Assembly: GCA_966243015.1 (NCBI GenBank) | Contig: CBIMES010000001.1 | Span: 143,995 to 207,994 of the forward strand | DNA length: 64,000 nucleotides | Direction of reading: 5' to 3' | Source: an uncultured bacterium | GTDB lineage: Bacteria; Patescibacteriota; Minisyncoccia; Phycocordibacterales; UBA6065 | Shown here: in pieces, positions 1-64,000 of the stretch | Position numbering within the stretch: the stretch's first letter is position 1 | Layout of the letters: every line of letters begins with the position of its first letter | Notes under the pieces: model-generated | The model's database searches: none | What the model saw: only the letters and a program-made list of their open reading frames with translations | Told to the model about the DNA's origin: nothing | Position numbers and translations under genes: made by a program

Positions 1-13
1 ATAGAATTAAAAA

Positions 14-226
14 ATGAATTTTGAAGACTACATAAAAACAGTTGCCCCAAAAATTGGGCCTAAAAATGCCTTTGATTTGGCAAGGGACTCTAGGTTAAAG
101 GCTTTAGAAAAATTGCTTATTGAAAAATGTGGTGTTACCCAGAAGGATATTGACTCCGCCAATGAAAGCCAGTTGAAAGAATTGGCCGAAAATATCATGA
201 AAATGCCGCCCCCTCCTTCAAACTAA
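14..226 (+). CDS. hypothetical protein (AT-rich segment)
   Basis: 70-aa ORF in ~35% GC DNA at the window edge; no recognisable motif. Confidence 0.3.
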   Translation: MNFEDYIKTVAPKIGPKNAFDLARDSRLKALEKLLIEKCGVTQKDIDSANESQLKELAENIMKMPPPPSN

Positions 227-229
227 CTC

Positions 230-787
230 ATGGCAAAGAAAATAGATTATTACGAAGATTTCCTAAAAACCATAGAAATAAGGGAGAGGATAAATCGTGA
301 AAAAAGTACAAAGAAAATAGCTATCTCGGGCATAGTGCTGGTAGCTTATATTTTTCTTGTATTGATTACTCTTAGTCAAACAAGGGCTTTTTCATTTTTA
401 TCATTTGACTCGAAATCAGAAATTGAAAATCTAAAGACTCAAATTAATGTCACTCAAGACAAGATAGATAGCGTACTAAGCGCAATCTCAAGCGGAAAGA
501 ATATTTCATATCAATATCTTGATCAAAGGATTAGCTCTATAGAGGAGAAAAATAGTTATCTATACGAGACGATACTTTCCAATCCAGACACCGCCATCAC
601 TCCAAAAATACTAAGTGAGGAGCAGAAGAACCTTGATGAAAAAATACAAGACCTTAGATCCCAGACCGATAAGACAAACTCAATACTCACAGGTATCTTG
701 ATTACCGTTTTGCTGGCAATGGCTGGCTACATAGTTAAGCAAATATGGACCACCTTTGTGTCCAAAAGGGAGACGATCAAAGAATAA
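230..787 (+). CDS. hypothetical membrane-anchored coiled-coil protein
   Basis: 185 aa with an N-proximal hydrophobic helix (IAISGIVLVAYIFLVLITL), a long heptad-like region and a C-terminal TM helix; AT-rich codon usage unlike the rest of the window. Confidence 0.4.
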   Translation: MAKKIDYYEDFLKTIEIRERINREKSTKKIAISGIVLVAYIFLVLITLSQTRAFSFLSFDSKSEIENLKTQINVTQDKIDSVLSAISSGKNISYQYLDQRISSIEEKNSYLYETILSNPDTAITPKILSEEQKNLDEKIQDLRSQTDKTNSILTGILITVLLAMAGYIVKQIWTTFVSKRETIKE

Positions 788-1008
788 ATGACTCAGAACG
801 GGTCGATTGGATAAGATTCAAAGGGTCGCAGAAGTGTTATTAGGTATAGCGCCGTTTGGCTCTATCCCGAGGACGCCAGCAAAATCGCGCGAGACTAGTT
901 ACAGTATCGCGCTCGTTATCATAATCGGGCCATTAAAACAATCGCCAGAAGCGCGGCTTTTTCCTCGCGCCTACCGTCTCCCTCGGCAATCCCCATGATG
1001 GGCTTGCA

Positions 1009-1026
1009 ATACCCCCTAGGGGGTAT
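1009..1026. promoter_or_regulatory. perfect 18-bp palindrome ATACCCCCTAGGGGGTAT, candidate CsoR operator
   Basis: Lies 13 nt upstream of the csoR start; GC-rich palindromes of the TACCC..GGGTA type are the known CsoR operator class. Confidence 0.5.
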
Positions 1027-1038
1027 ATACTTATTTTC

Positions 1039-1314
1039 ATGAAATACATAGACGATAAGAATAAGGCGAAGATAATTCGGCGTCTCAAGCTGATCGAGGG
1101 TCAGGTGAGGGGTCTCCAGAAGATGATCGAGAATGACGTGTACTGCATAGACGTCATTGCCCAGACGTCGGCCTCGAAGCAGGGGCTGTCTAATGTCGAG
1201 GATCTGCTTCTCGAGAATCATCTGGGTCATTGCGTCGTGAACCAGGTCCAGTCTGGCGAGGTGAAGAGGGCAAAGGACGAGATTATCAAGGTCTATAAGC
1301 TAAAAAGGAAATAA
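1039..1314 (+). CDS. csoR: CsoR/RcnR family metal-sensing transcriptional repressor
   Basis: 91 aa; RLKLIEGQVRGLQKMIENDVYCIDVIAQTSA matches the CsoR (DUF156) core including the metal-ligand Cys and H..C; sits immediately upstream of copA. Confidence 0.8.
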   Translation: MKYIDDKNKAKIIRRLKLIEGQVRGLQKMIENDVYCIDVIAQTSASKQGLSNVEDLLLENHLGHCVVNQVQSGEVKRAKDEIIKVYKLKRK

Positions 1315-1315
1315 A

Positions 1316-1879
1316 ATGAGGGTGTCGATATATTTCGCGCTGGGTCTTGCGGTTATGGGCGCCGTTCTGGGCATCGCCTTTGGGTACTATCTGACTCCGG
1401 AGTACAGGGTTTCCATGTACGACAAGAGCGGCATGAGTCTTGGCGAGGCTGACCGCGCCTTCGACCTTCGCTACGTCAATGCGATGATTGCCCATCATAC
1501 GGGCGCGATGCTTCTCGCGGAACAGCTTGCGAAGAATACCGCTCGCCCAGAGATGAAGGCTCTCGCCCAGAGCATCCTTGCTGATGAGCCGAAGGCAATA
1601 GCCGAGCTGTATTCATGGAAAAAGAGCTGGTACGATGACGCGAAGGTCGTTCGCAAGCCTGTTGTCGCCAACCTTGGTCCCGCCGACGACAAGCTTGACC
1701 TGAGGTTCCTGAACGCCATGATCGCTCACCACGAGGAGGGGATTGAGATGACGAGGGAAACCAGGCGGAAATCGAGCCGGGCGGAGGTGCTGAACAATGC
1801 GGATGCGGTCGAGGCCTTTTTGACGGGCGGCATAGGTAAGCTTCGGGGGATGAGGAGCGATTGGTATAACGTAGAGTAG
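1316..1879 (+). CDS. DUF305 family protein (copper-resistance associated four-helix bundle)
   Basis: N-terminal TM helix then duplicated D-x-R/F-L/V-N-A-M-I-A-H-H motifs (RYVNAMIAHHTGAM and RFLNAMIAHHEEGI), typical of DUF305. Confidence 0.7.
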   Translation: MRVSIYFALGLAVMGAVLGIAFGYYLTPEYRVSMYDKSGMSLGEADRAFDLRYVNAMIAHHTGAMLLAEQLAKNTARPEMKALAQSILADEPKAIAELYSWKKSWYDDAKVVRKPVVANLGPADDKLDLRFLNAMIAHHEEGIEMTRETRRKSSRAEVLNNADAVEAFLTGGIGKLRGMRSDWYNVE

Positions 1880-1885
1880 ACGCAT

Positions 1886-4144
1886 ATGGCCACTCACATT
1901 CTTAAGGTCGGCGGCATGCATTGCGCTAGCTGCGCGTCCGTCATCGAGAAAAGGCTCGGGGCGACCCCTCATGTCAAAGCAGTTTCCGTAAACTACGGCA
2001 CCGAAAGGGCGAAAGTGGAGTATAACGACGGGCTCGTCTCCGTCGCCGACATGAATCGCGTCGTCGGGAAGCTCGGCTACTCCCTTTCGGCAACGGATGA
2101 CTCCGTGGCTGGTTCGCACGACCATGCGGGCGCGGGAGAGGGCGGCGCGGACCATCTCGCGCACAAGACTGAGTTCATCCTGCCTGTCACCGGCGCTGTT
2201 TTCGGTCTCATGATGTGGGACATTTCAGCGAAGGTGTTTCCCGGCGTGCCGAACCTTCCTATTCCCATGTCTCTTTTCAATATCGTGGGCATGGTCCTCG
2301 CGACAGTTGCCCTGTTCTGGGTGGGTAGGCCGTATCTGAACGGTGTCGTAAGATTCATCAGGCATGGGGTCGCCAATATGGACACGCTTATCGGCCTCGG
2401 AACAGTCGCCGCTTATGCGTACAGCATCGCCCTCACCCTCGTCCCGTTTCTTGGAACCTTGCTCAGGGTTCCCGAGTACACATACTTCGATGTCACCATT
2501 GTGGTGATTGGATTTATCACGTTGGGAAAGTATTTGGAGGCCCGATCGAAGAGAAGGACGGGTGATGCTATAGAGAAACTCCTTAATCTGCAGGCGAAGA
2601 CGGCTCTGGTTGTTCGCGATGGCAAGGAGGTGGAAGTCTCGGTGGGTGACGTGAGGCACGGTGACCTGATCATCGTTAAGCCTGGTTCCAAGGTGCCTGT
2701 TGACGGCGTGGTAACCGAAGGCTCGTCCTTCATCGACGAGTCAATGGTGACGGGGGAGCCAATGCCGGTTCAGAAAAAGACCGGAGACACGGTCGTGTCG
2801 GGAACCATGAATACGAGCGGATCATTTGTTTTCAAGGCTACGAAAGTCGGATCGGAGACTCTTTTGGCTCAGATCGTAAAAATGGTAGAGGAGGCGCAAG
2901 GCAGCAAGGCACCGATTCAAGCCTTGGCTGACAAGATATCGAGTGTTTTCGTCCCCATCGTGCTTGTCGTCGCCTTTGTTACCCTCGGAGTGTGGCTTCT
3001 GGTCGGATCGCGGTATCTTGGATTCTCCCAGGCTCTTTCCCTTGGACTGGTCTCATTCGTCGGGATTCTGGTCATCGCGTGTCCGTGCGCCCTCGGCCTC
3101 GCCACGCCGACCGCGATTATCGTTGGCGTCGGAAAGGGCGCTCGAGAGGGCATCCTCGTCAAAGATGCGGCAACCCTTGAGAAACTTCACAAAGTCACTA
3201 CCGTCGTCGTTGATAAGACGGGTACAATAACAAAGGGCAAGCCTTCGCTGGTGGACATTCAGAGCGTCTCTGATTTGGGCGATGCCGACATGGTCTCAAT
3301 CATCGCCTCAATCGAGAGAAAGTCTGAGCATCCCATCGCACACGCTATCGTGGGCTATGCTGAGGGGAAGGGCATCCCGCTCTCGAGCGTGTCTCATTTC
3401 GAGAGCCTGCAGGGTAGGGGGCTTAGGGGTGAGGTCGGGGGCACGGAGTACTTTGTCGGAAACATGCGGCTGATAAGGGAGCTCGGACTCGCCTTTGACG
3501 GTCAGAGGATCGCTGAGCTTGCCTCTCAGGGTAAGACGCCGGTGCTTCTGGCCACGGGCGTAAGGGTCTTGGGTTTCGCGATGGTCGCGGACGAGGTGAG
3601 GCAGGAGTCGAAGGCGGCGATTGCGGGGCTTCACAGGCTGGGCATTAAGACGGTTATGCTTACCGGCGATGATGAGAAGACTGCGAGACACATTGCGTCC
3701 CTTGTCGGTATCGACGACGTCGTAGCCCATGTGCTGCCGCAGGATAAGCTTGAGAAGATTCGCGCGCTTCAGGAGTCTGGGCATGTCGTCGCGATGGCTG
3801 GCGATGGGGTCAACGATGCGCCCGCCCTTGCTCAGGCTGATGTGGGCATCGCCATGGGGACGGGTACCGACGTGGCCATAGAGTCGGCGGGCATCACGCT
3901 TCTTGGGGGCGATATATCGAAACTGGTTAAGGCCGTTAAGCTCTCGAGGGTCACCATGAGGGGCATCAAGCAGAATCTGTTCTGGGCGTTTGTCTATAAC
4001 GTGGTCGGTATCCCGCTGGCGGCAGGGGTCTTTTATCCAATCTTTGGCTGGGTGCTCAATCCCGTCTTTGCCGGGTTCGCCATGGCAATGTCGTCGGTGT
4101 CCGTCGTATCGAATTCGTTGCGTATTAAAGCTAAAAAGATATAG
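1886..4144 (+). CDS. copA: copper-translocating P1B-type ATPase
   Basis: N-terminal HMA domain with GMHCASCA; CPC motif (IACPCALGLATP); DKTGTIT phosphorylation site; GDGVNDAPAL hinge; 752 aa. Confidence 0.9.
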   Translation: MATHILKVGGMHCASCASVIEKRLGATPHVKAVSVNYGTERAKVEYNDGLVSVADMNRVVGKLGYSLSATDDSVAGSHDHAGAGEGGADHLAHKTEFILPVTGAVFGLMMWDISAKVFPGVPNLPIPMSLFNIVGMVLATVALFWVGRPYLNGVVRFIRHGVANMDTLIGLGTVAAYAYSIALTLVPFLGTLLRVPEYTYFDVTIVVIGFITLGKYLEARSKRRTGDAIEKLLNLQAKTALVVRDGKEVEVSVGDVRHGDLIIVKPGSKVPVDGVVTEGSSFIDESMVTGEPMPVQKKTGDTVVSGTMNTSGSFVFKATKVGSETLLAQIVKMVEEAQGSKAPIQALADKISSVFVPIVLVVAFVTLGVWLLVGSRYLGFSQALSLGLVSFVGILVIACPCALGLATPTAIIVGVGKGAREGILVKDAATLEKLHKVTTVVVDKTGTITKGKPSLVDIQSVSDLGDADMVSIIASIERKSEHPIAHAIVGYAEGKGIPLSSVSHFESLQGRGLRGEVGGTEYFVGNMRLIRELGLAFDGQRIAELASQGKTPVLLATGVRVLGFAMVADEVRQESKAAIAGLHRLGIKTVMLTGDDEKTARHIASLVGIDDVVAHVLPQDKLEKIRALQESGHVVAMAGDGVNDAPALAQADVGIAMGTGTDVAIESAGITLLGGDISKLVKAVKLSRVTMRGIKQNLFWAFVYNVVGIPLAAGVFYPIFGWVLNPVFAGFAMAMSSVSVVSNSLRIKAKKI

Positions 4145-4146
4145 GT

Positions 4147-5154
4147 ATGAAGAAACACACTTTTCACGTCTCGGGAACTCACTGCGCGTCATGCAAAATC
4201 CTCATTGAGGACACTTTGAATGAGCAGGATTTCATCGGCAACGCCCGTGTTGATTTGAAGCGGAGGGTCTTGGAGGTTGAGGCGAGCGAGGGTATGGATC
4301 CGAGGCAGCTCGCTGGTTTGATTACAGACAAGATTCGCTCGAACGGCTACGCGGCGCTTCTCGATGCTCCCCAGGGGGAGAAGCGGGAAAATGGCCTTGC
4401 CTGGAAGGCGATTCCCCTCGGCCTCGGCCTGCTTGCCCTGTTCTTCCTGCTTCAGAAATCAGGCGTTCTGAACGTCGGCCTGGGCGGTCAGGTCACTCCG
4501 GTGACCAGCCTCATCATCGGCCTCGTCGCGTCTGTCTCGAGCTGTCTGGCGGTCGTCGGTGGCCTTGTCTTGTCGCTCTCCGCGAACATATCGAAGGATG
4601 GCGTGGGTGACACGAAGGCGTTCCTGCTGTTCCACGGCGCAAGGTTGGCGAGCTTCGCAGTGCTGGGCGGGGTACTCGGTGCCGTCGGTGGCGTCATCGG
4701 CATAAACCTGACGCTCGCGGCATCGCTTGGCATCCTGGCATCCCTGGTGATGATTCTGCTCGGATTGAATCTGGTCGGGGCCTTTGAGAGGGGCGGGCTC
4801 ACCATGCCGTCAGCGGTGTTCAACACGCTCAAGGGCGTCGAACACAAGACGTTTGCGCCCTTGGCGCTGGGCTTTGCGACATTCTTCCTGCCGTGCGGAT
4901 TCACGCAGTCGATGCAGGTGTCGGCGCTGAGCAGCGGCACCTTTATCTCTGGTCTTATGATTATGCTCTCGTTCGCCCTTGGAACGCTACCCGTACTCGC
5001 CCTCCTCTCATTCGGTTCCGCTTCGTTCGCTCGCGGCAGGCACGCTCCTTTGTTTTTCAAGTCAGCGGGAGTGGTGGTGATAGGCCTTGGACTGTTCGCG
5101 CTTCTCTCGGGTCTGGCGGGTGTCGGAATTATTAACCCGATCTTCAATATATAG
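4147..5154 (+). CDS. HMA-domain fused to a 6-8 TM DsbD/CcdA-like (TauE/SafE-type) membrane protein; putative metal carrier/transporter
   Basis: N-terminal HMA fold with GTHCASCK followed by multiple hydrophobic helices and a conserved FLPCGF motif; immediately downstream of copA. Confidence 0.55.
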   Translation: MKKHTFHVSGTHCASCKILIEDTLNEQDFIGNARVDLKRRVLEVEASEGMDPRQLAGLITDKIRSNGYAALLDAPQGEKRENGLAWKAIPLGLGLLALFFLLQKSGVLNVGLGGQVTPVTSLIIGLVASVSSCLAVVGGLVLSLSANISKDGVGDTKAFLLFHGARLASFAVLGGVLGAVGGVIGINLTLAASLGILASLVMILLGLNLVGAFERGGLTMPSAVFNTLKGVEHKTFAPLALGFATFFLPCGFTQSMQVSALSSGTFISGLMIMLSFALGTLPVLALLSFGSASFARGRHAPLFFKSAGVVVIGLGLFALLSGLAGVGIINPIFNI

Positions 5155-5158
5155 TCGC

Positions 5159-5557
5159 ATGAACAGAACTGCCTCAATTATTGTGGCGACCGCCCTTGTC
5201 ATTGGTATGGGCATCGTGTTTTTCGGTCGGTCGGGGAGCGTCCCCGACTCTCGCGACGCCGGTCCCGCCCAGAACGTGGAGGTGAGGGGCGGCGTTCAAT
5301 ACATAACGATTAACGCCCGAGGAGGGTATGCGCCGAAGGTGTCCACTGCTCAGTCTGGTGTCCCGACCAAGCTCGTCGTGAGGACGAACGGGACCTATGA
5401 CTGTTCGGCCTCTCTGGCGATTCGATCAATCGGCTATCAGAAAATTCTTCCCCAGACGGGAGAGGAGGTGATTGACCTCGGAACCCCTCAGGTCGGAGAG
5501 ACCGTGCGAGGCACCTGCGGCATGGGGATGTACGGTTTCAGGCTGGAGTTTATCTGA
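5159..5557 (+). CDS. secreted cupredoxin-like domain protein, putative metal binding
   Basis: ATG at 5159 after the stop of the upstream gene; signal/TM helix then a beta-rich domain ending G-T-C-G-M-G-M-Y-G-F-x-L-E-F, which resembles the C-terminal Cys/Met copper-site region of cupredoxin_1 domains; the listed ORF start at 5087 overlaps the upstream gene. Confidence 0.4.
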   Translation: MNRTASIIVATALVIGMGIVFFGRSGSVPDSRDAGPAQNVEVRGGVQYITINARGGYAPKVSTAQSGVPTKLVVRTNGTYDCSASLAIRSIGYQKILPQTGEEVIDLGTPQVGETVRGTCGMGMYGFRLEFI

Positions 5558-5569
5558 TTCTTTGCCTTT

Positions 5570-6493
5570 ATGTCGTATACTGGAAGTATGCAGAAAATAA
5601 TTTCACATCTTTGGTTCGACACACAGGCAAAGGAGGCCGCGGCGTTCTACGCCTCGGTATTTCCTGATTCGAAAATCACGCATTCGTCAGTGCTCCACGG
5701 CACGCCGTCGGGCGACTGCGACGTGGTGTCGTTCGACGTCATGGGACACTCCTTCATGGCCATCAGCGCCGGCCCGTACTTCAAGATCAATCCGTCTATT
5801 TCTTTCATGGTCAACTTCGACCCGTCGCAGGACCCAGACGCCCCGGCGCACATCGACGAGATTTGGAACAAGCTCATCGACGGCGGCACTGCGCTCATGG
5901 CGTTGGGCGAGTACCCATTCAGCAAGCGATACGGCTGGGTGCAGGACAAGTACGGCGTGTCATGGCAGCTCATTCTCACCAACCCGCAGGGTGAGCCTCG
6001 CCCTCGCGTCATTCCGTCGTTTCTCTTCACGAACGAGGTGAGCGGCAAGGCAAAAGAGGCGAGCGACTTCTACCTTTCCGTGTTCAAGGACGCAAAGCGC
6101 GGCGCGCTTGCGCTGTTCCCGGAGGACACTCCCGTGCAGAAGAAGGGCGACGTCATGTTCTCTGACTTCACCCTCGAGGGCCAGTGGTTCGTCGCCATGG
6201 ACGGCGGCAACGTGCATGACTTCCGATTCAACGAGGCGGTGTCGCTTCTCGTGAACTGCGACACCCAGGAGGAGATGGATTACTACACCAACAAGCTCTC
6301 TGCCGTTCCCGAGACCGAGCAATGCGGATGGCTCAAGGACAAATACGGTGTCTCGTGGCAGATCAACCCGCGCCGCATGGAGGAGATGATGCGCTCCGGC
6401 ACCCCAGAGCAGGTCGAGCGCGTGACCAAGGCGTTCCTGCAGATGAAGAGGTTCGACTTGGCCGCGCTCGAGAGGGCATTCGCGGGGGAATAG
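5570..6493 (+). CDS. tandem VOC/PhnB-like (3-demethylubiquinone-9 3-methyltransferase-type) domain protein
   Basis: Two repeats of the PhnB-like pattern (ISHLWFD...YGVSWQL and IPSFLF...YGVSWQI); 307 aa. Confidence 0.6.
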   Translation: MSYTGSMQKIISHLWFDTQAKEAAAFYASVFPDSKITHSSVLHGTPSGDCDVVSFDVMGHSFMAISAGPYFKINPSISFMVNFDPSQDPDAPAHIDEIWNKLIDGGTALMALGEYPFSKRYGWVQDKYGVSWQLILTNPQGEPRPRVIPSFLFTNEVSGKAKEASDFYLSVFKDAKRGALALFPEDTPVQKKGDVMFSDFTLEGQWFVAMDGGNVHDFRFNEAVSLLVNCDTQEEMDYYTNKLSAVPETEQCGWLKDKYGVSWQINPRRMEEMMRSGTPEQVERVTKAFLQMKRFDLAALERAFAGE

Positions 6494-6602
6494 GGAAGAG
6501 GACCCCAAGGGAAGTAGCCAAGGGATATAACAAAAATATACTCGCTGCGCTCGTTGTTTTTGTAAATAACGCACACATATTCGCACCGCTCATTGTGTGC
6601 GT

Positions 6603-6639
6603 AAAAAAGCCGCGAAGAGATTCGCGGCTTTTCCTTTGA
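6603..6639 (+). terminator. Rho-independent terminator
   Basis: AGCCGCGAA-gaga-TTCGCGGCT followed by TTTCCTTTG. Confidence 0.7.
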
Positions 6640-6790
6640 AAGGTTGTGCCTTCGCCGCGCGTATCATAAAGAGGGCGATGCTCAGGATGGCGGACCGTAT
6701 TCCGATTGTACCGACACGTCGCCCTCGATACGTTTAACTTCACTTTTTCTTTACCGGTTCTTTACAAGTTTTTTATGACACTACAACCAT

Positions 6791-7873
6791 ATGAGACACC
6801 TCACGCTCAGAGACTTCAAGAGGGAGTTCGACGCGCATCTCAGGACCTTCGTCCGTGAAAAGGCGGCTTCGGCGAAGACGCTTGCCCAGAACGAGCGCAT
6901 CGAGCAGAGCGTCGACCATGCCGTCAGCCTTATCATCGGCGGCGGCAAGCGCATCCGTCCGTACCTCGCGTACCTTATGTACGAGACCGCGGGAGGCAAG
7001 GACCCGAAAAGCATCATGCGAGCCCTGGTCGGCCTCGAGCTCTTTCACGTCTTTGCCCTCATCCACGACGACATCATCGACGAGGGCGTCGAGAGACACG
7101 GCATGCCGACCCTTCATGCCTTTTACAGGGATTCCGTCATGCCGAAAGGCAAGAAGTTCGAGCAGGTGTCCATTGGTCAGGCGATTCTCGTCGGTGACCT
7201 CATCTTCAACTGGTCCCGCGAGGCCTTCGAGGCAGGCGTCTGTCCTGCGGTGTCCGGGACGGTCTCGGCCGAGGCCGCCGTCGCCGCGCGGACGCTGTTC
7301 ACCGAGCTTGTCGATGAGGTCATCGTGGGCCAGATGATCGACGTGGACATCATGTCGCGCGACAAGGCGACCGCCACCGAGATCGAGCGCAAGAACGAGC
7401 TCAAGACCGCGCGCTACAGCTTCATACAGCCTATGCGCATCGGCGCCGCGCTCGCGAACAGGGCCGGCGAGTTCGACGAGTACGCGCGGCGCGTGGGCCT
7501 CGCGCTGGGCATGGCCTTCCAGATCCAGGACGACATGCTCGACATCATGGGCGACAGGAGGAAGACCGGGAAGGCGCTTATGAGCGATCTGGAGCAGGGC
7601 CAGCACACCTTCTTTACCCAGTACGTCTTTGACAACGGCTGCGTCGAGCACAGGGCCGCCCTCAAGGGTCTCTTTGGCCGGCCGCTGTCTGACGACGAGC
7701 GGAAGGCGGCGAAAGGACTCTTCGAGGAGTCGGGCGCTCTCACGAACGGAGTCACCCTGGTCAAGGCGTACTGCGACGACGCGACGTACGCGGTGAAGGG
7801 CGCCAAGTTCGGCGTCGCCCACGGCAGGCGCTGGTCTGAGCTCGTCGGTCTTATATCGGCCCGCACCGCCTAG
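6791..7873 (+). CDS. polyprenyl diphosphate synthase (trans-isoprenyl diphosphate synthase family)
   Basis: First and second Asp-rich motifs LIHDDIIDEG and FQIQDDMLD; 360 aa. Confidence 0.8.
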   Translation: MRHLTLRDFKREFDAHLRTFVREKAASAKTLAQNERIEQSVDHAVSLIIGGGKRIRPYLAYLMYETAGGKDPKSIMRALVGLELFHVFALIHDDIIDEGVERHGMPTLHAFYRDSVMPKGKKFEQVSIGQAILVGDLIFNWSREAFEAGVCPAVSGTVSAEAAVAARTLFTELVDEVIVGQMIDVDIMSRDKATATEIERKNELKTARYSFIQPMRIGAALANRAGEFDEYARRVGLALGMAFQIQDDMLDIMGDRRKTGKALMSDLEQGQHTFFTQYVFDNGCVEHRAALKGLFGRPLSDDERKAAKGLFEESGALTNGVTLVKAYCDDATYAVKGAKFGVAHGRRWSELVGLISARTA

Positions 7874-7900
7874 GTCGGGCTCTTTGCTATACTTAATCAT

Positions 7901-8296
7901 ATGAAAAAAATAATAACGCTCTTGCTTCTGGTCGCGGTCGTCGGTCTGGGTATCTTCATGCTGGCGCGCGACCGGCGCTCGGCTGACGAGGGCCCGAACG
8001 ACCTCTCGTCGGAGGTGAGCAACATTATGGTCTCGGGAGAGGTGGTTGAGGTTGACTTGCAACAGGCAATGGTCGACGGTCCGTACCTCCTCGTGGTCAG
8101 GCAGGACGACGGCAACGAGACCGTCATTGCGGTGCCTTCCATGGGCCTTCAACTCTGCGCCGCCAAGGATTCTATAACTCACCCGTCCGAGATTGAGGAG
8201 GGCGACAGGGTTGAGGTGAGGGGAGCGCTCGCCACGGGCGGCAATGTCATACCGTGCGAGTCAGCCGAGCATTATCTGAGGGTGGTAACTGAGTAG
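7901..8296 (+). CDS. hypothetical secreted protein
   Basis: 131 aa; N-terminal signal-like helix MKKIITLLLLVAVVGLGIF. Confidence 0.4.
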   Translation: MKKIITLLLLVAVVGLGIFMLARDRRSADEGPNDLSSEVSNIMVSGEVVEVDLQQAMVDGPYLLVVRQDDGNETVIAVPSMGLQLCAAKDSITHPSEIEEGDRVEVRGALATGGNVIPCESAEHYLRVVTE

Positions 8297-8301
8297 GCGC
8301 C

Positions 8302-8706
8302 ATGAGAACCGCCCTGATTGCCTTCGCCGGAACGCTTCTGCCTCTCTTGGCAATTGACTGTGCCTACCTGTTTGGCGCGGGAGGCTCTTTCTACCAAAGA
8401 CACATCAGCCATCTTCTCGCCCCTTCGCCGAGCTATCTTCCCGCGATTATCTTCTATCTCATCTACGCGGTCGGCATTGTCTTCTTCGTTGTATTGCCCG
8501 CGCTTCGGGGTGAGTATGGCTACACAAGGGTTTTCCTGACGGGCGCGTTCCTAGGCCTTCTCGCTTACGGCGCGTACGACTTTACCAACCAGTCATCCCT
8601 CCGAGACTGGCCGGTCATTGTGACCGTCGTCGATATCGCGTGGGGAATGCTGCTTACGGGCACCGCGGCCGTGGCGGGGTATTGGGCATCGCGTTTGCTG
8701 GTTTAA
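8302..8706 (+). CDS. hypothetical integral membrane protein
   Basis: 134 aa with four predicted hydrophobic helices. Confidence 0.4.
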   Translation: MRTALIAFAGTLLPLLAIDCAYLFGAGGSFYQRHISHLLAPSPSYLPAIIFYLIYAVGIVFFVVLPALRGEYGYTRVFLTGAFLGLLAYGAYDFTNQSSLRDWPVIVTVVDIAWGMLLTGTAAVAGYWASRLLV

Positions 8707-8721
8707 CCTTATTGAAGTCTC

Positions 8722-9276
8722 ATGTCGTCTCAGGTGAAAACTCATCGGGTGCTCTTCGGCGGAGGCTGCTTCTGGTGCACCGAGGCTGTCTTCAAGATGA
8801 TTAGAGGCGTTGTCTCCGTCATGCCCGGGTACGCGGGCGGCTCGACCAAGAATCCGACGTACGAGGAGGTGTCGAGGGGGACCACGGGGCATGCCGAGGT
8901 CACAGAGGTTGTCTATGACCCGTCGGTCGTTCAGTTCGACGATCTGCTCGCCGTCTTCTTTGGCACCCATGACCCGACGACGCTCAATCGCCAGGGCGCC
9001 GACGTGGGTACCCAGTATCGGTCCGTCATCTTCTGCGAGACCGAGGGCCAGCTGTCGGCGGCAAAGACTTTCATTGCGGACATTAATGCCTCGAATGTCC
9101 ATGGCGACCCGGTCGTCACCGAGGTTCTCCCTATGGCGGACTTCTATCCGGCAGAGGAGTATCATCGCGACTACGCGGCCCGCAATCGGCAAAATCCATA
9201 CTGCGAGGTCGTGATTAATCCCAAGCTCCAGAAGGTCCAGGAGCGTTTCGCGGGGCTTCTTAAAAGCATAAGCTAA
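8722..9276 (+). CDS. msrA: peptide methionine sulfoxide reductase A
   Basis: Active-site motif [11 protein letters not shown]; 184 aa. Confidence 0.9.
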
Positions 9277-9280
9277 ATAT

Positions 9281-9697
9281 ATGAACCACACATCGAACGA
9301 AGAGGGCGTCTCTCACGAGGGCGACAGGCCGATTCCCCAGAGCGATGCCGAATGGCGCGAGACACTTACCCCGGAGCAGTATTCGGTAATGAGGGAAAGG
9401 GGTACCGAGGCGCCGTTCTCGGGCAAGCTGGCCGAGTCTGCCGACGGGGTCTATCGCTGCGCGGCCTGCGGCAACGGGCTCTTCTCGGCCGACGCAAAGT
9501 TTGACTCGGGCACGGGCTGGCCAAGCTTTGACCAGGCTATTCCGGGATCAATCAAGGAGACGGTCGACAACAGTCACGGCATGAGCCGCGTCGAGGTGAC
9601 CTGCGCGCGTTGCGGATCGCATCTTGGCCACGTGTTCGATGACGGTCCGACGGACACGGGTATGAGGTATTGTATAAACTCGGTCTGCTTGGGATAA
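9281..9697 (+). CDS. msrB: peptide methionine sulfoxide reductase B
   Basis: Two CxxC pairs (CAACG and CARCG) and GTGWPSF with the catalytic region [10 protein letters not shown]. Confidence 0.9.
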
Positions 9698-9705
9698 TTG
9701 ATGTT

Positions 9706-10074
9706 ATGAATATCACCGAAGTAGCTTTTTCCTCATACGCAGTCGCCGATGTCGCCCGCGCGAGGGCCTTCTACGAGAAGACCCTTGGCCTCAAGCCGAC
9801 CAGCACGTTCGAGGACGGGGGCACGGCCTTCATCGAGTATCAGATCGGCCCGCATTATTTCGTCATCGGAAAAGGGGCCGAGGCCCTCAAGCCGGGCTCC
9901 GCGGGAGGCGTCGTCACCTTCGAGGTGGAGAGCTTCGACGAGGCGATCGCTGCCCTCAGGCGCGACGGCGCGAAGTTCGTCATGGGGCCCATCGATACGG
10001 GCGCCTGTCACATGGCCCTTGTGTCTGACCCAGACGGGAACACGGTTATGATTCACAAGAGGAAGTCCGCTTAA
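9706..10074 (+). CDS. VOC/glyoxalase family protein
   Basis: Glyoxalase-like beta-alpha-beta-beta-beta pattern; start taken at the internal Met (MNITEV) to avoid overlap with msrB. Confidence 0.55.
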   Translation: MNITEVAFSSYAVADVARARAFYEKTLGLKPTSTFEDGGTAFIEYQIGPHYFVIGKGAEALKPGSAGGVVTFEVESFDEAIAALRRDGAKFVMGPIDTGACHMALVSDPDGNTVMIHKRKSA

Positions 10075-10088
10075 ACACAATCAATTAT

Positions 10089-10751
10089 ATGAAAAAGGTT
10101 CTTATCATTGTTGGGATCCTGGCCGTGCTCGCGATAGCGGCCTATATCTACGTTACTCGCGCTCCCTCGCTGCCTTCGCAGGATGTGGCCTTGGCCACCG
10201 AGACGCTCGCTACCTCGTCTGACGCGATCGTGTACCGCATCTCTCCGGACAGGTCGCTCGTGAGGTTCGAGATCGACGAGACGCTTCGCGGCAATCCGTT
10301 TACCGTCGTGGGCACGACCACTCAGATCGCGGGCGATCTTGCCATCGGCGCCGAGTCAATCACACTCGGAACCGTCAAAGTGAACGCGCGCTCGTTTCAG
10401 ACTGACGACGCCCGGCGAGACGGCGCCATCGCCCGACTCATTCTCAAATCCGAGGACGCGGCGAACGAGTTCATCTCGTTCAAGCCAAAGAGCTTCGACG
10501 CGGAAGGCTCGAGCGTGGACGGCGACACCTTCACCCTGGTTCTCGACGGTGATCTCACCATCTCTGGCGTAACCAAGCCGGCGCGCGTGACGGCGATGTT
10601 CAAGGTGGGCGAGGCGACGATCGAGGGAACCTTCAAGTCGACTCTCAAACGATCAGATTTCGGCCTCGTCATCCCCAATATCCCTTTCGTGGCTGACGTC
10701 CCTGACCAGTTCACGGTGTCGGGAACCGTGGTCGCGGAGCGCGTGATGTAA
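10089..10751 (+). CDS. YceI-like periplasmic protein
   Basis: Signal peptide plus YceI-type beta-barrel pattern (SLVRFEIDETLRG...TVVGTT, DGDLTISGVTKP). Confidence 0.7.
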   Translation: MKKVLIIVGILAVLAIAAYIYVTRAPSLPSQDVALATETLATSSDAIVYRISPDRSLVRFEIDETLRGNPFTVVGTTTQIAGDLAIGAESITLGTVKVNARSFQTDDARRDGAIARLILKSEDAANEFISFKPKSFDAEGSSVDGDTFTLVLDGDLTISGVTKPARVTAMFKVGEATIEGTFKSTLKRSDFGLVIPNIPFVADVPDQFTVSGTVVAERVM

Positions 10752-10790
10752 CGGCCTTCTCCTTGGATCGTACGGTGCTATACTGAACCC

Positions 10791-11993
10791 ATGAGAAAGA
10801 CACTCTCATGGGTTCTTGCTTTAGTGCTCTTGGCGACCCTTGTCCTGGCCGTCTGGTTTTTCGTGACCTACAAATCAGTCTCGGTGCCAAGGGCAGAGCC
10901 CGTCCAGTCGCTCTCCGATTTCTCGCTCCCCGAAGGCTTCACCCTGTCGGTGTTCGCGGATAACGTCCCCGACGCTCGCGTCATCGCCTTTGACCCGCAT
11001 GGCGTTATGCTGGTCAGCCAGCCCTCAGAGGGTAAGGTCTCGGCCCTCGTCGATGCCGACGGAGACGGCAAGGCAGAGCGTGTCGAGACGGTTGCCGAGG
11101 GCCTGAATCTGCCGCACGGCATGGCCTTCAGATGTCGCGACTCTGCCCGCCCTGACGCGTGCGAGCTCTATGTCGCCCAGAAGGACGCGCTCGACGTGTT
11201 CGACTATGACGCCGAATCAATGGTCGCCACGGGCAGGACGAGGCTTCTCGATCTTCCGGGAGGCAGCGTCGGTACCCACTTCACCCGAACGTTGCTCTTC
11301 ATGCCTTCGCCAAGCGAGGACACGTTGCTCGTGTCTGTCGGGTCTTCGTGCAATGTATGCGAGGAGTCTGACGTCCGTCGCGCTAAAGTCATCGCCTATG
11401 ACGTGGTTACGGGATCTACGACCGAGTTCGCCCGAGGTCTCCGCAACAGCGTCTTCATGGACATTCACCCCGTCACGGGCGAGATCTGGGCGACCGACAT
11501 GGGTCGCGACGGTCTCGGCGACGACACTCCGCCGGACGAGATTAACATCGTGAGCGAGGGAGGGAACTACGGCTGGCCCCTCTGCTACGGCAAGAACGTC
11601 CACGATACCGCCTACGACAAGAAGACGTACATCAGGAATCCCTGCATGGAGCCTCTCGAGACGCCTTCCCACATAGACATTCCCGCGCATTCCGCGCCGC
11701 TCGGCCTCGCCTTCGTACCCGAGGAGGGTTGGCCGGAGGAGATGTGGTACGACGTTCTCGTCGCCTACCACGGCTCGTGGAATCGCAGCGTTCCGACCGG
11801 CTACAAGGTTGTGCGCATGGCGCTCGACGAGCGCGGTAACCCGACGGGGGAGTTCGAGGATTTCATAACCGGCTGGCTGAGGCCTGACGGCAGCAAAATA
11901 GGCAGGCCCGTTGACGTGAAAGCGCTTCCGGGTGGCATTATCTACGTATCTGACGATGGAGCAGGAAAAATCTACCGAGTATCCAAAGACTAA
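10791..11993 (+). CDS. PQQ-dependent sugar (glucose/sorbosone) dehydrogenase-like beta-propeller protein
   Basis: LNLPHGMAF, GEIWATDMGRDG and EINIVSEGGNYGWP motifs of the YliI/SGL family; N-terminal TM anchor. Confidence 0.75.
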   Translation: MRKTLSWVLALVLLATLVLAVWFFVTYKSVSVPRAEPVQSLSDFSLPEGFTLSVFADNVPDARVIAFDPHGVMLVSQPSEGKVSALVDADGDGKAERVETVAEGLNLPHGMAFRCRDSARPDACELYVAQKDALDVFDYDAESMVATGRTRLLDLPGGSVGTHFTRTLLFMPSPSEDTLLVSVGSSCNVCEESDVRRAKVIAYDVVTGSTTEFARGLRNSVFMDIHPVTGEIWATDMGRDGLGDDTPPDEINIVSEGGNYGWPLCYGKNVHDTAYDKKTYIRNPCMEPLETPSHIDIPAHSAPLGLAFVPEEGWPEEMWYDVLVAYHGSWNRSVPTGYKVVRMALDERGNPTGEFEDFITGWLRPDGSKIGRPVDVKALPGGIIYVSDDGAGKIYRVSKD

Positions 11994-12375
11994 GTTCAGG
12001 GCTCTCACATGGGCGCTTTTGGGCGTCGCGCTCGTGGGTACCTATGTTCTCTCTCATAGGCTCGAGAGCGGTTCCGGCAATGCCGCCGCGGTCTATCTTT
12101 CGACCGGCTCGACGCGCGAAATTACCCTTTTCACCGATAGGGTCGAGCCTCGGGCGCTTTCCGCGCGGGTTGGCGACGAGATCGTCTTTTCGATAGGCGA
12201 CCAGAGCATCCACAACATAGCCGAGGAAAGGCAGAGCAGGAGCGCCCCGCGACTCGAGTCCGGCGAGATCGGTCCGGGCGACAGCTACGTGGTGAGCTTC
12301 TCGGTGCCCGGTGTGGTATCTTTCTATGACCGCATGAATCTCGACCTGCGCGTAACCGTAACCGTCACCGAATGA
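11932..12375 (+). CDS. hypothetical secreted beta-rich protein
   Basis: Start uncertain, as the ORF overlaps the upstream gene by ~60 nt; hydrophobic N-terminal segment followed by a beta-strand-rich domain. Confidence 0.35.
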   Translation: MALSTYLTMEQEKSTEYPKTKFRALTWALLGVALVGTYVLSHRLESGSGNAAAVYLSTGSTREITLFTDRVEPRALSARVGDEIVFSIGDQSIHNIAEERQSRSAPRLESGEIGPGDSYVVSFSVPGVVSFYDRMNLDLRVTVTVTE

Positions 12376-13034
12376 TTTCAAATCCAGACCTTATCCTCGT
12401 CGACAAGCCCAAAGGCATCACGTCCTTTGGCGTCATTCGGCTGCTCAGGCGTGAACTGGGTGTGAGGAAGATGGGGCACGCGGGGACACTCGACCCTTTG
12501 GCCACCGGCCTTCTCATCATCGGCGTCGGAACGGGAACCAAGAAGCTCGCGGGTCTCATCGGCCTTCCCAAGACTTACGAGGCGGAGATTCGCCTGGGCG
12601 TGGCGACCGACAGTGGCGACGCGGACGGTACCGTCACACAAGAGCTTCCCGTTCCCGACCTTTCTGTCGACAGGGTTCGCGAGGTCGTCGAGGGCATGAA
12701 AGGGGAGCTTATGCTTCCCGTATCCATTTTCTCGGCCATAAAGCGCGACGGCGTTCCTCTCTATGCCTATGCCCATCGGGGCGAGAAGGTCGAGGCGCCG
12801 ATGCGGACCATGGTTGTCCGCGACGCGCGATTTCTCTCATACGAAAACGCCCTCGTGAGGGCGGTCTTCGACGTGTCGAGCGGCACGTACATTCGCAGCC
12901 TAGCCGAGGAGTTGGGCAGAAGGCTGGGTACCTGCGCCTCCATACAGAACCTTCGCAGGCTCACGGTCGGCGACTATTCGGTTTCCGACGCGCGAACCGT
13001 CAGTCTACCCACGGATGTACCTCGCTCGCGGTAA
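12372..13034 (+). CDS. truB: tRNA pseudouridine(55) synthase
   Basis: LILVDKPKGITSFGV...HAGTLDPLATGLL catalytic Asp motif. Confidence 0.9.
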   Translation: MISNPDLILVDKPKGITSFGVIRLLRRELGVRKMGHAGTLDPLATGLLIIGVGTGTKKLAGLIGLPKTYEAEIRLGVATDSGDADGTVTQELPVPDLSVDRVREVVEGMKGELMLPVSIFSAIKRDGVPLYAYAHRGEKVEAPMRTMVVRDARFLSYENALVRAVFDVSSGTYIRSLAEELGRRLGTCASIQNLRRLTVGDYSVSDARTVSLPTDVPRSR

Positions 13035-13689
13035 AGGTGTCATTCCCGGTAATCCTTCCAATCATTTTCACGCGCTCGCCGGTCTGGATGTCATATCCCT
13101 CGGGGAGGATGATGTCGTCGCCCGTGACGGTCCAAAGTACGGCGTTGGCGTCGCGGATGGTGAACGAGTCGTTCGAGTCCTTTGAGCGGACGACTCCTGA
13201 CAGGAGGCCACGGGCGGGATCTGACCAGTTCTCGGTGTTCGGGGCCACGATGTCGTTATAGAGGGGAATCCTGTTTCCCGCCACGCGCGAGAGATACTGG
13301 GCCACGTTGAGCGCGTAGACGATCGATCCCACGCCTATCGAGACGAGGACGGCGATGAGGGCGAACTGCTTTCCGCTCACCTTGTATCCCTTGCGGGTCC
13401 TTCTCAGGTTGAGGAAGGCGACGGTGCCGATGACGGCGCAGGCGACGACCCAGAAGACAGGGAAGGAGAAGAGCACCTTCTCGGAGGCCGAGAGCTCGAG
13501 CTTGGCGAGCACCGATACGTCGGTCGTGACGAGTCCGTAGATGATCATGCCAAAGCCGACGCCGAGGGCACCCACGAACAGGGTGAGGAGCGTCCAGCGG
13601 ATCGAGTCGCGCAGCTTGAAGTACTCCCGCGGTACCGGTTTGAGGTGCTCTGTCTTTATCTTCGCGAGTATTTTCTGTTCGAGTGTCAT
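13000..13689 (-). CDS. membrane protein translationally coupled to the ECF sigma factor (candidate anti-sigma/sensor)
   Basis: Its start overlaps the sigma factor stop in an ATGA; four hydrophobic helices plus a C-terminal soluble domain; no canonical anti-sigma zinc motif. Confidence 0.4.
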   Translation of the reverse strand: MTLEQKILAKIKTEHLKPVPREYFKLRDSIRWTLLTLFVGALGVGFGMIIYGLVTTDVSVLAKLELSASEKVLFSFPVFWVVACAVIGTVAFLNLRRTRKGYKVSGKQFALIAVLVSIGVGSIVYALNVAQYLSRVAGNRIPLYNDIVAPNTENWSDPARGLLSGVVRSKDSNDSFTIRDANAVLWTVTGDDIILPEGYDIQTGERVKMIGRITGNDTFTASEVHPWVD

Positions 13690-14306
13690 AGTGTTTTTGT
13701 TTCACCGTCATCAAGTCGACCTTTGTGATTCTCCGCCAGTCGCCGGAACTCCTTCTTTGCCCTGTGTATGAGCGTGGCTATCGTTCCGGGGGGCTTGCGC
13801 AGGATGTCCGATATCTCCTCGTAGCTGCGGTCGTCGAGGAACCGAAGGACGAGCACCGCGCGGTACTGGGGATCAAGCTCGTCCAACACTATTCTTACGT
13901 TCGTGCGGAGGAATCCCTTGTCGAGCTCGCCGGCGACGTCCTCGTCAGCGGCGATCGTCTCGACCAGAGTCACGCCCTCGTCGTCGTAGGCGGGATCGTC
14001 GAGAGAGCCGCCCGAGCGCTTCTTGCGTCGCAGGTAGTCGACGCTCTCGTTGTGGGCGATGCGGTATATCCAGGACGAGAATGCGAGGTCCTGGTCAAAG
14101 TCGTTGAGGTTCTCGTAGGTCTTGATGAAGACGTCCTGGAGGATGATGTCGGTCTCGTCAGGGGACGAGCGGGCGATACGCCTGACATAGCGCCGAAGGG
14201 GTTCCTGGTATTTGGCAATGATGCCGGCGAACTCGTCAGGGGACTCAAGGGATTTCCTGACCAGCTCGGCATCGAGCGCCTTGTTGCTCGTGGTCTCTTC
14301 TGCCAT
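13686..14306 (-). CDS. ECF-type RNA polymerase sigma-70 factor
   Basis: Region 2 (DVFIKTYENLNDF...WIYRIAHNESVDYLRRKK) and region 4 (YRAVLVLRFLDDRSYEEISDIL...GTIATLIHRAKKEFRRL); start placed at MAEETT. Confidence 0.8.
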   Translation of the reverse strand: MAEETTSNKALDAELVRKSLESPDEFAGIIAKYQEPLRRYVRRIARSSPDETDIILQDVFIKTYENLNDFDQDLAFSSWIYRIAHNESVDYLRRKKRSGGSLDDPAYDDEGVTLVETIAADEDVAGELDKGFLRTNVRIVLDELDPQYRAVLVLRFLDDRSYEEISDILRKPPGTIATLIHRAKKEFRRLAENHKGRLDDGETKTL

Positions 14307-14390
14307 TGGATACAGTATACCCTGTTTGGGAAAGGTTGGGGCGGCGCCGAGGGTTGCCTGTGGCAAATAATCTGCTATTATGGGGCGTAT

Positions 14391-14462
14391 TCCGGGATAG
14401 CTCAGCGGTAGAGCAGTCGCCTGTTAAGCGATTGGTCGAAGGTTCGATCCCTTCTCCCGGAG
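14391..14462 (+). tRNA. tRNA-Asn (anticodon GTT)
   Basis: Hand-folded cloverleaf with a 7-bp acceptor stem TCCGGGA/TCCCGGA, D-loop AGCGGTAGA, anticodon loop CTGTTAA and T-loop TTCGATC; CCA is not encoded. Confidence 0.8.
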
Positions 14463-14474
14463 CCTAAAATATTG

Positions 14475-14500
14475 AGCGCCCGTCAGGGCGCTTTTGATTT
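14475..14500 (+). terminator. Rho-independent terminator after the tRNA
   Basis: AGCGCCC-gtca-GGGCGCT followed by TTTGATTTT. Confidence 0.7.
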
Positions 14501-14561
14501 TCGAAGGAGCCCTGGCAGGCGCGCGTTTCATCCGTAGTAGACCTTTGATATAATCATATCC

Positions 14562-15035
14562 ATGAAAAAGATATTGGGCGTCTCTTGCTTTTTGGCACTT
14601 ACGGCCGGGTCGGTAATGATACTTGGCGGAACCTGGGGCATCGTCTTTACGTACAAGAATGTCGCGAGGGAGCAGATCACGACGCCTGCCGACGCCTCTA
14701 TCCCGAACGCCCCCGTTCGCGGGCCGCTTACCCTGAAAGCCCAGGCTGATATTATCCGCCATCACGTTCTTGAGACAACGGGCGGCAAGACCTACTCTCA
14801 AATGCCGCAGAAAGTCCAGAAGGTTGACGAAAAAGGGGACCCTGTCTTGGACGAGAACGCCCAGCCTGTCATGGTTTCAAATGATGCCCGCAATATCTGG
14901 GTGACGGCGACAGCACTTATCACCGCCCTGAACCTCGGCATCATCACCTATGTGTTCTCAGGGTTAATCGTGTTCCTGGGTTTTGTATCTATTTGGACGG
15001 GCATTGCCTTTCGGGCGCTGCGAAAGGGTCTATAG
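14562..15035 (+). CDS. hypothetical membrane protein
   Basis: 157 aa with N- and C-terminal TM helices. Confidence 0.4.
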   Translation: MKKILGVSCFLALTAGSVMILGGTWGIVFTYKNVAREQITTPADASIPNAPVRGPLTLKAQADIIRHHVLETTGGKTYSQMPQKVQKVDEKGDPVLDENAQPVMVSNDARNIWVTATALITALNLGIITYVFSGLIVFLGFVSIWTGIAFRALRKGL

Positions 15036-15066
15036 GCATTGATATCAGGTCGTCAACGTACGTCAC

Positions 15067-15540
15067 GTGAAAAATTCACTCAAACTCATAACCGCGGTCC
15101 TTGTGTCGGAGCTCGCGGGCGTCCTCGGTTCGGCCTTTACTGTCTCGGCGATCCCGAATTGGTACGCGACCCTCGCCAAGCCGGCCCTCAACCCTCCGGG
15201 CTGGGTGTTCGGCCCTGTCTGGGTCACGCTCTATGCGCTCATGGGCGTCGCGGCATTCCTTGTGTGGAGGGAAGGCCTCGGTCGCAAAGACGTCCGAAAG
15301 GCCCTTTCTGTTTTCATTATCCAGCTCACCCTCAACGCATCATGGTCAATCGTGTTTTTCGGTCTGCAGAGTCCGGTGTGGGCGCTCGTGAATATTGCCC
15401 TTATGTGGCTCGCCATTGTGTGGACCATGATTCTCTTCTTCAGGATATCTAAACCCGCGATGTTTCTTCTTGTTCCTTATGTTGCGTGGGTGAGCTTCGC
15501 GGCTTATCTCAATTACTCCATATGGATTCTTAATTCCTAG
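15067..15540 (+). CDS. tspO: TspO/MBR family tryptophan-rich sensory protein
   Basis: Five TM helices and Trp-rich motifs (NPPGWVFGPVWVTLY, ASWSIVFF, WLAIVW). Confidence 0.8.
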   Translation: MKNSLKLITAVLVSELAGVLGSAFTVSAIPNWYATLAKPALNPPGWVFGPVWVTLYALMGVAAFLVWREGLGRKDVRKALSVFIIQLTLNASWSIVFFGLQSPVWALVNIALMWLAIVWTMILFFRISKPAMFLLVPYVAWVSFAAYLNYSIWILNS

Positions 15541-15677
15541 CCTCGGAAGAGGCGCTGGCGTCTGTTGCCGCGACCCGTTGTTGACCAAACTGGATTTGCG
15601 TACTAATGTGTGTTCCGGCATATGTAACGCCGTTCTTTACCTTCAACCATCAACAGCACCCAGGAGACACGTATCAA

Positions 15678-16042
15678 TGCGCACAAAGGAACTCAGGAAA
15701 ATCCTTCTTGACCATCACGCCCGATGCTCTCGAAAGCCTCGTTCATCCTTCACTATCGAACTGATGGCCGGCCTCGCGGTCGGAATCATCGGCTTCAAGG
15801 ACGCCGACGGCGAGAGGGGTATCGTCTTCGACAAGTCCGTCGTCAGGCTTAAGGGCAATTCTGTATTGAGGGATGACGGTCTCTCGATCAAGGGATTTCC
15901 GAGCGGCCTCGCCGGTCTCGTGGTCGTCGTCCTTCCGAAGGTCTCGACCTGGAATGAGTTCAGGGACATCGTCGATGGCCATATCGTCCGCAAGGACGGG
16001 TCGAGGATAGAGTGGCTCGAATCGGAAGTCGCTCTCGCCTAG
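15678..16042 (+). CDS. hypothetical protein
   Basis: ATG preceded by AGGAGA 8 nt upstream; the longer listed ORF start lacks an RBS. Confidence 0.35.
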
Positions 16043-16060
16043 TCTGTCCCTATCTATCGA

Positions 16061-16087
16061 GTCGCCCTTACGGGCGACTTTTCTTTG
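16061..16087 (+). terminator. Rho-independent terminator
   Basis: GTCGCCC-ttac-GGGCGAC followed by TTTTCTTTG. Confidence 0.7.
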
Positions 16088-16157
16088 CGTGGGGTTTTGA
16101 AAGGGCGCCCGGCGTAAGCCGGGCGCCCTTCCTCATGAGACGTACGTCAGTAAAGAG

Positions 16158-17066
16158 CTAGATGTTCGATCCGTTGCCCCCATTTGTTCCGTTCGATGTG
16201 TTCGAGGCCGAGTTGCTGTACCAGACGCCGTTATACCAGTAGCCGTTCGAGGAACTGTTCGTTCCGGTGCTGCTGTTGCCTGTCATGCTGGATGCGCTTG
16301 TCGTTGGGTAGCTATACCACGCTCCGTTGTACCAGTACCCGCTGCTCGCGGTGGCTCCGTTGAACCCGTCGCTCATCGGGTCACCAGAGACAAAGCCGGT
16401 CACGCGTCGGGCCGTGGTGGTTGATGTGTCAGTGCTGTCCGTTCCCGTAACGCCTGTTGTCGTGGTGCTGTTCGAGGTACTGTACCAGACGCCGTTATAC
16501 CAGTAGCCGCCTTCCGTCGACGCGTTGCTTGTCGAGCTTGTCAGTCCGTAGGGGTAGGTGTACCAGATTCCGTTGTACCAGTATCCGTTTGACGTGCCTG
16601 TGTTCGGCGCGACGCCGGTGGGGTTCATTCTCTGCGTGATGGACTGGGCGAGGGAGTTCCTGGTGCCCACGTCGAGGATTCCCGTGACGGGCAGGCCTCG
16701 AGAGAGCTGATAGTGAATAAGTGCGTCCCTCGTTATCTCCCCGAAGTACCCTCGGGGTACGCTTGGGTCAAGGACAAGGTATCCGCCCTCGATGAGGAAT
16801 CCCTGGAGGTCGGCGACCGCCTGGCTCCGGGAACCGACCGTCAGGTCCCCGACGCCCGTGAGCCAGAAGCCGCCCTGTGGCGTGTATCCGGCCCATGTGG
16901 TCGCCGCGCTCGTCGTGCCGCTTCCGATTGTCGTTGAGTTGGTGGTGGTTGAGGTGAGGGTTCCGGCCGTCGACGTCTGAGCCTGCGCTGACGTGGCGGC
17001 AACGGTCAGGGCGACCGCCAGCGCGGCGACGCCCACCCTAACTGAAATTAATGTGCGATGTTTCAT
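16158..17066 (-). CDS. secreted peptidoglycan-binding (PG_binding_1) protein with four GYWYNGxWY repeats
   Basis: Signal peptide, Thr/Ser-rich linker and a PG_binding_1-like core (QAVADLQGFLIEGGYL...ITRDALIHYQLSRGLPVTGILD); then four GYWYNG[IVA]WY repeats separated by S/T-rich linkers. Confidence 0.6.
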   Translation of the reverse strand: MKHRTLISVRVGVAALAVALTVAATSAQAQTSTAGTLTSTTTNSTTIGSGTTSAATTWAGYTPQGGFWLTGVGDLTVGSRSQAVADLQGFLIEGGYLVLDPSVPRGYFGEITRDALIHYQLSRGLPVTGILDVGTRNSLAQSITQRMNPTGVAPNTGTSNGYWYNGIWYTYPYGLTSSTSNASTEGGYWYNGVWYSTSNSTTTTGVTGTDSTDTSTTTARRVTGFVSGDPMSDGFNGATASSGYWYNGAWYSYPTTSASSMTGNSSTGTNSSSNGYWYNGVWYSNSASNTSNGTNGGNGSNI

Positions 17067-17212
17067 GGCTTTTTAAGTTATGGCTTATAAGCTCATTGTG
17101 GCGGGGATGCGCACAGCACAACCCGTCGTGCCACCTAGGTAGTACGACGGGTTCTCGATAAAAATTCAGAAAATGCCTTCCTCCGTCAGTTCATCTGTTT
17201 CCTAATGTTTTC

Positions 17213-18073
17213 CTAGATGCAGGCGCAGTAGTCGGTGTCTCCTCCCGAACAGGTGTCAACAGTGTTTGCGGGAATTTGGCACGTTATGTCATAAGGGACA
17301 GCAGCCTTTGTGCAGAAGTTAAATCCTGGCAGGCCACCGATGCCGCCGCCTCCGAACTGGGCGTATGCGCTAGGTATGAGGCTGATTTGAATCGTGCCAT
17401 TCGGAATTGACGCGGTTGAGACGCCGGTGCACGCGTTCGCGAACGATCCGTCCCCGCCCGCTATCCAGCAGCTTGAGGTTGCGGGGCCGTATATGCGGCA
17501 GAACTGGGCGGCGAAGCCCCCGTCCTCTCTGAACACGGCTTTTCCGGGGCCCTCTTCGGCCTCGATATAACTTCCCGTGCTCATGGTGTTCACGCACGAG
17601 GTATAGGGTGCAGGAACGATAGGGCAATAGCTCTTGGCGCTCGCCGCCATGGGCAGGGAGGTCGGGGTGACGAGCTCGGCGCCGAACGCCGCCGACTCGG
17701 CCGCCGCGTCCGCGTAGTACACGTACGAGTCGTCCTTGCTGTTGGGGATTGCCGAGATGTACCCTTCGTTTACGAGCTCCTGCATGCTTGCGTTGAAGGC
17801 CTGGGTGCCCTCGCGGGCGATTGAGTCACCGGTTCCTCCCGCGCAGTACGAGCCGCCGCAGTTGTAGTTCCTCGGCACCTTGCCGGTGGCCGTCTTCTTC
17901 ACAGATATCGCCGTCTCTATCTGGTGCACCTGGCTTTTCTTGCTCGCGTCGTCCGCCTTGGCCCTCGCTGACGCGGTTGAATACATGGCGACGCTCGAGA
18001 TGAGTGACACGATCGAGACTACGACGAGGAGCTCGATGAGGGTGAAGGCCCGATGCGCGGTGTTCGGATTCAT
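17213..18073 (-). CDS. type IV pilin-like protein with prepilin N-terminus and a Cys-rich C-terminal domain
   Basis: N-terminus [27 protein letters not shown] (class III signal, G/A-FTLIE); more than 12 Cys in the C-terminal half. Confidence 0.7.
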   Translation of the reverse strand: MNPNTAHRAFTLIELLVVVSIVSLISSVAMYSTASARAKADDASKKSQVHQIETAISVKKTATGKVPRNYNCGGSYCAGGTGDSIAREGTQAFNASMQELVNEGYISAIPNSKDDSYVYYADAAAESAAFGAELVTPTSLPMAASAKSYCPIVPAPYTSCVNTMSTGSYIEAEEGPGKAVFREDGGFAAQFCRIYGPATSSCWIAGGDGSFANACTGVSTASIPNGTIQISLIPSAYAQFGGGGIGGLPGFNFCTKAAVPYDITCQIPANTVDTCSGGDTDYCACI

Positions 18074-18077
18074 GTTC

Positions 18078-18308
18078 TTAGGGGGTTACGGGGCTTTTAA
18101 CGTAATACGTGAGAAGGAGGAAGATGATAGTGCCCAAGAGGCAGAGGGCCGAGAGGGCGCCGAGCAGGACGCGGAACCACCGCAAAGGGACTTTGGTGTG
18201 CGACAGCATCCATTCCTCGGTGCCCGACTTGGTGTCCGCGACTTTTGCCACCCTGTCTTTCTCGACTATCGGGTCATCGAATTCGACGCCTTCTATGTTG
18301 AGAGTCAT
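18078..18308 (-). CDS. small hypothetical membrane protein
   Basis: ~76 aa with a C-terminal TM helix; start uncertain. Confidence 0.25.
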   Translation of the reverse strand: MTLNIEGVEFDDPIVEKDRVAKVADTKSGTEEWMLSHTKVPLRWFRVLLGALSALCLLGTIIFLLLTYYVKSPVTP

Positions 18309-18335
18309 ACCCTCATAATATCCTATTGCGCGCAT

Positions 18336-18364
18336 ATGCAAAAGCCGCCTTTCGGCGGCTTGGT
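18336..18364 (-). terminator. Rho-independent terminator of the nitroreductase gene
   Basis: AAGCCGCC-gaaa-GGCGGCTT followed by TTTTGCAT on the minus strand. Confidence 0.7.
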
Positions 18365-18366
18365 CG

Positions 18367-19008
18367 CTATGATCTGACCTCGATGACCTCATTGGTTGAT
18401 CGGCGTGCCTTGGGCAAGGAGGCGTAGGAATCATCGCCGCGGTAGCCGACGGCGAGCATGGTTGTCGAGGCGAGATTCTCTTTCTCGAGACCAAGAATCT
18501 CATCAACCTTCTTCGAGTCAAAGCCTTCCATCGGTCCGGTGTCGATACCCATGAGCGCGGCCGTCTCGATCATTATTCCCAGCGGTATGTAGGTCTGGCC
18601 GGCGAGCCATCGGTCCATGACGGCGGGATTGCCAGCGAACGCCGCGATGCCGCCCTCTGCCATGGCCTTCAGGCCGGCCAGGTCAGACTCCTGTTTTCCC
18701 TGGGCCTTGGCCGTGCGGGTTATGAGCTCGCCGGGCAGGGAAGGGGCATCGGTTCTGCGGGCGATGACGACGAGGTGGGAGGCGTCGGTCACCTTGGTCT
18801 GGTCCCAGCTTACCGCCCTGATCTTGGCGCGGAGCCCTGGGTTTTCCACGACGATGAATTTCCACGGCTCGAGGCCGATGGTACTCGGCGCGAGGCGGCC
18901 GCTCTCGAGAATGGCCGCCAGGTCGGCGTCGGACACCTTTTTGTTCGGGTCGAAGGTTTTTACGGCGTATCGCCAGTTCAAGGCCTTGATGATTTCCTGA
19001 TTCTTCAT
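18367..19008 (-). CDS. NAD(P)H nitroreductase (NfsB/FRase-like)
   Basis: Nitroreductase fold motifs (RYAVKTFDP, LAPSTIGLEPWKFIVV). Confidence 0.8.
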   Translation of the reverse strand: MKNQEIIKALNWRYAVKTFDPNKKVSDADLAAILESGRLAPSTIGLEPWKFIVVENPGLRAKIRAVSWDQTKVTDASHLVVIARRTDAPSLPGELITRTAKAQGKQESDLAGLKAMAEGGIAAFAGNPAVMDRWLAGQTYIPLGIMIETAALMGIDTGPMEGFDSKKVDEILGLEKENLASTTMLAVGYRGDDSYASLPKARRSTNEVIEVRS

Positions 19009-19045
19009 ATTTTGTATAATAGTCTTATCGGAATAATTGAATATC

Positions 19046-19074
19046 TATAGTACTTAATATAATATAGTACTATA
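19046..19074. promoter_or_regulatory. repeated TATAGTACT boxes ending in the 12-bp palindrome TATAGTACTATA; candidate HxlR operator
   Basis: In the divergent nitroreductase/HxlR intergenic region; two TATAGTACT copies 17 nt apart, the second extending to a perfect palindrome. Confidence 0.35.
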
Positions 19075-19090
19075 CTAATTATAGTAACTA

Positions 19091-19432
19091 ATGATCAGGA
19101 GTCAACACGCTGTGACGGGAAGCCGGTGCAACAAAGTTCTCAAGGCGATCGGGGACTACTGGACGCTTGCCATCATAGGCGCCCTCGGCGACGGTGAGAG
19201 GCGTTTCTGCGAAATCGAGCGCGCCATCGCGGGCGTTAATCCTGTGACCCTGACGGCGCGTCTCAAGAAAATGGAGCAGCTCGGCCTTATAGAGCGAAGG
19301 ACGGAGTCCGAGAAAAAGATTCCTGTCATCTACGCTCTTACCGAGGACGGTCTCGAGCTCTTGCCCATAACGGTGAGCATTCGCAGGTTCGCCGAGGAAT
19401 TCACACCCAAGCGCTCTGGCGGACTTCGATAG
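19091..19432 (+). CDS. HxlR family winged-helix transcriptional regulator
   Basis: C-x-x-x-L...W motif, CNKVLKAIGDYWTLAII...RFCEIERAI; divergent from the oxidoreductase, a classic HxlR arrangement. Confidence 0.8.
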   Translation: MIRSQHAVTGSRCNKVLKAIGDYWTLAIIGALGDGERRFCEIERAIAGVNPVTLTARLKKMEQLGLIERRTESEKKIPVIYALTEDGLELLPITVSIRRFAEEFTPKRSGGLR

Positions 19433-19473
19433 GTGCTATACTAAAAGGTAAGAAGCCTAACATAACAACCACC

Positions 19474-19854
19474 ATGATCAAGAACACTGTGAAAGGTACG
19501 GGCATAGAGCTTTCAGAGGCAATCACGACCGCGATTGACAGGGTTGTTTCCTTCATCGAGAAGTATACAGACCCCGACGACACCAGCGTTCTTGTCGAGG
19601 TCGAGGTCGGCAAGACCACCAATCATCACCGATCGGGCGACATCTTCCGCGCCGAGATCAACTTCCGATCCCGCATCGGCACCCTCCGTGCCGAGGCAGA
19701 GAAAGAGGACCTGTACGTGGCCCTCACTGCGGCTCGCGACGAGATCGTCGAGTCCCTTCGCTCAAAGAAGTCGAAGCGAATCGATTTCATAAGGAGGGGC
19801 GGGCTCAAGTTCAAGAACATGCTTCGCGGCCTGCCTCAACGCTTTAAGAGATAG
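19474..19854 (+). CDS. hpf: ribosome hibernation promoting factor (RaiA/HPF)
   Basis: S30AE-family pattern GIELSEAITTAIDRV...NHHRSGDIFRAEINF...LYVALTAARDEI. Confidence 0.85.
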   Translation: MIKNTVKGTGIELSEAITTAIDRVVSFIEKYTDPDDTSVLVEVEVGKTTNHHRSGDIFRAEINFRSRIGTLRAEAEKEDLYVALTAARDEIVESLRSKKSKRIDFIRRGGLKFKNMLRGLPQRFKR

Positions 19855-19858
19855 ATCT

Positions 19859-20017
19859 ATGAACTGGCAGAGCCTCAACAAGCAGATGATAACGTTCTGT
19901 GCCGTCGCGATCCTCTTCGCCGGCAGCCTTTACTATCTCGTGGCTACCGCGTTCAAGAACGAGACCACCCTCGAGGCGCGCCAGGCGACAAGGGGTCTGT
20001 ACGACGATCTCTACTAG
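19859..20017 (+). CDS. small hydrophobic protein (52 aa)
   Basis: Unlisted small ORF with one TM helix, between hpf and a bidirectional terminator. Confidence 0.25.
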   Translation: MNWQSLNKQMITFCAVAILFAGSLYYLVATAFKNETTLEARQATRGLYDDLY

Positions 20018-20036
20018 CCTGATTAGTCGGCGCGCC

Positions 20037-20070
20037 GGAAAAAGCCGCGAGTGACTCGCGGCTTTTGTTT
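20037..20070. terminator. bidirectional Rho-independent terminator
   Basis: AGCCGCGAG-tgact-CTCGCGGCT flanked by A5 and T4GTTT; follows the stops of convergent genes. Confidence 0.75.
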
Positions 20071-20908
20071 ATTCCTTCCAAAGGGTCTCCTTTTTGCCCT
20101 CGGGTATGACCTTGCGTATGACGAACTTCCCATCCTCGTACGCGGCGTCGGTGATGATAAAGCGAGTGCTTTTGCCGTTCACGTCTTTGAAGAAATAGGT
20201 CGTCGGCCAACCCTTGTACGCGTTGAACTTGAGAAAGTTCTGATACGGGTCGGCGGTGAGGTCGATGAGGCCGTCTTCCTTTTTGATTTTCTTGGTGACG
20301 GTTGCCTCTGCGTGATTCTGCTCTGTTGCTCCGATCGATCCCTCTATCCACTTCGGGAGGGTCTCGACGAGGGCTTGCGCGCCTGCCGTCACCACGAGTC
20401 TCGCGAGCTCATCTGCGGGAATGGGCCAGGTCGCGGGCTCGGTCACGGCCGTGGCGATGATGGGCCCGTGATCCATGAGCTCGTCCATGAGCATGATGGT
20501 CGCGCCTGTCCTGCGCTCGTCGCGGAGGATCGCTGTCTCGATCGGTGACGATCCGCGAAGGCGGGGGAGAAGCGACGCGTGAAGGTTCACGCAGCCACGC
20601 CGTGGTATGTCGAGAACGTCTCGGCGGAGGATCTTGCCGTAGGCGACGACCACGAACACGTCGAAGTTGCCGTCGCGAAGGGTTTTGAGGAACGTCTCGT
20701 CGGCGAGGTTGTCGGGCTGAAGGACGGGGATACCCTCGGCCTGCGCCCAGACCTTTGCCGGCGGCGGGGTCATGACAAGCTTGCGGCCCTGCGGTCGGTC
20801 AGGCTGGGTGACGACGAGAAGCGGCGACATGCCCGCTGCTTTGAGGTGGTCGAGGACGATGACCGCGCGGTCAGGCGTGCCGAAGAATGCGATGCGAGGT
20901 GTTGCCAT
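20069..20908 (-). CDS. fmt: methionyl-tRNA formyltransferase
   Basis: RIAFFGTPDRAVIVLD...LVVTQPDRPQGRK and the formyltransferase core SLLPRLRGSSPI. Confidence 0.9.
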   Translation of the reverse strand: MATPRIAFFGTPDRAVIVLDHLKAAGMSPLLVVTQPDRPQGRKLVMTPPPAKVWAQAEGIPVLQPDNLADETFLKTLRDGNFDVFVVVAYGKILRRDVLDIPRRGCVNLHASLLPRLRGSSPIETAILRDERRTGATIMLMDELMDHGPIIATAVTEPATWPIPADELARLVVTAGAQALVETLPKWIEGSIGATEQNHAEATVTKKIKKEDGLIDLTADPYQNFLKFNAYKGWPTTYFFKDVNGKSTRFIITDAAYEDGKFVIRKVIPEGKKETLWKE

Positions 20909-20933
20909 GGGTTTGTGTTATTGCGTGCCGTGA

Positions 20934-21485
20934 TTAGGCGAGTTTCTTGTCGTGCTTGTGCCCCGGCGGCGGCACGTCGTGAACGTCGGTCGCATTGTCG
21001 ATGAAGAGGACACCGTCGAGGTGGTCGCACTCGTGCTGGAAGATCTGGGCGAGGAGTCCCGTGCCGCCGAACTCGAAGGTGTTGCCCTCCTCGTCCCCGG
21101 CGCGCACGCGAGCCTTGGTCGCGCGCATGGTCTTGCCGTAGAGGTAACGGACTGACAGACAACCTTCCTCCATCTCCTCGCGCTCGGGCGAGAGCTTGAT
21201 GATCTTTGGGTTGATGAAGACCATATCGGGGACGGGGACGTTCTTGGGGAGGTTCGCGCCGAGCTCGGGGTACATCATCTCGAGGGCGTTGCCTGCCACG
21301 AGGAAGATGCGGTACGAGACGCCGATCTGAGGTGCAGCGATAGCCACGCCGTCGTCCTGGGAGGCGAGGGCCTCGGACATGTCGGCGAGGATCTTGCGGA
21401 GCTCGGGGGTTCCGAACATTTTGGCCGGCACCGCCTTGGCTTTCTTCCTCAGTACGGGGTCTTCTTTTTGGACAATAGGTACCAT
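20934..21485 (-). CDS. def: peptide deformylase
   Basis: GIAAPQIG, EGCLSV and HECDHLDG (HExxH) motifs; start at MVPIVQ. Confidence 0.9.
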   Translation of the reverse strand: MVPIVQKEDPVLRKKAKAVPAKMFGTPELRKILADMSEALASQDDGVAIAAPQIGVSYRIFLVAGNALEMMYPELGANLPKNVPVPDMVFINPKIIKLSPEREEMEEGCLSVRYLYGKTMRATKARVRAGDEEGNTFEFGGTGLLAQIFQHECDHLDGVLFIDNATDVHDVPPPGHKHDKKLA

Positions 21486-21566
21486 ATGGTGTGTATGTAG
21501 ACAGTCTATAGAAAATTGGGGAAAAGGCAAAAAGAAAACCCACCGAGCGGGTTTTCCGTTGGTGGG

Positions 21567-22124
21567 TTAGCGTGTGCTGGCGATGAATATCGTGCCTGCT
21601 GGCCAGATGGCGTCTTTGCCTCCGAAGAACGCGAGGTCGAGCTCCCTGTCTCCGACGGCCTCTTCGTAATAGGGAATGAGGGGTGCTCCGCCTTCGATTT
21701 CTACTACTGAGCCGAGGGCGTATATTTTGATACGACCCCTTGCCGTGTTTTCATCTCCCGAGACCCATTTCATGAGATCTCCGAGCGTTCCTGGCCTGTA
21801 TCCGGCCTCGGCGAGAGATTTTATAACTTCTCTTGTGGTTTTATCCTTCTGGAAAGAGAAGACCTCTTGGGTCGAGCCGATTCTCATGCTTTCCTCTCCC
21901 ATGACTGCTGGATTCAGCATCGCATTGACTCGGGAGTAATGAAAAGCCCTGATGAGCTCAATATATGTTGTGACGGTTTCCTTCCAGGGATACTTCTTGA
22001 CCAGAAAGCGTTTAAGCGCCTGGAGCCAAGAACGTCCGTTCCCCCCTGCGAGCCTTTCGTAGAGATCAGCGAGCGTTCCTTTTGATTCGCTGACAGTGAT
22101 ACCGACATTGTTGTCAGAGGACAT
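21567..22124 (-). CDS. hypothetical protein inserted between def and priA
   Basis: 185 aa with no recognisable motif; same strand and close spacing as the priA-def-fmt neighbours. Confidence 0.4.
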   Translation of the reverse strand: MSSDNNVGITVSESKGTLADLYERLAGGNGRSWLQALKRFLVKKYPWKETVTTYIELIRAFHYSRVNAMLNPAVMGEESMRIGSTQEVFSFQKDKTTREVIKSLAEAGYRPGTLGDLMKWVSGDENTARGRIKIYALGSVVEIEGGAPLIPYYEEAVGDRELDLAFFGGKDAIWPAGTIFIASTR

Positions 22125-22250
22125 GGTGCTTTCTTCAGTCTTTGCCTATCAGGGCCGCGCTTGTGCGGGGTTGTCCCGATACGCACGCCGTATTCTTTGG
22201 TTACAGCGCTCTGATGTATATTATATCACAAATAATACAAAAATCAAGTA

Positions 22251-24131
22251 CTAGAGAATGCTCTCTGGATCAACGTTGACTGCGTAAGAAGGCGGGAGCG
22301 AACGTAGTCTCTCCAGAAGTTTTTCGTCAGGCCACTCTCCGCGCGAGAGCTTGATGAGGGCGTGCATGACGTACTCGCCCTTCACGGTCGCGATGAAGGC
22401 GGGGAAGACGTCGACGGTCCAGTCGGCCAGAATCTCCTTCAGCTTCTCCATTGAGTCGAGAACCGTCTCCTTCTTGCCGGTGTACGAGATCTTTATGAAG
22501 TTCGAGAACGGTGGGAACGAGACGGCGCGGCGAGCCTCGATCTCCTCGCGGTAGAAGTCTATGATATTGCCCTTCACGCCCAGTGCGAGCACGGGCTCCT
22601 CGGGTCGCCTCGTCTGGAGGAGGAAGTGCTTGCGAGCGAGCGAGCGCATCTTGAGGATGATCGAAAAAATCTTCTCGTTGATGCGGAAGTCGGGAATCGA
22701 AAAGAGGGCGTCGAGCGAGGCGACGGCGGTGTTGTCTATCTCACGGTCGAGGTATAGCAGGGCGAGCTCGGTGCCGACCATGATGCTGCCGGGCGAGTCA
22801 TAGAACCTCTCGGCGATCTCGACGGCCTTCTTGTGGGTCGGTGCGGACATCTTGTCGAGGACGATGATGTTTGCCTCGGGAATGGCGGCGGCCAAATCCT
22901 CGGCGATGCGCTCGGTGCCGATGCCGAGGGTGGTCAGACGCCAGCTGCCGCAGCCTCGGCAGACGGTGTGCGCGTCAGAGCGGAGACCACACTTGTTGCA
23001 GAGGAAGAACCTCCTGTCGTCCTTGCCGTGCAGGACGAGGGGCGCGGCGCAGCGCTTGCAGGTGAGCGTCGTCTCGCAGTCGGCGCAGATGGTCTGGGGC
23101 GCGAGACCCTTTCTGCCGGCGAAGACGAACATGAGGCCGCTCTCCTCGCGGTTCTTCTGGGCGAGGGCGATGAGGTCGTTTGAGAGGACCCTGATGGACT
23201 TTGCGCCCTTGTATATCTTCATGTCGACAAGGTGGTCGCGGGCGGTCGAGAGGGAACGCATGGCCGGCGGCGCGTACTCGACGAGCTCAGCCTCCTCGTG
23301 CCGCCAGAGCGTCTCCACGCGGACATACGAGTCGCCGAGGATGAGGTCCGCCCCCGTCTCCTTGGCGAGTTTCTCGGCGGCGAGGCGGACGTCGATGAAG
23401 GGCCTGGTCTGGCTTTTGTACGATCGGGAGTTCTCTCGTTCGACGATGATAAGGCCGACGTCGTGGCGGGGAATCGAGAGAAAGCCGCCGGTGGCGACAA
23501 TGATGATGGGGTGATCGTCCTCGAGGGCCTTCTTCCAGCGCTTGGCTATCTCACCCTTGGCGACGCCGCTGTGGAATATGTAGGTGTATGGCTCGATGCC
23601 TTTCTCGAAATACGAGCACGCCTTCTTGATGTCCTCGACGGTCGGCATGAGCATGAAGACGGACTCCTTGCGGGCGAAGCGCTCGCGGATGAGGCTCTTG
23701 TAGTGACCGTAGCGATCGTCATCCGCCTTCTGTAGGACAAACGACTCGCGTGACTTGGTTCGCTTGATGAGGGGCCTGGCCTCGGGGAGCGACTCGTATT
23801 CTGAGAGGACCGTCGCCGGCACGAGGTCAAAGAGCACGCTGCCGACGGACGAGGCATAGTGGCGGGCGATTTCCTCGGTTGCCTTGAAGAATTGGGTCGA
23901 CACGATGCTGCGGGCGTTAAGGTTCGACACCTTCCTCATCTCGAAGTTCGCCGACTTGATCTCGGCCTTTGACTCGGTGGCGGGCTGGCTGGCGAGAACG
24001 ATGGCACCTACGGTGCGCTTGCGGAGGGGCACGCGGATAATCGAGCCCGGAAGGGCTTCGCTTGGGCTCCAATATGAAAGCAGGTCAGCTCCGATTCCGC
24101 GGGCGATGGGTATGGCTTTAATCAGATACAC
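22251..24131 (-). CDS. priA: primosomal protein N' (replication restart helicase PriA)
   Basis: PriA N-terminal 3'-DNA-binding region, helicase core and Cys4 zinc ribbon (CADCETTLTCKRC...CNKCG...CRGCG). Confidence 0.85.
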   Translation of the reverse strand: MYLIKAIPIARGIGADLLSYWSPSEALPGSIIRVPLRKRTVGAIVLASQPATESKAEIKSANFEMRKVSNLNARSIVSTQFFKATEEIARHYASSVGSVLFDLVPATVLSEYESLPEARPLIKRTKSRESFVLQKADDDRYGHYKSLIRERFARKESVFMLMPTVEDIKKACSYFEKGIEPYTYIFHSGVAKGEIAKRWKKALEDDHPIIIVATGGFLSIPRHDVGLIIVERENSRSYKSQTRPFIDVRLAAEKLAKETGADLILGDSYVRVETLWRHEEAELVEYAPPAMRSLSTARDHLVDMKIYKGAKSIRVLSNDLIALAQKNREESGLMFVFAGRKGLAPQTICADCETTLTCKRCAAPLVLHGKDDRRFFLCNKCGLRSDAHTVCRGCGSWRLTTLGIGTERIAEDLAAAIPEANIIVLDKMSAPTHKKAVEIAERFYDSPGSIMVGTELALLYLDREIDNTAVASLDALFSIPDFRINEKIFSIILKMRSLARKHFLLQTRRPEEPVLALGVKGNIIDFYREEIEARRAVSFPPFSNFIKISYTGKKETVLDSMEKLKEILADWTVDVFPAFIATVKGEYVMHALIKLSRGEWPDEKLLERLRSLPPSYAVNVDPESIL

Positions 24132-24192
24132 GCATACAGACTAGCATAAATAGCCGTCCGTGAAAGGCTTTTTCGGGATGTTATATTTGAAT

Positions 24193-25050
24193 CTAGGGGC
24201 GTGCGGCAATCGTGAGCCTCTCCAATCCTTTCGCGTAGATATTCCAGACTTCGGAAGCGACGAGTGTCTTTGCGTATACGCGAACCTCGTCTATGTGGCC
24301 CTGGAAATATTCGCCATCCGAGCAGGCACTTGAACCCGCCTCGGCTCCGATACAGAGAGGGTTGTTTACCGCGTAGTTCACAGGACCATTGGGCGTCGCA
24401 TTTTCCGCAACCTGCTTTCCGTCGAGATAAAGCCTGATTGTATCGCCGTCATAGGTTACGAGCGCGTGATGCCATGTGTTCGGCGATATGCTCGAGATTG
24501 GCGTTTTGGCGGCGTGCCAGGTTCCCCCTACGTTGAGGAGCCCGCACAGGCCGCCCGTTCCGCCGCAAGCCACGGCCTCGTTGATGGCCAGGCTGTATCC
24601 GCCGGTTTGGGACTTGGAGATGATGCGCCTTGGACCGGTGATTGACGAAGCGTTGAACCAGGCCCCGAAGGACACTGCGGACGTTGGGGCGAGTTCGGCG
24701 GAGTGACCGATTGTGACGCGGCCGGTCGATCCATTAAGCTGAAGAGATTGCCCCGTGCCTGAATAGGTATTTGCCGAGGTGACGCTTGCTCCCGTTGAGA
24801 GTGTCCCGTTGTTACCGCCAGCTCCGTTGATCGCAGTCGTTCCCGAATCCGCGTCAAAGTCCCACATGCCGGCGACCTGGTCTCCCATGGTGCGAAACGT
24901 CTGGGCGGAGAACTGCCTCGCCGCGCCGAGGCGCGCTTTCTCGCGCGCCGAGTTGAGGCTCGCGAGGACGATGCTCGAGAGCAGGCCGATGATGGCGATG
25001 ACCACGAGGAGCTCGATGAGGGTGAAGCCCCTGTTCCGATGAGATGTCAT
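24193..25050 (-). CDS. type IV pilin-like protein with a LamG/concanavalin-A-like lectin domain
   Basis: N-terminus [26 protein letters not shown]; LamG-type signatures ([42 protein letters not shown]). Confidence 0.7.
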
Positions 25051-25121
25051 GTTTCTACCATAACAAAATTAATCGGTCGGCGTAACCCTTTGGGCGTATA
25101 CTTTTCCACAGAAGCAAGAGG

Positions 25122-25170
25122 CTGCGCGGGCGGGCCGAAAGGCCCGCCCGCGCAGTCTTCTCTTTTTATG
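25122..25170. terminator. Rho-independent terminator (33-nt perfect hairpin)
   Basis: CTGCGCGGGCGGGCC-gaaa-GGCCCGCCCGCGCAG followed by TCTTCTCTTTTT; between murA and the pilin gene. Confidence 0.65.
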
Positions 25171-25181
25171 CGATGCTTTTC

Positions 25182-26750
25182 TTAGAGATCCCTGAACACC
25201 TCGATCTTCGCGCCGATGGCATTGAGACGATTGGCGAGGTCCTCGTATCCGCGGTTGATGTTGTAGACGTTGCGGAGCACCGACGTTCCCTCGGCCGCGA
25301 GCATGCCGAGCATTATAATCACGGACGGGCGAAGGGCGGGAGGGCAGACAATTTCGGTTGCCTTGAGCTTCGTCGGGCCTTTCACATAGAAGCGGTGCGG
25401 ATCGGCGAGGATGGTCTCGGCACGCATCTTGTCGAGTTCCTTGTAATAGATCGCTCGCTCTTCGTACACCCAGTCGTGGATGAAGGTCTGACCCTCCGCC
25501 TGCGTGCCGATGATGGCGAAGAAGGGGAGGTTGTCCATGTTGATGCCCGGGTATGGTTGAGCGTGAATCTTCTCCTCGAGGGCGACGAGCTTCGACGCGA
25601 AGGTTTGGATGTCGACGAGGTTGGTCTTGCTGTTGTCGGCCTTGTATCGCTTCACGATTTTGTACTTGAACCCCATCTTCTCGAGCTTGAGGAGCTCGAG
25701 CTCGAGGAAGTCGATGGGGCAGCGCTCGATGGTGATTGATGACTTGGTGACGATGGCCGCGGCGAGGAGTGACATTGCCTCGATGGGGTCCTCCGAGAGG
25801 AAATACTCAATGTCCTTCTTCACGCCGTTCTTGCTGCCGTCGATGCCGTGTACGGTCATGGTCGAGGTGCCGATGCCGTCGATCTTCGCGCCGAGGAGCT
25901 CGAGGTAGAAGCAGACGTCCTGGACCTGGTAGTTCGCAGAGGCGAACTTCACGGTCGTGGTGCCGGGGATGAGCGCCGCCGCCATGAGCACGGCCTCGGT
26001 CACGGTGTCTCCCGCCTCGTACATGACGACTTCGCGGTCCTTCTTGAGGCCGTCGTGCGAGACGTGGTAGTACTCTGAGCTGGTCTCGATCTTCACGCCG
26101 AGTTTCTCGAGGGCGTAGACGTACGGCTTGATGGTTCGGGAGCCGAGTCGGCAGCCTGACGCCTGAGGGAGGTCAAACTCCTTCATTCTGTGAATGAGCG
26201 AGCCGACCATCATGATGACGGAACGGGTCTTCGCCGCGGAGTCGTAGGCGATGTCCTTCATGGCGAATTTCTCGGGCGGGGTGATGTGCAGATCTGGGCC
26301 CTTCCATTCGATCTTCACGCCGATGGACTCGAGCACCTCGGCGATGCGGTTTACCTCCTCAATCTTGGGAGTGTTCTTGATGACGGTCGTGCCGCGGTTC
26401 ATGAGCGATGCGCACATGAGGCCGACGGCGCCGTTCTTCGACGTGCGCACCTTGATCGAGCCCGAGAGCTGATGTCCTCCCTCGATGCGGAAGTTGACCG
26501 TGCCACCCTTCGCGAGGGAGACGATCTCCTGGCCGAGCGCCGCCGAGAGCTTGGCGAGGGTCTCGGTCGACAGGTTCTGCTCGCCCTTCTCGATGCGGGC
26601 GATGACGGACTGGGTGGTGCCGATCTTCTCGCCGAGCTCGGTCTGGGTCATGCGCCTGTCCTCGCGGAGGCGGGCGATCATGAGGCCGATAGAGGCGAGG
26701 GCTTCGGCAGGCTTGCTCTCCTTCGCGGTTTTTTTGGTTTTGGTGGGCAT
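25182..26750 (-). CDS. murA: UDP-N-acetylglucosamine 1-carboxyvinyltransferase with an N-terminal HTH (XRE-type) domain
   Basis: ~70-aa N-terminal XRE-like HTH (RMTQTELGEKIGTTQSVIARIEKGEQNLS). A full MurA body follows, with FRIEGGHQLSGSIKV..., the conserved active-site region and the C-terminal NINRGYEDLANRLNAIGAKIE. Start placed at MPTKTKK. Confidence 0.8.
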   Translation of the reverse strand: MPTKTKKTAKESKPAEALASIGLMIARLREDRRMTQTELGEKIGTTQSVIARIEKGEQNLSTETLAKLSAALGQEIVSLAKGGTVNFRIEGGHQLSGSIKVRTSKNGAVGLMCASLMNRGTTVIKNTPKIEEVNRIAEVLESIGVKIEWKGPDLHITPPEKFAMKDIAYDSAAKTRSVIMMVGSLIHRMKEFDLPQASGCRLGSRTIKPYVYALEKLGVKIETSSEYYHVSHDGLKKDREVVMYEAGDTVTEAVLMAAALIPGTTTVKFASANYQVQDVCFYLELLGAKIDGIGTSTMTVHGIDGSKNGVKKDIEYFLSEDPIEAMSLLAAAIVTKSSITIERCPIDFLELELLKLEKMGFKYKIVKRYKADNSKTNLVDIQTFASKLVALEEKIHAQPYPGINMDNLPFFAIIGTQAEGQTFIHDWVYEERAIYYKELDKMRAETILADPHRFYVKGPTKLKATEIVCPPALRPSVIIMLGMLAAEGTSVLRNVYNINRGYEDLANRLNAIGAKIEVFRDL

Positions 26751-27035
26751 GGTTCGGTGCTTATGGGTAAGTGAGAAACAGTATAGCATATATGCTATAC
26801 ATTTAAGACGGTGCTGTGGATAAAAAAGCACGCAGGGGAGGCGTGCTGAGGGGGGTCTATCTTCTTGTGAGGGAGGCGACGATCCAGGCTGCGAGCAGGA
26901 GGGCCAGAAGGCCAGAGACGACGGACGATACGGTGAGGCCCTGCCATTTCCCGGTGTCGCACCCGTGGCTTTCGCTGGTCGATGGGGAGGGGTCGGCGTT
27001 CATTTCATCACCATAGTGCCCCCGTCGTGTCCAGA

Positions 27036-27069
27036 TGTCAACAAAACATCCGCACCTGAGTGCGGATGT
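27036..27069 (-). terminator. Rho-independent terminator
   Basis: ACATCCGCAC-tcag-GTGCGGATGT followed by TTTGTTG on the minus strand. Confidence 0.6.
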
Positions 27070-27085
27070 GATATCTGGCCGCGGG

Positions 27086-27313
27086 TCAGGGCCAGGTGAC
27101 GTTGAGGCTCTTGAACAGATCCTCAAGCTGCGTGACGAGCTGTCTTCCTCCTTCTTTTGCCCTGAGGGCTTCTCGCCGGCAGGTGGCGAGGAACACTTTG
27201 AGCGGTTTTTCCGTATAATCTGCGAGCAGGACGATGCGAATGTGGGACTTGCCGCGAAGCAAGTCGCCGAGCGGGATTTCCGTGATGTCGAGGACGGGTG
27301 CTGGTGAGGCCAT
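27086..27313 (-). CDS. small hypothetical protein (75 aa)
   Basis: ORF ends at a canonical terminator; no recognisable motif. Confidence 0.3.
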   Translation of the reverse strand: MASPAPVLDITEIPLGDLLRGKSHIRIVLLADYTEKPLKVFLATCRREALRAKEGGRQLVTQLEDLFKSLNVTWP

Positions 27314-27403
27314 GGTGAGCGGTTCGCATATAACTATCTATCACTTAGGAGGGGTGGTCAAGACTCGCCAATCCACAAAATAGGCGTATAGTTAAGGCCA
27401 CAT

Positions 27404-28417
27404 ATGGCCATATTTACGAAGAAACTCGGCATTGACCTCGGCACCGCGAACACCCTCGTGTTCATTCCCGGCAAGGGCATCGTCCTCAACGAGCCTTCGG
27501 TGGTCGCTGTGTCCGAACAGGACAACAAGATTCTTGCCGTCGGTGTCGAGGCGAAGAACATGATTGGCCGAACGCCGGAGTCGATCATCGCGTACCGTCC
27601 GATGAAGGACGGCGTCATCGCCGACTATCGCGTGACCGAGGCCATGCTCCGGTACTTTATCGACAAGGCTCTCGGCAAGTGGAACATCTGGAAGCCAGAA
27701 GTCCTCGTGTCCGTTCCCGCGGGCATCACCTCGACCGAGCGACGAGCCGTCGTCGAAGCTGCCGTGAAGGCGGGCGCCAAGAATGCCTATGTGGTCAAGG
27801 AGCCGATCCTCGCCGCCATCGGCGCGGGCATCCCGATTCAGGAGGCGCGCGGCCACATGATCGTCGACATCGGCGGGGGTACGACTGACGTCGCGGTCAT
27901 CTCGCTCGGTGGCATCGTGTCCTCGACTTCGGTCAAGTGCGCCGGCAACAGGATTGACGCCGCCATCGCCGACTACATCAAGAAGACCTTCAACCTCGCC
28001 ATCGGAGACAAGACCGCCGAGAACATCAAGATCCAGATCGGTTCGGCCGTTCCTCTCGAGGAGGAGCTTTCCATGGTCATCAAGGGACGAGACTTCGTCT
28101 CGGGACTGCCGCGCTCGACCGAGCTTAAGTCGAACGAGGTGGTCAAGGCGATCACCCGCGAGCTTCGCGACATGGTGAAGGCGATCAAGGACGTGCTCCA
28201 GGAGACTCCTCCCGAGCTCGCCGCCGACATCATCGACAGCGGCATCATCATGACCGGGGGATCGTCCCAGCTCCGCAACCTTCCCGAGCTCGTCTTCCGT
28301 CGCACCGGCGTGAAGGCCGTCCTCGCCGAGGACCCTCTGTACTGCGTTGCCAAGGGAACCGGCATCGCGCTCGAGCATCTCGAGACGTACAAGAGGACGA
28401 TTATTTCGAAGAGATAA
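27404..28417 (+). CDS. mreB: rod shape-determining actin homologue MreB (paralogue 1)
   Basis: LGIDLGTANTLVF phosphate-1 motif, IVDIGGGTTDVAVIS phosphate-2 and the adenosine motif; 337 aa. Confidence 0.9.
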   Translation: MAIFTKKLGIDLGTANTLVFIPGKGIVLNEPSVVAVSEQDNKILAVGVEAKNMIGRTPESIIAYRPMKDGVIADYRVTEAMLRYFIDKALGKWNIWKPEVLVSVPAGITSTERRAVVEAAVKAGAKNAYVVKEPILAAIGAGIPIQEARGHMIVDIGGGTTDVAVISLGGIVSSTSVKCAGNRIDAAIADYIKKTFNLAIGDKTAENIKIQIGSAVPLEEELSMVIKGRDFVSGLPRSTELKSNEVVKAITRELRDMVKAIKDVLQETPPELAADIIDSGIIMTGGSSQLRNLPELVFRRTGVKAVLAEDPLYCVAKGTGIALEHLETYKRTIISKR

Positions 28418-28430
28418 TTTAATTTACGGT

Positions 28431-28760
28431 ATGAAAAATTTTGAAAAGCTCAAGTTATTTTCTTTCGTCATTGGGTTTTACTTGATTGGCATGGTTGCCC
28501 TATCCTGGGTGTTTGGGGGTTCTGTGGCGGGACTTTTTATGGCGGAACCACTTGCTCCTTTTGATACGGTGCTTGCATTGCCGTTTCTGGGCGGTTTCCA
28601 CGTCTTTATCATCACGGGCCTCGTCGTTATGATAAGTGAGATTATCCTTCGTAAGAAACCCTCAAGGGCGTTGACTATCTTTCTATACGGGATCTTTGTG
28701 CCGTTGGCTTATTTGATTCCGGCATGTCTTCTTTTTACCTCGGTTAAAGACAAATTCTAA
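28431..28760 (+). CDS. hypothetical membrane protein
   Basis: Three or four hydrophobic helices; start at MKNFEK. Confidence 0.4.
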   Translation: MKNFEKLKLFSFVIGFYLIGMVALSWVFGGSVAGLFMAEPLAPFDTVLALPFLGGFHVFIITGLVVMISEIILRKKPSRALTIFLYGIFVPLAYLIPACLLFTSVKDKF

Positions 28761-28833
28761 TTTCACTTTGCAAGCACCGTATCGAGGTCCCTGTCTTTGA
28801 TTGAGGATCTTTCTTCTTTGTTATACTGTCACC

Positions 28834-29502
28834 ATGTTCCAGAAAGATTCCCTCCACCACGCGTATTTCATTGAAGGAGAGCGGGCCGCGGTGCTCGCCG
28901 ACATCGAGGCGTTCCTGAGCGAGGCCTTCGGCATCGTGCGCCAGGGTCATCCTGACGTGCATTACGGCGAGTACGATTCGTTCGGCATCGACGACGGCCG
29001 CGGTCTTCAGGAGATGCAGGCGGTGCGGCCTGTGGCGGGTGACAGGAAGGTTTTTATTCTTTCCGTGGGCTCAATGACGGGGGAGGCTCAGAACTCGCTT
29101 CTCAAGGTCTTCGAGGAACCGACGCCGGGCACTCATTTCTTTGTCATTTCGACATCACGCAGGATACTCCTGCCGACCCTGCGCTCGCGCGTCATCATCA
29201 TCGCCCACGCCACCTCGAAGGAGGCGACGCTCGGTGCCGAGGCCAAGAAGTTTATTTCCTCTTCATATAAGGACCGTCTCGCTCAGGTGTCGGGCATGGT
29301 TGAGGAGAAGGACAAGGCGCTCGCCGAGGGATTCCTTCTTGCCGTCATTGACGAGCTGCGCGGTGACGGTTTGCGGGCTGTCTCGCCGGCGCGCGCCGTG
29401 GCGATCAGGGAGATCGTCTCGCTCGTGCCGTATCTCAAGGACCGCGCTCCGTCCGTGAAGCTCATTCTCGAGCGGGTGGCGTTGCTCGACTTTGATAAAT
29501 AA
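28834..29502 (+). CDS. holB: DNA polymerase III delta' subunit-like protein
   Basis: AAA+ clamp-loader-like motifs (GEAQNSLLKVFEEPTPGTHFFVIS, LLPTLRSR); a TATACT -10 box lies 6 nt upstream of the ATG. Confidence 0.7.
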   Translation: MFQKDSLHHAYFIEGERAAVLADIEAFLSEAFGIVRQGHPDVHYGEYDSFGIDDGRGLQEMQAVRPVAGDRKVFILSVGSMTGEAQNSLLKVFEEPTPGTHFFVISTSRRILLPTLRSRVIIIAHATSKEATLGAEAKKFISSSYKDRLAQVSGMVEEKDKALAEGFLLAVIDELRGDGLRAVSPARAVAIREIVSLVPYLKDRAPSVKLILERVALLDFDK

Positions 29503-29539
29503 TTGATTTTTTCCAGGGTCTTGTGGATTGTGCCTGTGA

Positions 29540-29545
29540 TATAAT
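29540..29545 (+). promoter_or_regulatory. extended -10 (TGaTATAAT) 6 nt upstream of the ATG of the giant gene; implies a leaderless transcript
   Basis: ctgTGaTATAATcacgatATG; no Shine-Dalgarno sequence is possible. Confidence 0.35.
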
Positions 29546-29551
29546 CACGAT

Positions 29552-32500
29552 ATGAAATTTAGGGTAGTGTCCTTTGTGCTTGTAGGAGCGTTACTCACAC
29601 TTGCGCCGCTTTTTTCTCATGCGCAGGAAAGGGGAGGCGCCTCTCTCTTCTTCTGCAAGGTGTTTTCGATTTTCACCAAAGCCGACTGTTCTCCGTCGGC
29701 TGATTCTGCCACCGCTGAAATTACCCAAGCCCCGTTGCTGCCGTCTCCGTCGGGCGAGGGGTCTAAGCCTTCCTCTGTCGTAACCAATGTTGCGGATTCG
29801 GATTCCCCGGCACGCGAGGTTTCGTCTGGCGTCGGCCCTTATCCCTCGCTGAGCCGTTCGGACGTTCAATCGATGATCGATTCCTCGATCGAGCGATTGC
29901 CCGCACCCACAACCGTGTCTCCCTCGGAGCCCTCGGTCCAGACGGTTGTCTATCGATCGTCCTCGGCCCAGGGCGACTCTATCGTGAGCGCCTCCGCCCG
30001 CATGGTTTCCGACCTTAGGGCCGACATCCAGGAAGGGAGGGTCTCTGTGCCTCTGTCAGCCGTGTCTGGTCAGTCTTCCGTGCTCTCGGGTGACGCTGAG
30101 CTCGCGAACGCTACCAGCACCACGTTCTTCTCGACCGTCGGGCGCTTTGCGACGGGTGTTGTGGACACCCTGTCCTCGGCGGTTGCGACTATAGCGAGTC
30201 TGTTCGTCGAGAATCTCACTGCCACCAACGCAACGTCTACCAATTCCGTTGTCACGGGAGGCCTGTCTGCCGGTTCCCTCAGCCTCGGCACCGCTCTCGC
30301 GGTGACAAGCGGAGGAACGGGTGCGTCTGACGCGTCTTCCGCGAGACTTAACCTTGGCTTGGCCTATGCCACGTCCTCGGACATATCGGCAACGCTTTTC
30401 AATAACATTGCCACATGGGGAGACAGTCTGACCGCAGGTGCTGGCGGCACACCCTACCCGACGCAGCTTGCCAGTCTTACGGGTGCTACCGTCTATAACG
30501 GGGGCGTCGGTGGCGAGACGAGCACTCAGATAAAGGCCCGAATGCTCGCCGCGACCGACAAACACGCCCATCCGACGATAATTTGGGCAGGAAGGAATAA
30601 TTACAGCTCTCCCGAAACCGTCAAAGCTGACATCGCCGAGATGGTTGCGGCTCTCGGGCACAATAATTATCTGATCATTGGCGTGATCAATGGCAATTAC
30701 CCGAGTGAGTATTCTGGGGGAGCGGGACACACGCTTATAACAAATCTTAACAGCGACCTGTCCGAAACGTATGGCTCCCGTTTCATCGACATGCGTCAGT
30801 ATCTTGTCTCGCTGTACGACTCGGGGATTCCGCAGGACGTTACTGACCATGACAATGACATCGTGCCGAGCTCTCTTCGTTCGGATAGTATCCATTTGAC
30901 CACGGCGGGTTATTTGGCGGTTGCGCAGAGAATATATCAGGATATCAGTGTCCTTAGGTCGGGAGCGACTGGATCGGTTGTAAATCCTCAGACTCTTCAG
31001 TATGCGTTTTCAAACCCGTTTCCCATCGGCGCAACTACTCGCGCCGGGGGTTACTTCAGCCAGGTGGGCGTGGGAACATCGACGCCCGCGCGAGCTCTTT
31101 CCGTTGTGGGCGGCGACGTGGAGATAGATCAATCAAGATTCTATTACGCAAAGGACGCCAGCGGTAACAGTGTGAGGGTCGCCGGTGTCTCGGGAAGCAA
31201 TCTGTTCTTGGGAGGAAGCTATGTCAGCAACCTGTATCTCGGCACGGGGTTCACGGGCCAGTCTCAGGCTCTTACGATTGCGAACGGTGGTTCCGTGGGA
31301 GTCGGAACGACCACTCCTTCTGCGAGGCTTTCCGTGACGGGCGCTGCTGGCAGCGGCGATATTTTCGCTGTTGCCTCGTCAACCAACGCTCGGCTTCTGA
31401 CGGTGACAAGCGCTGGTGCGCTCGGTGTTGGAACGAGTTCGCCCTCCGCACTCCTCTCTGTCTCTGGGTCTTCCGCGTTTGCGGGTCTCGCGACGTTTTC
31501 TTCCAATGTTTTCATGACGGGAGGAAGTCTGTACCTGCAGTCCTCTGGAGCTGGGTTCTATCTTCCCGGAAACGGAGGAATCGCGGGAAATAACGGGGCA
31601 ATCAATCTTACTGCTGCTGGCACTAATCAGAACATCACCCTCACGCCGAGCGGCACGGGAGCTGTTGGAATCGGCACCACCACGCCGTCAGCAAGGCTCG
31701 CCGTAACGGGAACCGCGGGAACGAGTGACATATTCGCGCTCGCGTCCTCGACGAACGCGAGGGTCCTCACGGTCAATAGCGCTGGAAACAGCTTCTTCGG
31801 TGGCAACATCTCGGCGACCGGAACTATTGCCTCAAACATGGGTTCTGGGAACGGACAGGCGCTCACGGTTATCACAGACGGAAGTACGAGGTATGCGAAC
31901 CTTGCCTTCAACGAGGTTGCGTCCAACAAGGCTTTGATTTCATGGATTGGTTCTGGCGCTGGGCTGGGCGCTCGAAACAACACCCTCGAGCTTGCGGCCG
32001 AGAATTCGGGTAGCGACATAGCGTTCAGGACTGGCGGGGCAACTAAAATGATCCTTACTGACGGTGGCCTGCTAGGCATAGGAACCACGACGCCGTCGAC
32101 CGCACTCGATGTGGTGGGTGTGGTGAACGCGTCTGGAGGTTACACCTATAACACGTCTAGCAGCGGATCGGGACTTACCGTGAACACCACGGCGAATACG
32201 ACATACAACAACATATCCTTCACCGAGAACTCGTCGCTTCGATCGCTCATATCGTGGATCGGCTCGAACGCGGGCCTCGGGACGAGGAACAACACCCTTG
32301 AGCTTTCCGCGGAGGCGTCTGGAGGTGATATAGCGCTCCGCGCGGGAAACGCGACGAGGCTGTTCGTGGACGCTGGTGGAAACGTTGGCGTGGGCACGCT
32401 CACCCCAGGGGCGAAGCTCGACGTGGGTGGATCGGTCAAGGCGACGTCATACGCGCGAGGTGTAGCGACCACGACGTCGCAGCTCGTGTTTGACGGAGAC

Positions 32501-32719
32501 TCTATGACCTTCGGATACGGCCTCACCACCCCATACCCGAACCTGGTAACCACGACCCATACGTTCAGCAGGTACAACACCGCTGTCTCTGGCCGAACCG
32601 TTCTCGACATGATACTCAACGCGACGACCAGCGTTGACGCAAGACTCTCCGACAGGGCCCGCGAGAACATCGTGGTCGTATGGGGGGGGGAATCAACAGT
32701 ATGGCGCTCGAGGGAATAA
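29552..32719 (+). CDS. giant secreted SGNH-esterase / tail-fibre-repeat protein, N-terminal 1,055 codons (frame interrupted in a G9 tract)
   Basis: Signal peptide; Ser/Pro-rich linker; SGNH domain 1 (block I NIATWGDSLTAGAGG, block V DSIHLT); at least five V/LG[IV]GTTTPSARLxVTG repeats; start of SGNH domain 2 (FDGDSMTFGYG). Terminates 29 nt after a G9 run. Confidence 0.8.
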   Translation: MKFRVVSFVLVGALLTLAPLFSHAQERGGASLFFCKVFSIFTKADCSPSADSATAEITQAPLLPSPSGEGSKPSSVVTNVADSDSPAREVSSGVGPYPSLSRSDVQSMIDSSIERLPAPTTVSPSEPSVQTVVYRSSSAQGDSIVSASARMVSDLRADIQEGRVSVPLSAVSGQSSVLSGDAELANATSTTFFSTVGRFATGVVDTLSSAVATIASLFVENLTATNATSTNSVVTGGLSAGSLSLGTALAVTSGGTGASDASSARLNLGLAYATSSDISATLFNNIATWGDSLTAGAGGTPYPTQLASLTGATVYNGGVGGETSTQIKARMLAATDKHAHPTIIWAGRNNYSSPETVKADIAEMVAALGHNNYLIIGVINGNYPSEYSGGAGHTLITNLNSDLSETYGSRFIDMRQYLVSLYDSGIPQDVTDHDNDIVPSSLRSDSIHLTTAGYLAVAQRIYQDISVLRSGATGSVVNPQTLQYAFSNPFPIGATTRAGGYFSQVGVGTSTPARALSVVGGDVEIDQSRFYYAKDASGNSVRVAGVSGSNLFLGGSYVSNLYLGTGFTGQSQALTIANGGSVGVGTTTPSARLSVTGAAGSGDIFAVASSTNARLLTVTSAGALGVGTSSPSALLSVSGSSAFAGLATFSSNVFMTGGSLYLQSSGAGFYLPGNGGIAGNNGAINLTAAGTNQNITLTPSGTGAVGIGTTTPSARLAVTGTAGTSDIFALASSTNARVLTVNSAGNSFFGGNISATGTIASNMGSGNGQALTVITDGSTRYANLAFNEVASNKALISWIGSGAGLGARNNTLELAAENSGSDIAFRTGGATKMILTDGGLLGIGTTTPSTALDVVGVVNASGGYTYNTSSSGSGLTVNTTANTTYNNISFTENSSLRSLISWIGSNAGLGTRNNTLELSAEASGGDIALRAGNATRLFVDAGGNVGVGTLTPGAKLDVGGSVKATSYARGVATTTSQLVFDGDSMTFGYGLTTPYPNLVTTTHTFSRYNTAVSGRTVLDMILNATTSVDARLSDRARENIVVVWGGESTVWRSRE

Positions 32720-34098
32720 CGCCGGTCGCAACGTATAACGAGCTGGTGGCGTATGCTCGAGAGCGAAGGGCGGCGGGATTCAAGGTGATCATAGGCACGA
32801 TGGTCTCTCGAACTGGCTCAAACGGCAACGGAACGTTCGACTCGCAGAAGAACACCTACAACGCGCTCATCAGGGCGAATTGGGCAAATTTCGCCGACGG
32901 CATAGCCGACCTCGCTGGCGATGCACGCCTCGGGGCAGACGGTGCGTACTCTAACTTGACGTATTTCCAGGCGGACGGAATTCATATCAATGACACGGGT
33001 GCGGCAATAGTGGCGGGAATCGTATCTACGGCGATTGATCGCCTGACGGAGGGGAACGTGAAGGACCTGAACGACCTGTACGTCACTGGGAAGATGGGTA
33101 TCGGCACGACGTCTCTATCTGAAAAGCTCTCTGTCGCTGGTAACATAATTGTTACCAACGGTTCACGAATATACGGCTTTGATTCGTCTGGTAATAAGGC
33201 TGTCATAGCTCAGATTGCCGCCGGGCTGAACGATCTCTATCTCGGCGGTAGCTACGTTGGCAACCTGTATCTTGGTACGGGTGCGGGGACTCAAAGGGTG
33301 ACTGTCACCAACGGCGGAAACGTTGGTATCGGCACCACCACCCCTTCCGCCCAGCTCACCACTTCGGGCACCGTCCGCTTCGCCTCGCTTGGCTCTGCGG
33401 GCGCGAACCTCATCACGGACTCGCTCGGCAACGTCACTGTTTCCTCTGACGAGAGGCTTAAGGACGTGCAGGGGGAATTCGCGAGGGGCCTCAGCGACAT
33501 TTCCAAGATTAAGCCGATCACGTACAAGTGGAACGCCGTGTCGGGCATGGAGACCTCCGGTCTCTATACGGGATTCTCTGCTCAGAACGTGCAGTCATCC
33601 ATACCCGAGGCAGTCGCGACAGACTCGCGAGGGTACCTTACCCTTTCCGACAGGCCGATTCTGGCGGCGGTCGTCAACGCCCTCAAGGAGCTTTCGGCAA
33701 AGGTTGACGGCATCATGTCCTCGAATTTCACCTATGTGAACGAGGCGTCGATCGGCGTCCTCAACGTCGGCAAGCTTAACATCCAGGGCGACATCTGCGT
33801 CGATAACGTGTGTATCACGAAAGAGCAGTTCAAGAGCATCTTCACGCAGAACGGCTCGACGGTGTACATGCCTCAGCCTGTGCAGGATACGTCTTCAGAG
33901 GCAGAGGGCCTCGTTCCCACCGAGACCGCCTCGAGCACCTCGGACGTTCCGGATACGTCGAGCGCGTCTTCGACGTCCGAGGAGGCGCCTTCCTCGGTCG
34001 ACGCCGAGGTCGCGTCTTCGACGCCTCCTGCGGAGGAGGTCGTTTCAGGGGATTCTGAGCCCCAGGAATCCGAGACCCCGGGCGCGCCCGTTGAATAA
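32680..34098 (+). CDS. giant secreted protein, C-terminal 472 codons (continuation in the -1 frame)
   Basis: Rest of SGNH domain 2 (GGINS block III-like, DGIHINDTG block V); more GIGTT repeats. Then the phage tail-spike intramolecular-chaperone (Peptidase_S74-like) domain (SSDERLKDVQGEF...ITYKWN...GFSAQNVQSSIPEAV...ILAAVVNALKELSAKVDG) and an S/T/E-rich tail. Confidence 0.8.
   Translation: MGGGINSMALEGITPVATYNELVAYARERRAAGFKVIIGTMVSRTGSNGNGTFDSQKNTYNALIRANWANFADGIADLAGDARLGADGAYSNLTYFQADGIHINDTGAAIVAGIVSTAIDRLTEGNVKDLNDLYVTGKMGIGTTSLSEKLSVAGNIIVTNGSRIYGFDSSGNKAVIAQIAAGLNDLYLGGSYVGNLYLGTGAGTQRVTVTNGGNVGIGTTTPSAQLTTSGTVRFASLGSAGANLITDSLGNVTVSSDERLKDVQGEFARGLSDISKIKPITYKWNAVSGMETSGLYTGFSAQNVQSSIPEAVATDSRGYLTLSDRPILAAVVNALKELSAKVDGIMSSNFTYVNEASIGVLNVGKLNIQGDICVDNVCITKEQFKSIFTQNGSTVYMPQPVQDTSSEAEGLVPTETASSTSDVPDTSSASSTSEEAPSSVDAEVASSTPPAEEVVSGDSEPQESETPGAPVE
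32682..32690 (+). repeat. G9 homopolymeric tract at the frame break of the giant gene
   Basis: tatGGGGGGGGGaatc; G7 or G10 would restore a single ORF reading VVVWGG(G)INSMALEG. Confidence 0.9.
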
Positions 34099-34107
34099 GA
34101 AGGTCTC

Positions 34108-34689
34108 ATGAATACTCAGAAAGGATTCACCCTCATCGAGCTCCTCGTCGTCATTGCCATCATCGCGCTTCTCTCGAGCGTGGTTTTATCGTCTCTTAAT
34201 ACGGCTCGCGCTAAATCCCGCGACGCGTTGCGCATGTCCCAGATGAATCAAGTGATGAGCGCCCTCGAGATGTATTACGCCAAATACGGCTCATACCCCT
34301 ATGGAAACAGTGGCTCGCTTAATACCGAGGGCGCGAGGAATAATTCGTGCAATAATGCGGGGTCGAGCCTGGGTGAGCCGATGGGCGAGTGGGATAACGT
34401 GATGCAGCTCCTCGTGAACGAGGGGTTCTTGGGCGGCATTCCGCGCGATCCGATCAATACGGGCTATGCGAGCACAGGGAACAGCAGGTGCTACAAGTAT
34501 TCCTCCTACACGGCTGATGACGGCCTGTACAGGCGCTGCAGCACAAACGCGGTCGGCGACAGGGATATCCCTATACGCAACTACGGCTACGTCCTTATGT
34601 TCTCCTCCGAGGCAACAACCTTCAAATACCCGCTTTCTGGTTGGCCAGTCAACATCTATACGTATTGCGTTCTTGGCCCTGCAAAATAG
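34108..34689 (+). CDS. type IV pilin-like protein
   Basis: N-terminus [24 protein letters not shown]; 193 aa; 10 nt downstream of the giant gene. Confidence 0.7.
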   Translation: MNTQKGFTLIELLVVIAIIALLSSVVLSSLNTARAKSRDALRMSQMNQVMSALEMYYAKYGSYPYGNSGSLNTEGARNNSCNNAGSSLGEPMGEWDNVMQLLVNEGFLGGIPRDPINTGYASTGNSRCYKYSSYTADDGLYRRCSTNAVGDRDIPIRNYGYVLMFSSEATTFKYPLSGWPVNIYTYCVLGPAK

Positions 34690-34736
34690 GGGGGAAATCT
34701 ATATGGGGAAGGGGTTTTATGCTATTATCTGCTCAT

Positions 34737-35288
34737 ATGCAATACAACTTCACCACACTCAAGACGAACCTTTCCGCTACCGAATCATGGCTTCAGAAGG
34801 AGCTTTCTACCGTTCGAACCGGTCAGGCGAACCCTTCGGTCCTCGACGGCGTGCGCGTAGAGGCCTACGGCTCTGACATGCCTCTTAACCAGGTCGCGGG
34901 TATTACCACTGAGGGCGCTCGAACCATCCGCATCGTCCCGTGGGACCAGTCGCTCGTGAAGGGTATCGAGAAGTCGATCACCGTCGCCAACCTTGGCCTC
35001 TCCGTCGCCGTTGACGACAAGGGCGTGCGCGTATCGTTCCCCGAGCTCACCGGCGAGCGCCGCGTCGAGATCGTGAAGATGGCGAAGGAGAAGCTTGAGC
35101 AGGCGAAGATTCAGGTAAGGAAGCATCGCGACGAGGTCAACTCCGACATCGACGCCAAGGAGAAGGAGGGCGGCATGAGCGAGGACGAGAAGTTCCGTTT
35201 CAAGGCCGACGCCCAGAAGCTCGTCGACGAGTCAAATAAAAAGCTCACTGAGCTCATGGACAGGAAGGAGAAGGAAATCCTCGGCTAG
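34737..35288 (+). CDS. frr: ribosome recycling factor
   Basis: LSTVRTGQANPSVLDGVRVEAYG...ERRVEIVKMAKEKLEQAKIQVRKHRDE; start at MQYNF by alignment to the RRF N-terminus. Confidence 0.9.
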   Translation: MQYNFTTLKTNLSATESWLQKELSTVRTGQANPSVLDGVRVEAYGSDMPLNQVAGITTEGARTIRIVPWDQSLVKGIEKSITVANLGLSVAVDDKGVRVSFPELTGERRVEIVKMAKEKLEQAKIQVRKHRDEVNSDIDAKEKEGGMSEDEKFRFKADAQKLVDESNKKLTELMDRKEKEILG

Positions 35289-35340
35289 TCTCGCTTGATC
35301 GCGCGGTCCGCGTGGCCGCACTTACATAAAACACATTCAC

Positions 35341-36432
35341 ATGTCCATCGTCCTCTTCTTCGTCATACTCGCCGTGCTCGTCCTCGTGCACGAGTTCGGC
35401 CACTTCTTCGCGGCAAAGCGCTTCGGCGTCCGCGTCGACGAGTTTGGCCTCGGCTTCCCGCCGAGAATCTGGGGCAAGAAGGTGGGGGAGACGGTCTATT
35501 CAATCAACGCAATTCCGTTCGGTGGCTTCGTGAAGATCTTCGGCGAGAATCCCGACGAGGAATCGATCAGTGGATCGGACAAGGGGCGCAGCTTCGTACA
35601 TATCGCCAAGTGGAAGCAGGTCGTCGTGCTCGCCTCAGGCGTGCTTATGAACATCGTCTTCGCCTGGCTCCTGTTCTCGATCGCCTACATGTCAGGCATG
35701 ACGACCATTGTCTCGGGCACCGACGCCAAGTACATTCAGGACGCGCACGTTATCATTCTCGACGCGCTGCCTCAGTCGCCGGCCGTCGCGGCCGGTTTCA
35801 GGGCGGGAGATCAGGTGAGGGCCTTCTCCTTTGCGGGTTCCACGACCACGGTTCCGACCGTCGAGCAGATTCAGGATGCAGTCAGGGGCTCCGCGGGAAA
35901 GCCCGTGACCTTCGAGGTCGACCGACCGGGCGAGAAGGTGTTCCTGACCGCTACTCCGGAGGCAACTGACGCCGGCGTCTACGCGATCGGCGTCTCTATG
36001 GATCAGGCGGGCAAGGTGGTTCTTCCCGCGCATCTCGCCGTCTGGGAGGGCGCAAAGCTCTCGGTCAGCATGTTCAAGGGTATCGCGCTTAATCTCTACA
36101 CTTTGGCCCATGACGCCATCGTCGGCGAGGCGGACTTCTCGCAGGTCTCTGGACCTGTCGGCATTGCCCGGCTCGTTGGCGACGCGGGTAAGCTTGGGGT
36201 CGTCTACCTACTCTCGTTCACGGCCTTTATCTCGCTCAACCTTGCCGTGCTCAACCTCGTGCCGTTTCCGGCGCTCGACGGAGGCCGCATCCTCTTCGTT
36301 CTCATCGAGGCGGTAAAGCGCTCGCCGATCAAGCCCGTCATCGCTAACTGGGCGAACACCATCGGCTTCGGGCTTCTCATCCTCCTCATGCTCTTCATCA
36401 CGTATCGGGACATCGTGAAGCTGTTCCGCTAA
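35341..36432 (+). CDS. rseP: RIP metalloprotease RseP (site-2 protease, M50)
   Basis: HEFGHFFAAK (HExxH), PDZ domain and LNLVPFPALDGG. Confidence 0.85.
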   Translation: MSIVLFFVILAVLVLVHEFGHFFAAKRFGVRVDEFGLGFPPRIWGKKVGETVYSINAIPFGGFVKIFGENPDEESISGSDKGRSFVHIAKWKQVVVLASGVLMNIVFAWLLFSIAYMSGMTTIVSGTDAKYIQDAHVIILDALPQSPAVAAGFRAGDQVRAFSFAGSTTTVPTVEQIQDAVRGSAGKPVTFEVDRPGEKVFLTATPEATDAGVYAIGVSMDQAGKVVLPAHLAVWEGAKLSVSMFKGIALNLYTLAHDAIVGEADFSQVSGPVGIARLVGDAGKLGVVYLLSFTAFISLNLAVLNLVPFPALDGGRILFVLIEAVKRSPIKPVIANWANTIGFGLLILLMLFITYRDIVKLFR

Positions 36433-36439
36433 GGTCCGC

Positions 36440-37894
36440 ATGAGAATCGTCGAGACAGAAACGTTGATCATTGGGGCGGGTCCCGCCGGTCTTGCCTGTG
36501 CCATGGAGCTTTTCGACGCGGGCAGGGGGTTTGTCGTCGCCGAGCGCGACGACATACCTGGCGGTCTCTCAAAAACGTACTCGTTCGCCGAGGCTGACGG
36601 ATCGATGTTTTATACGGACAATGGGCCTCACAGGTTCTTCTCCAAGAACCCTCGTCTCTATGACTTCATCGGCGGCGTCCTGGGCGATGACTGGATTGAG
36701 GTGAGGCGGCAGACGCGGCAGTATATCGGGGGTAAGTACTACTCGTACCCCATAGACGCACTCCAGGCGCTTCGCAACGTCGGACCTTTCGAGGCGTCTC
36801 GCATGCTTGCGAGCTATGCGTGGGCGAAAGCGCGTTACGGTCTCTTTAGGAAGCGAGTCTCAAACTTTGAGCAGTATGTCGAGGCTCACTTCGGCAGACG
36901 CCTCGGTCGCTTCTGCATGATTAACTATACGGAGAAGATATGGGGCATTCCCGCTTCTACCATTCATACTGACTGGGCGTCTCAGCGCATTGCGGGGCTC
37001 AACGTGGCAAAGCTCGCGCTGTCCCTGCTTCGCAGGGTGTTCGGCCTCCGTTCGGGAAGGGGCGTCGCGTCCTTGGTCGACAGTTTCTATTATCCCCGCA
37101 ACGGATCGGGCCAGGTGTACGAGGTGATCGTCGACAGGCTTCGCGAGGGAGGAAAAGAGATCCTTCTGGGTTGGGAGGCCGTTCGCATCGGCAGGAGGGG
37201 GAAGGGGTTCGAGGTCTCGCTCGTCAGGGGCGGCGAGGAGATCGTCGTGAGGTGTTCGAACGTCGTTCAGTCCATGCCGGTGAGGCAGGCCCTCGCCGCC
37301 CTCGACCCGAAGCCCCCTCGCAGGGTTCTCGACGCGGTCTCGCGCCTCTCGTACCGAAGCCAGGTGTATCTTTTCATAACCATCAGCAAGCCAACGCTTA
37401 CCGCCGACCAGTGGATCTACTTCCCCGAAAAGGACGTTCCGTTCGGCCGCGTGAGCGAGATGAGGAACTTCAGTGCGACCATGTCCCCGGAAGGCAAAAC
37501 GTCCCTTTTCGTAGAGTTCTTCTGCACTGAGGGCGACAGGGTGTGGAATTCTTCCGTTCATGAGCTTATGGCTGTCTCGATGCCGCATTTTGAGGCGATG
37601 GGATTGTTCTCTGTCTCTGAGGTCATTTCCGCCAGAATCATGAGACAGGGGGATGTGTATCCTGTCTACGATCTCGACTATGAGTCGAGGGTCTCTGTGG
37701 TTAGGACCTATCTTGATTCGATGCGCGGCTTCTTCGCCGTCGGCAGGCCTGGCAGGTTTAGGTACAACAATCAGGACCACTCTCTCGAGATGGGCATGCT
37801 CGCCGCGCGCGGCATCATAGAGGGCACGAGGTACGATTTTGATTCCGTGGGCTCGGGGAAGGGGTATTATGAGAAAGGCTTCCATGGCCGATAG
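36440..37894 (+). CDS. FAD-dependent oxidoreductase (amine-oxidase / UDP-galactopyranose-mutase-like fold)
   Basis: N-terminal Rossmann dinucleotide motif LIIGAGPAGLACAMEL; 484 aa. Confidence 0.55.
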   Translation: MRIVETETLIIGAGPAGLACAMELFDAGRGFVVAERDDIPGGLSKTYSFAEADGSMFYTDNGPHRFFSKNPRLYDFIGGVLGDDWIEVRRQTRQYIGGKYYSYPIDALQALRNVGPFEASRMLASYAWAKARYGLFRKRVSNFEQYVEAHFGRRLGRFCMINYTEKIWGIPASTIHTDWASQRIAGLNVAKLALSLLRRVFGLRSGRGVASLVDSFYYPRNGSGQVYEVIVDRLREGGKEILLGWEAVRIGRRGKGFEVSLVRGGEEIVVRCSNVVQSMPVRQALAALDPKPPRRVLDAVSRLSYRSQVYLFITISKPTLTADQWIYFPEKDVPFGRVSEMRNFSATMSPEGKTSLFVEFFCTEGDRVWNSSVHELMAVSMPHFEAMGLFSVSEVISARIMRQGDVYPVYDLDYESRVSVVRTYLDSMRGFFAVGRPGRFRYNNQDHSLEMGMLAARGIIEGTRYDFDSVGSGKGYYEKGFHGR

Positions 37895-39545
37895 CGTCTC
37901 GCGTATGAGAAACAGAGTCACATCACTGCTTAAAAGGGCGTATGCCCACCTGAGGCGAGAAAAGTCGGCGTATCTCCTCATGCTCTTGGCGGTGGTTGTG
38001 TCGGTCTCCCTGAGGCTTCCGACCATCTGGTCAGAGAGTCCGAGAAACGCCAACTGGCTTCATGCCGTAATGATGAGGCACGCAGACATATTCAGAGAGG
38101 AGCCCACTTTTCGGAACCTCTTCGCGCCACCTCTCACGTACCCAGGGGACGCCAACGGGTTCATAGACAACAATTCAGCGAACGAGAGCGGGAGAACCGG
38201 CTTCATGTCCTCGGACGGCAGCTATTATTATCTGTCGTACCCTCCTTTTTCCTTTATGCTCGCGGAGGTGTTTTTCTTTTTCGTGCGTGTCGACCTGACA
38301 CTCCTCAACATGGGGCTGTTCGCCATGTCGGTGCAGGTGCTCACGGCCTTCGTTCTCTTTGCGTTCGCTCGTGACCTGACCAGGTCGTCTGCCTGGGGAG
38401 TTGTGGCCTTCGTTCTGTACATGTTCATCGGTCCTAGCGCCGTATGGCACATGTCCATGTATTTCTCGGATACGGTCATTCAGCCCCTTTTCGCTCTTGC
38501 CGGGTATCTTCTCTATAAGGCGCTCGGCGCACCATCTCGAAAGTTTACCTGGCTCTACGCGGCAGTCGTCTTCTTTGCCGCCTATACCGATTGGCTGGGA
38601 TACATCTGCGCCGCTTCTATAGGCCTCTACATCTTGTTTTCTGGCAGATACAGAATCCTTCGGGGAATGTTCTGGGCGAGCGTAATCGCCCCGACTGCTG
38701 CCCTTGTCGTCACGCTTGCCCAGTACGCCTCGGTGATCGGATTCTCGCGCTTCGTGTCCATATTCATCGACAAGTACGTGAACAGCTACGCCTACGGGGA
38801 CACGTCGCTTCTCAACGCGCATAAATTCTCGAACATACTCGACCACTATTCCATGGTCGCGCCCCTTCTCTGGATGCTTCTCGCGTGCGCCGTCACGATT
38901 GCACTCTCCTGGTTTCTCGCGCGGCGGAATCGGCAAGAGGTGTCTGGGGAGATTGGCTGGAGCAACGCCGCGACGGTGGCTCCCGTTTTCTTTGGTCTCG
39001 GACTGCCGTTCGTCGTTCACCACGTCGTGTTCTTCCATTGGACCTCACATGTTCCTCACGGGTTTTCCGTGCTCAAGAGCCTCCCGTTTATCATCCTGCT
39101 CTTCGTCCTTTTAGGCCGTATCCTGTGGGGGTGCTTCCTGGGGCGAAACTCCTGGGTGAGGCTCTCTTTCGCTCTTGGACTGTCGATGATTTTCCTCGTA
39201 TGGGGGAATTACATGCTGTTCGGCAACTGGTTCGCCCAGAGGGCGCCCGAGGGTTACGAGACGTCATTTTGCGATGTGGGGAGGGAGATGGGGGAGAGGG
39301 CCGGCAATGACGCCGTCATCTTTCTCATGGACGAGAGGGCTCCGGGCAAGAGACACTGGTTCCCGATAAACCCGATTCCTGTCTTCTGCTCTAAGAGGAA
39401 CATGGCTGTCTACGAAGGTAGGGAGAAGGCGCTTGAGCTTATGAAAAGGAACGGCTCCTCTGAGGGCGTGGTATTCAGTCTTGCGTATTTTGATCAGGAA
39501 GGCTTGTCGATCGTAAAAGAGACGAGGTTTTCCGTCCCGAAGTAG
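37884..39545 (+). CDS. GT-C fold membrane glycosyltransferase (PMT/ArnT-like)
   Basis: ~12 TM helices with a conserved acidic loop (FREEPTFRN...DNNSANESG) near the first periplasmic loop; start uncertain (MADSVS). Confidence 0.5.
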   Translation: MADSVSRMRNRVTSLLKRAYAHLRREKSAYLLMLLAVVVSVSLRLPTIWSESPRNANWLHAVMMRHADIFREEPTFRNLFAPPLTYPGDANGFIDNNSANESGRTGFMSSDGSYYYLSYPPFSFMLAEVFFFFVRVDLTLLNMGLFAMSVQVLTAFVLFAFARDLTRSSAWGVVAFVLYMFIGPSAVWHMSMYFSDTVIQPLFALAGYLLYKALGAPSRKFTWLYAAVVFFAAYTDWLGYICAASIGLYILFSGRYRILRGMFWASVIAPTAALVVTLAQYASVIGFSRFVSIFIDKYVNSYAYGDTSLLNAHKFSNILDHYSMVAPLLWMLLACAVTIALSWFLARRNRQEVSGEIGWSNAATVAPVFFGLGLPFVVHHVVFFHWTSHVPHGFSVLKSLPFIILLFVLLGRILWGCFLGRNSWVRLSFALGLSMIFLVWGNYMLFGNWFAQRAPEGYETSFCDVGREMGERAGNDAVIFLMDERAPGKRHWFPINPIPVFCSKRNMAVYEGREKALELMKRNGSSEGVVFSLAYFDQEGLSIVKETRFSVPK

Positions 39546-39563
39546 ATGACGGGCCTCAGGTAA

Positions 39564-40109
39564 TTAGTAACTTGACGATGATCCGGTTCCTCCGGCGTCT
39601 GCCTCGCAGAGTACTCCGTTGGTTCCCGTGTTCGTCAGCGTACTTCCTCCGGGGCAGCTGGTCGCGTTTGCTATGGTGAAATAGATGGTCGCGCGGGTGC
39701 ACCTTCCCGAGGATACCGTGTTGCAGAAATAAAGCGGTCCGGCGTACGACTGGCCCGAGATGGTTACGGTCGGGTTGGTCGACGCCCTGCGTACGTAAGT
39801 TGTCGTAAGCGAGGAGAGGTCGCCCGCGGTGCTTGGGGCAAGGGTTGTCCCCGCAAAGGAGCAGTTGTTGTTGCCGAGGCAGTGGTATGACTGGTTCCCT
39901 GGGTAAGGGAAGTTGCCCGAATCGGTGGTGAACATCTGCACCGCGGTCTGGAGGGACCTTTTCTCGGCGAGCACTTTCGCGTTTGCCGCCCTGGCGCGCG
40001 CCGTGTTCACGCTCGACAGTACTACGCTCGAGAGGAGGGAGATGATCGAGATGACGACGAGGAGCTCGATGAGGGTGAAGCCTCTGGCCCTGCTTCCGTG
40101 TGTGTTCAT
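39564..40109 (-). CDS. type IV pilin-like protein
   Basis: N-terminus [28 protein letters not shown]; two Cys pairs in the C-terminal domain. Confidence 0.7.
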   Translation of the reverse strand: MNTHGSRARGFTLIELLVVISIISLLSSVVLSSVNTARARAANAKVLAEKRSLQTAVQMFTTDSGNFPYPGNQSYHCLGNNNCSFAGTTLAPSTAGDLSSLTTTYVRRASTNPTVTISGQSYAGPLYFCNTVSSGRCTRATIYFTIANATSCPGGSTLTNTGTNGVLCEADAGGTGSSSSY

Positions 40110-40181
40110 GCGTAAATTGTAGATGAGAAGGGCGAGAAAGAAAAGGCCGCGAACCCGAAGGGTTCGCGGCCGAATGGCGCA

Positions 40182-40412
40182 TCAGCCTCTGCTTTCCCGA
40201 ACGCCCATGAGCCAGTTCGACGCGTGATACGTGACGACTGACAGGGCGATCCAGGCCAGCGCCCACATGACGTCGGGCGGATGCTGCGCCAGGGAGCCCG
40301 CCGCCTTGAGGAGGCAGACTCCCGACACGATGACCGAGGCGGCGGCATTGAAGAGCCGTGCCGCGCGCCTGGTCTGGAGAAACTTCGCGAGTGATTTCAT
40401 TGAGCGACTCAA
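40182..40412 (-). CDS. small hypothetical membrane protein
   Basis: ~72 aa with two hydrophobic helices. Confidence 0.3.
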   Translation of the reverse strand: MSRSMKSLAKFLQTRRAARLFNAAASVIVSGVCLLKAAGSLAQHPPDVMWALAWIALSVVTYHASNWLMGVRESRG

Positions 40413-40568
40413 TTAATATATTACCATATTTATCAATAAAAAGCAATAGGTTTCTTGACCCATCGGGGTCGATGATTCGCTGAGGAGAGCGACCTTTTAA
40501 AAGCCGAAAATATGGGCTATTATGGGGGCATTATCGACCGTAACGGCCCTGCGCCACACCGTAAACCC

Positions 40569-41849
40569 ATGCGATCCATGCGACAAAGCCATCTTTTCAC
40601 CAAGACCCGCAAGGAGGCGCCCAAGGACGAGGTCGCGAAGAACGCGCAGCTTCTCATCCGCGCGGGGTACGTCTACAAGAACATGGCGGGCGTCTACACG
40701 TTCCTGCCCCTCGGTCTTCGCACGCTCGAGAAGATTATCGGCATCGTCCGCGAGGAGATGAACGTCATCGGCGGACAGGAGCTCTCGATGACGGCGCTTC
40801 AGGACAAGAAGGTCTGGGAGAAGACCAATCGCTGGGACGACGCGGTCGTCGACAACTGGTTTAAGACCAGGCTCAAGAACGGTACCGAGGTCGGTCTCGG
40901 CTTCACGCACGAGGAGGCGCTCACGTCCCTCATGAAGGACTACATCCAGTCGTACCGAGACCTGCCCCGCTACGCCTACCAGTTCCAGACCAAGTTCCGA
41001 AACGAGGAGCGCGCGAAGTCCGGCATCATGCGCGGGCGCGAGTTCGTCATGAAGGACCTCTACTCATTCTCGAGGAGCAAGGAGCAGCACGAAGAATTCT
41101 ATGCCAAGGCAGCCAAGGCCTACGAGAACGTCTTCGCGCGTGCGGGCCTCGGCGACAGGACCTACATGACCTTTGCCTCGGGCGGAAGCTTCTCGAAATA
41201 CTCGCACGAGTTCCAGACCGTGACCGATGCGGGCGAGGATCTGATCTACGTGCACGAGGGCAAGAAGATTGCCGTGAACAAGGAGGTTTTGAACGACGAG
41301 GTGCTCGCCGACCTTGGCGTGAGGCGCGAGGACCTTGTCGAGAAAAAGGCGGCGGAAGTGGGGAACATCTTCTCGCTTGGCACCCGATTCTCTGACGCCT
41401 TTGAGCTTACCTTCGTCGACGAGGACGGCAAGCCGAAGCCCGTCATCATGGGATCGTACGGCATTGGCCCGGCCCGTGTCATGGGAACCGTCGTCGATAC
41501 CCTCTCTGACGACAAGGGTATCGTCTGGCCCGAGTCAGTCGCGCCCTTCAAGGCTCACCTCATCGTCGTCGACGGTAAGGGCGGCAAGGATGACCCCTCG
41601 AACGCGGCGAGAAAGGAAACTGATCGCCTCTACGACGCTCTCACGAAGGCCGGTGTCGAGACCCTCTACGACGACCGCGAGGCCCGACCGGGCGAGAAAT
41701 TCGCCGACGCCGACCTCATGGGCATGCCGTGGCGCATCGTCGTGTCTGAAAAGACTCTGGCCGCCGGAACGTATGAACTTAAGAATCGCCGAACCGGCGA
41801 GACCTCGATGGTGACGGAGCAGGAGCTTCTCTCGAAGCTCGGAGCCTAG
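40569..41849 (+). CDS. proS: prolyl-tRNA synthetase (short form lacking an insertion/editing domain)
   Basis: Class II motifs; HLFTKTRKEAPKDEVAKNAQLLIRAGYV N-terminus; motif 2/3 regions (FRNEERAKSGIMRGREFVMKD, GSYGIGPARVMG); C-terminal anticodon-binding domain. Confidence 0.85.
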   Translation: MRSMRQSHLFTKTRKEAPKDEVAKNAQLLIRAGYVYKNMAGVYTFLPLGLRTLEKIIGIVREEMNVIGGQELSMTALQDKKVWEKTNRWDDAVVDNWFKTRLKNGTEVGLGFTHEEALTSLMKDYIQSYRDLPRYAYQFQTKFRNEERAKSGIMRGREFVMKDLYSFSRSKEQHEEFYAKAAKAYENVFARAGLGDRTYMTFASGGSFSKYSHEFQTVTDAGEDLIYVHEGKKIAVNKEVLNDEVLADLGVRREDLVEKKAAEVGNIFSLGTRFSDAFELTFVDEDGKPKPVIMGSYGIGPARVMGTVVDTLSDDKGIVWPESVAPFKAHLIVVDGKGGKDDPSNAARKETDRLYDALTKAGVETLYDDREARPGEKFADADLMGMPWRIVVSEKTLAAGTYELKNRRTGETSMVTEQELLSKLGA

Positions 41850-41877
41850 ACTGGCAAACCCATAGCAGAACCATTCA

Positions 41878-42942
41878 ATGATCAAGAAACTCACAGACCG
41901 CCTCTACAACGCCTTCTCCCACGACATCGGCATCGACCTCGGTACCGCCAACACGCTTGTCTACGTGAAGGGGCAGGGCATCGTCATCAACGAGCCGTCG
42001 GTCGTCGCCGTGAACCAGAAGACGGGTCGCGTGGTTGCCGTCGGCTCTCAGGCAAAGGACATGCTCGGCAGGACACCCGCCCACATCGCCGCCGTACGAC
42101 CGCTCGTCGAGGGCGTGATCTCGGATTTCGAGATCGCCGAGGAGATGCTCGTGTACCTCCTCAACAAGTCGCAGAAGGAGACCAAGAAGTTCTTCGGGCC
42201 GCGCGTCATCGTCGGCATTCCCTCGGGCGTGACGAACGTCGAGGCGCGCGCCGTCCGTGACGCGACCAAGAACGCCGGCGCGCGCGAGGTTCACGTCGTC
42301 GAGCAGCCGATGGCCGCTGCAATCGGCATCAAGCTCCCTATCCATGACCCGGCGGGAAACATGGTCATCGACATCGGCGGAGGCACCACCGACATCGCCG
42401 TCATCTCGCTCGGCGGCGTGGTGCGCTCGAAGTCGCTCAAGATCGCCGGTGACCGCCTCAACAACGACATCATTTCGTACATCAGGAACGAGTTCAAGAT
42501 CCTCATCGGCGAGAAGACCGCCGAGGAGATCAAAATCGCCATCGGCGTGGTCGTGCCCGGCCAGGTTCCTCACGAGGCGCCGATCAGGGGCCGTGACCTT
42601 GTCACGGGCCTTCCGCGCGAGGTGGTCCTCACTGACTCTGACATCCGCGAGGCTGTCAGCCAGTCGATCGAGAACCTCGTCGAATCCGTCAGGGAGGTGC
42701 TCGAGACCATGCCTCCCGAGATTCTCGCCGACGTCATGCATCGCGGCATCTGGCTCGTGGGCGGAGGCGCCCTGATCCGCGGCCTCGACCACCTCATCGA
42801 GGAGAGCGTGAAGATTCCCGTTCACATCGCCGATGATCCTCTCACCGCCGTCGCGCGAGGCGCGGGCATCATTCTCGAGGATGTGGAGAGGTTCGCCGAT
42901 GTTCTTATACAAAACGAAGATGACCTACCTAAGGCGCAGTAA
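41878..42942 (+). CDS. mreB: rod shape-determining protein MreB (paralogue 2, in the mreBCD-pbp2 operon)
   Basis: IGIDLGTANTLVYV and VIDIGGGTTDIAVIS motifs. Confidence 0.9.
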   Translation: MIKKLTDRLYNAFSHDIGIDLGTANTLVYVKGQGIVINEPSVVAVNQKTGRVVAVGSQAKDMLGRTPAHIAAVRPLVEGVISDFEIAEEMLVYLLNKSQKETKKFFGPRVIVGIPSGVTNVEARAVRDATKNAGAREVHVVEQPMAAAIGIKLPIHDPAGNMVIDIGGGTTDIAVISLGGVVRSKSLKIAGDRLNNDIISYIRNEFKILIGEKTAEEIKIAIGVVVPGQVPHEAPIRGRDLVTGLPREVVLTDSDIREAVSQSIENLVESVREVLETMPPEILADVMHRGIWLVGGGALIRGLDHLIEESVKIPVHIADDPLTAVARGAGIILEDVERFADVLIQNEDDLPKAQ

Positions 42943-43726
42943 CGTACAGATCAAGAGGAACCGCAGGCTTACCATGCTCGCGGGTGGCGCCGTCGCGCTC
43001 GTCTTTGCCGTGCACGTTGCCTTCCCGAACCTTTACGCGGGACTTCTCTCGCCGGTGACCTCGACCATATGGAAATCGGAGTCGACGACTCTCAAGGGCG
43101 TGAGCCGCCTCGCGTCCCTCGTGCGCTCCAAATACTCTCTCGTCGTCGAGAACGAGGGTCTTCGCCGTGAGATAGCCTCGCGCGACGCGAGCGCGCTTCT
43201 GCTCGACACGGTTAAGAAGGAGAACGGGGAGCTCAAGACGCTCCTGGGCCGCGAGCACGCGGGTCGGGACGTGCTCGGCCTCGTGCTCTCTCGTCCGCCG
43301 CTCACGTTCTACGACACGCTCATCGTTGACGTCGGCACGTCCGACGGCATTGCCATCGGCGACAAGGTATACGCCCAGGGCGAGGTGCTCATCGGCGACG
43401 TGTCCGAGGTCTTCGCCAAAACCGCCCGCGTCAGTCTCTTCTCGACCCCAGGCAGGGCGTTGCAGGTGGTCATGGGATCGTCCACGGTCCAGGCCCAGGC
43501 GACGGGCAGGGGAGGCGGCAATTTCGAGGCCCGCCTCCCGGTCGACGTGAAGGTCGCCGAGGGCGACGTCATCACCTTCCCGCACATTCGCTCGCACGTC
43601 TTCGGCGTCGTCGAGAAGATTATCGTCGACTCGACCGACTCACTTCAGACCATCCTCTTCAAGGCACCCGTCAACATGCACGAGCTGCGCTTCGTCGAGG
43701 TGGAGACGGACTCGAGCGTCCGATAG
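42899..43726 (+). CDS. mreC: rod shape-determining protein MreC
   Basis: N-terminal TM, coiled coil (LVVENEGLRREIAS) and C-terminal beta domain (GDKVYAQGEVLIGDV); GGAGAGG lies 8 nt upstream of ATG 42899; alternative start at 42920. Confidence 0.7.
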   Translation: MFLYKTKMTYLRRSNVQIKRNRRLTMLAGGAVALVFAVHVAFPNLYAGLLSPVTSTIWKSESTTLKGVSRLASLVRSKYSLVVENEGLRREIASRDASALLLDTVKKENGELKTLLGREHAGRDVLGLVLSRPPLTFYDTLIVDVGTSDGIAIGDKVYAQGEVLIGDVSEVFAKTARVSLFSTPGRALQVVMGSSTVQAQATGRGGGNFEARLPVDVKVAEGDVITFPHIRSHVFGVVEKIIVDSTDSLQTILFKAPVNMHELRFVEVETDSSVR

Positions 43727-43750
43727 GTCGCCCCCCCCAATTTCAATATC

Positions 43751-43999
43751 ATGAGACTACTTTTCAACATCATCCTCGTCGTCTCGATCCTCTTTATGCC
43801 GTGGTGGGTGACTGCCGCTGTTATTCTCGCGTCCTGCGCCCTCGTGCCGCGCTTCTATGAGGCCATGGTGTACGGTATTGTCATTGATGCTCTGTACGCG
43901 ACGCCTGCCGGCTTTCACGGCTTTGCGTACGTTTGGACCGCCTTTTCCGTCGCCGTCTTCCTCGTGGCGGGCTTCCTCAGGAGCAGGCTCTCTTGGTAA
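43751..43999 (+). CDS. mreD: putative MreD-like small membrane protein
   Basis: 82 aa with three hydrophobic helices, positioned between mreC and pbp2. Confidence 0.45.
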   Translation: MRLLFNIILVVSILFMPWWVTAAVILASCALVPRFYEAMVYGIVIDALYATPAGFHGFAYVWTAFSVAVFLVAGFLRSRLSW

Positions 44000-44008
44000 G
44001 ATACCCGC

Positions 44009-45709
44009 ATGAACATGAAGAAGAGGACGACCATTGACCCAGACGAGATCTTCCTCGACTCAGAGAACCTGCCTGATTTTGACGTGCATCAGTTCGAGGG
44101 TCGCATCGAGAAACCCATATCCCTCTTCTCGATTATCATCCTCTCGTCCTTCTTCGTCGTGCTCCTGCTTGTGCTCGTCGGCAAGGCCTGGGCCCTGCAG
44201 GTGAGGGAGGGCGACACTTACGCCCAGATGAGCGAAAGCAACATGATGCGCCAGACCCTTATCTTCTCGGAGCGCGGGGCGATCACCGACCGCAACGGCG
44301 TGAAGCTCGCCTGGAACGCGATCAATCCAGACAACTCGGACTTCTCGCTCAGGGCGTACACGGCGGACAAAGGGTTCTCGCACCTGCTGGGGTATCTCCG
44401 CTATCCGGCCAAGGACAAGCAGGGCTTTTACTACCGCAACCATTTCGAGGGGGTGTCCGGTATCGAGAAGGAGTACAACGACGAGCTTCAGGGCGAGCAC
44501 GGTCTGAAAATCGTGGAGGTAGACGCTCTCGGCAAGACTGACGCGGAGTCGACCATCAGGCCGGCCCGCGACGGCCAGAACATCACGCTGTCGATTGACG
44601 CTCCGCTCCAGGGGAAGCTGTACGAGGCCATCAGCGGCCTCGCGCAGCGCGTCGGCTTCACCGGGGGCGCGGGCGCTATCATGGACGTGCACACGGGTGA
44701 GGTCATCGCCCTCACGAGCTATCCCGAGTACTCGAGCCAGGTAATGACGGACGGAAAGAATCAGGATCTCATCGCGGACTATCTCACCGACAGCGTGAAC
44801 AAGCCGTTTCTCAACCGTATCGTCTCGGGCCTCTATACCCCCGGATCGATCGTGAAGCCATACGTAGCCATCGCCGCCCTCGAGGAGGACGTCATCAGTC
44901 CGAACAAGACCATTCTCAGCACCGGTTCGATCAGCGTGCCGAATCCCTACGACCCAACGAGGAAGACGGTATTCATGGACTGGAAGGCCCACGGACAGGT
45001 GGACATGCGCAAGGCGATTGCGGTCTCGTCGAACGTCTACTTCTACGAGGTGGGAGGAGGCTTTGAGGATCAGCCTGGCCTCGGCATCTCGCGTCTCAAC
45101 AAGTACTTCAGCATGTTTGGCCTCGGCAAGCCGACCACGGGAGGTATCTTCGAGGGTCCCGCCGGCACGATTCCGTCGCCCGAGTGGAAAGAGAGAGTTT
45201 TCCCGGGAGACCCGTGGCGCATCGGAGACACGTACTTTACGTCGATCGGACAGTATGGCTTCCAGGTCACGCCGCTACAGATGCTGCGCGCCGTCTCGGC
45301 GATCGCCAACGGTGGCACCCTGCTGCAGCCGACTGTCCTCAAGCAGACGGGCCTCACTATCGCGGGAGGCGAGAAGCTGCCACTCGACCCAGCGAACATC
45401 AAGGTGGCTCGGGAGGGAATGAGGCAGGGAGCTCTCATTGGAAGCGCGAGCGGACTAAACGTGCCGTACGTCCAAATCGCCGCAAAGACAGGTACCGCCG
45501 AGCTCGGAGTCTCCAAGGCCTTCGTGAACTCGTGGGTCGAGGGATTCTTCCCGTACGAGAATCCGCGGTACGCCTTCGTCATCATGATGGAACGGGGTCC
45601 GAGGGCAAATCTCTACGGAGCGACTGCCGCCATGCGCGAGGTCGTTGACTGGATGCATCTCAATGGCTCGCCGTACCTTTCCAGTACGTCAACTTCCGTG
45701 TCGCAGTAG
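44009..45709 (+). CDS. mrdA: penicillin-binding protein 2 (elongasome transpeptidase)
   Basis: SxxK (GSIVKP), SxN (SSNVYF) and KTG (KTGTAE) motifs; TM anchor; operon context. Confidence 0.85.
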   Translation: MNMKKRTTIDPDEIFLDSENLPDFDVHQFEGRIEKPISLFSIIILSSFFVVLLLVLVGKAWALQVREGDTYAQMSESNMMRQTLIFSERGAITDRNGVKLAWNAINPDNSDFSLRAYTADKGFSHLLGYLRYPAKDKQGFYYRNHFEGVSGIEKEYNDELQGEHGLKIVEVDALGKTDAESTIRPARDGQNITLSIDAPLQGKLYEAISGLAQRVGFTGGAGAIMDVHTGEVIALTSYPEYSSQVMTDGKNQDLIADYLTDSVNKPFLNRIVSGLYTPGSIVKPYVAIAALEEDVISPNKTILSTGSISVPNPYDPTRKTVFMDWKAHGQVDMRKAIAVSSNVYFYEVGGGFEDQPGLGISRLNKYFSMFGLGKPTTGGIFEGPAGTIPSPEWKERVFPGDPWRIGDTYFTSIGQYGFQVTPLQMLRAVSAIANGGTLLQPTVLKQTGLTIAGGEKLPLDPANIKVAREGMRQGALIGSASGLNVPYVQIAAKTGTAELGVSKAFVNSWVEGFFPYENPRYAFVIMMERGPRANLYGATAAMREVVDWMHLNGSPYLSSTSTSVSQ

Positions 45710-45732
45710 GTTTCTTTAGGTATCGTTTATGG

Positions 45733-45756
45733 GCCCGCGTCCTCGCGGGCTTTATG
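45733..45756 (+). terminator. Rho-independent terminator after pbp2
   Basis: GCCCGCG-tcct-CGCGGGC followed by TTTATGATG. Confidence 0.65.
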
Positions 45757-45764
45757 ATGTGAGC

Positions 45765-46055
45765 ATGAGTCATCACGATACCCATGTAACGCAGGCCCAA
45801 CTAGAGAAGACGCTTGAAAAGGCATTTGATGCGTTTTTCATGCGCATGGATGCAAGAATAGACGCGAAACTTGATGTTTTTGCTGTTCGTATGGAGGACA
45901 TGATGGATCGAAAGATAGAGGCCTTGGCAATCATGACGCAGAGGGGATTCGTGGAGATGCGGGAATATGTTGACGCCCGGTTCGACGCTCTCGAGGTGAG
46001 AGTTGGTAATCTCGAATCGCAGATGGCCATGTTCGGTCTTTCCTCCGGCCGGTGA
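45765..46055 (+). CDS. hypothetical coiled-coil protein
   Basis: 96 aa; start placed after the terminator hairpin (MSHHDTH). Confidence 0.4.
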   Translation: MSHHDTHVTQAQLEKTLEKAFDAFFMRMDARIDAKLDVFAVRMEDMMDRKIEALAIMTQRGFVEMREYVDARFDALEVRVGNLESQMAMFGLSSGR

Positions 46056-46123
46056 GGGGCAAAATCCTTCCAAAATCGCTAAAACTGTGCTATTATGTGG
46101 CAACTACACATAATTTAAGCCTT

Positions 46124-46588
46124 ATGGACACCACGAAATACCTCACCCAGCAGAAATTCAAGGAGCTTGAGCAGGAGCTTCTCGAACTCAAAACGGTGAA
46201 GCGCAAGGAGGTCGCGCAGGATCTCGAGTACGCCCGATCTCTCGGTGACCTTTCCGAGAACGCAGAGTATCAGGAGGCCCGCGAGCTTCAGGCAAAGATT
46301 GAGGATCGCATCGCCGTCATCGAGAACACCCTCAAGACCGCCGAGATCGTCCACGAGGCTCACGGAGACCATGTCTCCATGGGATCGTTCGTCACCGTCG
46401 AGAAGGCGGGCGGCAAGGGTTCCCAGAAGTTCAAGATCGTCGGCTCTGACGAGGTGAACACCTCTGAGGGCATGATCTCGAACCTCTCTCCGCTCGGCTC
46501 TTCGCTCATTGGCAAGAAGCGAGGCGACAGCGTCACCATCCAGACCCCTAAGGGCAGCATCGCGTACAAGATCGTCGCGGTTGCTTAA
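46124..46588 (+). CDS. greA: transcription elongation factor GreA
   Basis: LSENAEYQEARELQAKIEDRIAVIE... and the C-terminal FKBP-like domain; extended -10 TGcTATTAT upstream. Confidence 0.9.
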   Translation: MDTTKYLTQQKFKELEQELLELKTVKRKEVAQDLEYARSLGDLSENAEYQEARELQAKIEDRIAVIENTLKTAEIVHEAHGDHVSMGSFVTVEKAGGKGSQKFKIVGSDEVNTSEGMISNLSPLGSSLIGKKRGDSVTIQTPKGSIAYKIVAVA

Positions 46589-46599
46589 TCGCGCGATAC

Positions 46600-48066
46600 A
46601 TGGCTTCACTCGAAGAAATACGAAACGCTCGGTTGGCCAAGCTCGATCTTCTCAAGAAGGCAGGCGTTGACCCGTATCCGGCCCGTGTCGACCGCGACAT
46701 GCCGCTTTCGGCCGCTCGCGCCGATTTTGACCGACTCGTGGCCGAGGCAAAGACTTGCGCCATCGCCGGTCGCATCATGATTATTCGCGGCCAGGGCGCG
46801 ATTCTCTTTGTCGTGCTTAACGACGGGAGCGACGAGTTCCAGTGCGTCTTCAAGAAGGACGACATGGACGAGGCCTCGTTCAACCTCTTCGCCGACACGG
46901 CGGACATGGGCGACTTCATCTCGGTCTCCGGAACCTTCTTTGTCACCAAGCGAGGCGAGAAGAGCCTCCTCGTGAAGTCATGGGTCATGGCAACCAAGTC
47001 GCTCCTCCCGCTTCCCGAGAAGTGGAGCGGACTTCAGGACGAGGAGATTAAGTTCCGCAAGCGCTACCTCGATATGCTCACCAACAAGGAGGTACGCGAC
47101 ATGGTCGTGAAGCGATCCGCTTTCTGGCGCGCAACCCGCGATTTCCTTCTCGACAGGGGATTCATGGAGGTTGAGACGCCTGTCTTCGAGAATGTCGCTG
47201 GCGGCGCCGATGCTCGACCGTTCATCACGCATCACAACGCCCTCGATCTCGACGTGTACCTCCGCATCTCGCCGGAGCTCTGGCTCAAGCGACTCATGGT
47301 CGCCGGCTTCCCGAAGGTCTTCGAGATTGGCCGCATCTTCCGCAACGAGGGAATGGACGCCGAGCACCTTCAGGACTACACCCAGATGGAGTTCTATTGG
47401 GCGTTCGAGGATTACACCGCGGGCATGAAGCTCGTCGAGGAGATGTACAAGCACATCGCCCAGAAGACCTTCGGCACGCTCGTCTTCAACATCAAGGGCT
47501 TCGAAGTTGACCTTGGCAAACCATGGGTCGTCTACGATTTTACCGAGACGATTCTCAAGACTACGGGCATCGATGTCTCGAGGGCGAGCTTCGAAGAGGT
47601 CTGTGCGAAGCTCCGCGAGCTTAAGGTTGAGTATGATCCAAAGGGCTTCAACCTCGCCCGCGCGACCGACACGCTCTGGAAGTACTGCCGCAAGAAGATC
47701 TCGGGACCAGGCTTCCTCATCAATGTTCCCGTGTCGCTCGAGCCTCTCGCCAAGCGAAAGCAGGGCAACGCCGACGTTGTCGAGCGCTTCCAGGTCCTCA
47801 TCGCTGGGTCTGAGATGGGCAAGGGTTTCAGCGAGCTCAATGACCCTATCGACCAGGCGGGACGCTTCGCCGACCAGGAGAAGCTCCGCGCCGAGGGCGA
47901 CGAGGAGGCTCAGATGAACGACTCAGAGTTCGTCGAGGCCCTCGAGCACGGCATGCCGCCGACCTGCGGATTCGGATTCTCGGAGCGACTCTTCAGCTTC
48001 CTTATGGACAAGCCTGCCCGTGAGACCCAGCTCTTCCCGCTCATGCGACCGAAGAAGGGGGAGTAG
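46600..48066 (+). CDS. lysS: lysyl-tRNA synthetase (class II)
   Basis: OB-fold N-domain and class II motifs (FMEVETPVF, RIFRNEGMDAEH, GGFGFSERL). Confidence 0.9.
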   Translation: MASLEEIRNARLAKLDLLKKAGVDPYPARVDRDMPLSAARADFDRLVAEAKTCAIAGRIMIIRGQGAILFVVLNDGSDEFQCVFKKDDMDEASFNLFADTADMGDFISVSGTFFVTKRGEKSLLVKSWVMATKSLLPLPEKWSGLQDEEIKFRKRYLDMLTNKEVRDMVVKRSAFWRATRDFLLDRGFMEVETPVFENVAGGADARPFITHHNALDLDVYLRISPELWLKRLMVAGFPKVFEIGRIFRNEGMDAEHLQDYTQMEFYWAFEDYTAGMKLVEEMYKHIAQKTFGTLVFNIKGFEVDLGKPWVVYDFTETILKTTGIDVSRASFEEVCAKLRELKVEYDPKGFNLARATDTLWKYCRKKISGPGFLINVPVSLEPLAKRKQGNADVVERFQVLIAGSEMGKGFSELNDPIDQAGRFADQEKLRAEGDEEAQMNDSEFVEALEHGMPPTCGFGFSERLFSFLMDKPARETQLFPLMRPKKGE

Positions 48067-48091
48067 GGTGTCATTTCAACATAATTCTCCG

Positions 48092-48120
48092 AAAAAGCCG
48101 GCTTTTGCCGGCTTTTTCGC
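48092..48120 (+). terminator. Rho-independent terminator after lysS
   Basis: AAAAAGCCGGC-ttttg-CCGGCTTTTT. Confidence 0.75.
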
Positions 48121-48205
48121 CCTATTGACATTTCTTATAAAACAAGGCTATCTTAGGGAGAGCGTAGTAGATCCTTCAACGAAACAATCAACCCATACCG
48201 ACACA

Positions 48206-48763
48206 ATGAACGTCAGAAGATTCCTCGCGCTTCGGCGCAAGCGGGACAGGGTCATAATCGACCTGTGCCGCACATGGTCAGGGGCCGGTAACAGCCATCC
48301 CATGGAAAGTTACAACGGCCAGCTGCACGACTCAGTGTGGCGGGCCGCGCGAATCACGCTCTCGAGGTTCTGGCTTGGCTCGATCTTCGGCGACGGAATT
48401 AAGTCGCTCTCAAGCATCGGGCGATTCCTGAGCGTCGTGACCTTCATGGAACAGGTCCTCGGCCCGGCAGTCGAATCAAACCCGCGATGGGAGAGTGCCT
48501 CAGACCGACAGGCTGCGGCACGTCGCGTCGCGTTTGTCATGGCGGAAGAGATTCTCGACATGACACGGGCGACGCCTGACGACCTCGACATGGAGAGGAG
48601 GAGAATGGCCCAGGTCCTCATCGATCTGAACGCGTTCGCCCCGATTCCCACCGATGTCCGCGGCTATCTCTCGCGGGAGGCCATCGAGGAGGAGCGCCAT
48701 CGGGCGCGAACCTCGCAGGAGCTTCGAGAAGAGGACGGTCGTTTCAACACGGGCGTAGCCTAA
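48206..48763 (+). CDS. hypothetical protein
   Basis: 185 aa; preceded by TTGACA-N18-TATCTT; start at MNVRRF. Confidence 0.4.
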   Translation: MNVRRFLALRRKRDRVIIDLCRTWSGAGNSHPMESYNGQLHDSVWRAARITLSRFWLGSIFGDGIKSLSSIGRFLSVVTFMEQVLGPAVESNPRWESASDRQAAARRVAFVMAEEILDMTRATPDDLDMERRRMAQVLIDLNAFAPIPTDVRGYLSREAIEEERHRARTSQELREEDGRFNTGVA

Positions 48764-48774
48764 TGCGGCACTTC

Positions 48775-48808
48775 GGCGCCGTTTCCGCAAGGAAACGGCG
48801 CCTTTTAC
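48775..48808 (+). terminator. Rho-independent terminator
   Basis: GGCGCCGTTTCC-gcaa-GGAAACGGCGCC followed by TTTTAC. Confidence 0.7.
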
Positions 48809-48890
48809 TAAAACAAGGAGCGAGGCGACTGTGCTTTAGTTATCCCCCGGGATTTTCTTTCTTAAAAATATCTTTATGTATAGGCGTACT

Positions 48891-48922
48891 AAACGGCTCA
48901 CTCCACTGAGCCGTTCTTTTTT
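48891..48922 (+). terminator. second Rho-independent terminator ~85 nt downstream of the first
   Basis: AACGGCTCA-ctcca-CTGAGCCGTT followed by CTTTTTTG. Confidence 0.65.
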
Positions 48923-48931
48923 GTCAGAACG

Positions 48932-49026
48932 TGTGGTGTCGTGATAAACGGTTGTAAAAATGTGGATAAAAATGTTTGATTGTGGGAACGGGTGTTATAA
49001 AATGTTATGTAAGTGGGAAGAAGTGG
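48932..49026 (+). promoter_or_regulatory. array of five phased (T)GTGG(G) boxes; candidate MraZ operator and dcw promoter
   Basis: GTGG begins at 48933, 48962, 48982, 49013 and 49023; the spacings 29/20/31/10 nt are multiples of about one helical turn; directly upstream of mraZ. Confidence 0.5.
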
Positions 49027-49054
49027 TAAATCAAATTTTCCCGCGAGAACAGCA

Positions 49055-49489
49055 ATGCTTATCGGAGAGTACACACACTCCATAGACGACAAGAACCGAA
49101 TCTCTCTCCCGGCGAAATTCAGGGAGAAGATGGGGAAGAAGGTGGTTGTGACTCCTGGTCTCGATCACTGTCTTTTCGTGTTCACACCGAAGGAGTGGGA
49201 GAAGATCTCCGAGAAGCTGTCTGAGGCATCGATCGGACAGTCTGACAGCCGAAGCTTCAGCCGATTCATGTTCGGAGGCGCCGTCGAGGCGGACATCGAC
49301 TCGATTGGGCGCATCCTGATCCCGGAGTTTCTCCAGGGCTGGGCTTCCCTCAAGGGCAAGGTTGCCGTTGTCGGAGTCCAGTCCCGCGTCGAGCTCTGGA
49401 ACGACAAGGCATGGGCGGCGTACAAGAAGGGCGTCGAGGGCAAGGCGGGAGCCCTCGCCGAGAAGCTCGGCCAGGTTGGAGTCATCTAA
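49055..49489 (+). CDS. mraZ: transcriptional regulator MraZ
   Basis: Duplicated SpoVT/AbrB-like halves with DxxxR motifs (SIDDKNRISLP and ADIDSIGRILIP); start at MLIGEY. Confidence 0.85.
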   Translation: MLIGEYTHSIDDKNRISLPAKFREKMGKKVVVTPGLDHCLFVFTPKEWEKISEKLSEASIGQSDSRSFSRFMFGGAVEADIDSIGRILIPEFLQGWASLKGKVAVVGVQSRVELWNDKAWAAYKKGVEGKAGALAEKLGQVGVI

Positions 49490-49495
49490 TCGGCA

Positions 49496-50395
49496 ATGCA
49501 CGAATCAGTCCTTTTACACGAGACAGTGGGGGCTCTGGAGCTTGCTCCGGGCGATGTGGTGGTGGACGGCACGCTGGGCCGCGCGGGACACCTTCTCGAG
49601 GCGCTCAAACGACAGCCAGACATCTTCGTCATCGGCATCGACCGAGACGAGCAGGCAATCGAGGAATCGACCGCCAAGCTCGCCAAGGTCACCTCGCGCT
49701 TCAAGATCTTTCTCGGCAACTTCCGCGACATGGACAAGTTCATCGCGGAGGCGGCGGCCGAGACAGGCAGGACGCAGGCGAACAAGATCATCCTCGACCT
49801 CGGCATATCGTCGCCGCACCTTGATTCTTCAGGACGGGGCTTCAGCTTCCAGAAGGACGAGCCACTCCTCATGACCATGAAGCGAGACATCGACGAGACG
49901 GTCTTCACCGCCCGCGATATCGTCAACGGCTGGGAAGAGGAGGACATCGCGAACGTGCTCTACGCCTACGGCGACGAGCGCTTCGCCCGAAGGATCGCCA
50001 GGGCGATCGTCGAGGCCCGCGAGGTCGAGCCGATCGAGACCACCTTCCAGCTGGTCGAGATCATCAAGGGATCGGTGCCCGGCTTCTATCGAAAGGGCAG
50101 AATCCATCCGGCGACTCGCAGCTTCCAGGCCCTCCGCATCGCGGTGAACGACGAGCTGGGCAGCGTGAAGCAGGGGCTTGCCACGGGGCTCTCCTCGCTT
50201 GCGCCCGGCGGAAGGGTGGCGGTCATATCCTTCCACAGCCTCGAGGACAAGATCGTGAAGGAGTTCATGAGGGAGGCCGAGGCTCAGGGAAAGGGTAGGT
50301 CACTCACAAAGAAGCCGATAGTGCCGTCAGACGAGGAGGTGAAAAGGAATCCGCGTTCTCGCAGCTCGAAATTGAGGGTTTTTATAAAAAATTAG
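49496..50395 (+). CDS. rsmH: 16S rRNA (cytosine1402-N4)-methyltransferase RsmH
   Basis: VVDGTLGRAGH SAM-binding motif and RIHPATRSFQALRIAVNDEL. Confidence 0.9.
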   Translation: MHESVLLHETVGALELAPGDVVVDGTLGRAGHLLEALKRQPDIFVIGIDRDEQAIEESTAKLAKVTSRFKIFLGNFRDMDKFIAEAAAETGRTQANKIILDLGISSPHLDSSGRGFSFQKDEPLLMTMKRDIDETVFTARDIVNGWEEEDIANVLYAYGDERFARRIARAIVEAREVEPIETTFQLVEIIKGSVPGFYRKGRIHPATRSFQALRIAVNDELGSVKQGLATGLSSLAPGGRVAVISFHSLEDKIVKEFMREAEAQGKGRSLTKKPIVPSDEEVKRNPRSRSSKLRVFIKN

Positions 50396-50413
50396 AAATA
50401 ACTTTAGAAACAC

Positions 50414-50731
50414 ATGACACAGTACGTACAGGAGAAGGTCGCATACATGGAGAGGCCGGTGACCGCCTGGGCCCTCGCCGGCATGATCGCCGCCCTCGTT
50501 CTCTCGTACGCGTACTTCGTCAACGCCGCGATCGTGAACATCGTGGCGACCAAGGACATGCAGGTTCAGATTTCCGAGCTCACCTCTGAGGTCGGTAACC
50601 TCGAGGCGGAGTATCTTGCCGCGAAGTCGGCCCTCACCCTCGATGAGGCCCGCTCGCTCGGATTCGTCTCGTCGACCTCGGACGCGTCGTACATCACCAA
50701 GACGTCCTTCTCGCTCTCGTTTAACCGCTAA
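50414..50731 (+). CDS. ftsL: FtsL-like cell division protein
   Basis: 105 aa with one TM helix plus a coiled coil; position between rsmH and ftsI. Confidence 0.5.
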   Translation: MTQYVQEKVAYMERPVTAWALAGMIAALVLSYAYFVNAAIVNIVATKDMQVQISELTSEVGNLEAEYLAAKSALTLDEARSLGFVSSTSDASYITKTSFSLSFNR

Positions 50732-50746
50732 CCCCTCCTGACGGTC

Positions 50747-52465
50747 ATGCGCACCATCAGGACCGGAAGGCTGACGCTTATGGGCACGCTCGTGTGCCTT
50801 TTTGCGTTGTTCATGTTCTCGCGCCTGTACTACCTGCAGGTGATGCGTAACCAGGACTTTCTCGACCAGGCCGACCGTCAGTACGTGAGCAAGGGTCAGA
50901 GCGTCTTCAACCGCGGCACGATTTTCTTCAGCCCACGCAAGGGTGACCCGATTTCCGCTGCCACGCTTCGCAGCGGCTATCTTATCGCCATCAACCCCAA
51001 GCAGGTCGAGCATCCCGAGGATGTGTTCAACGCCCTTTCGGGCATCGTGAAAGTAGATGAGACGAGCCTTCTGTCTCAGCTCGCCCGCGTGAACGACACG
51101 TACCGCGAGATCGCGCGCCGCGTCGACGAGGACGCCAAGAAGCGCATTGAGGCGCTTCAGTTCAAGGGTGTAAACGCCTATACCGAGCGCTGGCGATCGT
51201 ACCCGGGCGGCACGCTCGCCTCGAACGTGCTCGGATTCGTCGGCTACGGCGAGGACGGCAAGACCCTTGAGGGCCGCTACGGCCTCGAGAGGTACTATGA
51301 CGACGTGCTCTCGCGCAACTCGTCAGGCATCTACGTTAACTTCTTCGCCGCCATCTTCTCGGGCATCGGCGACGCTGTTTTCTCGGACGAGAAAAGCGAG
51401 GGGAACATCGTCACCACCATCGAGCCGTCCGTGCAGGGTGAGCTCGAGGCGCGCATCGCCGCGGTGCAGAAGGCGTGGGGCTCTGACCTGACCGGAGGCA
51501 TCGTCATGGATCCGTCGACGGGCGAGATCTATGCCATGGCAGTCTCCTCGAACTTCGACCCGAACGACTTCTCGAAGGTAAAGAGCGCGAGCGTGTTCGG
51601 TAACCCGATCGTCGATCGCGTGTACGAGATGGGTTCGATCGTGAAGCCTTTGGCGATGGCCGCGGCGCTCGATGCAAACGCCGTTACTCCTGACACGACC
51701 TATAACGACAAGGGAACGCTGGTCATCAACGGCTCGCGCATCTCAAACTTCGACGGCAAGGCTCGAGGCGAGACGAACATGCAGGGCGTGCTCAACGAGT
51801 CGCTCAACGTGGGCATGGCCTTCGTCACCCAGAGGCTGGGTAACGAGAAGCTCGCTGAGTACTTCAGGAATCTCGGCTTCGGCAAGGAAACCGGCATCGA
51901 CCTGCCGGGCGAGGTTCATGGCCTGGTCTCGAATCTTGAAAGCCCGCGCGACATCGAGCACGTGACGGCCTCGTACGGACAGGGAATCGCGCTCACGCCG
52001 ATCGCCACGGTGCGCGCGCTCTCTGCCCTTGGCAACGGCGGTTACCTTCCGGAGCCCCATATCGTGAAGCGCATCGAGTACACCTCGGGACTGCGCAAGA
52101 CGATTGCCTATGACGGCTCGGAGAATAGGGTATACAAGCCGGAGACCTCCGAGGAGATCACGAGGATGCTCGTGAACGTCGTGGACAAGGCTCTTCTCGG
52201 CGGAACGGTCAAAATGGAGCGCTATTCAATCGCCGCAAAGACGGGAACTGCGCAGATGGCGTCCGAGACCGGAAAAGGGTATTATACGGACCGATATTTG
52301 CACTCGTTCTTCGGTTATTTCCCCGCATACAAGCCCCGCTTTATTGTCTTCCTCTTCACGGTATACCCAAAGGGGGCCCAGTACGCATCGCACACCCTGA
52401 CTGTCCCGTTCATGGACATGACTAAATTCCTTATCAACTATTACGAGGTTCCGCCCGACAGATAA
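50747..52465 (+). CDS. ftsI: penicillin-binding protein (FtsI/PBP3-type transpeptidase)
   Basis: SxxK (GSIVKP), SxN (SLNVGM) and KTG (KTGTAQ) motifs; dcw context. Confidence 0.8.
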   Translation: MRTIRTGRLTLMGTLVCLFALFMFSRLYYLQVMRNQDFLDQADRQYVSKGQSVFNRGTIFFSPRKGDPISAATLRSGYLIAINPKQVEHPEDVFNALSGIVKVDETSLLSQLARVNDTYREIARRVDEDAKKRIEALQFKGVNAYTERWRSYPGGTLASNVLGFVGYGEDGKTLEGRYGLERYYDDVLSRNSSGIYVNFFAAIFSGIGDAVFSDEKSEGNIVTTIEPSVQGELEARIAAVQKAWGSDLTGGIVMDPSTGEIYAMAVSSNFDPNDFSKVKSASVFGNPIVDRVYEMGSIVKPLAMAAALDANAVTPDTTYNDKGTLVINGSRISNFDGKARGETNMQGVLNESLNVGMAFVTQRLGNEKLAEYFRNLGFGKETGIDLPGEVHGLVSNLESPRDIEHVTASYGQGIALTPIATVRALSALGNGGYLPEPHIVKRIEYTSGLRKTIAYDGSENRVYKPETSEEITRMLVNVVDKALLGGTVKMERYSIAAKTGTAQMASETGKGYYTDRYLHSFFGYFPAYKPRFIVFLFTVYPKGAQYASHTLTVPFMDMTKFLINYYEVPPDR

Positions 52466-52477
52466 TCACTTCCGCGT

Positions 52478-53797
52478 ATGACGTTCATCAAGAATAAGCT
52501 CAAGACCGTCGTTGTCGCGCTTCTCACCGCAGAGGCGCGCCTTGCGTTGCGCCTCCGTCAGCCAAAGATCGTGGCCGTGACGGGTAACGTCGGCAAGACC
52601 TCGACCAAGGACGCAATCTTTGCCGTGCTCGACAGGTCTCTTTCCGTGCGCAAGAGCGAGAAGAGCTTCAACAGCGAGATTGGACTTCCTCTCGCCATCC
52701 TCGGCCTCGACAATGCCTGGTCTTCGCTCGGCGGCTGGGTCAAGAATCTGTGGGACGGTCTTCTCATCGCCCTCGGTGTCGGTCACGAGGGTCGCAATTT
52801 TCCCGAGTGGCTCGTGCTCGAGGTCGGCGCCGACCATCCGGGCGACATCGAGAGGGTGTCCGCCTGGCTTCACCCGGACATCGTCGTGCTGACGCGCATG
52901 TCTGACGTCCCTGTGCACGTCGAGTTCTTCGCGGGCCCCGAGGCGGTGCTCGCCGAGAAGATGTTCCTCGCCAAGGCACTCAAGCCTGGCGGGACGCTCG
53001 TGGTGAACGCGGATGATAAGCTGTTCATGAATGCCGTGCGAGACCTCGACGTGGCCAAGGTGCTGTACGGCGAGGGCAAAGGCGCCTCGTCTCGCATCCT
53101 CGAGTCGGAGGTTGTATACGACGGCTCGGCGCTCTTCCTGCCGCGCGGCCAGTATGCGCTCATTGGCTCGGACAAGTCCGCCGCCGATCACGTGGAGGTT
53201 CTCGGCGTGCTCGGCAAGCATTTGATGTACCCGCTCGCCGCCGCCCATGCCGTTGCCGGAATCCTCGGCGTGCGTGGTGACTTCTCGAATGCTTTTTTAG
53301 ATCTTGAGACCCCGCGGGGCAGGATGCGCGTGCTCGAGGGCAAGTCACAGTCCGTCGTTATCGACGACTCGTACAATGCCTCGCCGATTGCCGTCACTGA
53401 GGCTCTCAAGACTCTGGGCGCCCTTGCCACGCGTGGTCGCAAGATCGCGGTTCTTGGAGACATGAAGGAGCTCGGCGAGCTTTCCGACAAGGCGCACAAG
53501 GACGTGGGCGGCGTCGCCGGCCAGACCGTCCACACGCTTGTGACGGTGGGCGAGAGGGGCTCAATGTACGCTACGGGCGCTCGCTATGCGGGTCTTGCTG
53601 CCGACCGCATCCTCTCGTTTGACGATTCTGTCGCGGCGGGCGAGTACCTCTCGAGCATTGTCCGCGCGGGCGACGTCGTGCTCGTGAAGGGCTCTCAGTC
53701 CATGCGCATGGAGCGTGTCTCAAAGGCCCTCCTTGCCGATCAGTCGAAGGCAATTGACGTCCTGGTCAGGCAGGAGTCTGAGTGGGAGAGGCGCTAG
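52478..53797 (+). CDS. murF: UDP-N-acetylmuramoyl-tripeptide--D-alanyl-D-alanine ligase
   Basis: P-loop VTGNVGKTSTKD and the MurF-type DDSYNASP motif. Confidence 0.75.
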   Translation: MTFIKNKLKTVVVALLTAEARLALRLRQPKIVAVTGNVGKTSTKDAIFAVLDRSLSVRKSEKSFNSEIGLPLAILGLDNAWSSLGGWVKNLWDGLLIALGVGHEGRNFPEWLVLEVGADHPGDIERVSAWLHPDIVVLTRMSDVPVHVEFFAGPEAVLAEKMFLAKALKPGGTLVVNADDKLFMNAVRDLDVAKVLYGEGKGASSRILESEVVYDGSALFLPRGQYALIGSDKSAADHVEVLGVLGKHLMYPLAAAHAVAGILGVRGDFSNAFLDLETPRGRMRVLEGKSQSVVIDDSYNASPIAVTEALKTLGALATRGRKIAVLGDMKELGELSDKAHKDVGGVAGQTVHTLVTVGERGSMYATGARYAGLAADRILSFDDSVAAGEYLSSIVRAGDVVLVKGSQSMRMERVSKALLADQSKAIDVLVRQESEWERR

Positions 53798-53912
53798 TCT
53801 CGCCCTGCGTTTGACGCCACTTCGTCGCGGCTGTTTACAGAATGTTGTCTCGGTGGTAGTTTGCAGATGAATCTGATCGTCTGAAACCACAACTACACAG
53901 GAGAAACACACC

Positions 53913-54518
53913 ATGAGAGAATCCGGTCTCGGATCATTATCCCCCGATGCGAACAGCATCTTTGAGTCAGCGGTCTCGGCATATAGAAGCGATCTGGACA
54001 GAGAACGCGTCAATCGAGAGGAGTCTCAGAGAAGGCGCCAGGAGTATGATGCCAAGCTCCAGGCCCTGCCTCGTGCCATCGACAGGCTTCGAGCCTCGAT
54101 TCCTCGTTTCGACGAGTATCTCAGGGGCGGCAGGGAGCAGGAGATCGTCGTTCGGCTCGAGGATGACGCGGATCTCGCGCTCACCGCGTGCAAAAAGCGC
54201 GAAGACATCGTGAAGAGGGGAACCGTCCTCGCCTCGTATTCCCCCGAAGGTCTGCGGAGCGACGTCGATAACTGGGAGTCATTCTCGGTGGCGCTCTTTG
54301 ACGGGACCTGCGCAGTCGTTGTCCGTAGGCTTCTGAAGATTCACGGGGTCTACTTGGTCCTGCCGAAGGACAGAATGCCCGACGGTGCGCAGAGGTCTAT
54401 CGACCGCTTCGTCGACCTTGTCCTGGCCTGCGTCGATGGCTCTGGTGCGGTCGTGGAGGGCGCTGCGCTTGACCTGTTCCGCGATCTCTTCACCCACCGT
54501 TCCCCATGCGATTCCTGA
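53913..54518 (+). CDS. hypothetical protein
   Basis: 201 aa; GGAG RBS upstream; terminated by a strong hairpin. Confidence 0.4.
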   Translation: MRESGLGSLSPDANSIFESAVSAYRSDLDRERVNREESQRRRQEYDAKLQALPRAIDRLRASIPRFDEYLRGGREQEIVVRLEDDADLALTACKKREDIVKRGTVLASYSPEGLRSDVDNWESFSVALFDGTCAVVVRRLLKIHGVYLVLPKDRMPDGAQRSIDRFVDLVLACVDGSGAVVEGAALDLFRDLFTHRSPCDS

Positions 54519-54533
54519 GACATTGTCCCGCGA

Positions 54534-54562
54534 GCCGCCCTCAACCGAGGGCGGCTTTTTCG
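54534..54562 (+). terminator. Rho-independent terminator
   Basis: AGCCGCCCTC-aacc-GAGGGCGGCT followed by TTTTT. Confidence 0.75.
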
Positions 54563-54663
54563 TGGAAAGTTTGTGGCTGCGTGGTTCGTATCTTTACTGT
54601 GGCACACGCGGAATGGTTTCGGGCGCGGCACTGACGTTTATCCGTAATTTACGCAAAACGCAT

Positions 54664-54849
54664 ATGAACAGATACGGACCAAAGGCCCAAAAGAAAATAA
54701 CCAAGGTTATGCACGAGTGGAAGCGTGGCGACCTGAAGAGTGGCAGGGGCGGAAAGAGAGTCACGAGTCGCAGGCAGGCCGTCGCCATCGGTATATCGGA
54801 GGCGCGCAAGGCGGGAGGGAAGGTGCCGAATAGGACGAGGTCTTCATAG
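54664..54849 (+). CDS. small basic conserved-looking protein (61 aa)
   Basis: MNRYGPKAQKKITKVMHEWKRGDLKSGRGGKRVTSRRQAVAIGISEARKAG; Lys/Arg-rich. Confidence 0.4.
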   Translation: MNRYGPKAQKKITKVMHEWKRGDLKSGRGGKRVTSRRQAVAIGISEARKAGGKVPNRTRSS

Positions 54850-54883
54850 AAAAAAGCCGCACCCGAAGGTGCGGCTTTGCTAT
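54850..54883. terminator. bidirectional Rho-independent terminator
   Basis: AAAAAAGCCGCACC-cgaa-GGTGCGGCTTTGC between convergent genes. Confidence 0.75.
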
Positions 54884-54901
54884 GGGCCTGCTGCCTGAAT
54901 T

Positions 54902-55780
54902 TCACGACTGCCTGACGGGCGTCCACTTGCCCGAGCGCGATTCGCGCTCGAAGATGCGGATATACGAGTTGGTCTTCTCCGACCTGATGCTCGCGCGCAG
55001 GAGTTCCTGCGCCTCGGCGAGTTCGGGAAAGACCGTCGCGTCTAGTTCCATGCTGAGGAAGCGGTAAAGGTCTGGACCAACCTTAAACTGCGTCTTCTCG
55101 ACCAGAAGCTGTCGGGTGAGCTCATAAAGCGGTCTTACGGCCTCGTCGAGCGCCTTTTGGCCTTGGAATCGGTCGAAGAACTGGCTGACCAGACCCTTGG
55201 CCCGCTGGGCGTTGTCGCCCTGGATGAGGGTGATGTGATTCACCATCGCCACGACGCGACGCAGTCCGTCGGCGCTCGTGAAGGTCACCTGCGTGTTGAG
55301 CTTTCCGTCGGGGCCGACGAGTCGCGTGAAGACGTGTCGGGTGACATAGTCCTCGCGCTTTCTCGACGCTTGGACGGCGCTCTCGTTGAGGCTGAAGACG
55401 GTGCTGACGATCTCGTCGATGGCGCGCTCGCGGCTGGCGATCTCGGCCGAGGCGACGGCGAGCTGGGTGGTGAGCTCGTTGAGCTCGGCTTGCGCCGTCG
55501 CCATCTTTTCCCGAGAGCTGTCGCGACGCCGGGTGTGCCTCACATCGGGATCGTCAATCCAGTTGAGAATTTCATCTCGGAGCTTGGTGTCTTTTTTCGT
55601 CCCGCGATGTTTGGCGTCTGTCACGGCGAATTTTTTTACATTGCTCTTGAATGCCCGGTGTCCTTTGTTCCAGCGTCGGCGCGCGTCGCCTTCTTCCTTT
55701 ATGAGTTTGGTGATTTCCGCCTGCTTTGCCTTGATCTTTGCCTGCAGTCTTTTGATGTCGGTTTTAGTTGCGGTGGCCAT
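54902..55780 (-). CDS. hypothetical coiled-coil protein
   Basis: 292 aa; a Lys-rich N-terminal coiled coil and a C-terminal globular half; no recognisable motif. Confidence 0.4.
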   Translation of the reverse strand: MATATKTDIKRLQAKIKAKQAEITKLIKEEGDARRRWNKGHRAFKSNVKKFAVTDAKHRGTKKDTKLRDEILNWIDDPDVRHTRRRDSSREKMATAQAELNELTTQLAVASAEIASRERAIDEIVSTVFSLNESAVQASRKREDYVTRHVFTRLVGPDGKLNTQVTFTSADGLRRVVAMVNHITLIQGDNAQRAKGLVSQFFDRFQGQKALDEAVRPLYELTRQLLVEKTQFKVGPDLYRFLSMELDATVFPELAEAQELLRASIRSEKTNSYIRIFERESRSGKWTPVRQS

Positions 55781-55944
55781 TGCTATCGATGTGCTTTCCG
55801 TTGGGCGACTTCCCGTCGCGGTTGGGGAGGGCCTCGTGGCCCGTGTCTGGGGAAGACCTTACCATATCAGATAAGGTTTGGGCAAACAGGTCAAGGCTTC
55901 CGCTGATTGCCGCGGGCAGGTATCCTGTATGCCAGTCTATGAAC

Positions 55945-56376
55945 ATTCATTATGAACGCGACAGGGTCGCTGAGGCACTGGAAACCCCAGAGGGAATAGA
56001 GCGTGTCGAGAGGCTGTTTCTCGACGTCGACGGCGTCGTGGGCTTTGCCTTCGACCCCATGACGGGCGACCACGAGCTGAGCGTTAGGGGAGACCCTCAC
56101 GACTCGGCGAGGCTCAACCTGTTCTGTAGGATGCGGGAACGGCTGACGTCCGAGGATTACGAGCGCGCCGAGCGAGCTATCGTCATCGGCAGGGCGGTTC
56201 ATCTGCCTGGCCTCGAGCACCCGCTCGTGCTTCTCATCCTCAAGGAGAAAGATTCGCTTGAGTTCTTCGAGGGTCAGGTGTTCCGTCTCGGCATCGCCAT
56301 TCCGGTGGGGTCGAGCTTCAGAAGAGCCGGCAAGCACGATGTTGCCTCGGTTGCGGCCAACGGCGGCTTCCGATAA
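55945..56376 (+). CDS. hypothetical protein
   Basis: 143 aa; divergent from the preceding gene with a ~160-nt shared intergenic region. Confidence 0.35.
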   Translation: MHYERDRVAEALETPEGIERVERLFLDVDGVVGFAFDPMTGDHELSVRGDPHDSARLNLFCRMRERLTSEDYERAERAIVIGRAVHLPGLEHPLVLLILKEKDSLEFFEGQVFRLGIAIPVGSSFRRAGKHDVASVAANGGFR

Positions 56377-56382
56377 AAACAC

Positions 56383-56416
56383 AAGGCCGTCCAGCGTACG
56401 CTGGACGGCCTTTTCA
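56383..56416 (+). terminator. Rho-independent terminator (26-nt perfect palindrome)
   Basis: GGCCGTCCAGCG-ta-CGCTGGACGGCC followed by TTTTCATT. Confidence 0.75.
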
Positions 56417-56540
56417 TTCGCGTACAGTGCGCCTCTTATCCACAGGCCCCTATGTGCTGCTCGCGCTTATTCTGCTACGGTGAAAAGTGGGCGGGAGTTC
56501 ATCAAAAACCAGACACAAAAATCAAACCATGAGGAAACTA

Positions 56541-57010
56541 TGAACAGGTTACCGTCGCTAGACCCGGACGTTCTTGCCCTGGGTGCCTCTTCGTCCACTG
56601 CCGGTGTCGTTCCGACATTTGGGGGCATACCGGGTGTGGCGGAGAAGATAGAGAGGCTCCGGATCATCGATCCGGAATTCGATGACTACATCGCCAGCAT
56701 TCCCACCGTAAGGGTGTTCGTCAATGAGGATCATCTCGCCCTCAAGGGCAAGATTCTTCTGTCGCACATCGACGAGGAGGGAGGTGGTCGCGAGGCTGCC
56801 ATCATCATGGTCGAACGGGGGAGCGGCGTTAAGTCCGCCCTCATCTTCGTTCGCAGGCATGTAAACGGATACGGTAACGAGTGGGCCATTCCAGCAGGCC
56901 CCCTCAGCCCTGGTCTCCAGAAGTGGTCGAGCAAGGCCGTTATCGAGCTCAATGACTCCGAGCTCGGCAGCGTCATGCTCGCCCTCTATGGATACAGGTC
57001 ACCCCATTAA
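56541..57010 (+). CDS. hypothetical protein
   Basis: 156 aa with no recognisable motif. Confidence 0.35.
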
Positions 57011-57034
57011 ATTTTCGCGGGATTTGATGTGTTC

Positions 57035-57072
57035 AGCCGGTTGGTCGCATGCGACCAACCGGCTTTTTATTA
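57035..57072 (+). terminator. Rho-independent terminator
   Basis: AGCCGGTTGGTCGC-atg-CGACCAACCGGCT followed by TTTTATT. Confidence 0.75.
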
Positions 57073-57102
57073 CGGTCCTTATTGCTTGGGTTCACAAAAA
57101 CG

Positions 57103-57138
57103 AAAACCGCGCCAGTACTGGCGCGGTTTTCGTTTTTG
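57103..57138. terminator. bidirectional terminator adjacent to the tRNA-Glu 3' end
   Basis: AAAACCGCGCC-agtact-GGCGCGGTTTT flanked by A/T runs on both sides. Confidence 0.7.
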
Positions 57139-57210
57139 TGACCCTACAGGGAATCGAACCCTGATTTAAAGCTTGAGAAGCTTCCGTCCTAGCCGTTAGA
57201 CGATAGGGCC
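57139..57210 (-). tRNA. tRNA-Glu (anticodon CTC)
   Basis: The reverse complement folds as a cloverleaf with acceptor stem GGCCCTA/TAGGGTC, D-loop AACGGCTA, anticodon loop TTCTCAA and T-loop TTCGATT. Confidence 0.7.
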
Positions 57211-57258
57211 GTGCGAAATATACTACAGTAAAACCCTAAAATGTTCAATATCTCGATG

Positions 57259-57292
57259 AAAAAGGGCCCGCCGGAGTGCGGCGGGCCCTGAA
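57259..57292 (-). terminator. Rho-independent terminator
   Basis: AGGGCCCGCCG-cact-CGGCGGGCCCT followed by TTTTTCAT on the minus strand. Confidence 0.7.
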
Positions 57293-57301
57293 GGGTGGAC
57301 T

Positions 57302-57643
57302 CTATTCAATTATGTCGCCCAGTCGACGGCGTTCCGCGCGGAGCTGGTCCCCGAGGTCCTGGATGGTTGCCGAGGACCTGAGGAGGTCGATGTCGCCGAG
57401 CCGTGAGAGCTTTGCGCGGAGGTCGCCCAGACTGTCGATGAGGGCGGTCGTGTCGCGCCTTGCCTTTTCGTCCGTCATCTGGCGCAACGAGTCTTCGAGC
57501 CCGGCGACAATCCCTCTGACGAGGGTCTCGCCGGCGTCGGCCTGCTGGGTGATGTCCGACTGGGTCCTTCTGAGGGATTCTGACGTTTCGTCGAGGCGCG
57601 AGATGGCTGATGTGAGTCCTGAGAGGTCAATGTTCTGGAGCAT
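57302..57643 (-). CDS. hypothetical coiled-coil protein
   Basis: 113 aa, alpha-helical, rich in Leu/Asp/Arg. Confidence 0.4.
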   Translation of the reverse strand: MLQNIDLSGLTSAISRLDETSESLRRTQSDITQQADAGETLVRGIVAGLEDSLRQMTDEKARRDTTALIDSLGDLRAKLSRLGDIDLLRSSATIQDLGDQLRAERRRLGDIIE

Positions 57644-57773
57644 GGGTGAGGGTGTTCTGCTATATATTATACCACTTTTAAAATAAAAATCAAGTATAGG
57701 TCGGACCGTATCTTAGAGGGCGCTCTGGGGCCGCGCCGTGATAGTATTGAAGGGTCTGTTATAGAGTAATAAA

Positions 57774-58328
57774 TTGCCACTTATGTATATTTTCCTTATT
57801 GTCCTTGGCGTCATCGTCCTCTGGGCGGTGCTTGCCTACAACGGCTTCGTCCGCAAGGTGAACCACGTGAAAGAGTCGTGGGCAGATATCGACGTGCAGC
57901 TCAAGAGGCGCTATGACCTGATCCCGAATCTCGTCAACACGGTGAAGGGCTACGCGACCCACGAGACCAAGACCTTCGAGAGTGTCACCGCCGCTCGCTC
58001 TGCGGCTATGGGCGCTGGCGGCGCGCACGACAAGGCGGTCGCCGAGAATCAGCTCGTCGGTGCGCTCAGGTCCGTTTTTGCCATCGCTGAGGCATATCCA
58101 GAGCTCAAGGCCAATCAGAACTTCCTCGAGCTTCAGCGCGAGCTCTCCGACACCGAGAACAAGATTCAGTCCGCCCGACGCTTCTACAACTCGAACGTCA
58201 TGACCCTCAACACCGCGGTCGACTCGTTCCCGGGCAATGTCATCGCCAAGAACTTCGGATTCGCCAAGTCAGAGTACTTCGAGCTTACCGAGGAGGCTGC
58301 AAAGCAGCCTGTTGAAGTTAAGTTCTAA
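57774..58328 (+). CDS. lemA: LemA family protein
   Basis: N-terminal TM followed by the LemA core (YNGFVRKVNHVKESWADIDVQLKRRYDLIPNLV). Confidence 0.85.
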   Translation: MPLMYIFLIVLGVIVLWAVLAYNGFVRKVNHVKESWADIDVQLKRRYDLIPNLVNTVKGYATHETKTFESVTAARSAAMGAGGAHDKAVAENQLVGALRSVFAIAEAYPELKANQNFLELQRELSDTENKIQSARRFYNSNVMTLNTAVDSFPGNVIAKNFGFAKSEYFELTEEAAKQPVEVKF

Positions 58329-59246
58329 ATGAATCTCTACACCCAACAGTCCCACAATGTCTGGAAGACCTGGACTCTCATGTCCGTGTTCTTCATCATG
58401 GTCATGGCGCTCGGTTTCGTGTTCTCGCGCGTGTACGGTAACGTGAACTTTCTGTACGTCGCTGTACTCCTGAGCGTCGCCATGAACGTCGCAAGCTACT
58501 GGTACTCGGACAAGATTGTCCTTCGCATGTCGGGCGCGAGGGAGGCAAGCCGCGACGAGCATCGCGAGCTCTGGAACGTCACCGAGAACCTCGCTATCGC
58601 GGCAGGCCTGCCGATGCCTCGCCTCTACGTCATCGAGGACGAGGCCCCGAACGCCTTTGCCACGGGCAGGAACAAGGAGCACGGGGCGGTGGCCGTCACG
58701 ACGGGCCTTCTCGCCGCCCTCGACAGAAGCGAGCTTGAGGGGGTCGTGGCGCACGAACTCGCCCATATCGGGAATCGCGATATTCTCCTTCAGACGGTCG
58801 TGGTTATCCTTGTCGGTTTCATCACCTTGCTTTCTGACTTCTTCATGCGCATGGGGTTCTTGAGCAATAGGGACAACGACAGGGGAGGCGGGCAGGTGCA
58901 GCTCATTATCACGATCGTCGGCATCGTCCTCGCAGTCCTCTCGCCGATCGTCGCGGTCATCATACAGCTCGCCATCTCGCGCAAGAGAGAGTTTCTCGCC
59001 GATTCTACGGGCGCGCTTATGACAAGGTATCCCGAGGGTCTCGCGAGCGCGCTTCGAAAAATTGAGGGTAGCGGTCTCCGCATGCGCAAGGCGAATCACG
59101 CCACGGCACACCTCTTTATCTCCGATCCCTTTACGGGCGAGGGTAAGAAGGTCGGCTTCCTGACCAGGCTCTTCATGACCCATCCGCCGACCGAGGAGCG
59201 CGTGGCGGCCCTTCTGGGAGGCGGAGGTGCGGTCCAGACAAAATAA
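58329..59246 (+). CDS. htpX: zinc metalloprotease HtpX (M48)
   Basis: HELAHIGNRD (HExxH), four TM helices and the C-terminal glutamate region; tightly coupled to lemA. Confidence 0.85.
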   Translation: MNLYTQQSHNVWKTWTLMSVFFIMVMALGFVFSRVYGNVNFLYVAVLLSVAMNVASYWYSDKIVLRMSGAREASRDEHRELWNVTENLAIAAGLPMPRLYVIEDEAPNAFATGRNKEHGAVAVTTGLLAALDRSELEGVVAHELAHIGNRDILLQTVVVILVGFITLLSDFFMRMGFLSNRDNDRGGGQVQLIITIVGIVLAVLSPIVAVIIQLAISRKREFLADSTGALMTRYPEGLASALRKIEGSGLRMRKANHATAHLFISDPFTGEGKKVGFLTRLFMTHPPTEERVAALLGGGGAVQTK

Positions 59247-59281
59247 TGTATACTGACGGTATAACCCTATTCACGAAACTC

Positions 59282-59692
59282 ATGAAAAAGATACTCATCG
59301 GAATTGTCGTCGTCGCAGTTGTCGCCGCGGGCGTCTGGTTCGCGACCAAGGGCGGCGCGACCGCCCAGATCACCGGTACCGCAAGCTACTCTGACCAGGT
59401 GGATCTCCCTGCGGGAAGCGCCGTCGAGTACGTCCTCATCGACGTGTCGGAGTCGGGCGTCGACTCAGAGACGCTTGCCCAGAAGACCGTCATCACTAAG
59501 GGAGAGGGCTCTCCGTTCTCGTTCGTCCTCGAGTACAACCCAAAGGATATCAATCCGCAGGGCGAGTACTCTGTCGGTGCCCGCGTCCGTGTGAACGGCA
59601 ACATCTGGTGGACCAGCACCTCGAACACGCTCGTCATAACCAACGGTCACCCGACCGAGGGAGTCGAGATTAATCTCGTGAACGTTCGATAG
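59282..59692 (+). CDS. hypothetical secreted protein
   Basis: Signal peptide MKKILIGIVVVAVVAAGVWFA, then a beta-rich domain. Confidence 0.4.
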   Translation: MKKILIGIVVVAVVAAGVWFATKGGATAQITGTASYSDQVDLPAGSAVEYVLIDVSESGVDSETLAQKTVITKGEGSPFSFVLEYNPKDINPQGEYSVGARVRVNGNIWWTSTSNTLVITNGHPTEGVEINLVNVR

Positions 59693-59714
59693 TTTTCGGT
59701 CTTATACGTCAAGG

Positions 59715-59750
59715 AAAAGCCCCGCCATTCGGTGGGGCTTTTCCTTGCTG
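59715..59750. terminator. bidirectional Rho-independent terminator
   Basis: AAAAGCCCCGCC-attc-GGTGGGGCTTTT between convergent genes. Confidence 0.7.
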
Positions 59751-59752
59751 GC

Positions 59753-60556
59753 CTATATGCGAGCCTTGATGATGCGTGCCCAGGCTTTAACGCGGGAGAT
59801 GCCGTATCGTGGGTACTGCTTTCGGTGCTTTTTTATGATCTCGAGATGCTCGGTCGCGGCCTTGAGCTTTCTCTCCTTGGTGATGCCACCGCCGTGCTCG
59901 CGGTACCCTGTGGTGTACTCGGGGAGGTTGGCGAGGGTGCCTTGTGTGCCCATCTTGAGCCAGAGGTCATAGTCGTCGTTCACGCGATACGTCGCGTCGT
60001 ATCCGCCGGACGCGCGGGCGGCGTCGAGTCGGTACATGATGCTCGACTGGGCGAACTGGTTGCGAAGGAGGAGGTGGTTTCGGATGCCGGCGTCAGTCGT
60101 CTCGTACTCGAATCGGCCTATCTTTGAGTCTTTCTCATCAATAACGTTGACGAAAGTGCCGACCGCCACGCAGTCGGGATTCGCGGTCATGTGAGCGACC
60201 TGCTTCTCGAGCTTTCGGTCGTCGGACCACACGTCGTCACTGTCGAGCACGGCGACGTAGGTGCCGCGAGCGAGGGTGAGTCCCGAGTTTCTGTTCTCGG
60301 CGATACCCTTGTTCTCTGCGTGACGGACATAGGTGACGCGGGGGTCAGTCGCTGCGATCGCCTTCACGACCTCCTCGGTGTTGTCCGTCGATCCGTCGTC
60401 GAGGACGAGGAGCTCCCAGTCGCGGAAGGTCTGCCAGAGAGCGCTCTCGAGGGCGAGGCCGATGTAGGCGGCGCGATTGTACGTCGCCACGAGGATGGTG
60501 ACGAGTGGCGCCTTTCCGCTCGCGCTGCCGGCCATGTTGTTTACAAGCGTGTCCAT
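59753..60556 (-). CDS. family 2 glycosyltransferase
   Basis: LVTILVATYNRAAYIGLALESALWQTF...LLVLDDGSTDNT (GT-A DxD region); start uncertain (60556 or 60535). Confidence 0.75.
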   Translation of the reverse strand: MDTLVNNMAGSASGKAPLVTILVATYNRAAYIGLALESALWQTFRDWELLVLDDGSTDNTEEVVKAIAATDPRVTYVRHAENKGIAENRNSGLTLARGTYVAVLDSDDVWSDDRKLEKQVAHMTANPDCVAVGTFVNVIDEKDSKIGRFEYETTDAGIRNHLLLRNQFAQSSIMYRLDAARASGGYDATYRVNDDYDLWLKMGTQGTLANLPEYTTGYREHGGGITKERKLKAATEHLEIIKKHRKQYPRYGISRVKAWARIIKARI

Positions 60557-61452
60557 GATGGGGGGATGAGATCCTTGTACCAGTCGTCGTTGTGCTCGTT
60601 GGCCCAGCGTTTCGGCGCGACGACGATCTTCTCTGGGTTCTGGCCGAGCCACGCGCCCCACCAGCTGAAGGTCGAGTTGGCGATGATGTGATGCTGGCAG
60701 GCGCTCATGAGGGCCATCTCTTCGGCAGGGGTCATGTCAGGCGACGAGACGAAAGCGGTTGGGCAGGGGAAGGAGAGGTTGCGTCGAGCCCATTCGATGT
60801 CGTCCGAGAAGACGTAGAGGCTCGGTACGGCCAGGACTCCGCGCACGCGGGCTCGGTCGTCCATCTTCTCTGCCACGTCCATGAGCGCTCGCTCGTAGTA
60901 CTTCGCGTCGCAGGTCCCGTGATGCTCGCCGGTCGCCTTGTCGCTCACGTAGTCGCCGCGGCGCACGTGAAGGGAGACCGCGTTGTGATTCTCGGTGATG
61001 GCCTTGAACCAGTCGCGGGCCGTCGCCCCTGGCGGTTTTGCCAGGGTGAAGTCGTCGCGGATGGCCTTCTCGAAGTCCTTGAAGTAGTCCTCGGTCTGCC
61101 AGAATCCGTCGAGGTAGACGTCGCCCCTCCGGTCGAGGACGGCGGGGTCGAAGTTGATATAAAATTTCCTCAAAACCTTTGCCTTGAAGAGTCTCCAGGC
61201 CTTTGAGATGGAGCCAAAGGGGTATTTGATACGCAGGATTTCGTCTGCCGAGGCGAGTGGGGCATCGACGTTGAACGAGCGCAGGTCGAAGGTGCGGACG
61301 GTCTCGCCCGAGGTGATGCGGTCGAAGCCCGTGGCGTCGAGCTTGAGGGTGCCATCCTCGCCCCGCTCCTTCATGCGCAGCGATAGGGCGCGTCCGCAGG
61401 CGTACTGGAACATCTGATTGCCGAGGCCGCCCTTGAGATTGACGATGATCAT
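60541..61452 (-). CDS. alpha-1,2-fucosyltransferase (GT11 family)
   Basis: GT11 motif I MIIVNLKGGLGNQMFQYACG and the downstream conserved blocks (HVRRGDY). Confidence 0.8.
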   Translation of the reverse strand: MIIVNLKGGLGNQMFQYACGRALSLRMKERGEDGTLKLDATGFDRITSGETVRTFDLRSFNVDAPLASADEILRIKYPFGSISKAWRLFKAKVLRKFYINFDPAVLDRRGDVYLDGFWQTEDYFKDFEKAIRDDFTLAKPPGATARDWFKAITENHNAVSLHVRRGDYVSDKATGEHHGTCDAKYYERALMDVAEKMDDRARVRGVLAVPSLYVFSDDIEWARRNLSFPCPTAFVSSPDMTPAEEMALMSACQHHIIANSTFSWWGAWLGQNPEKIVVAPKRWANEHNDDWYKDLIPPSWTRL

Positions 61453-61468
61453 GGGGATTCTGTGGTGA

Positions 61469-62386
61469 TTATGGCTGTATGAGGGAAGAGAGCTCAGTCG
61501 CGCGCTCGCTTGGCACGAAGACGAGGTTGTCATAGGTATAGTCGTCGCGCGTGACGTGCTTCCTGAGGAAGCCCTCGGTCGATATCTCGTAGGGGGCGTA
61601 TCCCGCTGCGAGGAGCAGGTCGAATGCCTCGCTTCGGTTCTTTGCCCAGGCGCTGCCCCCGGCGACCTCGAGAGTGACGACCGGTCGTCCCGTGCCTGGA
61701 GTCGCGAGCAGGTCGGTCGCGCCGCGGAGCACGCTTGCCTCGAAGCCCTCTGCGTCGATTTTGAGGATGTCTGGTCGGATGGTTTTCTCGGCGCAGTACT
61801 CGTCGAGGGTGAGGCTCTGCACGGTGGTCATGGTCGGCTTTCGCGACATCTCGGGCGCGCCGTCAGGGTGCGCGCTGTTGTACGCGCCATATCCCGCGCC
61901 GTAGTCGGCAAAGGAGAGGGACCTGGCTCGCTCTGACACGGCGCTGTTGTTGAGGGTGACGTTCGAAAGGCCCGCCGCGTTCTCGGAAAGGAGTCGGAAC
62001 GTCCAAGGCGTCGGCTCGAAGCTGTGGACCTGGCCCGTCGAGCCCACGAGCTCGGCGAGGAAGGTCGTGTAGAAGCCGACGTGCGCGCCGACGTCGACGA
62101 AGGTCATGCCCTCCTTCGCGTATCTGAGGAAGAAGTTCGTGAGATTCGCCTCGCAGTAGCCGTAGTAGTAGAAGGTATTTCCCTCGGGCAGGTAGCATCG
62201 CATGCGGGTGCCCCACAGGGTCTTGAATGATACCTTATATGGCTTGAGGTGGCCGAGAGCCGCGAGAACATAGAAGGGCGCTGCCCTGAAGGGATCCTTG
62301 GCCAGTCGCGCGAGTCTGCCGAGGGGCCTGAGTGCCTCTCGCTCGGTGACGGTCCTTATCATCTCCTGTCGTGCTGCGTCGGTCAT
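61469..62386 (-). CDS. FkbM family methyltransferase
   Basis: FVDVGAHVGFYTTFLA...VHSFEP, an FkbM-type SAM-binding pattern. Confidence 0.7.
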   Translation of the reverse strand: MTDAARQEMIRTVTEREALRPLGRLARLAKDPFRAAPFYVLAALGHLKPYKVSFKTLWGTRMRCYLPEGNTFYYYGYCEANLTNFFLRYAKEGMTFVDVGAHVGFYTTFLAELVGSTGQVHSFEPTPWTFRLLSENAAGLSNVTLNNSAVSERARSLSFADYGAGYGAYNSAHPDGAPEMSRKPTMTTVQSLTLDEYCAEKTIRPDILKIDAEGFEASVLRGATDLLATPGTGRPVVTLEVAGGSAWAKNRSEAFDLLLAAGYAPYEISTEGFLRKHVTRDDYTYDNLVFVPSERATELSSLIQP

Positions 62387-63597
62387 GGGTTTATGTTGCG
62401 GCGTGAGGTGAGTTCCCGGTAGAGATTCCCGTAGGCCTGTGTCATATGGCTTATATCATACCCTGTCCGTATCTTTTGTGCAGATGCAAAGGACATCGCC
62501 CTGAGCTGCGCGGTGTCGAGCGAGAGTATCCAGTCGAGGCCTCCGGCGAGGGCCTTCGTGTCCTCGTACGGGGCGACGAAGCCGTTCTCCCGATGGGTCA
62601 CGACCTCCTTCACTCCACCCACATCGAATGCGGCGACGGGGAGGCCGCAGCTCATGGCCTCGAGGACGACGAGTGGGAAGTTCTCGGCGATTGAGGTGAA
62701 GAGCAGGGCGTCGGCCGCGCTGTAGTAGAGGGCGAGCGTCTTCTTGTCGCTCACATGGCCGACGTACTGGACGAGTCCCTCGTTCGCGTGATCGCCGAGG
62801 TTGCCCACGCAGAGGAAAAGGGTATCGCCGGCGTTGGCGAGGGCGGCGCGGTCAATGATGGCCTGGGTGTGCTTCCAGCCCTTCCAGGTGTTGTCCTTGG
62901 CGTCGACTGCGAGGAAGAGGACAATCTTCTTGTTCTGGGGCAAGCTCAGGGCTGTGCGGGCCCCTGCCTTGTCGGTTCGGGTGAAGGTCGCGGTGTCGAT
63001 GCCGTTTGGGATGAGGCGAATGTCCTGTGTCGCGAGTGTTGTATTGCGTGCTCGATCCTCGAGCCACTTCGACGGGGTCACGACGTGGAAGCGCGACGAC
63101 TCGTAGATGCGGTTCTTCCAGCGGGCGAGGCGCGCGCTGTTGTCCCAGAGGATGCGCGGCGCCACGTCCTTGCTCGGGCAGACGTACAGGCTGTTTGCCA
63201 TATTCGTTCCCTCCATCGTATAGGCGCAGTGCGGGGTGAGAGCCCACTCGTCGTGCAGGGTCCAGACGACGGGTTTGAGCGCCGACATCTTTTTGAGCGT
63301 GCCGAGGTTAAAGAAGCGGCCGTGCAGGTTGTGGCAGTGAACAATGTCTGCCTCCTTGAACTCCGGAGTGTCGAGAATCCAGTCGCTCGAGAGGAGGCTC
63401 TCGGTGGCGAGGAGGAAGCCGAGATACCTTCGCCATGCCTGGCGGGGAATGACCTTCACGCGCGGATCGTCGCTGCGTTTGTCCGCCACAAACATTGAGG
63501 TTGTGTGGCCGAGTGATTCGAGGTATGACTTGAGCTCCCACGACACCTTTGCCGCGCCGCCCAGTATGTCCGTCGTTCCTATGAAAAGTACGTTCAT
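62383..63597 (-). CDS. family 4 (GT-B) glycosyltransferase
   Basis: Glycos_transf_1 C-terminal motif (FPLVVLEAMSCGLPVAAFDVGGVKEVV, E-x7-E); start overlaps the preceding gene's stop. Confidence 0.8.
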   Translation of the reverse strand: MNVLFIGTTDILGGAAKVSWELKSYLESLGHTTSMFVADKRSDDPRVKVIPRQAWRRYLGFLLATESLLSSDWILDTPEFKEADIVHCHNLHGRFFNLGTLKKMSALKPVVWTLHDEWALTPHCAYTMEGTNMANSLYVCPSKDVAPRILWDNSARLARWKNRIYESSRFHVVTPSKWLEDRARNTTLATQDIRLIPNGIDTATFTRTDKAGARTALSLPQNKKIVLFLAVDAKDNTWKGWKHTQAIIDRAALANAGDTLFLCVGNLGDHANEGLVQYVGHVSDKKTLALYYSAADALLFTSIAENFPLVVLEAMSCGLPVAAFDVGGVKEVVTHRENGFVAPYEDTKALAGGLDWILSLDTAQLRAMSFASAQKIRTGYDISHMTQAYGNLYRELTSRRNINP

Positions 63598-64000
63598 GAT
63601 CGTGCGAAGAATTTTTTAAGGCGAGGCATCACTCGACTTTGCCACGCGTAGCGAATCCTGCGAGCGAGGGTCGCCTCGTAGATGGTCTTGAACAGATACG
63701 CGTCGGCGGCGTCGTCGGCCTCGATGCGATTGGGGTGCACGAGGGGGTTGTCGATTGGTGACGCCTTCTGGTCCATGTCACGCTCCGCCTTGGCGGTGTG
63801 CGTTGAGTCTGCGCCAAAGCCGATGTTCTGGACGAGGTTCACGTTCGGGGTTATCGAGAGCCCGTTATTGTTCCAGAGGGCAAAGACCCATTTCGCGTCC
63901 CACGGCGTGCGCGTGCCGTTTCGGAGGCTCTCGAAATGGCTGAGCCACTGCCTCTGCTCCTTACCGTGCGGGCGGATGCGCGCGGCCGCGCCCGAGGCGA
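63594..64000 (-). CDS. partial CDS (3' end only), probable glycosyltransferase-associated protein
   Basis: The minus-strand frame stays open to the window edge (...WDAKWVFALWNNNGLSITPNVNLVQNIGFGADSTHT...). The listed M is a GTG internal to a longer ORF. Confidence 0.35.
   Translation of the reverse strand, partial: ASGAAARIRPHGKEQRQWLSHFESLRNGTRTPWDAKWVFALWNNNGLSITPNVNLVQNIGFGADSTHTAKAERDMDQKASPIDNPLVHPNRIEADDAADAYLFKTIYEATLARRIRYAWQSRVMPRLKKFFARS

Follow-up and report, generated by a model that had tools for sequence, protein, structure and literature searches.

The 64-kb stretch of DNA analysed here (the window) carries a complete gene for a modular prepilin with a LamG domain, hereafter the LamG pilin. 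The gene lies where the first-pass annotation had placed it, and on the minus strand, which that annotation had left unstated (Table 1). The open reading frame runs from ATG to stop and encodes 285 amino acids, of which 277 (approximately 28.6 kDa) remain in the mature form. Its ATG is the sole possible start, since an in-frame TAA lies six codons upstream with no alternative start in between. The three protein motifs quoted earlier for this frame were all recovered, at residues 7-26, 193-211 and 251-263. The G+C content of the gene (0.60) is similar to that of its surroundings. An identical protein is already present in NCBI and ENA, on eight public contigs of up to 493,814 bp, and it occurs in several independent assemblies with its neighbours unchanged.

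The LamG pilin gene is flanked upstream by a murA-like gene fused to an HTH_3 domain and on its other side by priA, while def, fmt and mreB are found close by. Within the 131-nt gap that separates it from the murA-like gene, a G+C-rich hairpin with a 19-bp stem was detected, which is probably the terminator of the murA-like gene. With such a terminator, the LamG pilin gene would probably form a transcription unit of its own. Elsewhere in the window, a poly-G tract at 32682..32690 is a candidate site of phase variation. A promoter scan of the LamG pilin strand returned nothing convincing. By direct reading of the sequence, TGTTATGGT, whose end lies 6 nt ahead of the ATG, might be an extended -10 element; this assignment is speculative, and the scan did not call the element because no -35 match accompanies it. 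Further, no clear Shine-Dalgarno sequence was seen when the region ahead of the ATG was inspected and, on that basis, we speculate that the mRNA may be leaderless or may carry only a very short leader.

Table 1. Features of the LamG pilin gene, its neighbours and the other pilin genes of the window (positions are those of the window).
Feature	Position	Strand	Evidence or remark
LamG modular prepilin gene, complete	24193..25050	-	ORF, Pfam N_methyl and Laminin_G_3
Leader peptide MTSHRNRG, residues 1-8, ending in Gly-1	25027..25050	-	Sequence and 68-sequence alignment
Pilin alpha1 helix, residues 9-56; hydrophobic part followed by amphipathic half	24883..25026	-	AlphaFold2 model, alignment
One LamG_3/ConA-like beta-sandwich unit and terminal helix, residues 59-283, ~23 kDa	24202..24876	-	Pfam PF13385, AlphaFold2 model, Foldseek, profile
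Possible extended -10 element TGTTATGGT	25057..25065	-	Direct sequence reading; speculative
G+C-rich hairpin, 19-bp stem, in the gap between the murA-like and LamG pilin genes	25118..25159		Terminator-like site called on both strands
murA-like gene fused to HTH_3 domain, upstream neighbour	25182..26831	-	
priA, other neighbour	22251..24131	-	
286-aa pilin, Ala at -1, Cys-rich C-terminal region	17213..18073	-	N_methyl E 4.7e-6; 13/20 N-terminal identity to the LamG pilin
Conventional 193-aa pilin, leader MNTQKG	34108..34689	+	N_methyl E 1.8e-9, weak T2SSG match
181-aa pilin, leader MNTHGSRARG	39564..40109	-	N_methyl E 4.5e-8; 17/20 N-terminal identity to the LamG pilin

The N-terminus of the LamG pilin was recognized as a class III signal by both Pfam N_methyl (37.3 bits for residues 4-29, E 1.7e-9, cutoff 21.2) and NCBIfam TIGR02532 (36 bits, cutoff 16.3). 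The leader is short and positively charged. Cleavage by prepilin peptidase is predicted between G8 and F9, and would leave a mature start with Phe+1, Glu+5, Gly+14 and a hydrophobic run of ~20 residues. In a family alignment of the LamG pilin and 67 homologues (68 sequences), F9, T10, L11 and E13, among them F+1 and E+5, do not vary (68/68), and Gly fills position -1 in 46 sequences, Ala in 15 and Ser in 7. An invariant F+1/E+5 with Gly, Ala or Ser at -1 is the pattern expected of prepilin-peptidase substrates. The alpha1 stem as a whole is the best-conserved part of the alignment, with a column entropy of 0.2-1.2 bits across the 68 sequences, and is predicted to be the filament-core assembly interface. 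When genome contigs were searched with the pattern [GAS]FTLIELLV, the matches listed were mostly unrelated pilins from Planctomycetota and Verrucomicrobiota. Pseudopilins of the type II secretion system (GspG/GspH) and the competence proteins ComGC-GF were considered and rejected as identities, as they matched only the N-terminal ~45 residues and scored below their cutoffs (GspH, 41 vs. 80; GspG, 31.5 vs. 88.85).

The remainder of the protein is accounted for by a single domain. Pfam Laminin_G_3 (PF13385) matched residues 106-268 with an E-value of 7.9e-27 and 94.7 bits (cutoff 27.6). This match spans positions 1-150 of the 151 in the profile and is overlapped by weaker ones to Laminin_G_2, 3keto-disac_hyd and Laminin_G_1. 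An AlphaFold2 model computed from the 68-sequence alignment was obtained with a mean pLDDT of 91.6 and a pTM of 0.82. It consists of one helix at residues 11-56 (pLDDT 77-92), approximately 14 strands within residues 59-259 (pLDDT mostly >90) and a C-terminal helix at residues 265-283. The classical pilin head, a four- to five-stranded antiparallel sheet packed on the C-terminal half of alpha1, is absent from the model, in which the LamG unit follows directly on alpha1 and takes the place of the usual head. This replacement appears to be the norm in the family rather than a peculiarity of this gene. The most variable segments of the sandwich, at residues 141-190 and 221-250 of the 68-sequence alignment, also carry insertions and deletions. 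Four cysteines (162, 169, 233 and 243), common only to the closest relatives, lie in the sandwich and, judging from the sequence, could form disulfides.

The boundaries of the unit were derived from its relatives. When 1.84 billion cluster representatives were searched exhaustively with phmmer, there were 86,727 matches at E <= 0.001, 19,970 at E <= 1e-10 and 1,668 at E <= 1e-30. The top of this list was dominated by giant proteins of 1,000-7,000 amino acids with 5-30 LamG repeats, and the two of them that were inspected both begin with an ordinary membrane anchor, not with a pilin motif. Their repeats start with 'GYWxxD..SG' and end with 'IDEVRIYNRALSxxE..LY', and are of the same length as the LamG pilin unit. 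Likewise, profile positions 58-260 of the family align to residues 4-203 of the isolated Domain4 of AbnA, the arabinanase of Geobacillus stearothermophilus. From these two comparisons, residues 58-283 span precisely one LamG unit, and the Pfam envelope (106-268) is therefore too short to represent the true domain.

A comparison of the model with the PDB by Foldseek yielded 422 matches at E <= 0.001, led by ConA-like jelly rolls. The best were receptor-binding fragments of clostridial neurotoxins, in which the HCN half has this fold, with E-values from 5.6e-11 to ~1e-9, a TM-score of ~0.5-0.59 and 12-16% identity. This likeness is one of fold only, as the LamG pilin has no HCC beta-trefoil, translocation or protease domain. 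When the family profile was compared with PDB sequences, the leading matches were the LamG domain of the S-layer protein 4qvs (5e-25) and AbnA Domain4 (5hon/5ho0; 1.4e-23, profile positions 58-261), followed by neurexin, tetanus and botulinum HCN, pentraxins, pappalysins, a sialidase lectin domain and laminin. Pilins were matched in this search through their N-terminus only, and the two leading relatives are domains of an S-layer protein and of an enzyme rather than pilins. AbnA Domain4 is itself a ConA-like sandwich that holds arabinopentaose in a concave, Trp-rich cleft and binds arabinan with a Kd of ~8-11 uM (PMC9110388). The LamG pilin as a single sequence did not reach AbnA at E <= 1, so the binding residues of AbnA are not transferable to it. 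Taken together, the two domains proposed in the first-pass annotation have stood. The prepilin N-terminus is canonical by its class III signal, by two profiles above their cutoffs and by F+1/E+5 in all 68 sequences. As regards the LamG_3-type jelly roll (residues ~58-283), Pfam, the confident model, Foldseek and the PDB-sequence profile search agree, and the last two provided the LamG/ConA-like fold match that had been suggested as a check.

The ConA-like superfamily includes glucanases, and the weak Pfam match to 3keto-disac_hyd (26.3 bits, just below the cutoff of 26.8) might be taken to indicate that the pilus delivers an enzyme, either a glucanase or a protein resembling a 3-keto-disaccharide hydrolase. 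That match covers only part of the domain (residues 151-235), where it is overlaid by the far stronger one to LamG_3; we rejected it as a sub-threshold shadow of the latter. In addition, a GH16-type ExDxxE motif was absent when the sequence was inspected for it, and the closest solved relatives are binding modules. We thus regard an enzymatic role as very improbable.

A modular pilin of this composition is not without precedent. Modular pilins are widespread, and the combination of N_methyl (IPR012902) with PF13385, for which carbohydrate binding has been predicted, ranks among their 15 most frequent architectures, several of the representative proteins depicted for these 15 being from CPR bacteria (Raynaud et al. 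2021, PMC8179133). The LamG pilin is a modular pilin as defined in that study and has exactly the domain order N_methyl + PF13385, with the LamG unit placed directly after alpha1 and no small pilin module between the two. In the literature on such pilins, we found no experimentally characterised member of this architecture.

Two known systems come close. Streptococcus sanguinis PilC is a glycan-binding pilin that has been modelled as a low-abundance adhesin at the pilus tip. Like the LamG pilin, it has a class III signal and a short pilin part, to which a ConA-like lectin/glucanase superfamily module is joined (Shahin et al. 2023, PMC9934059). The two proteins differ in several respects. PilC is a 52.8-kDa protein with an additional Ig-like module, whereas the 28.6-kDa LamG pilin has a single LamG_3-type unit and no Ig module. 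The lectin module of PilC was superposed on galectin-7, while the jelly roll of the LamG pilin belongs to a different family. Finally, PilC is encoded in a pil locus and stabilised by PilA, in contrast to the LamG pilin, whose gene is located away from pil genes. PilC was not among the listed Foldseek or sequence-profile matches of the LamG pilin, which is thus not of the PilC type and may, by analogy, have a comparable function. The second system is that of the Saccharibacteria strain TM7x, which has lectin-like minor pilins and whose binding to its host was lowered by added monosaccharides (PMC11623550). Its PilX1, a minor pilin of CPR type IV pili, resembles the LamG pilin in bearing a lectin-like jelly roll and has been proposed to bind host glycans. 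PilX1 retains a lollipop pilin domain followed by a C-terminal beta-jelly-roll that NCBI CD-Search does not detect, and it is encoded in a type IV pilus locus (PMC11623550); in the LamG pilin, by contrast, the match to PF13385 is clear, the head is replaced and the gene is an orphan. A third candidate, TafC (NF052521), belongs to the haloarchaeal Tat-fimbria (PMC11821415) and was rejected. Its profile scored 49.1 bits vs. 410 and matched the LamG part alone (residues 57-274 against profile positions 146-362 of 373), and the N-terminus of the LamG pilin, being a class III signal and not a Tat signal, further rules it out.

Our preferred reading is that the LamG pilin is a binding module displayed on type IV pili and used for attachment, to which we assign a probability of about 60%. 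Were it displayed in this way, its ligand would more probably than otherwise be a glycan, and the subunit would most likely be of low abundance and probably located at the pilus tip. The nature of the ligand is a matter on which the relatives of the sandwich point in two directions. A pilus-borne adhesin whose LamG module binds a protein or another non-carbohydrate partner, a reading that overlaps with the preferred one, agrees with the presence of neurexin, laminin, pentraxin, pappalysin and neurotoxin HCN among the relatives by sequence or fold. Many domains of these types bind proteins, as LamG domains also do. To our knowledge, neither neurexin nor HCN is primarily a sugar binder, and HCN, the top fold match, is neither the glycan-binding part of the neurotoxins nor a known lectin. 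Moreover, no conserved sugar-binding residues were identified in the LamG pilin family, the conserved positions of the alignment looking structural. The word 'lectin', as applied to the LamG pilin, therefore describes its fold. Against a non-carbohydrate ligand, AbnA Domain4, which among solved sequence relatives of defined ligand is the nearest, has a polysaccharide as its ligand (PMC9110388), the ligands of S. sanguinis PilC are glycans (PMC9934059), and it was monosaccharides that reduced host binding in Saccharibacteria (PMC11623550). On balance, we consider a non-carbohydrate ligand a real but minority prospect.

The LamG pilin belongs to a large family. In a word-indexed search, 1,497 homologues passed the limit of E <= 1e-5 and, among those listed, nearly all were 250-300 amino acids long with N_methyl and Laminin_G_3. 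More than 1,400 relatives, mostly from Parcubacteria, have the architecture of the LamG pilin. The closest named homologue among the matches listed was a 'LamG domain-containing protein [Candidatus Taylorbacteria bacterium]' with 53% identity, which assigns the bacterium that carries the LamG pilin to the Parcubacteria group of Patescibacteria. Other full-length relatives listed came from Kaiserbacteria, Paceibacterota, Saccharibacteria and Parcubacteria. Homologues were annotated either as 'LamG domain-containing protein' or as 'prepilin-type N-terminal cleavage/methylation domain-containing protein', and many of them carry a precomputed match to PF07953 (Toxin_R_bind_N).

The genomic arrangement of these relatives varies. 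LamG pilins are solitary among housekeeping genes at three loci (L012-L014) and otherwise occur in pilin-only clusters, with tandem pairs at two loci (L010 and L011). At a locus of Ca. Taylorbacteria (L009), five LamG pilins and three short pilins are found within ~8.5 kb, interleaved with rnhB, rpmF, nusB and rnc. Paralogues at the same locus are 33-44% (L009), 41% (L010) and 55% (L011) identical to each other, and the stem is kept. The strong divergence of paralogues on a conserved stem in these relatives suggests a repertoire of binding specificities.

Within the window, a six-frame motif search located four pilin N-termini, all of which were confirmed by Pfam N_methyl, in agreement with the four pilin genes reported previously. 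Over the first 20 mature residues, the other three are identical to the LamG pilin at 18 (the 193-aa pilin), 17 (181 aa) and 13 (286 aa) positions. The accompanying statement that the four have unrelated C-terminal domains is correct for the LamG pilin compared to the other three, and incorrect among those three, which are alike up to residue ~85-110 with 38-48% identity. No Pfam domain was found in the C-terminal region of the 286-aa pilin. The alpha1 helices of the LamG pilin and of the 193-aa pilin, identical at 25 of the first 30 mature residues as well as at 18 of the first 20, are consistent with co-assembly of these two proteins, and we consider the 193-aa pilin the window's best candidate for a filament-forming partner.

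The machinery for pilus assembly was also sought. Pfam searches of 31 window proteins, a six-frame scan for the PilB Walker A/B and PilD GxGDxK motifs, and an examination of edge proteins ~10 kb past both ends found no PilB, PilC, PilD, PilM/N/O or PilT in the 64-kb window or within ~10 kb beyond either end. The only match to PilM_2 was rejected, as it is a tail match that falls below threshold and belongs to a genuine MreB. PilB, PilT, PilC, PilM/N/O and PilD are widely encoded in CPR genomes, which have no PilQ (PMC6744442). Genes for prepilin peptidase and for the assembly ATPase/platform were present at four CPR loci (L019, L021, L025 and L056). Two of these (L019 and L021) are canonical pil operons with the order pilM-N-O-pilB-pilT-pilC-short pilin-pilD-minor pilins, and neither contains a LamG pilin. 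The pilins that adjoin pilB, pilC and pilD in CPR operons are ~140-190 amino acids long. The full-length relatives of the LamG pilin at the loci examined likewise sit outside pil operons.

The orphan position of the LamG pilin gene, with no machinery in the window or its ~10-kb flanks, counts against display on a pilus. The model points the same way, as it has no classical pilin beta-sheet, which minor pilins use for contacts in the tip complex. A pilus is, besides, not needed to display such a unit, since the same unit is borne on ordinary N-terminal membrane anchors by the giant multi-LamG proteins. These observations fit a protein that is pilin-like and not part of long pili, in which the class III signal would serve for export and anchoring or for a short pseudopilus, and the surface-exposed LamG unit for substrate capture or adhesion. 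Archaeal sugar-binding proteins with class III signals (the 'bindosome') offer an analogy for surface display of this kind. On the other hand, alpha1, including E+5, is invariant and almost the same as in the conventional pilins of the window. Conservation of this degree exceeds the need of a simple anchor and would be expected for a filament-core interface. LamG pilin genes also cluster with short pilins in relatives. We therefore rate display independent of long pili as unlikely, though as an alternative that deserves consideration next to display of the module on type IV pili.

If the LamG pilin does enter a filament, that filament might be a separate pilus of unusual thickness in which it is the major subunit and every subunit bears a LamG domain. 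The full pilin assembly helix in the stem and the several gene copies in relatives are compatible with this arrangement. A 23-kDa sandwich on a bare alpha1 is, however, far larger than the pilins of CPR operons, the window holds the conventional 193-aa pilin, and known modular pilins are minor subunits (PMC8179133, PMC9934059). A thick pilus of this type thus appears improbable, and a minor, pilus-displayed binding module remains the preferred reading.

From the observed signal, stem, fold, conservation and paralogy, we infer the following scheme for such a module. The prepilin would insert into the membrane, where prepilin peptidase (PilD) would cut after Gly8 and methylate Phe9. The alpha1 helix would then take its place in the core of a filament whose main component is a short major pilin. 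In view of the bulk of its 23-kDa LamG module, the LamG subunit would be incorporated in few copies, most likely at the tip. There, it would present its ligand-binding face, most probably to a glycan on the surface of a host cell, a partner cell or a polymer, and extension and retraction of the pilus would convert binding into attachment. For each of these steps, the published work on S. sanguinis PilC, modular pilins, TM7x and the pilus genes of CPR gives support by analogy.

CPR/Patescibacteria mostly live attached to other microbes, and type IV pili are among the few surface systems that are enriched and conserved in them. As an individual finding, the gene described here is incremental, since its architecture is published, common and already annotated and this copy fits the pattern of the family. 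For its protein, the structural model is of high confidence and the domain is cleanly delimited (residues 57-285). The wider interest lies at the level of the family, with its divergent repertoires of paralogues on a constant stem, encoded outside pil operons. Tentatively, and by a conjecture that we hold as possible rather than probable, the 'headless' pilins of Parcubacteria-type CPR, each made of alpha1 and one LamG unit and diverged into paralogues outside pil operons (up to five per locus, 33-44% identical), could constitute an exchangeable repertoire of adhesins that is served by one pilus machine and sets the hosts or polymers to which the cells attach. LamG pilins are plausible specificity determinants of host choice in CPR bacteria.

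In the Ca. Taylorbacteria assembly GCA_016215405.1 (contig JACRJQ010000002.1), the genes of five LamG pilins lay together with those of three short pilins within approximately 8.5 kb (locus L009). The genes for RNase HII, L32, NusB and RNase III were interspersed among them, and the LamG paralogues shared a mutual identity of only 33–44%. The single LamG unit of the LamG pilin was also found in 5–30 copies in giant proteins of 1,000–7,000 aa, with identical start and end motifs. The N-termini of P0138 (1397 aa) and P0183 (1172 aa), the two of these multi-LamG proteins whose sequences were inspected, consisted of a plain membrane anchor and not of a pilin signal.

Upstream of the LamG pilin gene, no clear Shine-Dalgarno sequence was found at the start codon, and a TGnTATGGT motif ended 6 nt before it; together, these sequence features hint that the LamG pilin mRNA may be leaderless or carry a very short leader. 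Beyond a hairpin, the gene immediately upstream encodes a protein in which an XRE-type HTH_3 DNA-binding domain (residues 52–101) is joined with a complete EPSP_synthase/MurA-like enolpyruvyl transferase domain (residues 117–535), an unusual combination for a cell-wall enzyme. This fusion was kept in other assemblies, where its product was called as 522 aa. Elsewhere in the window, the gene of a 286-aa pilin, whose Cys-rich C-terminal region (about 180 aa) had no Pfam match, adjoined that of a secreted peptidoglycan-binding protein.

A large surface-protein gene, directly followed by the gene of a conventional 193-aa pilin, was broken into two overlapping ORFs exactly at a run of nine G. Its product comprises a GDSL/SGNH esterase, long Gly/Ser/Thr-rich repeats, a second GDSL domain and a Peptidase_S74 tail-fibre chaperone domain. 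When this organism was assembled independently (locus L001, 2314..2351), the tract contained eight G and the gene was split there too (1061 + 465 aa). For it to read in frame, 10 or 7 G would be required. The split stems from an assembly error in the homopolymer or else from slipped-strand phase variation.

Coordinates of the features described, in the window unless a locus is named
Feature	Position	Strand	Remark
Secreted protein with PG_binding_1 domain	16158..17066	-	
286-aa pilin	17213..18073	-	Ala at -1
TGnTATGGT motif	25057..25065		
Perfect 19-bp G+C-rich hairpin	25118..25159		terminator-like call, both strands
HTH_3–EPSP_synthase/MurA-like fusion	25182..26831	-	
Two MreB paralogues, MreC, PBP2-type transpeptidase	27404..28417, 41878..42942, 42833..43726, 44009..45709	all +	
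Surface protein, first part	29552..32719	+	1055 aa
Surface protein, second part	32680..34098	+	472 aa
Poly-G tract	32682..32690		
Polysaccharide biosynthesis cluster	~59.7–64.0 kb; L007 1301..13845		continues past window end
Pilin cluster (Ca. Taylorbacteria)	L009 3135..11685		

Together with a dcw-type cluster (mraZ, rsmH, ftsI and a mur ligase; names partly from reading translations) that begins at ~49.0 kb, the MreB, MreC and PBP2 genes equip this CPR bacterium, whose genome is small, with a complete toolkit for rod shape and division. At the window end, the polysaccharide cluster encodes GT2, GT4 and GT11 glycosyltransferases, Methyltransf_21 proteins, a Polysacc_synt flippase and epimerases/dehydratases, and could possibly supply the organism's own surface glycans.

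Follow-up and report, generated by a model that had tools for sequence, protein, structure and literature searches.

Introduction

Some metabolic enzymes, PutA and NadR among them, are trigger enzymes, in which the enzyme is fused to a DNA-binding domain for its own pathway. The archaeal protein RbkR is likewise a covalent fusion of an enzyme and a DNA-binding domain, and controls its own pathway genes (PMC5397151), and the BirA biotin protein ligases divide into groups I and II, found in lineages without and with a DNA-binding domain, respectively (PMC4016012, PMC4462617). Classic antitoxins autorepress through a palindrome that overlaps their promoter. MurA, which catalyses the step that commits the cell to peptidoglycan synthesis and is targeted by fosfomycin, is known to be controlled post-translationally rather than by transcriptional self-control, through ClpCP/ReoM-dependent proteolysis in Firmicutes and through tight binding of UDP-MurNAc. 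Neither our structure matches nor the literature searched contained a solved or described MurA with a DNA-binding domain, and that literature held no description of a fusion of MurA with a helix-turn-helix (HTH) domain; database entries for such proteins are labelled merely MurA or 'helix-turn-helix domain-containing protein'. Here we analyse an HTH-MurA encoded in a 64-kb stretch of DNA from an uncultured bacterium (the window, by which we mean that whole stretch), together with its relatives.

Results

An HTH domain and a complete MurA in one polypeptide

The gene and the domains it encodes are:
25182..26750, minus strand: HTH-MurA coding sequence, ATG at 26750, 522 aa plus stop
26529..26711, minus strand: XRE/Cro-C1 helix-turn-helix domain, residues ~14-74 (Pfam HTH_3, AlphaFold helices, invariant columns)
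26496..26528, minus strand: inter-domain linker, residues ~75-85 (AlphaFold; low confidence at 78-82)
25197..26495, minus strand: MurA (UDP-GlcNAc 1-carboxyvinyltransferase) domain, residues 86-518 (Pfam, NCBIfam, catalytic residues, structure matches)

The longest frame of this ORF spans 26831..25182 on the minus strand. We chose ATG 26750 as the start because it is consistent with the starts of homologues; the GTG at 26831 was rejected, as the promoter and operator described below would then fall inside coding sequence and homologues begin at or after ATG 26750. The resulting protein consists of an XRE/Cro-C1 HTH (~14-74), a short linker modelled with low confidence and a complete MurA.

The Pfam profile HTH_3 (PF01381) scores 52.5 bits over residues 25-74 (E=5.1e-14; cut-off 23), and the AlphaFold model places helices at residues 14-31, 36-43, 47-54 and 62-72, with pLDDT of 82-91 over residues 21-60. 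The predicted recognition helix, residues 47-54, lies within TTQSVIARIE, and T46, Q47, S48, A51 and R52 are invariant across 38 homologues. The domain is up to 48% identical to stand-alone XRE antitoxin-like proteins of ~95 aa. Antitoxin models from NCBIfam match it weakly (TIGR03070, 40.6 against a cut-off of 71.65), the HipB and HigA models scoring far under their cut-offs. The neighbours of murA are a pilin-like LamG protein, a 48-aa ORF and mreB, with no cognate toxin gene among them.

The remainder of the protein matches EPSP_synthase (PF00275), with residues 90-508 spanning profile positions 2-416 of 417 (E=2.4e-40), and passes the NCBIfam model for the MurA subfamily, NF006873 (316.3 bits; cut-off 297). 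The score for the strict equivalog TIGR01072, 303.6 bits, stays under the cut-off of 392.7, and the protein is therefore a divergent MurA, ~29% identical to that of E. coli. The AlphaFold model has a mean pLDDT of 86, and its MurA part superimposes on solved MurAs with a TM of ~0.9 (Foldseek). The closest solved relatives are all MurAs (5ujs, E=2e-50) and align solely from query residue ~72-86 on, so that the first ~75-85 residues constitute a true N-terminal extension. Equivalents of K22, N23, R91, C115, R120, D305, R371 and R397 are all present; the residue numbering of the E. coli reference used for this mapping agreed with the literature. All eight of these catalytic and substrate-binding residues are intact in 80 of 81 related sequences, the remaining one being cut by a contig end, and also in the HTH-MurA of Nonomuraea. 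Judged by sequence only, the MurA of the window is catalytically competent, its enolpyruvyl transfer activity being inferred. No second murA and no second related HTH were found in the 64-kb window.

Might the fusion be an artefact, produced by a frameshift, by faulty assembly or by reading two genes as one? This possibility is all but excluded. We found no evidence in its support, only the longest-ORF start at GTG 26831 being clearly wrong. Against it, the identical unbroken architecture occurs in >100 independent assemblies (NCBI, JGI, ENA, Logan) and in isolate genomes of Nonomuraea, and the linker length is conserved among homologues. No stop codon interrupts the junction in the window protein or in 74 related species. 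An internal start giving rise to a stand-alone MurA was also rejected, as residues 35-109 contain no Met; the sole in-frame GTG lies 4 residues ahead of the K22 equivalent. The joining of HTH and MurA is real, neither chance nor assembly artefact, because both Pfam domains are present in every one of the 120 best database homologues save a single truncated entry.

Fused loci account for 74 of 80 GTDB species loci, making HTH-MurA the standard form of MurA in the Paceibacteria/Parcubacteria, a group of the candidate phyla radiation. The fusion is also found in cultured actinomycetes of the genus Nonomuraea, N. phyllanthi (WP_139636312) among them.

An earlier, sequence-only reading of the window had proposed a Cro/C1-type HTH and a complete MurA in one ORF. 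That claim held by Pfam, NCBIfam, AlphaFold and residue mapping, both peptide strings it quoted are present in the translation, and the ~75-aa N-terminal extension was borne out by the structural alignments. It had named two results that would refute it, failure of the HTH in a profile search and a separate start behind the HTH; the domain passed with HTH_3, and no plausible internal start for a separate intact MurA exists. Its suggested search for the same fusion in relatives found it throughout the lineage, so its description of the fusion as unusual holds only in part: unusual against model bacteria, standard in its own lineage.

A conserved palindrome on the predicted murA promoter

The region upstream of the gene, and the end of the transcription unit, contain the following elements:
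26782..26799, unstranded: perfect 18-bp palindrome TATAGCATA|TATGCTATA, proposed HTH operator (conservation; no binding data)
26780..26788, minus strand: predicted extended -10 element TGcTATACT (conserved position by position; relatives have TTG 17 nt upstream)
26815..26823, minus strand: TTATCCACA motif, identical to the DnaA-box consensus, with the palindrome 15 nt downstream
26827..26847, minus strand: terminator-like hairpin and T-run closing the upstream small ORF
25122..25155, minus strand: G+C-rich terminator-like hairpin, 27 nt past the murA stop codon

The palindrome lies ~30 nt upstream of the murA ATG and extends to 20 bp when the flanking G/C is added (26781-26800), which answers the suggestion of the earlier reading that a palindromic site be sought in 26751-26860. 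It occurs once in the 64-kb window, where 0 are expected. No further copies were found there with <=3 mismatches allowed, and there is therefore no evidence for a local regulon; nor is there support for the idea that the HTH anchors MurA on DNA or at the division site, given one specific site per 64 kb, on a core promoter. Among fused loci, 72 of 75 carry the palindrome (<=3 mismatches, <=250 nt upstream), against one match in 536 kb elsewhere, and 7.5-kb loci contain a single operator each except L007 and L063. Information content forms a sharp block over palindrome positions 1-18; C6 and G13 are invariant, and positions 5 and 14 covary (G/C at 51 loci, T/A at 9). A conserved operator-like site placed on the promoter is in this respect shown by comparison, its function as an operator being proposed.

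In palindrome numbering, TTG occupies positions -9..-7 of the promoter, TG positions 12-13 and TATAcT positions 15-20, with a spacer of 17 nt, such that the palindrome covers the spacer and extended -10 of a predicted sigma-70-type murA promoter. The extended -10 consists of the palindrome's right half and 2 further nt, and its final T (26780), outside the palindrome, is 95% conserved. At 37 of 75 loci the start codon follows the -10 by 5-11 nt, mostly 7-8 nt; a start codon this near is the geometry of leaderless mRNAs, and the promoter is predicted to be often leaderless. The hairpin at 26827..26847 would set murA apart as its own transcription unit, as inferred from sequence alone. A bidirectional promoter common to murA and mreB was considered and rejected, mreB having its own -10 and the leftward hexamer lacking the critical T.

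A referee may object that the palindrome is no more than part of a promoter, perhaps a bidirectional one, or else forms a hairpin in RNA or DNA, and has nothing to do with the HTH, which would serve as a protein-protein contact or as a nucleoid or division-site tether. In favour of this reading, the right half fits an extended -10, the palindrome registered as a weak terminator-like hairpin, and symmetric covariation suits a hairpin no less than a dimer site. Because the right half is the -10 element, the promoter does explain part of the conservation. The left half, however, has no promoter role yet is conserved equally with the right, without the critical last T required for a leftward -10, position -2 being A in just 32% of loci. 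A hairpin in the transcript is further opposed by the position of the ATG, 7-8 nt past the -10 in about half of the loci, where the palindrome would therefore be untranscribed; by the lack of a conserved T-run past the palindrome; and by an Rfam gathering scan, which found no family upstream of murA or over the palindrome region, two tRNAs being the sole matches in the window. With the two further observations given in the following sections, we regard this alternative as very unlikely.

HTH and palindrome are lost together

The palindrome is absent from all 6 unfused relatives tested, versus its presence at 72/75 fused loci (Fisher p=2.6e-7). On the tree these relatives fall inside the fused clade in 2 separate positions; P0121, which forms a third unfused branch, was left out of the test. 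Only ~3 independent HTH-loss events underlie the co-occurrence, and the tree carries no support values. At one unfused locus, L071, only the -10 half of the palindrome survives. No HTH gene was found within +/-3 kb of the 6 unfused murA loci, and a split-off HTH gene was rejected as tblastn with the HTH returned nothing even at E up to 10. The comparison shows that unfused relatives lost HTH and operator together, secondarily, and a palindrome that decays exactly where the HTH is lost argues against the promoter or hairpin reading. That the fusion could autoregulate murA, as the earlier reading had suggested, is supported by a palindrome conserved with the fusion and lost with the HTH, in the absence of binding data.

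The pairing of HTH and palindrome recurs beside other genes

The palindrome also precedes the HTH-MurA of Nonomuraea, within DNA of 70% G+C (L081), and genes for catalytically dead HTH-pseudoMurA proteins. These paralogues (P0129, P0143, P0150, P0206 and others) have lost most substrate-binding residues and keep the HTH and the operator. In L085, the palindrome lies in an 84-nt divergent region that separates a canonical murA-murB operon from the HTH gene, upstream of a Mur ligase gene; other dead paralogues are situated behind murB and relA/spoT, or inside a NUDIX-nucleotidyltransferase operon.

Metagenome loci with the exact palindrome are intergenic-like in 118 of 120 cases. A related XRE HTH gene, in most cases resembling those of toxin-antitoxin systems, lies <=800 nt from the palindrome at 77 of the 93 that could be assessed (7 HTH-MurA and 70 stand-alone HTH), with none near it at the other 16. 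Some 22 of the stand-alone HTH genes sit behind a Gp49/HigB-like toxin gene, and Gp49-like toxins are confined to the stand-alone loci. The recurring pairing is shown by these comparisons, and a palindrome that accompanies related HTH genes across unrelated operons is the second further observation against a mere promoter element or hairpin. Separately, we observed by eye, without a profile search, that the palindrome at L133 precedes a protein with L,D-transpeptidase- and M23-peptidase-like motifs.

The HTH-operator module seems to derive from XRE antitoxins of the toxin-antitoxin type. On the comparative data, the likely path is that a housekeeping enzyme captured an antitoxin-type HTH-operator cassette and that the enzyme later degenerated in a few lineages, leaving a pseudoenzyme transcription factor next to murA-murB.

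These settings raise another explanation, that HTH-MurA works chiefly as a transcription factor whose regulon extends to further cell-wall genes (such as mreB, murB or Mur ligases), its MurA fold acting mainly as an effector or dimerization domain with catalysis secondary. Such a reading overlaps with autorepression and does not exclude it. It is favoured by the dead paralogues with HTH and operator beside cell-wall genes, by the L133 protein (with motifs identified by eye only) and by mreB, the divergent neighbour in 65 of 80 species, with the operator 36-100 nt from its start in 27 of these. Against it stand the strict conservation of catalytic residues in every complete member from Paceibacteria and Nonomuraea, the lack of a second MurA in the 64-kb window, the occurrence of one operator per window and per 7.5-kb locus (with the two exceptions above) and an mreB -10 element separate from the palindrome. 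We consider it unlikely.

Discussion

We favour the view that HTH-MurA is a bifunctional enzyme and autorepressor of the BirA/PutA/NadR type; this is the likely reading, in which DNA binding, repression, dimerization and metabolite control are inferred. The N-terminal HTH, presumably dimeric, would bind the 18-bp palindrome at its own murA promoter, and the occupied operator would block RNA polymerase. Because occupancy would have this effect, the level of MurA would be held by negative autoregulation. Actual binding to DNA, repression rather than activation, and dimerization are all inferences. MurA is normally monomeric, which leaves the pairing of two HTHs on a palindrome unexplained. Stand-alone related HTH proteins share the palindrome, so a paralogue in the same cell could be the protein acting at the murA operator, or a competitor for it.

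Possibly, and this is speculation, DNA binding depends on whether MurA is open or closed, or on bound UDP-GlcNAc, PEP or UDP-MurNAc, as in a trigger enzyme. A bolder version, also no more than possible, makes the MurA fold an allosteric sensor, in which occupancy by UDP-GlcNAc, PEP or UDP-MurNAc sets the affinity of the repressor for DNA, and a scaffold that, with catalysis lost, later became a transcription factor dedicated to murA-murB and to cell-wall genes nearby. The fold can report on the state of the pathway, since solved MurAs bind UDP-MurNAc (3swd, 3su9, 3swe, 8d84); the loss of most substrate-binding residues in the dead paralogues weakens the case for substrate sensing. If true, the sensor reading would let a single protein feed the state of the peptidoglycan-precursor pool directly back to transcription at the first committed step.

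Should autorepression by HTH-MurA be confirmed, a MurA with its own repressor domain and operator would represent a new and very compact logic of cell-wall control, and a self-regulating MurA would be the default form in the Paceibacteria, a large, uncultured and regulator-poor group. Self-repression by an enzyme of cell-wall synthesis is probably a mode of control not yet described, none having been found in the literature searched. The comparative data supply an exact operator, a predicted promoter, natural 'knock-outs' of HTH and operator, and a cultured host in Nonomuraea.

Of the known systems, canonical MurA has the fold and catalytic residues in common with HTH-MurA. XRE type II antitoxins (HigA-like, with Gp49/HigB-like partners) resemble it in having the very same 18-bp palindrome where their own operon has its promoter; HTH-MurA differs from them in having no adjacent toxin, in carrying a housekeeping enzyme fused in cis and in scoring under the family cut-offs. 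The dead HTH-pseudoMurA proteins are reminiscent of MocR/GabR, in which an enzyme fold also serves as a non-catalytic module of a regulator beside its probable target genes, although MocR joins a GntR-type wHTH to an aminotransferase fold and pseudoMurA an XRE HTH to an enolpyruvyl-transferase fold.

BirA, the group II ligase and repressor of the bio operon, bears, like HTH-MurA, an N-terminal HTH on an active enzyme and has a palindromic operator overlapping a promoter of its own pathway, and its division into groups I and II parallels that of unfused and fused MurAs. In contrast, the HTH of BirA is winged rather than XRE and its enzyme fold unrelated; its DNA binding is driven by the intermediate biotinyl-AMP, whereas no effector is known for HTH-MurA; and BirA represses biosynthetic genes, whereas the proposed target of HTH-MurA is its own gene. 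PutA, NadR and RbkR employ other DNA-binding folds and other enzymes, none in peptidoglycan synthesis, and have demonstrated ligand- or redox-dependent switching, unlike HTH-MurA. With the trigger enzymes, HTH-MurA shares two traits: an HTH on an enzyme that is competent by sequence, and a proposed operator within the promoter that drives its own gene or pathway genes.

An XRE-type HTH and a complete MurA in one protein

The start of the HTH-MurA gene was placed at the ATG at 26750 rather than at the head of the longest frame, because of the homologues and because a promoter-like region lies within that extension. The gene and the site upstream of it are as follows.

26831..25182, minus strand: longest frame of HTH-MurA
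26750 (ATG) to 25182, minus strand: HTH-MurA coding sequence, 522 aa
26782-26799: perfect palindrome TATAGCATA/TATGCTATA, 20 bp including the flanking G/C, 31 nt upstream of the ATG

Pfam assigns HTH_3 to residues 25-74 (E=5.1e-14) and EPSP_synthase to residues 90-508 (E=2.4e-40). In NCBIfam, the C-terminal part belongs to the MurA subfamily NF006873 (316 bits vs a cut-off of 297) and misses the cut-off of the strict equivalog TIGR01072 (304 vs 393), and is therefore a divergent MurA. Alignment of solved MurAs begins only at residue ~72-86. In an AlphaFold model (mean pLDDT 86, pTM 0.79) the HTH domain is helical (helices 14-31, 36-43, 47-54 and 62-72), residues 78-82 form a linker of low confidence and the MurA fold lies beyond; the MurA part superposes on crystal structures with TM ~0.9, and no PDB chain matching it also spans an HTH. 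The sequence-only reading had claimed an HTH fused to MurA in one protein, and this held by Pfam, NCBIfam, structure alignment and AlphaFold. Equivalents of E. coli K22, N23, R91, C115, R120, D305, R371 and R397 form a complete set; from sequence alone we infer a working, Cys-type MurA, for which fosfomycin sensitivity is therefore predicted.

In a homologue search covering 5.8 billion proteins, both Pfam domains were present in all but one of the 120 best matches, the exception being a truncated entry. Named matches derive from Paceibacterota, Parcubacteria, Taylorbacteria or Patescibacteria MAGs and are annotated plainly as MurA. Scanning a single genome for each GTDB species gave 80 loci, with Taylor-, Nomura-, Kaiser-, Campbell-, Lipton- and Doudnabacteria among the lineages, and 74 of these encode the fused form. 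The fusion is real and lineage-wide. Among 50%-identity clusters, fused proteins are still found at about 32% identity. Isolate genomes of Nonomuraea (Actinomycetota) make up one cluster, at 51% identity to the window protein, and in them a phage-integrase gene adjoins the HTH-MurA gene. In the cultured Nonomuraea phyllanthi (CP045572.1, 5667057-5680586; loci L081/L082), a formyltransferase/enoyl-CoA-hydratase fusion gene precedes HTH-MurA by 16 nt and the phage-integrase gene follows it closely, a setting that suggests an accessory, possibly transferred, second murA.

A conserved, proposed operator over the predicted murA promoter

Within the 64-kb window, the palindrome has no further copy even with 3 mismatches allowed, and 0 are expected. 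In relatives it recurs a short way ahead of the fused gene: across 75 fused loci, the window included, mismatches number 0 (18 loci), 1 (27), 2 (20), 3 (7), 4 (2) and 6 (1), and the remaining 536 kb of those loci hold a single match at <=4 mismatches. When the 75 sequences are anchored on the motif, information content forms a sharp block at positions 1-18 in otherwise unconserved intergenic DNA, beyond which T at position 20 (95%) and a TTG at -9..-7 are conserved. We infer a sigma-70-type promoter made up of TTGnnn, a 17-nt spacer and TATAcT at positions 15-20; TG at positions 12-13 makes this an extended -10. At 37/75 loci an in-frame start codon follows the -10 by 5-11 nt (mode 7-8), a geometry typical of leaderless mRNAs, and the window murA transcript is predicted to carry a ~22-nt leader. 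A palindrome over the spacer and -10 occupies the classic position of a repressor site. Its left half is conserved as strongly as its right, despite having no promoter role; no locus departs from C6 or G13, and positions 5 and 14 covary (G/C in 51 loci, T/A in 9). The Nonomuraea gene is preceded by the motif as ATCTCATATGTGAGAT, 12 nt before the start codon, within 70% G+C DNA.

Six loci encode MurA without the HTH. The palindrome at <=3 mismatches is found in 0/6 of them (Fisher p=2.6e-7 vs fused loci), and no HTH gene lies within +/-3 kb of any of them; at one, L071, only the -10 half, TATGCTATAgt, remains and the left half has decayed. On neighbour-joining of the MurA domain, unfused sequences nest in fused clades at three places, two among the six loci, and they are 66-70% identical to the window protein, above many fused ones at 56-62%. 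Loss of the HTH was therefore secondary, with the operator lost alongside.

Searching from the proposed operator

Metagenomes scanned for exact matches to the 18-mer TATAGCATATATGCTATA yielded at least 120 loci (L086-L205), and in 118/120 the palindrome lies outside any long ORF. A related XRE HTH gene occurs within 800 nt in 77 of the 93 loci with enough flanking DNA; these comprise 7 HTH-MurA and 70 stand-alone HTH proteins, typically ~95-100 aa and with as much as 48% identity to the window HTH. Of the stand-alone genes, about 22 sit second, behind a Gp49/HigB-like toxin gene or related toxin-like ORF. Among the 16 other loci, some have a Gp49-like gene or HTH genes that are less closely related. 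This pairing supports the assignment of HTH to site independently of the murA loci. On comparative evidence, without binding data, the palindrome is probably the site that marks a single XRE subfamily, one otherwise characteristic of the antitoxins of toxin-antitoxin systems; such antitoxins classically autorepress via promoter-overlapping palindromes. The fusion may have arisen by murA capturing an antitoxin-type HTH-operator cassette, as the scan suggests. One caveat is that a stand-alone HTH paralogue in the same cell might also bind the murA operator.

The exact operator heads many small operons encoding a Gp49/HigB-like toxin (PF05973) and/or a ~95-aa XRE HTH protein, and L163 and L165 each hold two copies. 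At L133 (1348-2672), an exact palindrome without a nearby HTH lies upstream of a 428-aa protein whose motifs resemble those of L,D-transpeptidases (HG...SGGCIR) and M23 peptidases; this may be a cell-wall gene regulated in trans, or the match may be due to chance.

Catalytically dead paralogues

In a small group of divergent fused proteins (P0129, P0131, P0143, P0149, P0150, P0190 and P0206), the Cys115 loop and most substrate-binding residues are lost and the HTH is well conserved. Three loci, from organisms low in G+C (32-39%), each carry an operator-like palindrome.

L085, 2714-8001: P0143, divergent from a canonical murA-murB operon and followed by a Mur ligase gene
L084, 3388-7467: further pseudo-MurA locus
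L083, 4685-7554: further pseudo-MurA locus

The canonical MurA beside P0143 shares only 26% identity with the window MurA and keeps every catalytic residue but the R371 equivalent (Q); TATAACATATATGCTATA lies within the 84-nt murA-murB/P0143 intergenic region, 9 nt before the P0143 ATG. P0206 is downstream of murB and relA/spoT, with AATATCAAATATGATATA upstream; P0150 is the last gene of a NUDIX-nucleotidyltransferase operon headed by TATATCATATAGGATATA. Retention of HTH and operator indicates that the regulatory half is maintained even without catalysis.

Operator conservation, joint loss of HTH and operator, the dead paralogues and the scan from the operator together make it unlikely that the fusion is an artefact, that the palindrome is purely a promoter element or hairpin, or that the HTH tethers MurA to DNA. 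Tethering had been one proposal of the sequence-only reading and is disfavoured; its other, that the HTH could autoregulate murA, has strong comparative support, DNA binding being inferred.

Model of autoregulation

We propose, as the model with most support, that HTH-MurA would be a bifunctional enzyme and autorepressor that binds its own core promoter and, when bound, would hold the MurA level through negative feedback. Specific binding and autoregulation, taken jointly, are likely on comparative grounds in the absence of binding data; repression as the sign of regulation is inferred from operator position alone, and dimerisation is assumed. A bolder reading, attractive but untested, is that DNA binding responds to the catalytic state of MurA or to its ligands; in our judgement it falls well short of an even chance. 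The enzyme passes between open and closed states in a large movement, and crystal structures exist with UDP-MurNAc, the pathway product, bound, but the dead paralogues, having lost most substrate-binding residues, weaken the idea.

A regulon wider than murA remains possible. In 65/80 species the gene diverging from murA is mreB, and in 27 of these the operator lies 36-100 nt from the mreB start. Against this, a -10 element separate from the operator serves mreB, and there is one operator per locus, with L007 and L063 the only exceptions.

Gene neighbourhood

The surroundings of murA and the DnaA-box consensus TTATCCACA (three copies in the window vs 0.16 expected, each intergenic) are as follows.

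24193-25050, minus strand, and 34108-34689, plus strand: type IV pilin-like proteins with an N-terminal methylation motif
26857-27003, minus strand: 48-aa ORF between mreB and murA, with a C-terminal hydrophobic helix
27404-28417, plus strand: mreB (PF06723, E=4e-136)
26815-26823, minus strand; 48961-48969, minus strand; 56436-56444, plus strand: TTATCCACA

The window mreB lies ~600 nt from murA, with the 48-aa ORF (no Pfam match) and two hairpins intervening; a perfect 10-bp-stem hairpin (27046-27069) precedes this ORF, and a promoter-like TTGACA...TATGGT stretch lies near its ATG. A concanavalin/LamG domain (PF13385, E=8e-27) is also present in the pilin-like protein directly downstream of murA. 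The TTATCCACA copies at 26815 and 56436 come after a terminator-like hairpin. In 18/75 relatives (32/75 at <=1 mismatch) the motif ends 11-27 nt upstream of the murA operator, against 9 exact matches in 514 kb elsewhere. Where the mreB<>murA intergenic region is compact, the reverse complement of the motif falls within the mreB promoter spacer. Some toxin-antitoxin-type loci also have the motif at a constant distance from the palindrome, and unrelated genes can have it ahead of their -10-like boxes. It might be a DnaA site, the site of another factor or a promoter element.

Relation to known systems

The fusion already sits in databases, unremarked; no description was found in the full-text literature searched, and the architecture is absent from the solved structures searched. 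New here are the conserved operator and promoter, the co-loss of HTH and operator, the tie to HTH modules of the antitoxin type, the offshoots beside murA-murB that have become pseudoenzymes, and the occurrence of HTH-MurA in culturable Nonomuraea. Antitoxin-type HTHs are nearest to the window's XRE-family HTH, which scores below the antitoxin family cut-offs and has no toxin partner. The dead HTH-pseudo-MurA paralogues resemble MocR/GabR-type regulators, which are built on an enzyme fold. By analogy, HTH-MurA may be likened to BirA, PutA, NadR and archaeal RbkR, in which an enzyme with a fused DNA-binding domain controls its own pathway (BirA/RbkR type; PMC4016012, PMC5397151), although it shares no sequence kinship with any of these or with MocR/GabR. 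Bifunctional enzyme-regulators are known as 'trigger enzymes'; if autorepression is true, HTH-MurA places the bifunctional enzyme-repressor type in cell-wall synthesis.

What the first reader, a model, noticed from the sequence alone, without database searches (positions are those of the whole stretch)
29552..34098. Giant (~1,500-aa) secreted protein combining two SGNH/GDSL esterase domains, tail-fibre-like repeats and a phage tail-spike intramolecular-chaperone domain
Read directly from the translation: signal peptide; a ~250-aa Ser/Pro/Val-rich linker; SGNH domain 1 (NIATWGDSLTAGAGG ... DSIHLT); five or more degenerate ~55-aa repeats built on V/LG[IV]GTTTPSARL[AS]VTG...IFA[LV]ASSTNAR[LV]LTV; a second SGNH domain (FDGDSMTFGYG ... 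GGINS ... DGIHINDTG); two more GIGTT repeats; then SSDERLKDVQGEF...ITYKWN...GFSAQNVQSSIPEAV...ILAAVVNALKELSAKVDG. That last stretch matches the conserved SDxRxK / GFxAQ(E)V / PEAV / A[IV]KEL blocks of the auto-cleaving C-terminal chaperone domain of phage endosialidases and tail fibres (Peptidase_S74 family). No other phage genes are nearby (the upstream gene is holB, the downstream one a pilin). It therefore looks like a chromosomal, domesticated tail-fibre-type adhesin armed with two carbohydrate esterase domains. Its position next to a type IV pilin and in a pilin-rich genome fits a cell-cell or host-attachment role, for example an episymbiont deacetylating a partner's surface glycans. This combination is not a described system as far as I know.
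Basis: partly seen in the sequence, partly recalled or inferred. Interest (0 to 1): 0.85.

Follow-up and report, generated by a model that had tools for sequence, protein, structure and literature searches.

The report
Frameshifted phage-like esterase fibre gene
A tiny symbiotic-type (CPR/Paceibacterota) bacterium carries, among housekeeping genes, a phage-tail-fibre-like surface protein with two esterase domains and a self-cleaving folding domain, but the gene is broken by a run of nine Gs whose length differs between assemblies, so it may be switched on and off by slippage.

Summary
Pfam finds two GDSL/SGNH esterase domains and a C-terminal Peptidase_S74 chaperone domain. There are eight fibre "capping-loop" motifs, and the flanking genes are housekeeping genes.

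The "giant protein" is not one ORF, however. ORF A (29552-32719, 1055 aa) and ORF B (32680-34098, 472 aa) lie in different frames. They join only if the G9 run at 32682-32690 becomes G7 or G10. That run sits in catalytic block III of the second esterase.

Five verified contigs from four other samples are otherwise identical over up to 15 kb but carry G8, which is also out of frame. No in-frame allele exists in the 15-billion-protein collection.

A homologous Yonathbacteria gene has a poly-G run in its signal peptide, with in-frame (G10) and out-of-frame (G11, G8TGG) alleles in different assemblies.

The architecture is not new in kind:
- It recurs in dozens of Paceibacterota proteins and in Bradyrhizobium.
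- Its fibre motifs match the Bdellovibrio MAT fibres described in 2024.
- SGNH esterases are already known in phage tail fibres.

Best reading: an accessory, phage-derived, enzyme-bearing surface fibre caught in an OFF state. It is either phase-variable (about 0.45) or a recent pseudogene (about 0.3).

The parts
29537..29545 (+). TGaTATAAT, an extended -10-like element ending 6 nt before the ATG. It may be the gene's own promoter, giving a leaderless or near-leaderless mRNA.
   Evidence: Read directly from the sequence. The consensus scan did not report it because there is no -35 match. Inference only.
29552..32719 (+). ORF A, 1055 aa as assembled. It holds the signal peptide, N-terminal stalk, SGNH esterase 1, fibre region 1 and the first third of SGNH esterase 2, and then runs out of frame to a stop.
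   Evidence: It is identical to database protein P0001. Pfam gives Lipase_GDSL_2 at 55.2 bits.
29552..29623 (+). Predicted Sec signal peptide, aa 1-24: MKFRVVSFVLVGALLTLAPLFSHA, followed by QE.
   Evidence: Read from the translation. The same layout occurs in orthologue P0002. No signal-peptide predictor was available.
29624..30391 (+). N-terminal stalk, aa 25-280. It is a lineage-specific Ser/Pro/Val-rich region with two Cys residues. This is followed by a conserved segment (about aa 183-235) and then the collar motif SGGTGA...ARLNLGL (aa 244-270).
   Evidence: No Pfam hit. A scan of 1.84 billion representatives finds relatives only for about aa 160-280; nothing matches aa 1-160 except its own cluster. 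Identity to P0002 is 50%.
30392..30961 (+). SGNH/GDSL esterase domain 1, aa 281-470. Ser292 (GDS), Asn349 (GRNN) and Asp445/His448 (DSIH) are intact.
   Evidence: Pfam PF13472, best stretch aa 290-454. The catalytic columns are invariant in a 20-sequence alignment. Identity is 60-71% in the closest homologues, and 50 of 53 homologues match the domain. Residues were checked.
30962..32476 (+). Fibre region 1, aa 471-975. It carries six capping-loop motifs (xG[IV]GT..P..L) and internal duplications.
   Evidence: The motif aligns to the repeats of Bdellovibrio Bd2133 (PDB 8OND) and to MyRF (7DC3). PHROG 18345, a tail fibre family, also matches.
32477..33075 (+). SGNH/GDSL esterase domain 2, aa 976-1175 of the joined protein. 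Ser984 (GDS) lies in ORF A. Asn1049 and Asp1142/His1145 (DGIH) lie in ORF B. The frameshift splits the domain.
   Evidence: The joined domain scores 45.5 bits (G10) or 49.7 bits (G7) against a Pfam cut-off of 32.9. The ORF B part alone scores 18.2 bits. Only two distant homologues were found. The AlphaFold model is unusable, with pLDDT 46.8.
32682..32690 (+). G9 homopolymer, the site of the frame change. G7 or G10 would give one ORF. Other assemblies have G8.
   Evidence: It is the longest homopolymer in the window. G8 is present in L002-L005 and L070, and in L002, L003 and L005 it is the only difference (L004 adds 2 and L070 4 mismatches) over 4.8-15.2 kb. The C8 control run at 43731-43738 is invariant in three other assemblies.
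32680..34098 (+). ORF B, 472 aa as assembled. It holds the rest of SGNH 2, fibre region 2, the S74 chaperone domain and a C-terminal extension. It has no signal peptide of its own and no obvious Shine-Dalgarno sequence.
   Evidence: It is in the collection as P0081. Pfam gives Peptidase_S74 at 36.8 bits.
33076..33438 (+). Fibre region 2, aa 1176-1296, with two capping-loop motifs. It is a duplicate of the module that follows SGNH 1.
   Evidence: aa 504-617 with 1181-1289, 44% identity. One search shows the alignment to 8OND.
33439..33720 (+). Peptidase_S74 intramolecular chaperone / autoprotease domain, about aa 1297-1390. It starts SSDERLK, with predicted nucleophile Ser1299 (33445-33447) and Lys1304 (33460-33462).
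   Evidence: Pfam PF13884. Ser and Lys are invariant in 19 sequences. In the AlphaFold model, blocks of 10 residues give a mean pLDDT of 85-95 for this core. The best Foldseek PDB hits are 7DC3 (MyRF ICA, E 1.9e-5), then 3GW6 and 3GUD.
33721..34098 (+). C-terminal extension that would be released together with the chaperone. It holds a conserved Cys pair (GDICVDNVCITKEQF) and an acidic Ser/Thr/Pro/Glu-rich tail, followed by the stop codon.
   Evidence: The LCVxxxC[VI]TxxQ motif is conserved in most of the 19 aligned homologues and lies outside the Pfam model.
34108..34689 (+). Type IV pilin / pseudopilin gene starting 9 nt after the fibre gene. This is context; the two genes may be co-transcribed.
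   Evidence: Pfam N_methyl and NCBIfam IV_pilin_GFxxxE. In the relative L071 the pilin directly follows holB and there is no fibre gene.

Best explanation
The locus encodes an accessory cell-surface fibre of a Paceibacterota (CPR/Patescibacteria) bacterium, assembled from phage tail-fibre modules.

**Inferred mode of action**
1. A Sec signal peptide exports the protein.
2. A lineage-specific Ser/Pro-rich stalk would hold it at the cell.
3. The body is a trimeric beta-helical fibre with MAT-type capping loops, carrying two SGNH esterase domains.
4. The C-terminal S74 intramolecular chaperone would drive trimerisation. It would then cut itself off at Ser1299 using Lys1304, releasing the last ~217 residues.
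5. By analogy with SGNH-bearing phage receptor-binding proteins and with Bdellovibrio MAT fibres, the mature fibre would bind a surface glycan on another cell and remove ester (probably O-acetyl) groups from it.

**State of the gene**
In the sequence as sampled, the gene is OFF. A poly-G run inside the second esterase domain is G9 here and G8 in other assemblies. Both lengths break the frame before the chaperone domain. The most likely meaning is slipped-strand phase variation, i.e. a contingency locus: G7 or G10 restores the full fibre, while G8 or G9 gives a truncated secreted protein without the chaperone, which probably cannot fold.

**What is shown and what is inferred**
- Shown: domain identities, catalytic residues, chromosomal context, the frameshift, and the tract-length differences between assemblies.
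- Inferred: trimer formation, autocleavage, the glycan substrate, and real ON/OFF switching.

**Sub-confidences**
- S74-terminated SGNH fibre outside any prophage: about 0.9.
- Out of frame in the sampled populations: about 0.85.
- Genuinely phase-variable: about 0.45.
For: **Identity of the protein**
- Pfam finds GDSL (two stretches) and Peptidase_S74. PHROG tail-fibre families match.
- The SGNH1 catalytic residues are invariant. The S74 Ser/Lys dyad is invariant.
- The S74 model's best structural matches are MyRF ICA and the endosialidase chaperone.
- The fibre repeats align to Bdellovibrio Bd2133 (8OND) and MyRF. Both carry the capping-loop motif described in PMC10769870.

**Context**
- The neighbours are PriA, pilin, MurA, MreB, HolB | fibre | pilin, RRF, RseP.
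- A positional orthologue, P0002, lies upstream of RRF/RseP in another genome.
- Other CPR members also lie among housekeeping genes.
- The MreB protein places the organism in Paceibacterota/Patescibacteria.
- The gene is accessory: it is absent between holB and the pilin in relatives L071/L072.

**Frameshift and tract variation**
- The frame breaks at a G9 run.
- Five checked contigs (from four samples) carry G8; nine contigs in all encode the G8-type product. In L002, L003 and L005 it is the only difference over up to 15,187 bp.
- The C8 control run is stable across assemblies.
- A homologous Yonathbacteria fibre gene carries a poly-G run in its signal peptide. It is G10 (in frame, 1197 aa with signal peptide) in L068 and L138, G11 (out of frame) in L008, and G8TGG (out of frame) in L069. 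These contigs are 99.9% identical otherwise.
Against: - No in-frame allele (G7 or G10) of this gene exists in the 15-billion-protein collection, and the JGI metagenome scan found none. Both observed lengths are OFF.
- A G/C run of 8 or more is not statistically unusual for this composition: 3 observed against 3.07 expected.
- Such runs are not significantly enriched in CPR fibre genes: 2 in 30 kb against 2 in 131 kb, p = 0.16.
- Length differences at long homopolymers can come from sequencing or assembly error. No read-level data were available.
- The tract lies at 69% of the gene, not near the 5' end.
- The gene is dispensable, since a relative lacks it. That fits decay as well as it fits switching.
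- The enzymatic substrate, trimer formation and autocleavage are all untested.
Confidence: 0.45

Rival explanations
1. The gene is a recent pseudogene. An accessory fibre gene has been inactivated by a one-base expansion in a G run and is on its way to being lost. The G8/G9 difference is drift, or noise, in a gene that is already dead.
For: - Every assembly found is out of frame.
- No ON allele turned up anywhere.
- A related species lacks the gene entirely at this locus.
- The tract disrupts a catalytic block in mid-gene rather than the 5' end.
Against: - Apart from the tract, both ORFs are fully open over 1055 + 472 codons, with all catalytic residues intact.
- The only polymorphism over up to 15 kb in three of the five contigs is the tract itself.
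- An unrelated position in a homologous Yonathbacteria gene shows the same kind of poly-G, with both in-frame and out-of-frame alleles. That is hard to explain by decay alone.
Confidence: 0.3
2. The frameshift is a sequencing or assembly artefact. The true tract is G7 or G10, and the organism encodes one intact protein of about 1515 aa.
For: - Long G homopolymers are error-prone in short-read data (general knowledge).
- Coverage of the contigs is low, about 5-9x.
- The joined protein is a perfect SGNH domain by Pfam.
Against: - Five checked contigs (four samples, two assembly sources) all give G8, and the GenBank assembly gives G9. None gives an in-frame length.
- A C8 run 11 kb away assembles identically everywhere.
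- Random error around a true G7 or G10 should sometimes give the true length.
Confidence: 0.1
3. The gene uses programmed recoding. Either -1 ribosomal frameshifting on G GGG GGG, or RNA-polymerase slippage on the G run, would produce some full-length protein from the out-of-frame allele.
For: - In the G9 allele, the run in the ORF A frame reads G GGG GGG. A -1 slip there would give exactly ...VVVWGGGINS..., read from the sequence.
- Homopolymer slippage by RNA polymerase is known in other bacteria (general knowledge).
Against: - There is no stimulatory RNA structure downstream: z = -0.31 against shuffled sequences.
- The G8 and G9 alleles need shifts in opposite directions, so a single programmed mechanism cannot serve both.
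- The tract is not conserved in orthologue P0002 or in SGNH2 relatives.
Confidence: 0.08
4. The gene is an ordinary tail-fibre gene of an integrated prophage or tailocin.
For: PHROG tail-fibre hits. The SGNH1 module occurs at 50-62% identity in predicted viral contigs.
Against: - There are no phage structural, lysis or integration genes within about 10 kb on either side. All neighbours are housekeeping genes.
- The protein has a Sec signal peptide.
- Other CPR members have the same non-phage context.
Confidence: 0.02

Closest known systems
Bdellovibrio bacteriovorus MAT (mosaic adhesive trimeric) fibres, S74 subgroup, e.g. Bd3182; Bd2133 structure 8OND (Caulton et al. 2024, PMC10769870)
   Same: - Both are chromosomal genes outside prophages, with signal peptides, encoding ~1000+ aa proteins in a bacterium that lives on other bacteria.
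- Both have a beta-helical fibre with the same capping-loop motif. Here GNVGIGTTTPSAQL aligns to Bd2133 GNVGIGATAPTAKL.
- Both end in an S74 chaperone with an SDxxxK dyad.
- Both show a mosaic pattern of conserved ends and a variable middle or tip.
   Different: - The conserved ~130-aa beta-rich MAT N-terminal domain was not detected. Residues 1-160 have no relatives outside their own cluster.
- Two SGNH esterase domains are inserted in the fibre. The MAT paper's supplements do not contain the words GDSL, SGNH, lipase or hydrolase.
- The host is a CPR bacterium rather than a Gram-negative predator.
- The gene carries a frameshifting poly-G tract.
Phage tail fibres / tailspikes carrying SGNH esterase domains (PHROG 11419; Acinetobacter phage tail fibres, PMC11058221; phage Aristophanes deacetylase tailspike, PMC8471582)
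   Same: - An SGNH esterase is embedded in a fibre or spike protein.
- SGNH1 matches PHROG 11419 at E 1.4e-28.
- It matches tail-fibre or minor-tail genes of cultured phages at 30-40% identity and predicted viral contigs at 50-62%.
- The known role in phages is removal of acetyl groups from capsule or O-antigen receptors.
   Different: - This gene is not part of a virion gene cluster, and it has a Sec signal peptide.
- It has two esterase domains.
- None of the top 20 viral-contig ORFs carrying this SGNH type also had both the S74 marker (GFxAQ) and the capping-loop motif, by a crude motif search.
C-terminal intramolecular chaperone domain of endosialidases and tail fibres (Peptidase_S74; PDB 3GW6, 3GUD) and the MyRF ICA domain (7DC3)
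   Same: - The Pfam score is above the cut-off.
- The Ser/Lys dyad is invariant.
- The predicted fold matches 7DC3 (E 1.9e-5, probability 1.0), followed by 3GW6 and 3GUD.
   Different: Here the domain is followed by an extra conserved Cys-pair motif and an acidic low-complexity tail, neither covered by the Pfam model. Autocleavage is not shown.
Poly-G/C contingency (phase-variable) loci of Campylobacter, Neisseria, Haemophilus and Helicobacter (general knowledge)
   Same: A homopolymeric G tract lies inside a surface-protein gene, and its length sets the reading frame. Tract length differs between otherwise identical assemblies.
   Different: - Variation within a population has not been shown at the read level.
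- Only OFF lengths are seen for this gene.
- No paper in the searched library combines phase variation, homopolymeric and Patescibacteria.

Membership tests
SGNH/GDSL hydrolase (Pfam PF13472) - domain 1 | Profile score above the curated cut-off | tested here: met
   ORF A as a whole scores 55.2 bits against a cut-off of 32.9; the best stretch is aa 290-454.
SGNH/GDSL hydrolase (Pfam PF13472) - domain 1 | Catalytic blocks: GDS Ser (block I), Gly (block II), GxN Asn (block III), DxxH (block V) | tested here: met
   Ser292, Gly318, Asn349 and Asp445/His448 are present. Ser, Gly, Asp and His are invariant and Asn349 is conserved in at least 90% of a 20-sequence alignment.
SGNH/GDSL hydrolase (Pfam PF13472) - domain 2 | A complete domain encoded in one reading frame | tested here: not met
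   As assembled, the domain is split at block III by the G9 frameshift. The ORF B part alone scores 18.2 bits, below the 32.9 cut-off. Joined in silico it scores 45.5 bits (G10) or 49.7 bits (G7), with Ser984, Asn1049 and Asp1142/His1145 present.
SGNH/GDSL hydrolase | Esterase activity and its substrate | not testable with these tools
   This needs a biochemical assay. The AlphaFold model of domain 2 was too poor to use, with pLDDT 46.8.
Peptidase_S74 / C-terminal intramolecular chaperone domain | Profile score above the curated cut-off | tested here: met
   34.7-36.8 bits against a cut-off of 22, covering profile positions 1-57 of 58.
Peptidase_S74 / C-terminal intramolecular chaperone domain | Ser-Lys catalytic dyad in an SDxxxK motif | tested here: met
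   The motif is S1299-D-E-R-L-K1304. Ser and Lys are invariant in a 19-sequence alignment.
Peptidase_S74 / C-terminal intramolecular chaperone domain | Chaperone-domain fold | tested here: met
   By 10-residue blocks the AlphaFold core has a mean pLDDT of 85-95. The best Foldseek PDB hits are 7DC3 (E 1.9e-5, TM 0.64 normalised to the target), then 3GW6 and 3GUD. This was a monomer model only.
Peptidase_S74 / C-terminal intramolecular chaperone domain | Trimerisation-dependent autocleavage at the Ser | not testable with these tools
   Needs expression of the wild-type fragment against S1299A or K1304A mutants.
Bdellovibrio-type MAT fibre family (PMC10769870) | Signal peptide and a large (~1000 aa) fibre protein encoded outside prophages | tested here: met
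   The signal peptide was read from the sequence. The flanks are housekeeping genes.
Bdellovibrio-type MAT fibre family (PMC10769870) | Capping-loop motif (V-G-G/N-pi-x-x-P-x-x-x-L) repeated along a beta-helical fibre | tested here: met
   There are eight copies. They align to three repeats of Bd2133 (8OND) and to MyRF. The beta-helix itself was not modelled.
Bdellovibrio-type MAT fibre family (PMC10769870) | Conserved ~130-aa beta-rich N-terminal domain directly after the signal peptide | tested here: not met
   There is no Pfam hit for aa 1-284. An HMMER scan of 1.84 billion representatives found no relatives of aa 1-160 beyond the protein's own cluster. The region is Ser/Pro-rich and low in complexity. 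This was tested by sequence only; no structure comparison was possible.
Bdellovibrio-type MAT fibre family (PMC10769870) | Surface display and a role in contact with other cells | not testable with these tools
   Needs microscopy or genetics on a co-culture.
Phase-variable (contingency) locus | A simple-sequence tract inside the ORF whose length sets the reading frame | tested here: met
   The G9 run at 32682-32690. G7 or G10 is in frame; G8 or G9 is out of frame.
Phase-variable (contingency) locus | Tract-length polymorphism among otherwise identical genomes | tested here: inconclusive
   The window has G9, while five other contigs have G8; it is the only difference in three of them and the only indel in all five. 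The C8 control is stable. This compares assemblies only, however, so sequencing error cannot be excluded without reads.
Phase-variable (contingency) locus | Both ON and OFF alleles observed | tested here: not met
   For this gene, no in-frame allele exists in the collection or in JGI contigs. For the homologous Yonathbacteria gene the feature is met: G10 is ON; G11 and G8TGG are OFF.
Prophage / tailocin tail fibre | Embedded in a cluster of phage structural, lysis or integration genes | tested here: not met
   All ten neighbouring genes are cellular housekeeping or pilin genes. The same holds in L001, L052 and L068.

The most novel reading that the evidence does not exclude
CPR/Paceibacterota bacteria may use a family of phage-derived, enzyme-armed S74 fibres as host-recognition organelles, analogous to phage receptor-binding proteins and Bdellovibrio MAT fibres. 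They may switch these fibres on and off through poly-G slippage. That would be the first contingency (phase-variation) loci reported in the Candidate Phyla Radiation. It would also offer a genomic handle on the unknown host range of Parcubacteria.
Probability: 0.3. Interest if true: 0.8.

Novelty: new variant of a known kind. Interest (0 to 1): 0.55.

Why it matters
How Parcubacteria/Paceibacterota attach to partner cells, and which partners they use, is largely unknown.

This work points to a widespread family of secreted fibres in these organisms. The fibres combine the Bdellovibrio MAT-type scaffold, a self-cleaving S74 chaperone and phage-type SGNH esterases. That gives concrete candidate host-recognition and surface-modifying proteins to test.

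If the poly-G tracts really switch, they would show that ultra-small symbionts use classical contingency-locus genetics to vary their surface. They could also be used as read-level markers of population heterogeneity in metagenomes.

If the gene is instead a fresh pseudogene, the locus still documents rapid gain and loss of these fibres between close relatives.

The case also carries a practical warning. The automatic annotation splits the gene into a "lipase" and an "S74" protein, which hides the architecture.

Tried and rejected
- **AlphaFold of SGNH domain 2 across the frameshift.** Only a three-sequence alignment was available. The model had pLDDT 46.8 and was unusable, so no fold search was run.
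- **Homologues of SGNH2.** Only two were found. One supports the G7-length junction (GGxN) and the other the G10 length, so the ancestral in-frame length stays undecided.
- **Statistical enrichment of the G run.** It is not significant. Runs of 8 or more G/C occur 3 times against 3.07 expected from shuffles. In CPR fibre genes the count is 2 in 30 kb against 2 in 131 kb elsewhere, p = 0.16. This was not used as evidence.
- **Programmed -1 frameshifting.** There is no downstream RNA structure, z = -0.31. Rejected as the main explanation.
- **Split or garbled homologues P0016 (L066) and P0025 (L067).** Their frame breaks are not at homopolymers. Assembly error was suspected but not checked. They were not counted as phase variation.
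- **Locating the source contig.** The look-up of encoding contigs with P0001 found nothing on record. The source genome was also not among the GTDB species representatives scanned. The organism is therefore named only at the Paceibacterota/Patescibacteria level, from MreB relatives.
- **JGI metagenome scan for other tract lengths of this gene.** No hits.
- **NCBIfam.** It has no model for either ORF.
- **Paralogues.** None were found in the 64-kb window.
- **First large protein alignment.** It failed internally and was redone in two parts.
- **Literature.** Searches found no paper linking Patescibacteria with Peptidase_S74 or with phase variation.

Full report
**1. What is in the sequence**

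Between 29552 and 34098 on the + strand there are two long ORFs, not one.
- ORF A is 29552-32719 (1055 aa).
- ORF B is 32680-34098 (472 aa).

They overlap by 40 nt and lie in different frames. The frame change falls in a run of nine G at 32682-32690, the longest homopolymer in the 64-kb window. Adding one G (G10) or removing two (G7) gives a single ORF of 1515 or 1514 aa. The junction then reads VVVWGG(G)INS, which is block III of a second SGNH esterase domain.

**2. Domain content**

On the joined protein, Pfam finds Lipase_GDSL_2 in two stretches (E 2.5e-21) and Peptidase_S74 at aa 1299-1355 (34.7 bits against a cut-off of 22).

Scanned alone, SGNH domain 2 scores 45.5 bits (G10) or 49.7 bits (G7) against a cut-off of 32.9. 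As assembled, the ORF B half scores only 18.2 bits.

PHROGs returns tail-fibre families for SGNH1 (phrog_11419, 1.4e-28), for the repeat region (phrog_18345) and for the C-terminus (phrog_9942, phrog_33119).

The catalytic residues are all present and were checked against window coordinates:
- SGNH1: Ser292, Asn349, Asp445/His448.
- SGNH2: Ser984, Asn1049, Asp1142/His1145.

In a 19-sequence alignment of the C-terminal region, the Ser and Lys of SSDERLK (Ser1299, Lys1304) are invariant. An AlphaFold model of aa 1236-1430 has block-mean pLDDT of 85-95 over the S74 core. Its best PDB matches are the MyRF ICA domain 7DC3 (E 1.9e-5, probability 1.0), followed by the endosialidase chaperone 3GW6 and then 3GUD.

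The repeat description needs correcting. The core motif xG[IV]GT..P..L occurs eight times, at aa 505, 582, 624, 705, 841, 945, 1182 and 1258. There are also three pairs of longer duplications. One of these is a ~115-aa module that follows each of the two esterase domains (504-617 with 1181-1289).

**3. Context and organism**

The neighbours are PriA, a LamG-type pilin, an HTH-MurA fusion, MreB and HolB upstream. Downstream are a type IV pilin (9 nt after the stop), RRF, RseP and a flavin amine oxidase. There are no phage genes, and no paralogue occurs elsewhere in the window.

The closest named relatives of the MreB protein are Candidatus Paceibacterota and Patescibacteria-group MAGs, at 88-91% identity. 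ORF A is in GenBank/ENA on a 493,814-bp contig.

**4. Relatives**

A search with the joined protein returned 79 relatives. Many combine PF13472 with PF13884, and often also the Ig-like PF16403. The named ones come from Paceibacterota, Nomurabacteria, Kaiserbacteria and Yonathbacteria MAGs.

- *Positional orthologue.* P0002 (1138 aa, GCA_002838085.1) lies upstream of the same RRF / RseP / amine-oxidase genes. It shares the N-terminal 280 aa (50% identity), SGNH1 (61%) and the C-terminal S74 region (77-82%). Its middle is different and it has no second esterase. The family is thus mosaic, with conserved ends and a swappable interior.
- *SGNH1.* This is the most conserved module: 60-71% identity in the closest hits, with 50 of 53 sequences matching.
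- *SGNH2.* It has only two distant homologues.
- *Other CPR members.* They also lie among housekeeping genes. In Kaiserbacteria L052 the neighbours are an ABC-F protein and MetK. In Yonathbacteria L068 they are L25, a transglycosylase and BipA.
- *Absence in a relative.* In L071/L072 (MreB 99% identical in protein, 77-90% nucleotide identity), holB is followed directly by the pilin and there is no fibre gene. The gene is therefore accessory.
- *Spread of the SGNH1 module.* It is not limited to CPR. It occurs at 40-63% identity as small 220-400-aa proteins in Bacteroidota, Verrucomicrobiota and Proteobacteria. It also occurs as SGNH + S74 + Ig proteins of 1016-1286 aa in Bradyrhizobium, in L010 next to a serine recombinase and a DnaG-type zinc-ribbon protein. 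It is present in 62 predicted viral contigs at up to 62% identity.
- *Cultured phages.* These match only at 30-40% identity, always in tail-fibre or minor-tail genes.

**5. Comparison with what is known**

The best PDB sequence hit of the C-terminal region is Bd2133 (8OND). Three of its repeats align to GNVGIGTTTPSAQL. Next come a phage tail fibre with S74 (8JOV) and MyRF (7DC3).

Caulton et al. 2024 (PMC10769870) describe 21 Bdellovibrio MAT fibres. These are signal-peptide-bearing trimeric proteins of about 1000 aa, displayed on the predator's surface. Thirteen of them end in an S74 domain with SDxxxK. They carry a capping-loop motif, V-G-G/N-pi-x-x-P-x-x-x-L, that is also found in MyRF. All share a conserved ~130-aa beta-rich N-terminal domain. 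The supplements of that paper list S74-like relatives in other predators. A search of them found no GDSL, SGNH, lipase or hydrolase term and no CPR organism among the two Candidatus entries.

The protein here shares the scaffold logic, the motif and the S74 end. Its first 160 residues, however, have no relatives beyond their own cluster among 1.84 billion representatives. I therefore describe it as MAT-like, not as a member of the MAT family in the strict sense.

SGNH esterases in phage fibres and spikes, including a proven capsule deacetylase, are documented.

No paper in the library links Patescibacteria with Peptidase_S74 or with phase variation. NCBIfam has no model for either ORF.

**6. 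The frameshift**

*This gene.* Independent assemblies carry the same locus with G8 instead of G9: ENA ERZ27393942, ERZ27394172 and ERZ27394141, and Logan SRR16817062 and SRR16817059. Nine contigs encode the G8-type product. G8 gives ORFs of 1061 + 465 aa. In alignments of 4.8-15.2 kb the tract is the only difference, except for 2 mismatches in L004 and 4 in L070.

Both lengths are out of frame. Neither in-frame protein exists in the 15-billion-sequence collection, and a pattern scan of JGI metagenomes found no further copies. As an internal control, the C8 run at 43731-43738 is C8 in three other assemblies.

*The Yonathbacteria homologue.* The equivalent fibre gene (L008, MHUW01000003.1) has a poly-G run inside its signal-peptide coding region. 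The lengths seen are:
- G11 in the GenBank MAG: out of frame, so the annotated protein starts at an internal Met.
- G10 in L068 and in JGI contig L138: in frame, giving P0089 of 1197 aa starting MNPRRVIFVLTLSLILGGG.
- G8TGG in L069: out of frame.

These contigs are 99.9% identical over 7.7-9.5 kb, and the tract accounts for the only indel between L068 and L008.

Two unrelated positions in two homologous CPR fibre genes thus carry long G runs that differ between assemblies.

*Evidence against over-reading this.*
- Runs of 8 or more are not enriched relative to shuffled sequence.
- They are not significantly enriched in fibre genes relative to their flanks (p = 0.16).
- All comparisons are between assemblies, not reads.
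- For the gene in this window only OFF lengths are seen.
- Programmed -1 frameshifting is possible on paper for the G9 allele. It has no downstream structure (z = -0.31), and it cannot serve the G8 allele.

**7. Conclusion**

The thing itself is an accessory, chromosomally encoded, phage-derived surface fibre of a Paceibacterota bacterium. It is MAT-like in scaffold, carries two SGNH esterase domains and ends in an S74 chaperone.

In every sampled assembly it is interrupted at a poly-G tract. I rank the explanations as follows:
- Phase-variable contingency locus caught OFF: 0.45.
- Recent pseudogene: 0.30.
- Assembly artefact: 0.10.
- Recoding: 0.08.
- Prophage fibre: 0.02.

The proposed function, binding and de-esterifying a partner cell's surface glycan, rests on analogy only.

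It is a new variant of known kinds (MAT-type S74 fibres and SGNH-bearing phage receptor-binding proteins), not a categorically new system. Its main value is as a candidate host-interaction factor for CPR bacteria, and possibly as a first contingency locus in that group. A read-level tract census would settle the question.

Noticed in passing
L008 1120-1180 (Candidatus Yonathbacteria MHUW01000003.1); L068 3049-3058; L069 2994-3004; L138 2857-2866: A homologous CPR fibre gene has a poly-G run inside its signal peptide. The run is G11 (out of frame), G10 (in frame, twice) or G8TGG (out of frame) in contigs that are 99.9% identical. GenBank annotates the out-of-frame version from an internal Met, as a protein of 1147 aa.
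   Followed up: yes
L071 9059-10310 and L072 1230-2481, compared with window 28801-34689: In a related species (MreB 99% identical in protein), holB is followed directly by the pilin gene. The 4.5-kb fibre gene is absent. In L001 the fibre gene is present but the pilin is not. The holB-RRF interval is therefore a variable hotspot.
   Followed up: partly
window 33775-33825 (aa 1409-1425) and homologues in alignment A5: A conserved Cys-pair motif (LCVxxxC[VI]TxxQ[FL]) lies about 100 residues after the S74 cleavage site in most family members. It is outside the Pfam S74 model and is followed by an acidic Ser/Thr/Pro/Glu tail. Its function is unknown. It would be released together with the chaperone.
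   Followed up: no
window 29537-29545: TGaTATAAT, an extended -10-like element, ends 6 nt before the fibre gene's ATG. This suggests the gene has its own promoter and a leaderless or near-leaderless transcript.
   Followed up: no
window 43731-43738: This C8 run is the second-longest homopolymer in the window. It is intergenic, between the mreC stop (43726) and the start of an 82-aa membrane protein at 43751 (provisionally mreD, from its position only). It is identical in three other assemblies and was used as a control.
   Followed up: yes
L030 2535-13903 (Geminisphaera colitermitum TAV2, NZ_ABEA03000099.1): There are eight poly-C/G runs of 8-19 nt within 14.5 kb. One is a C13 run at 6863-6875, in the start of a small SGNH1-type esterase gene. 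These are either real hypervariable tracts or artefacts of an old assembly.
   Followed up: no
L010 6089-9139 (Bradyrhizobium sp. LTSP885); L066, L067: The SGNH + fibre + S74 (+ Ig-like) architecture also occurs outside CPR. There it lies next to a DnaG-type zinc-ribbon protein, DUF3768, a serine recombinase and defence-type genes (GmrSD, HEPN, Eco57I). This suggests carriage on an integrative element.
   Followed up: partly
window 24193-25050 (-), 34108-34689 (+), about 39564-40109 (-): At least three prepilin-type genes lie in the 64-kb window. One carries a LamG/concanavalin-like domain. The N-terminal pilin segment at about 34130-34190 is 87% identical in DNA to 40021-40083.
   Followed up: partly
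window 25182-26831 (-): MurA (EPSP_synthase-fold enolpyruvyl transferase) is fused to an N-terminal Cro/C1-type HTH domain. The same fusion is present in the relatives L002 and L071.
   Followed up: no
L013 and L025 (Candidatus Paceibacterota bacterium cluster1_bin.423): One Paceibacterota MAG carries two different large fibre genes with the SGNH1 module. Some genomes therefore have several copies, as with the multi-copy MAT family.
   Followed up: no
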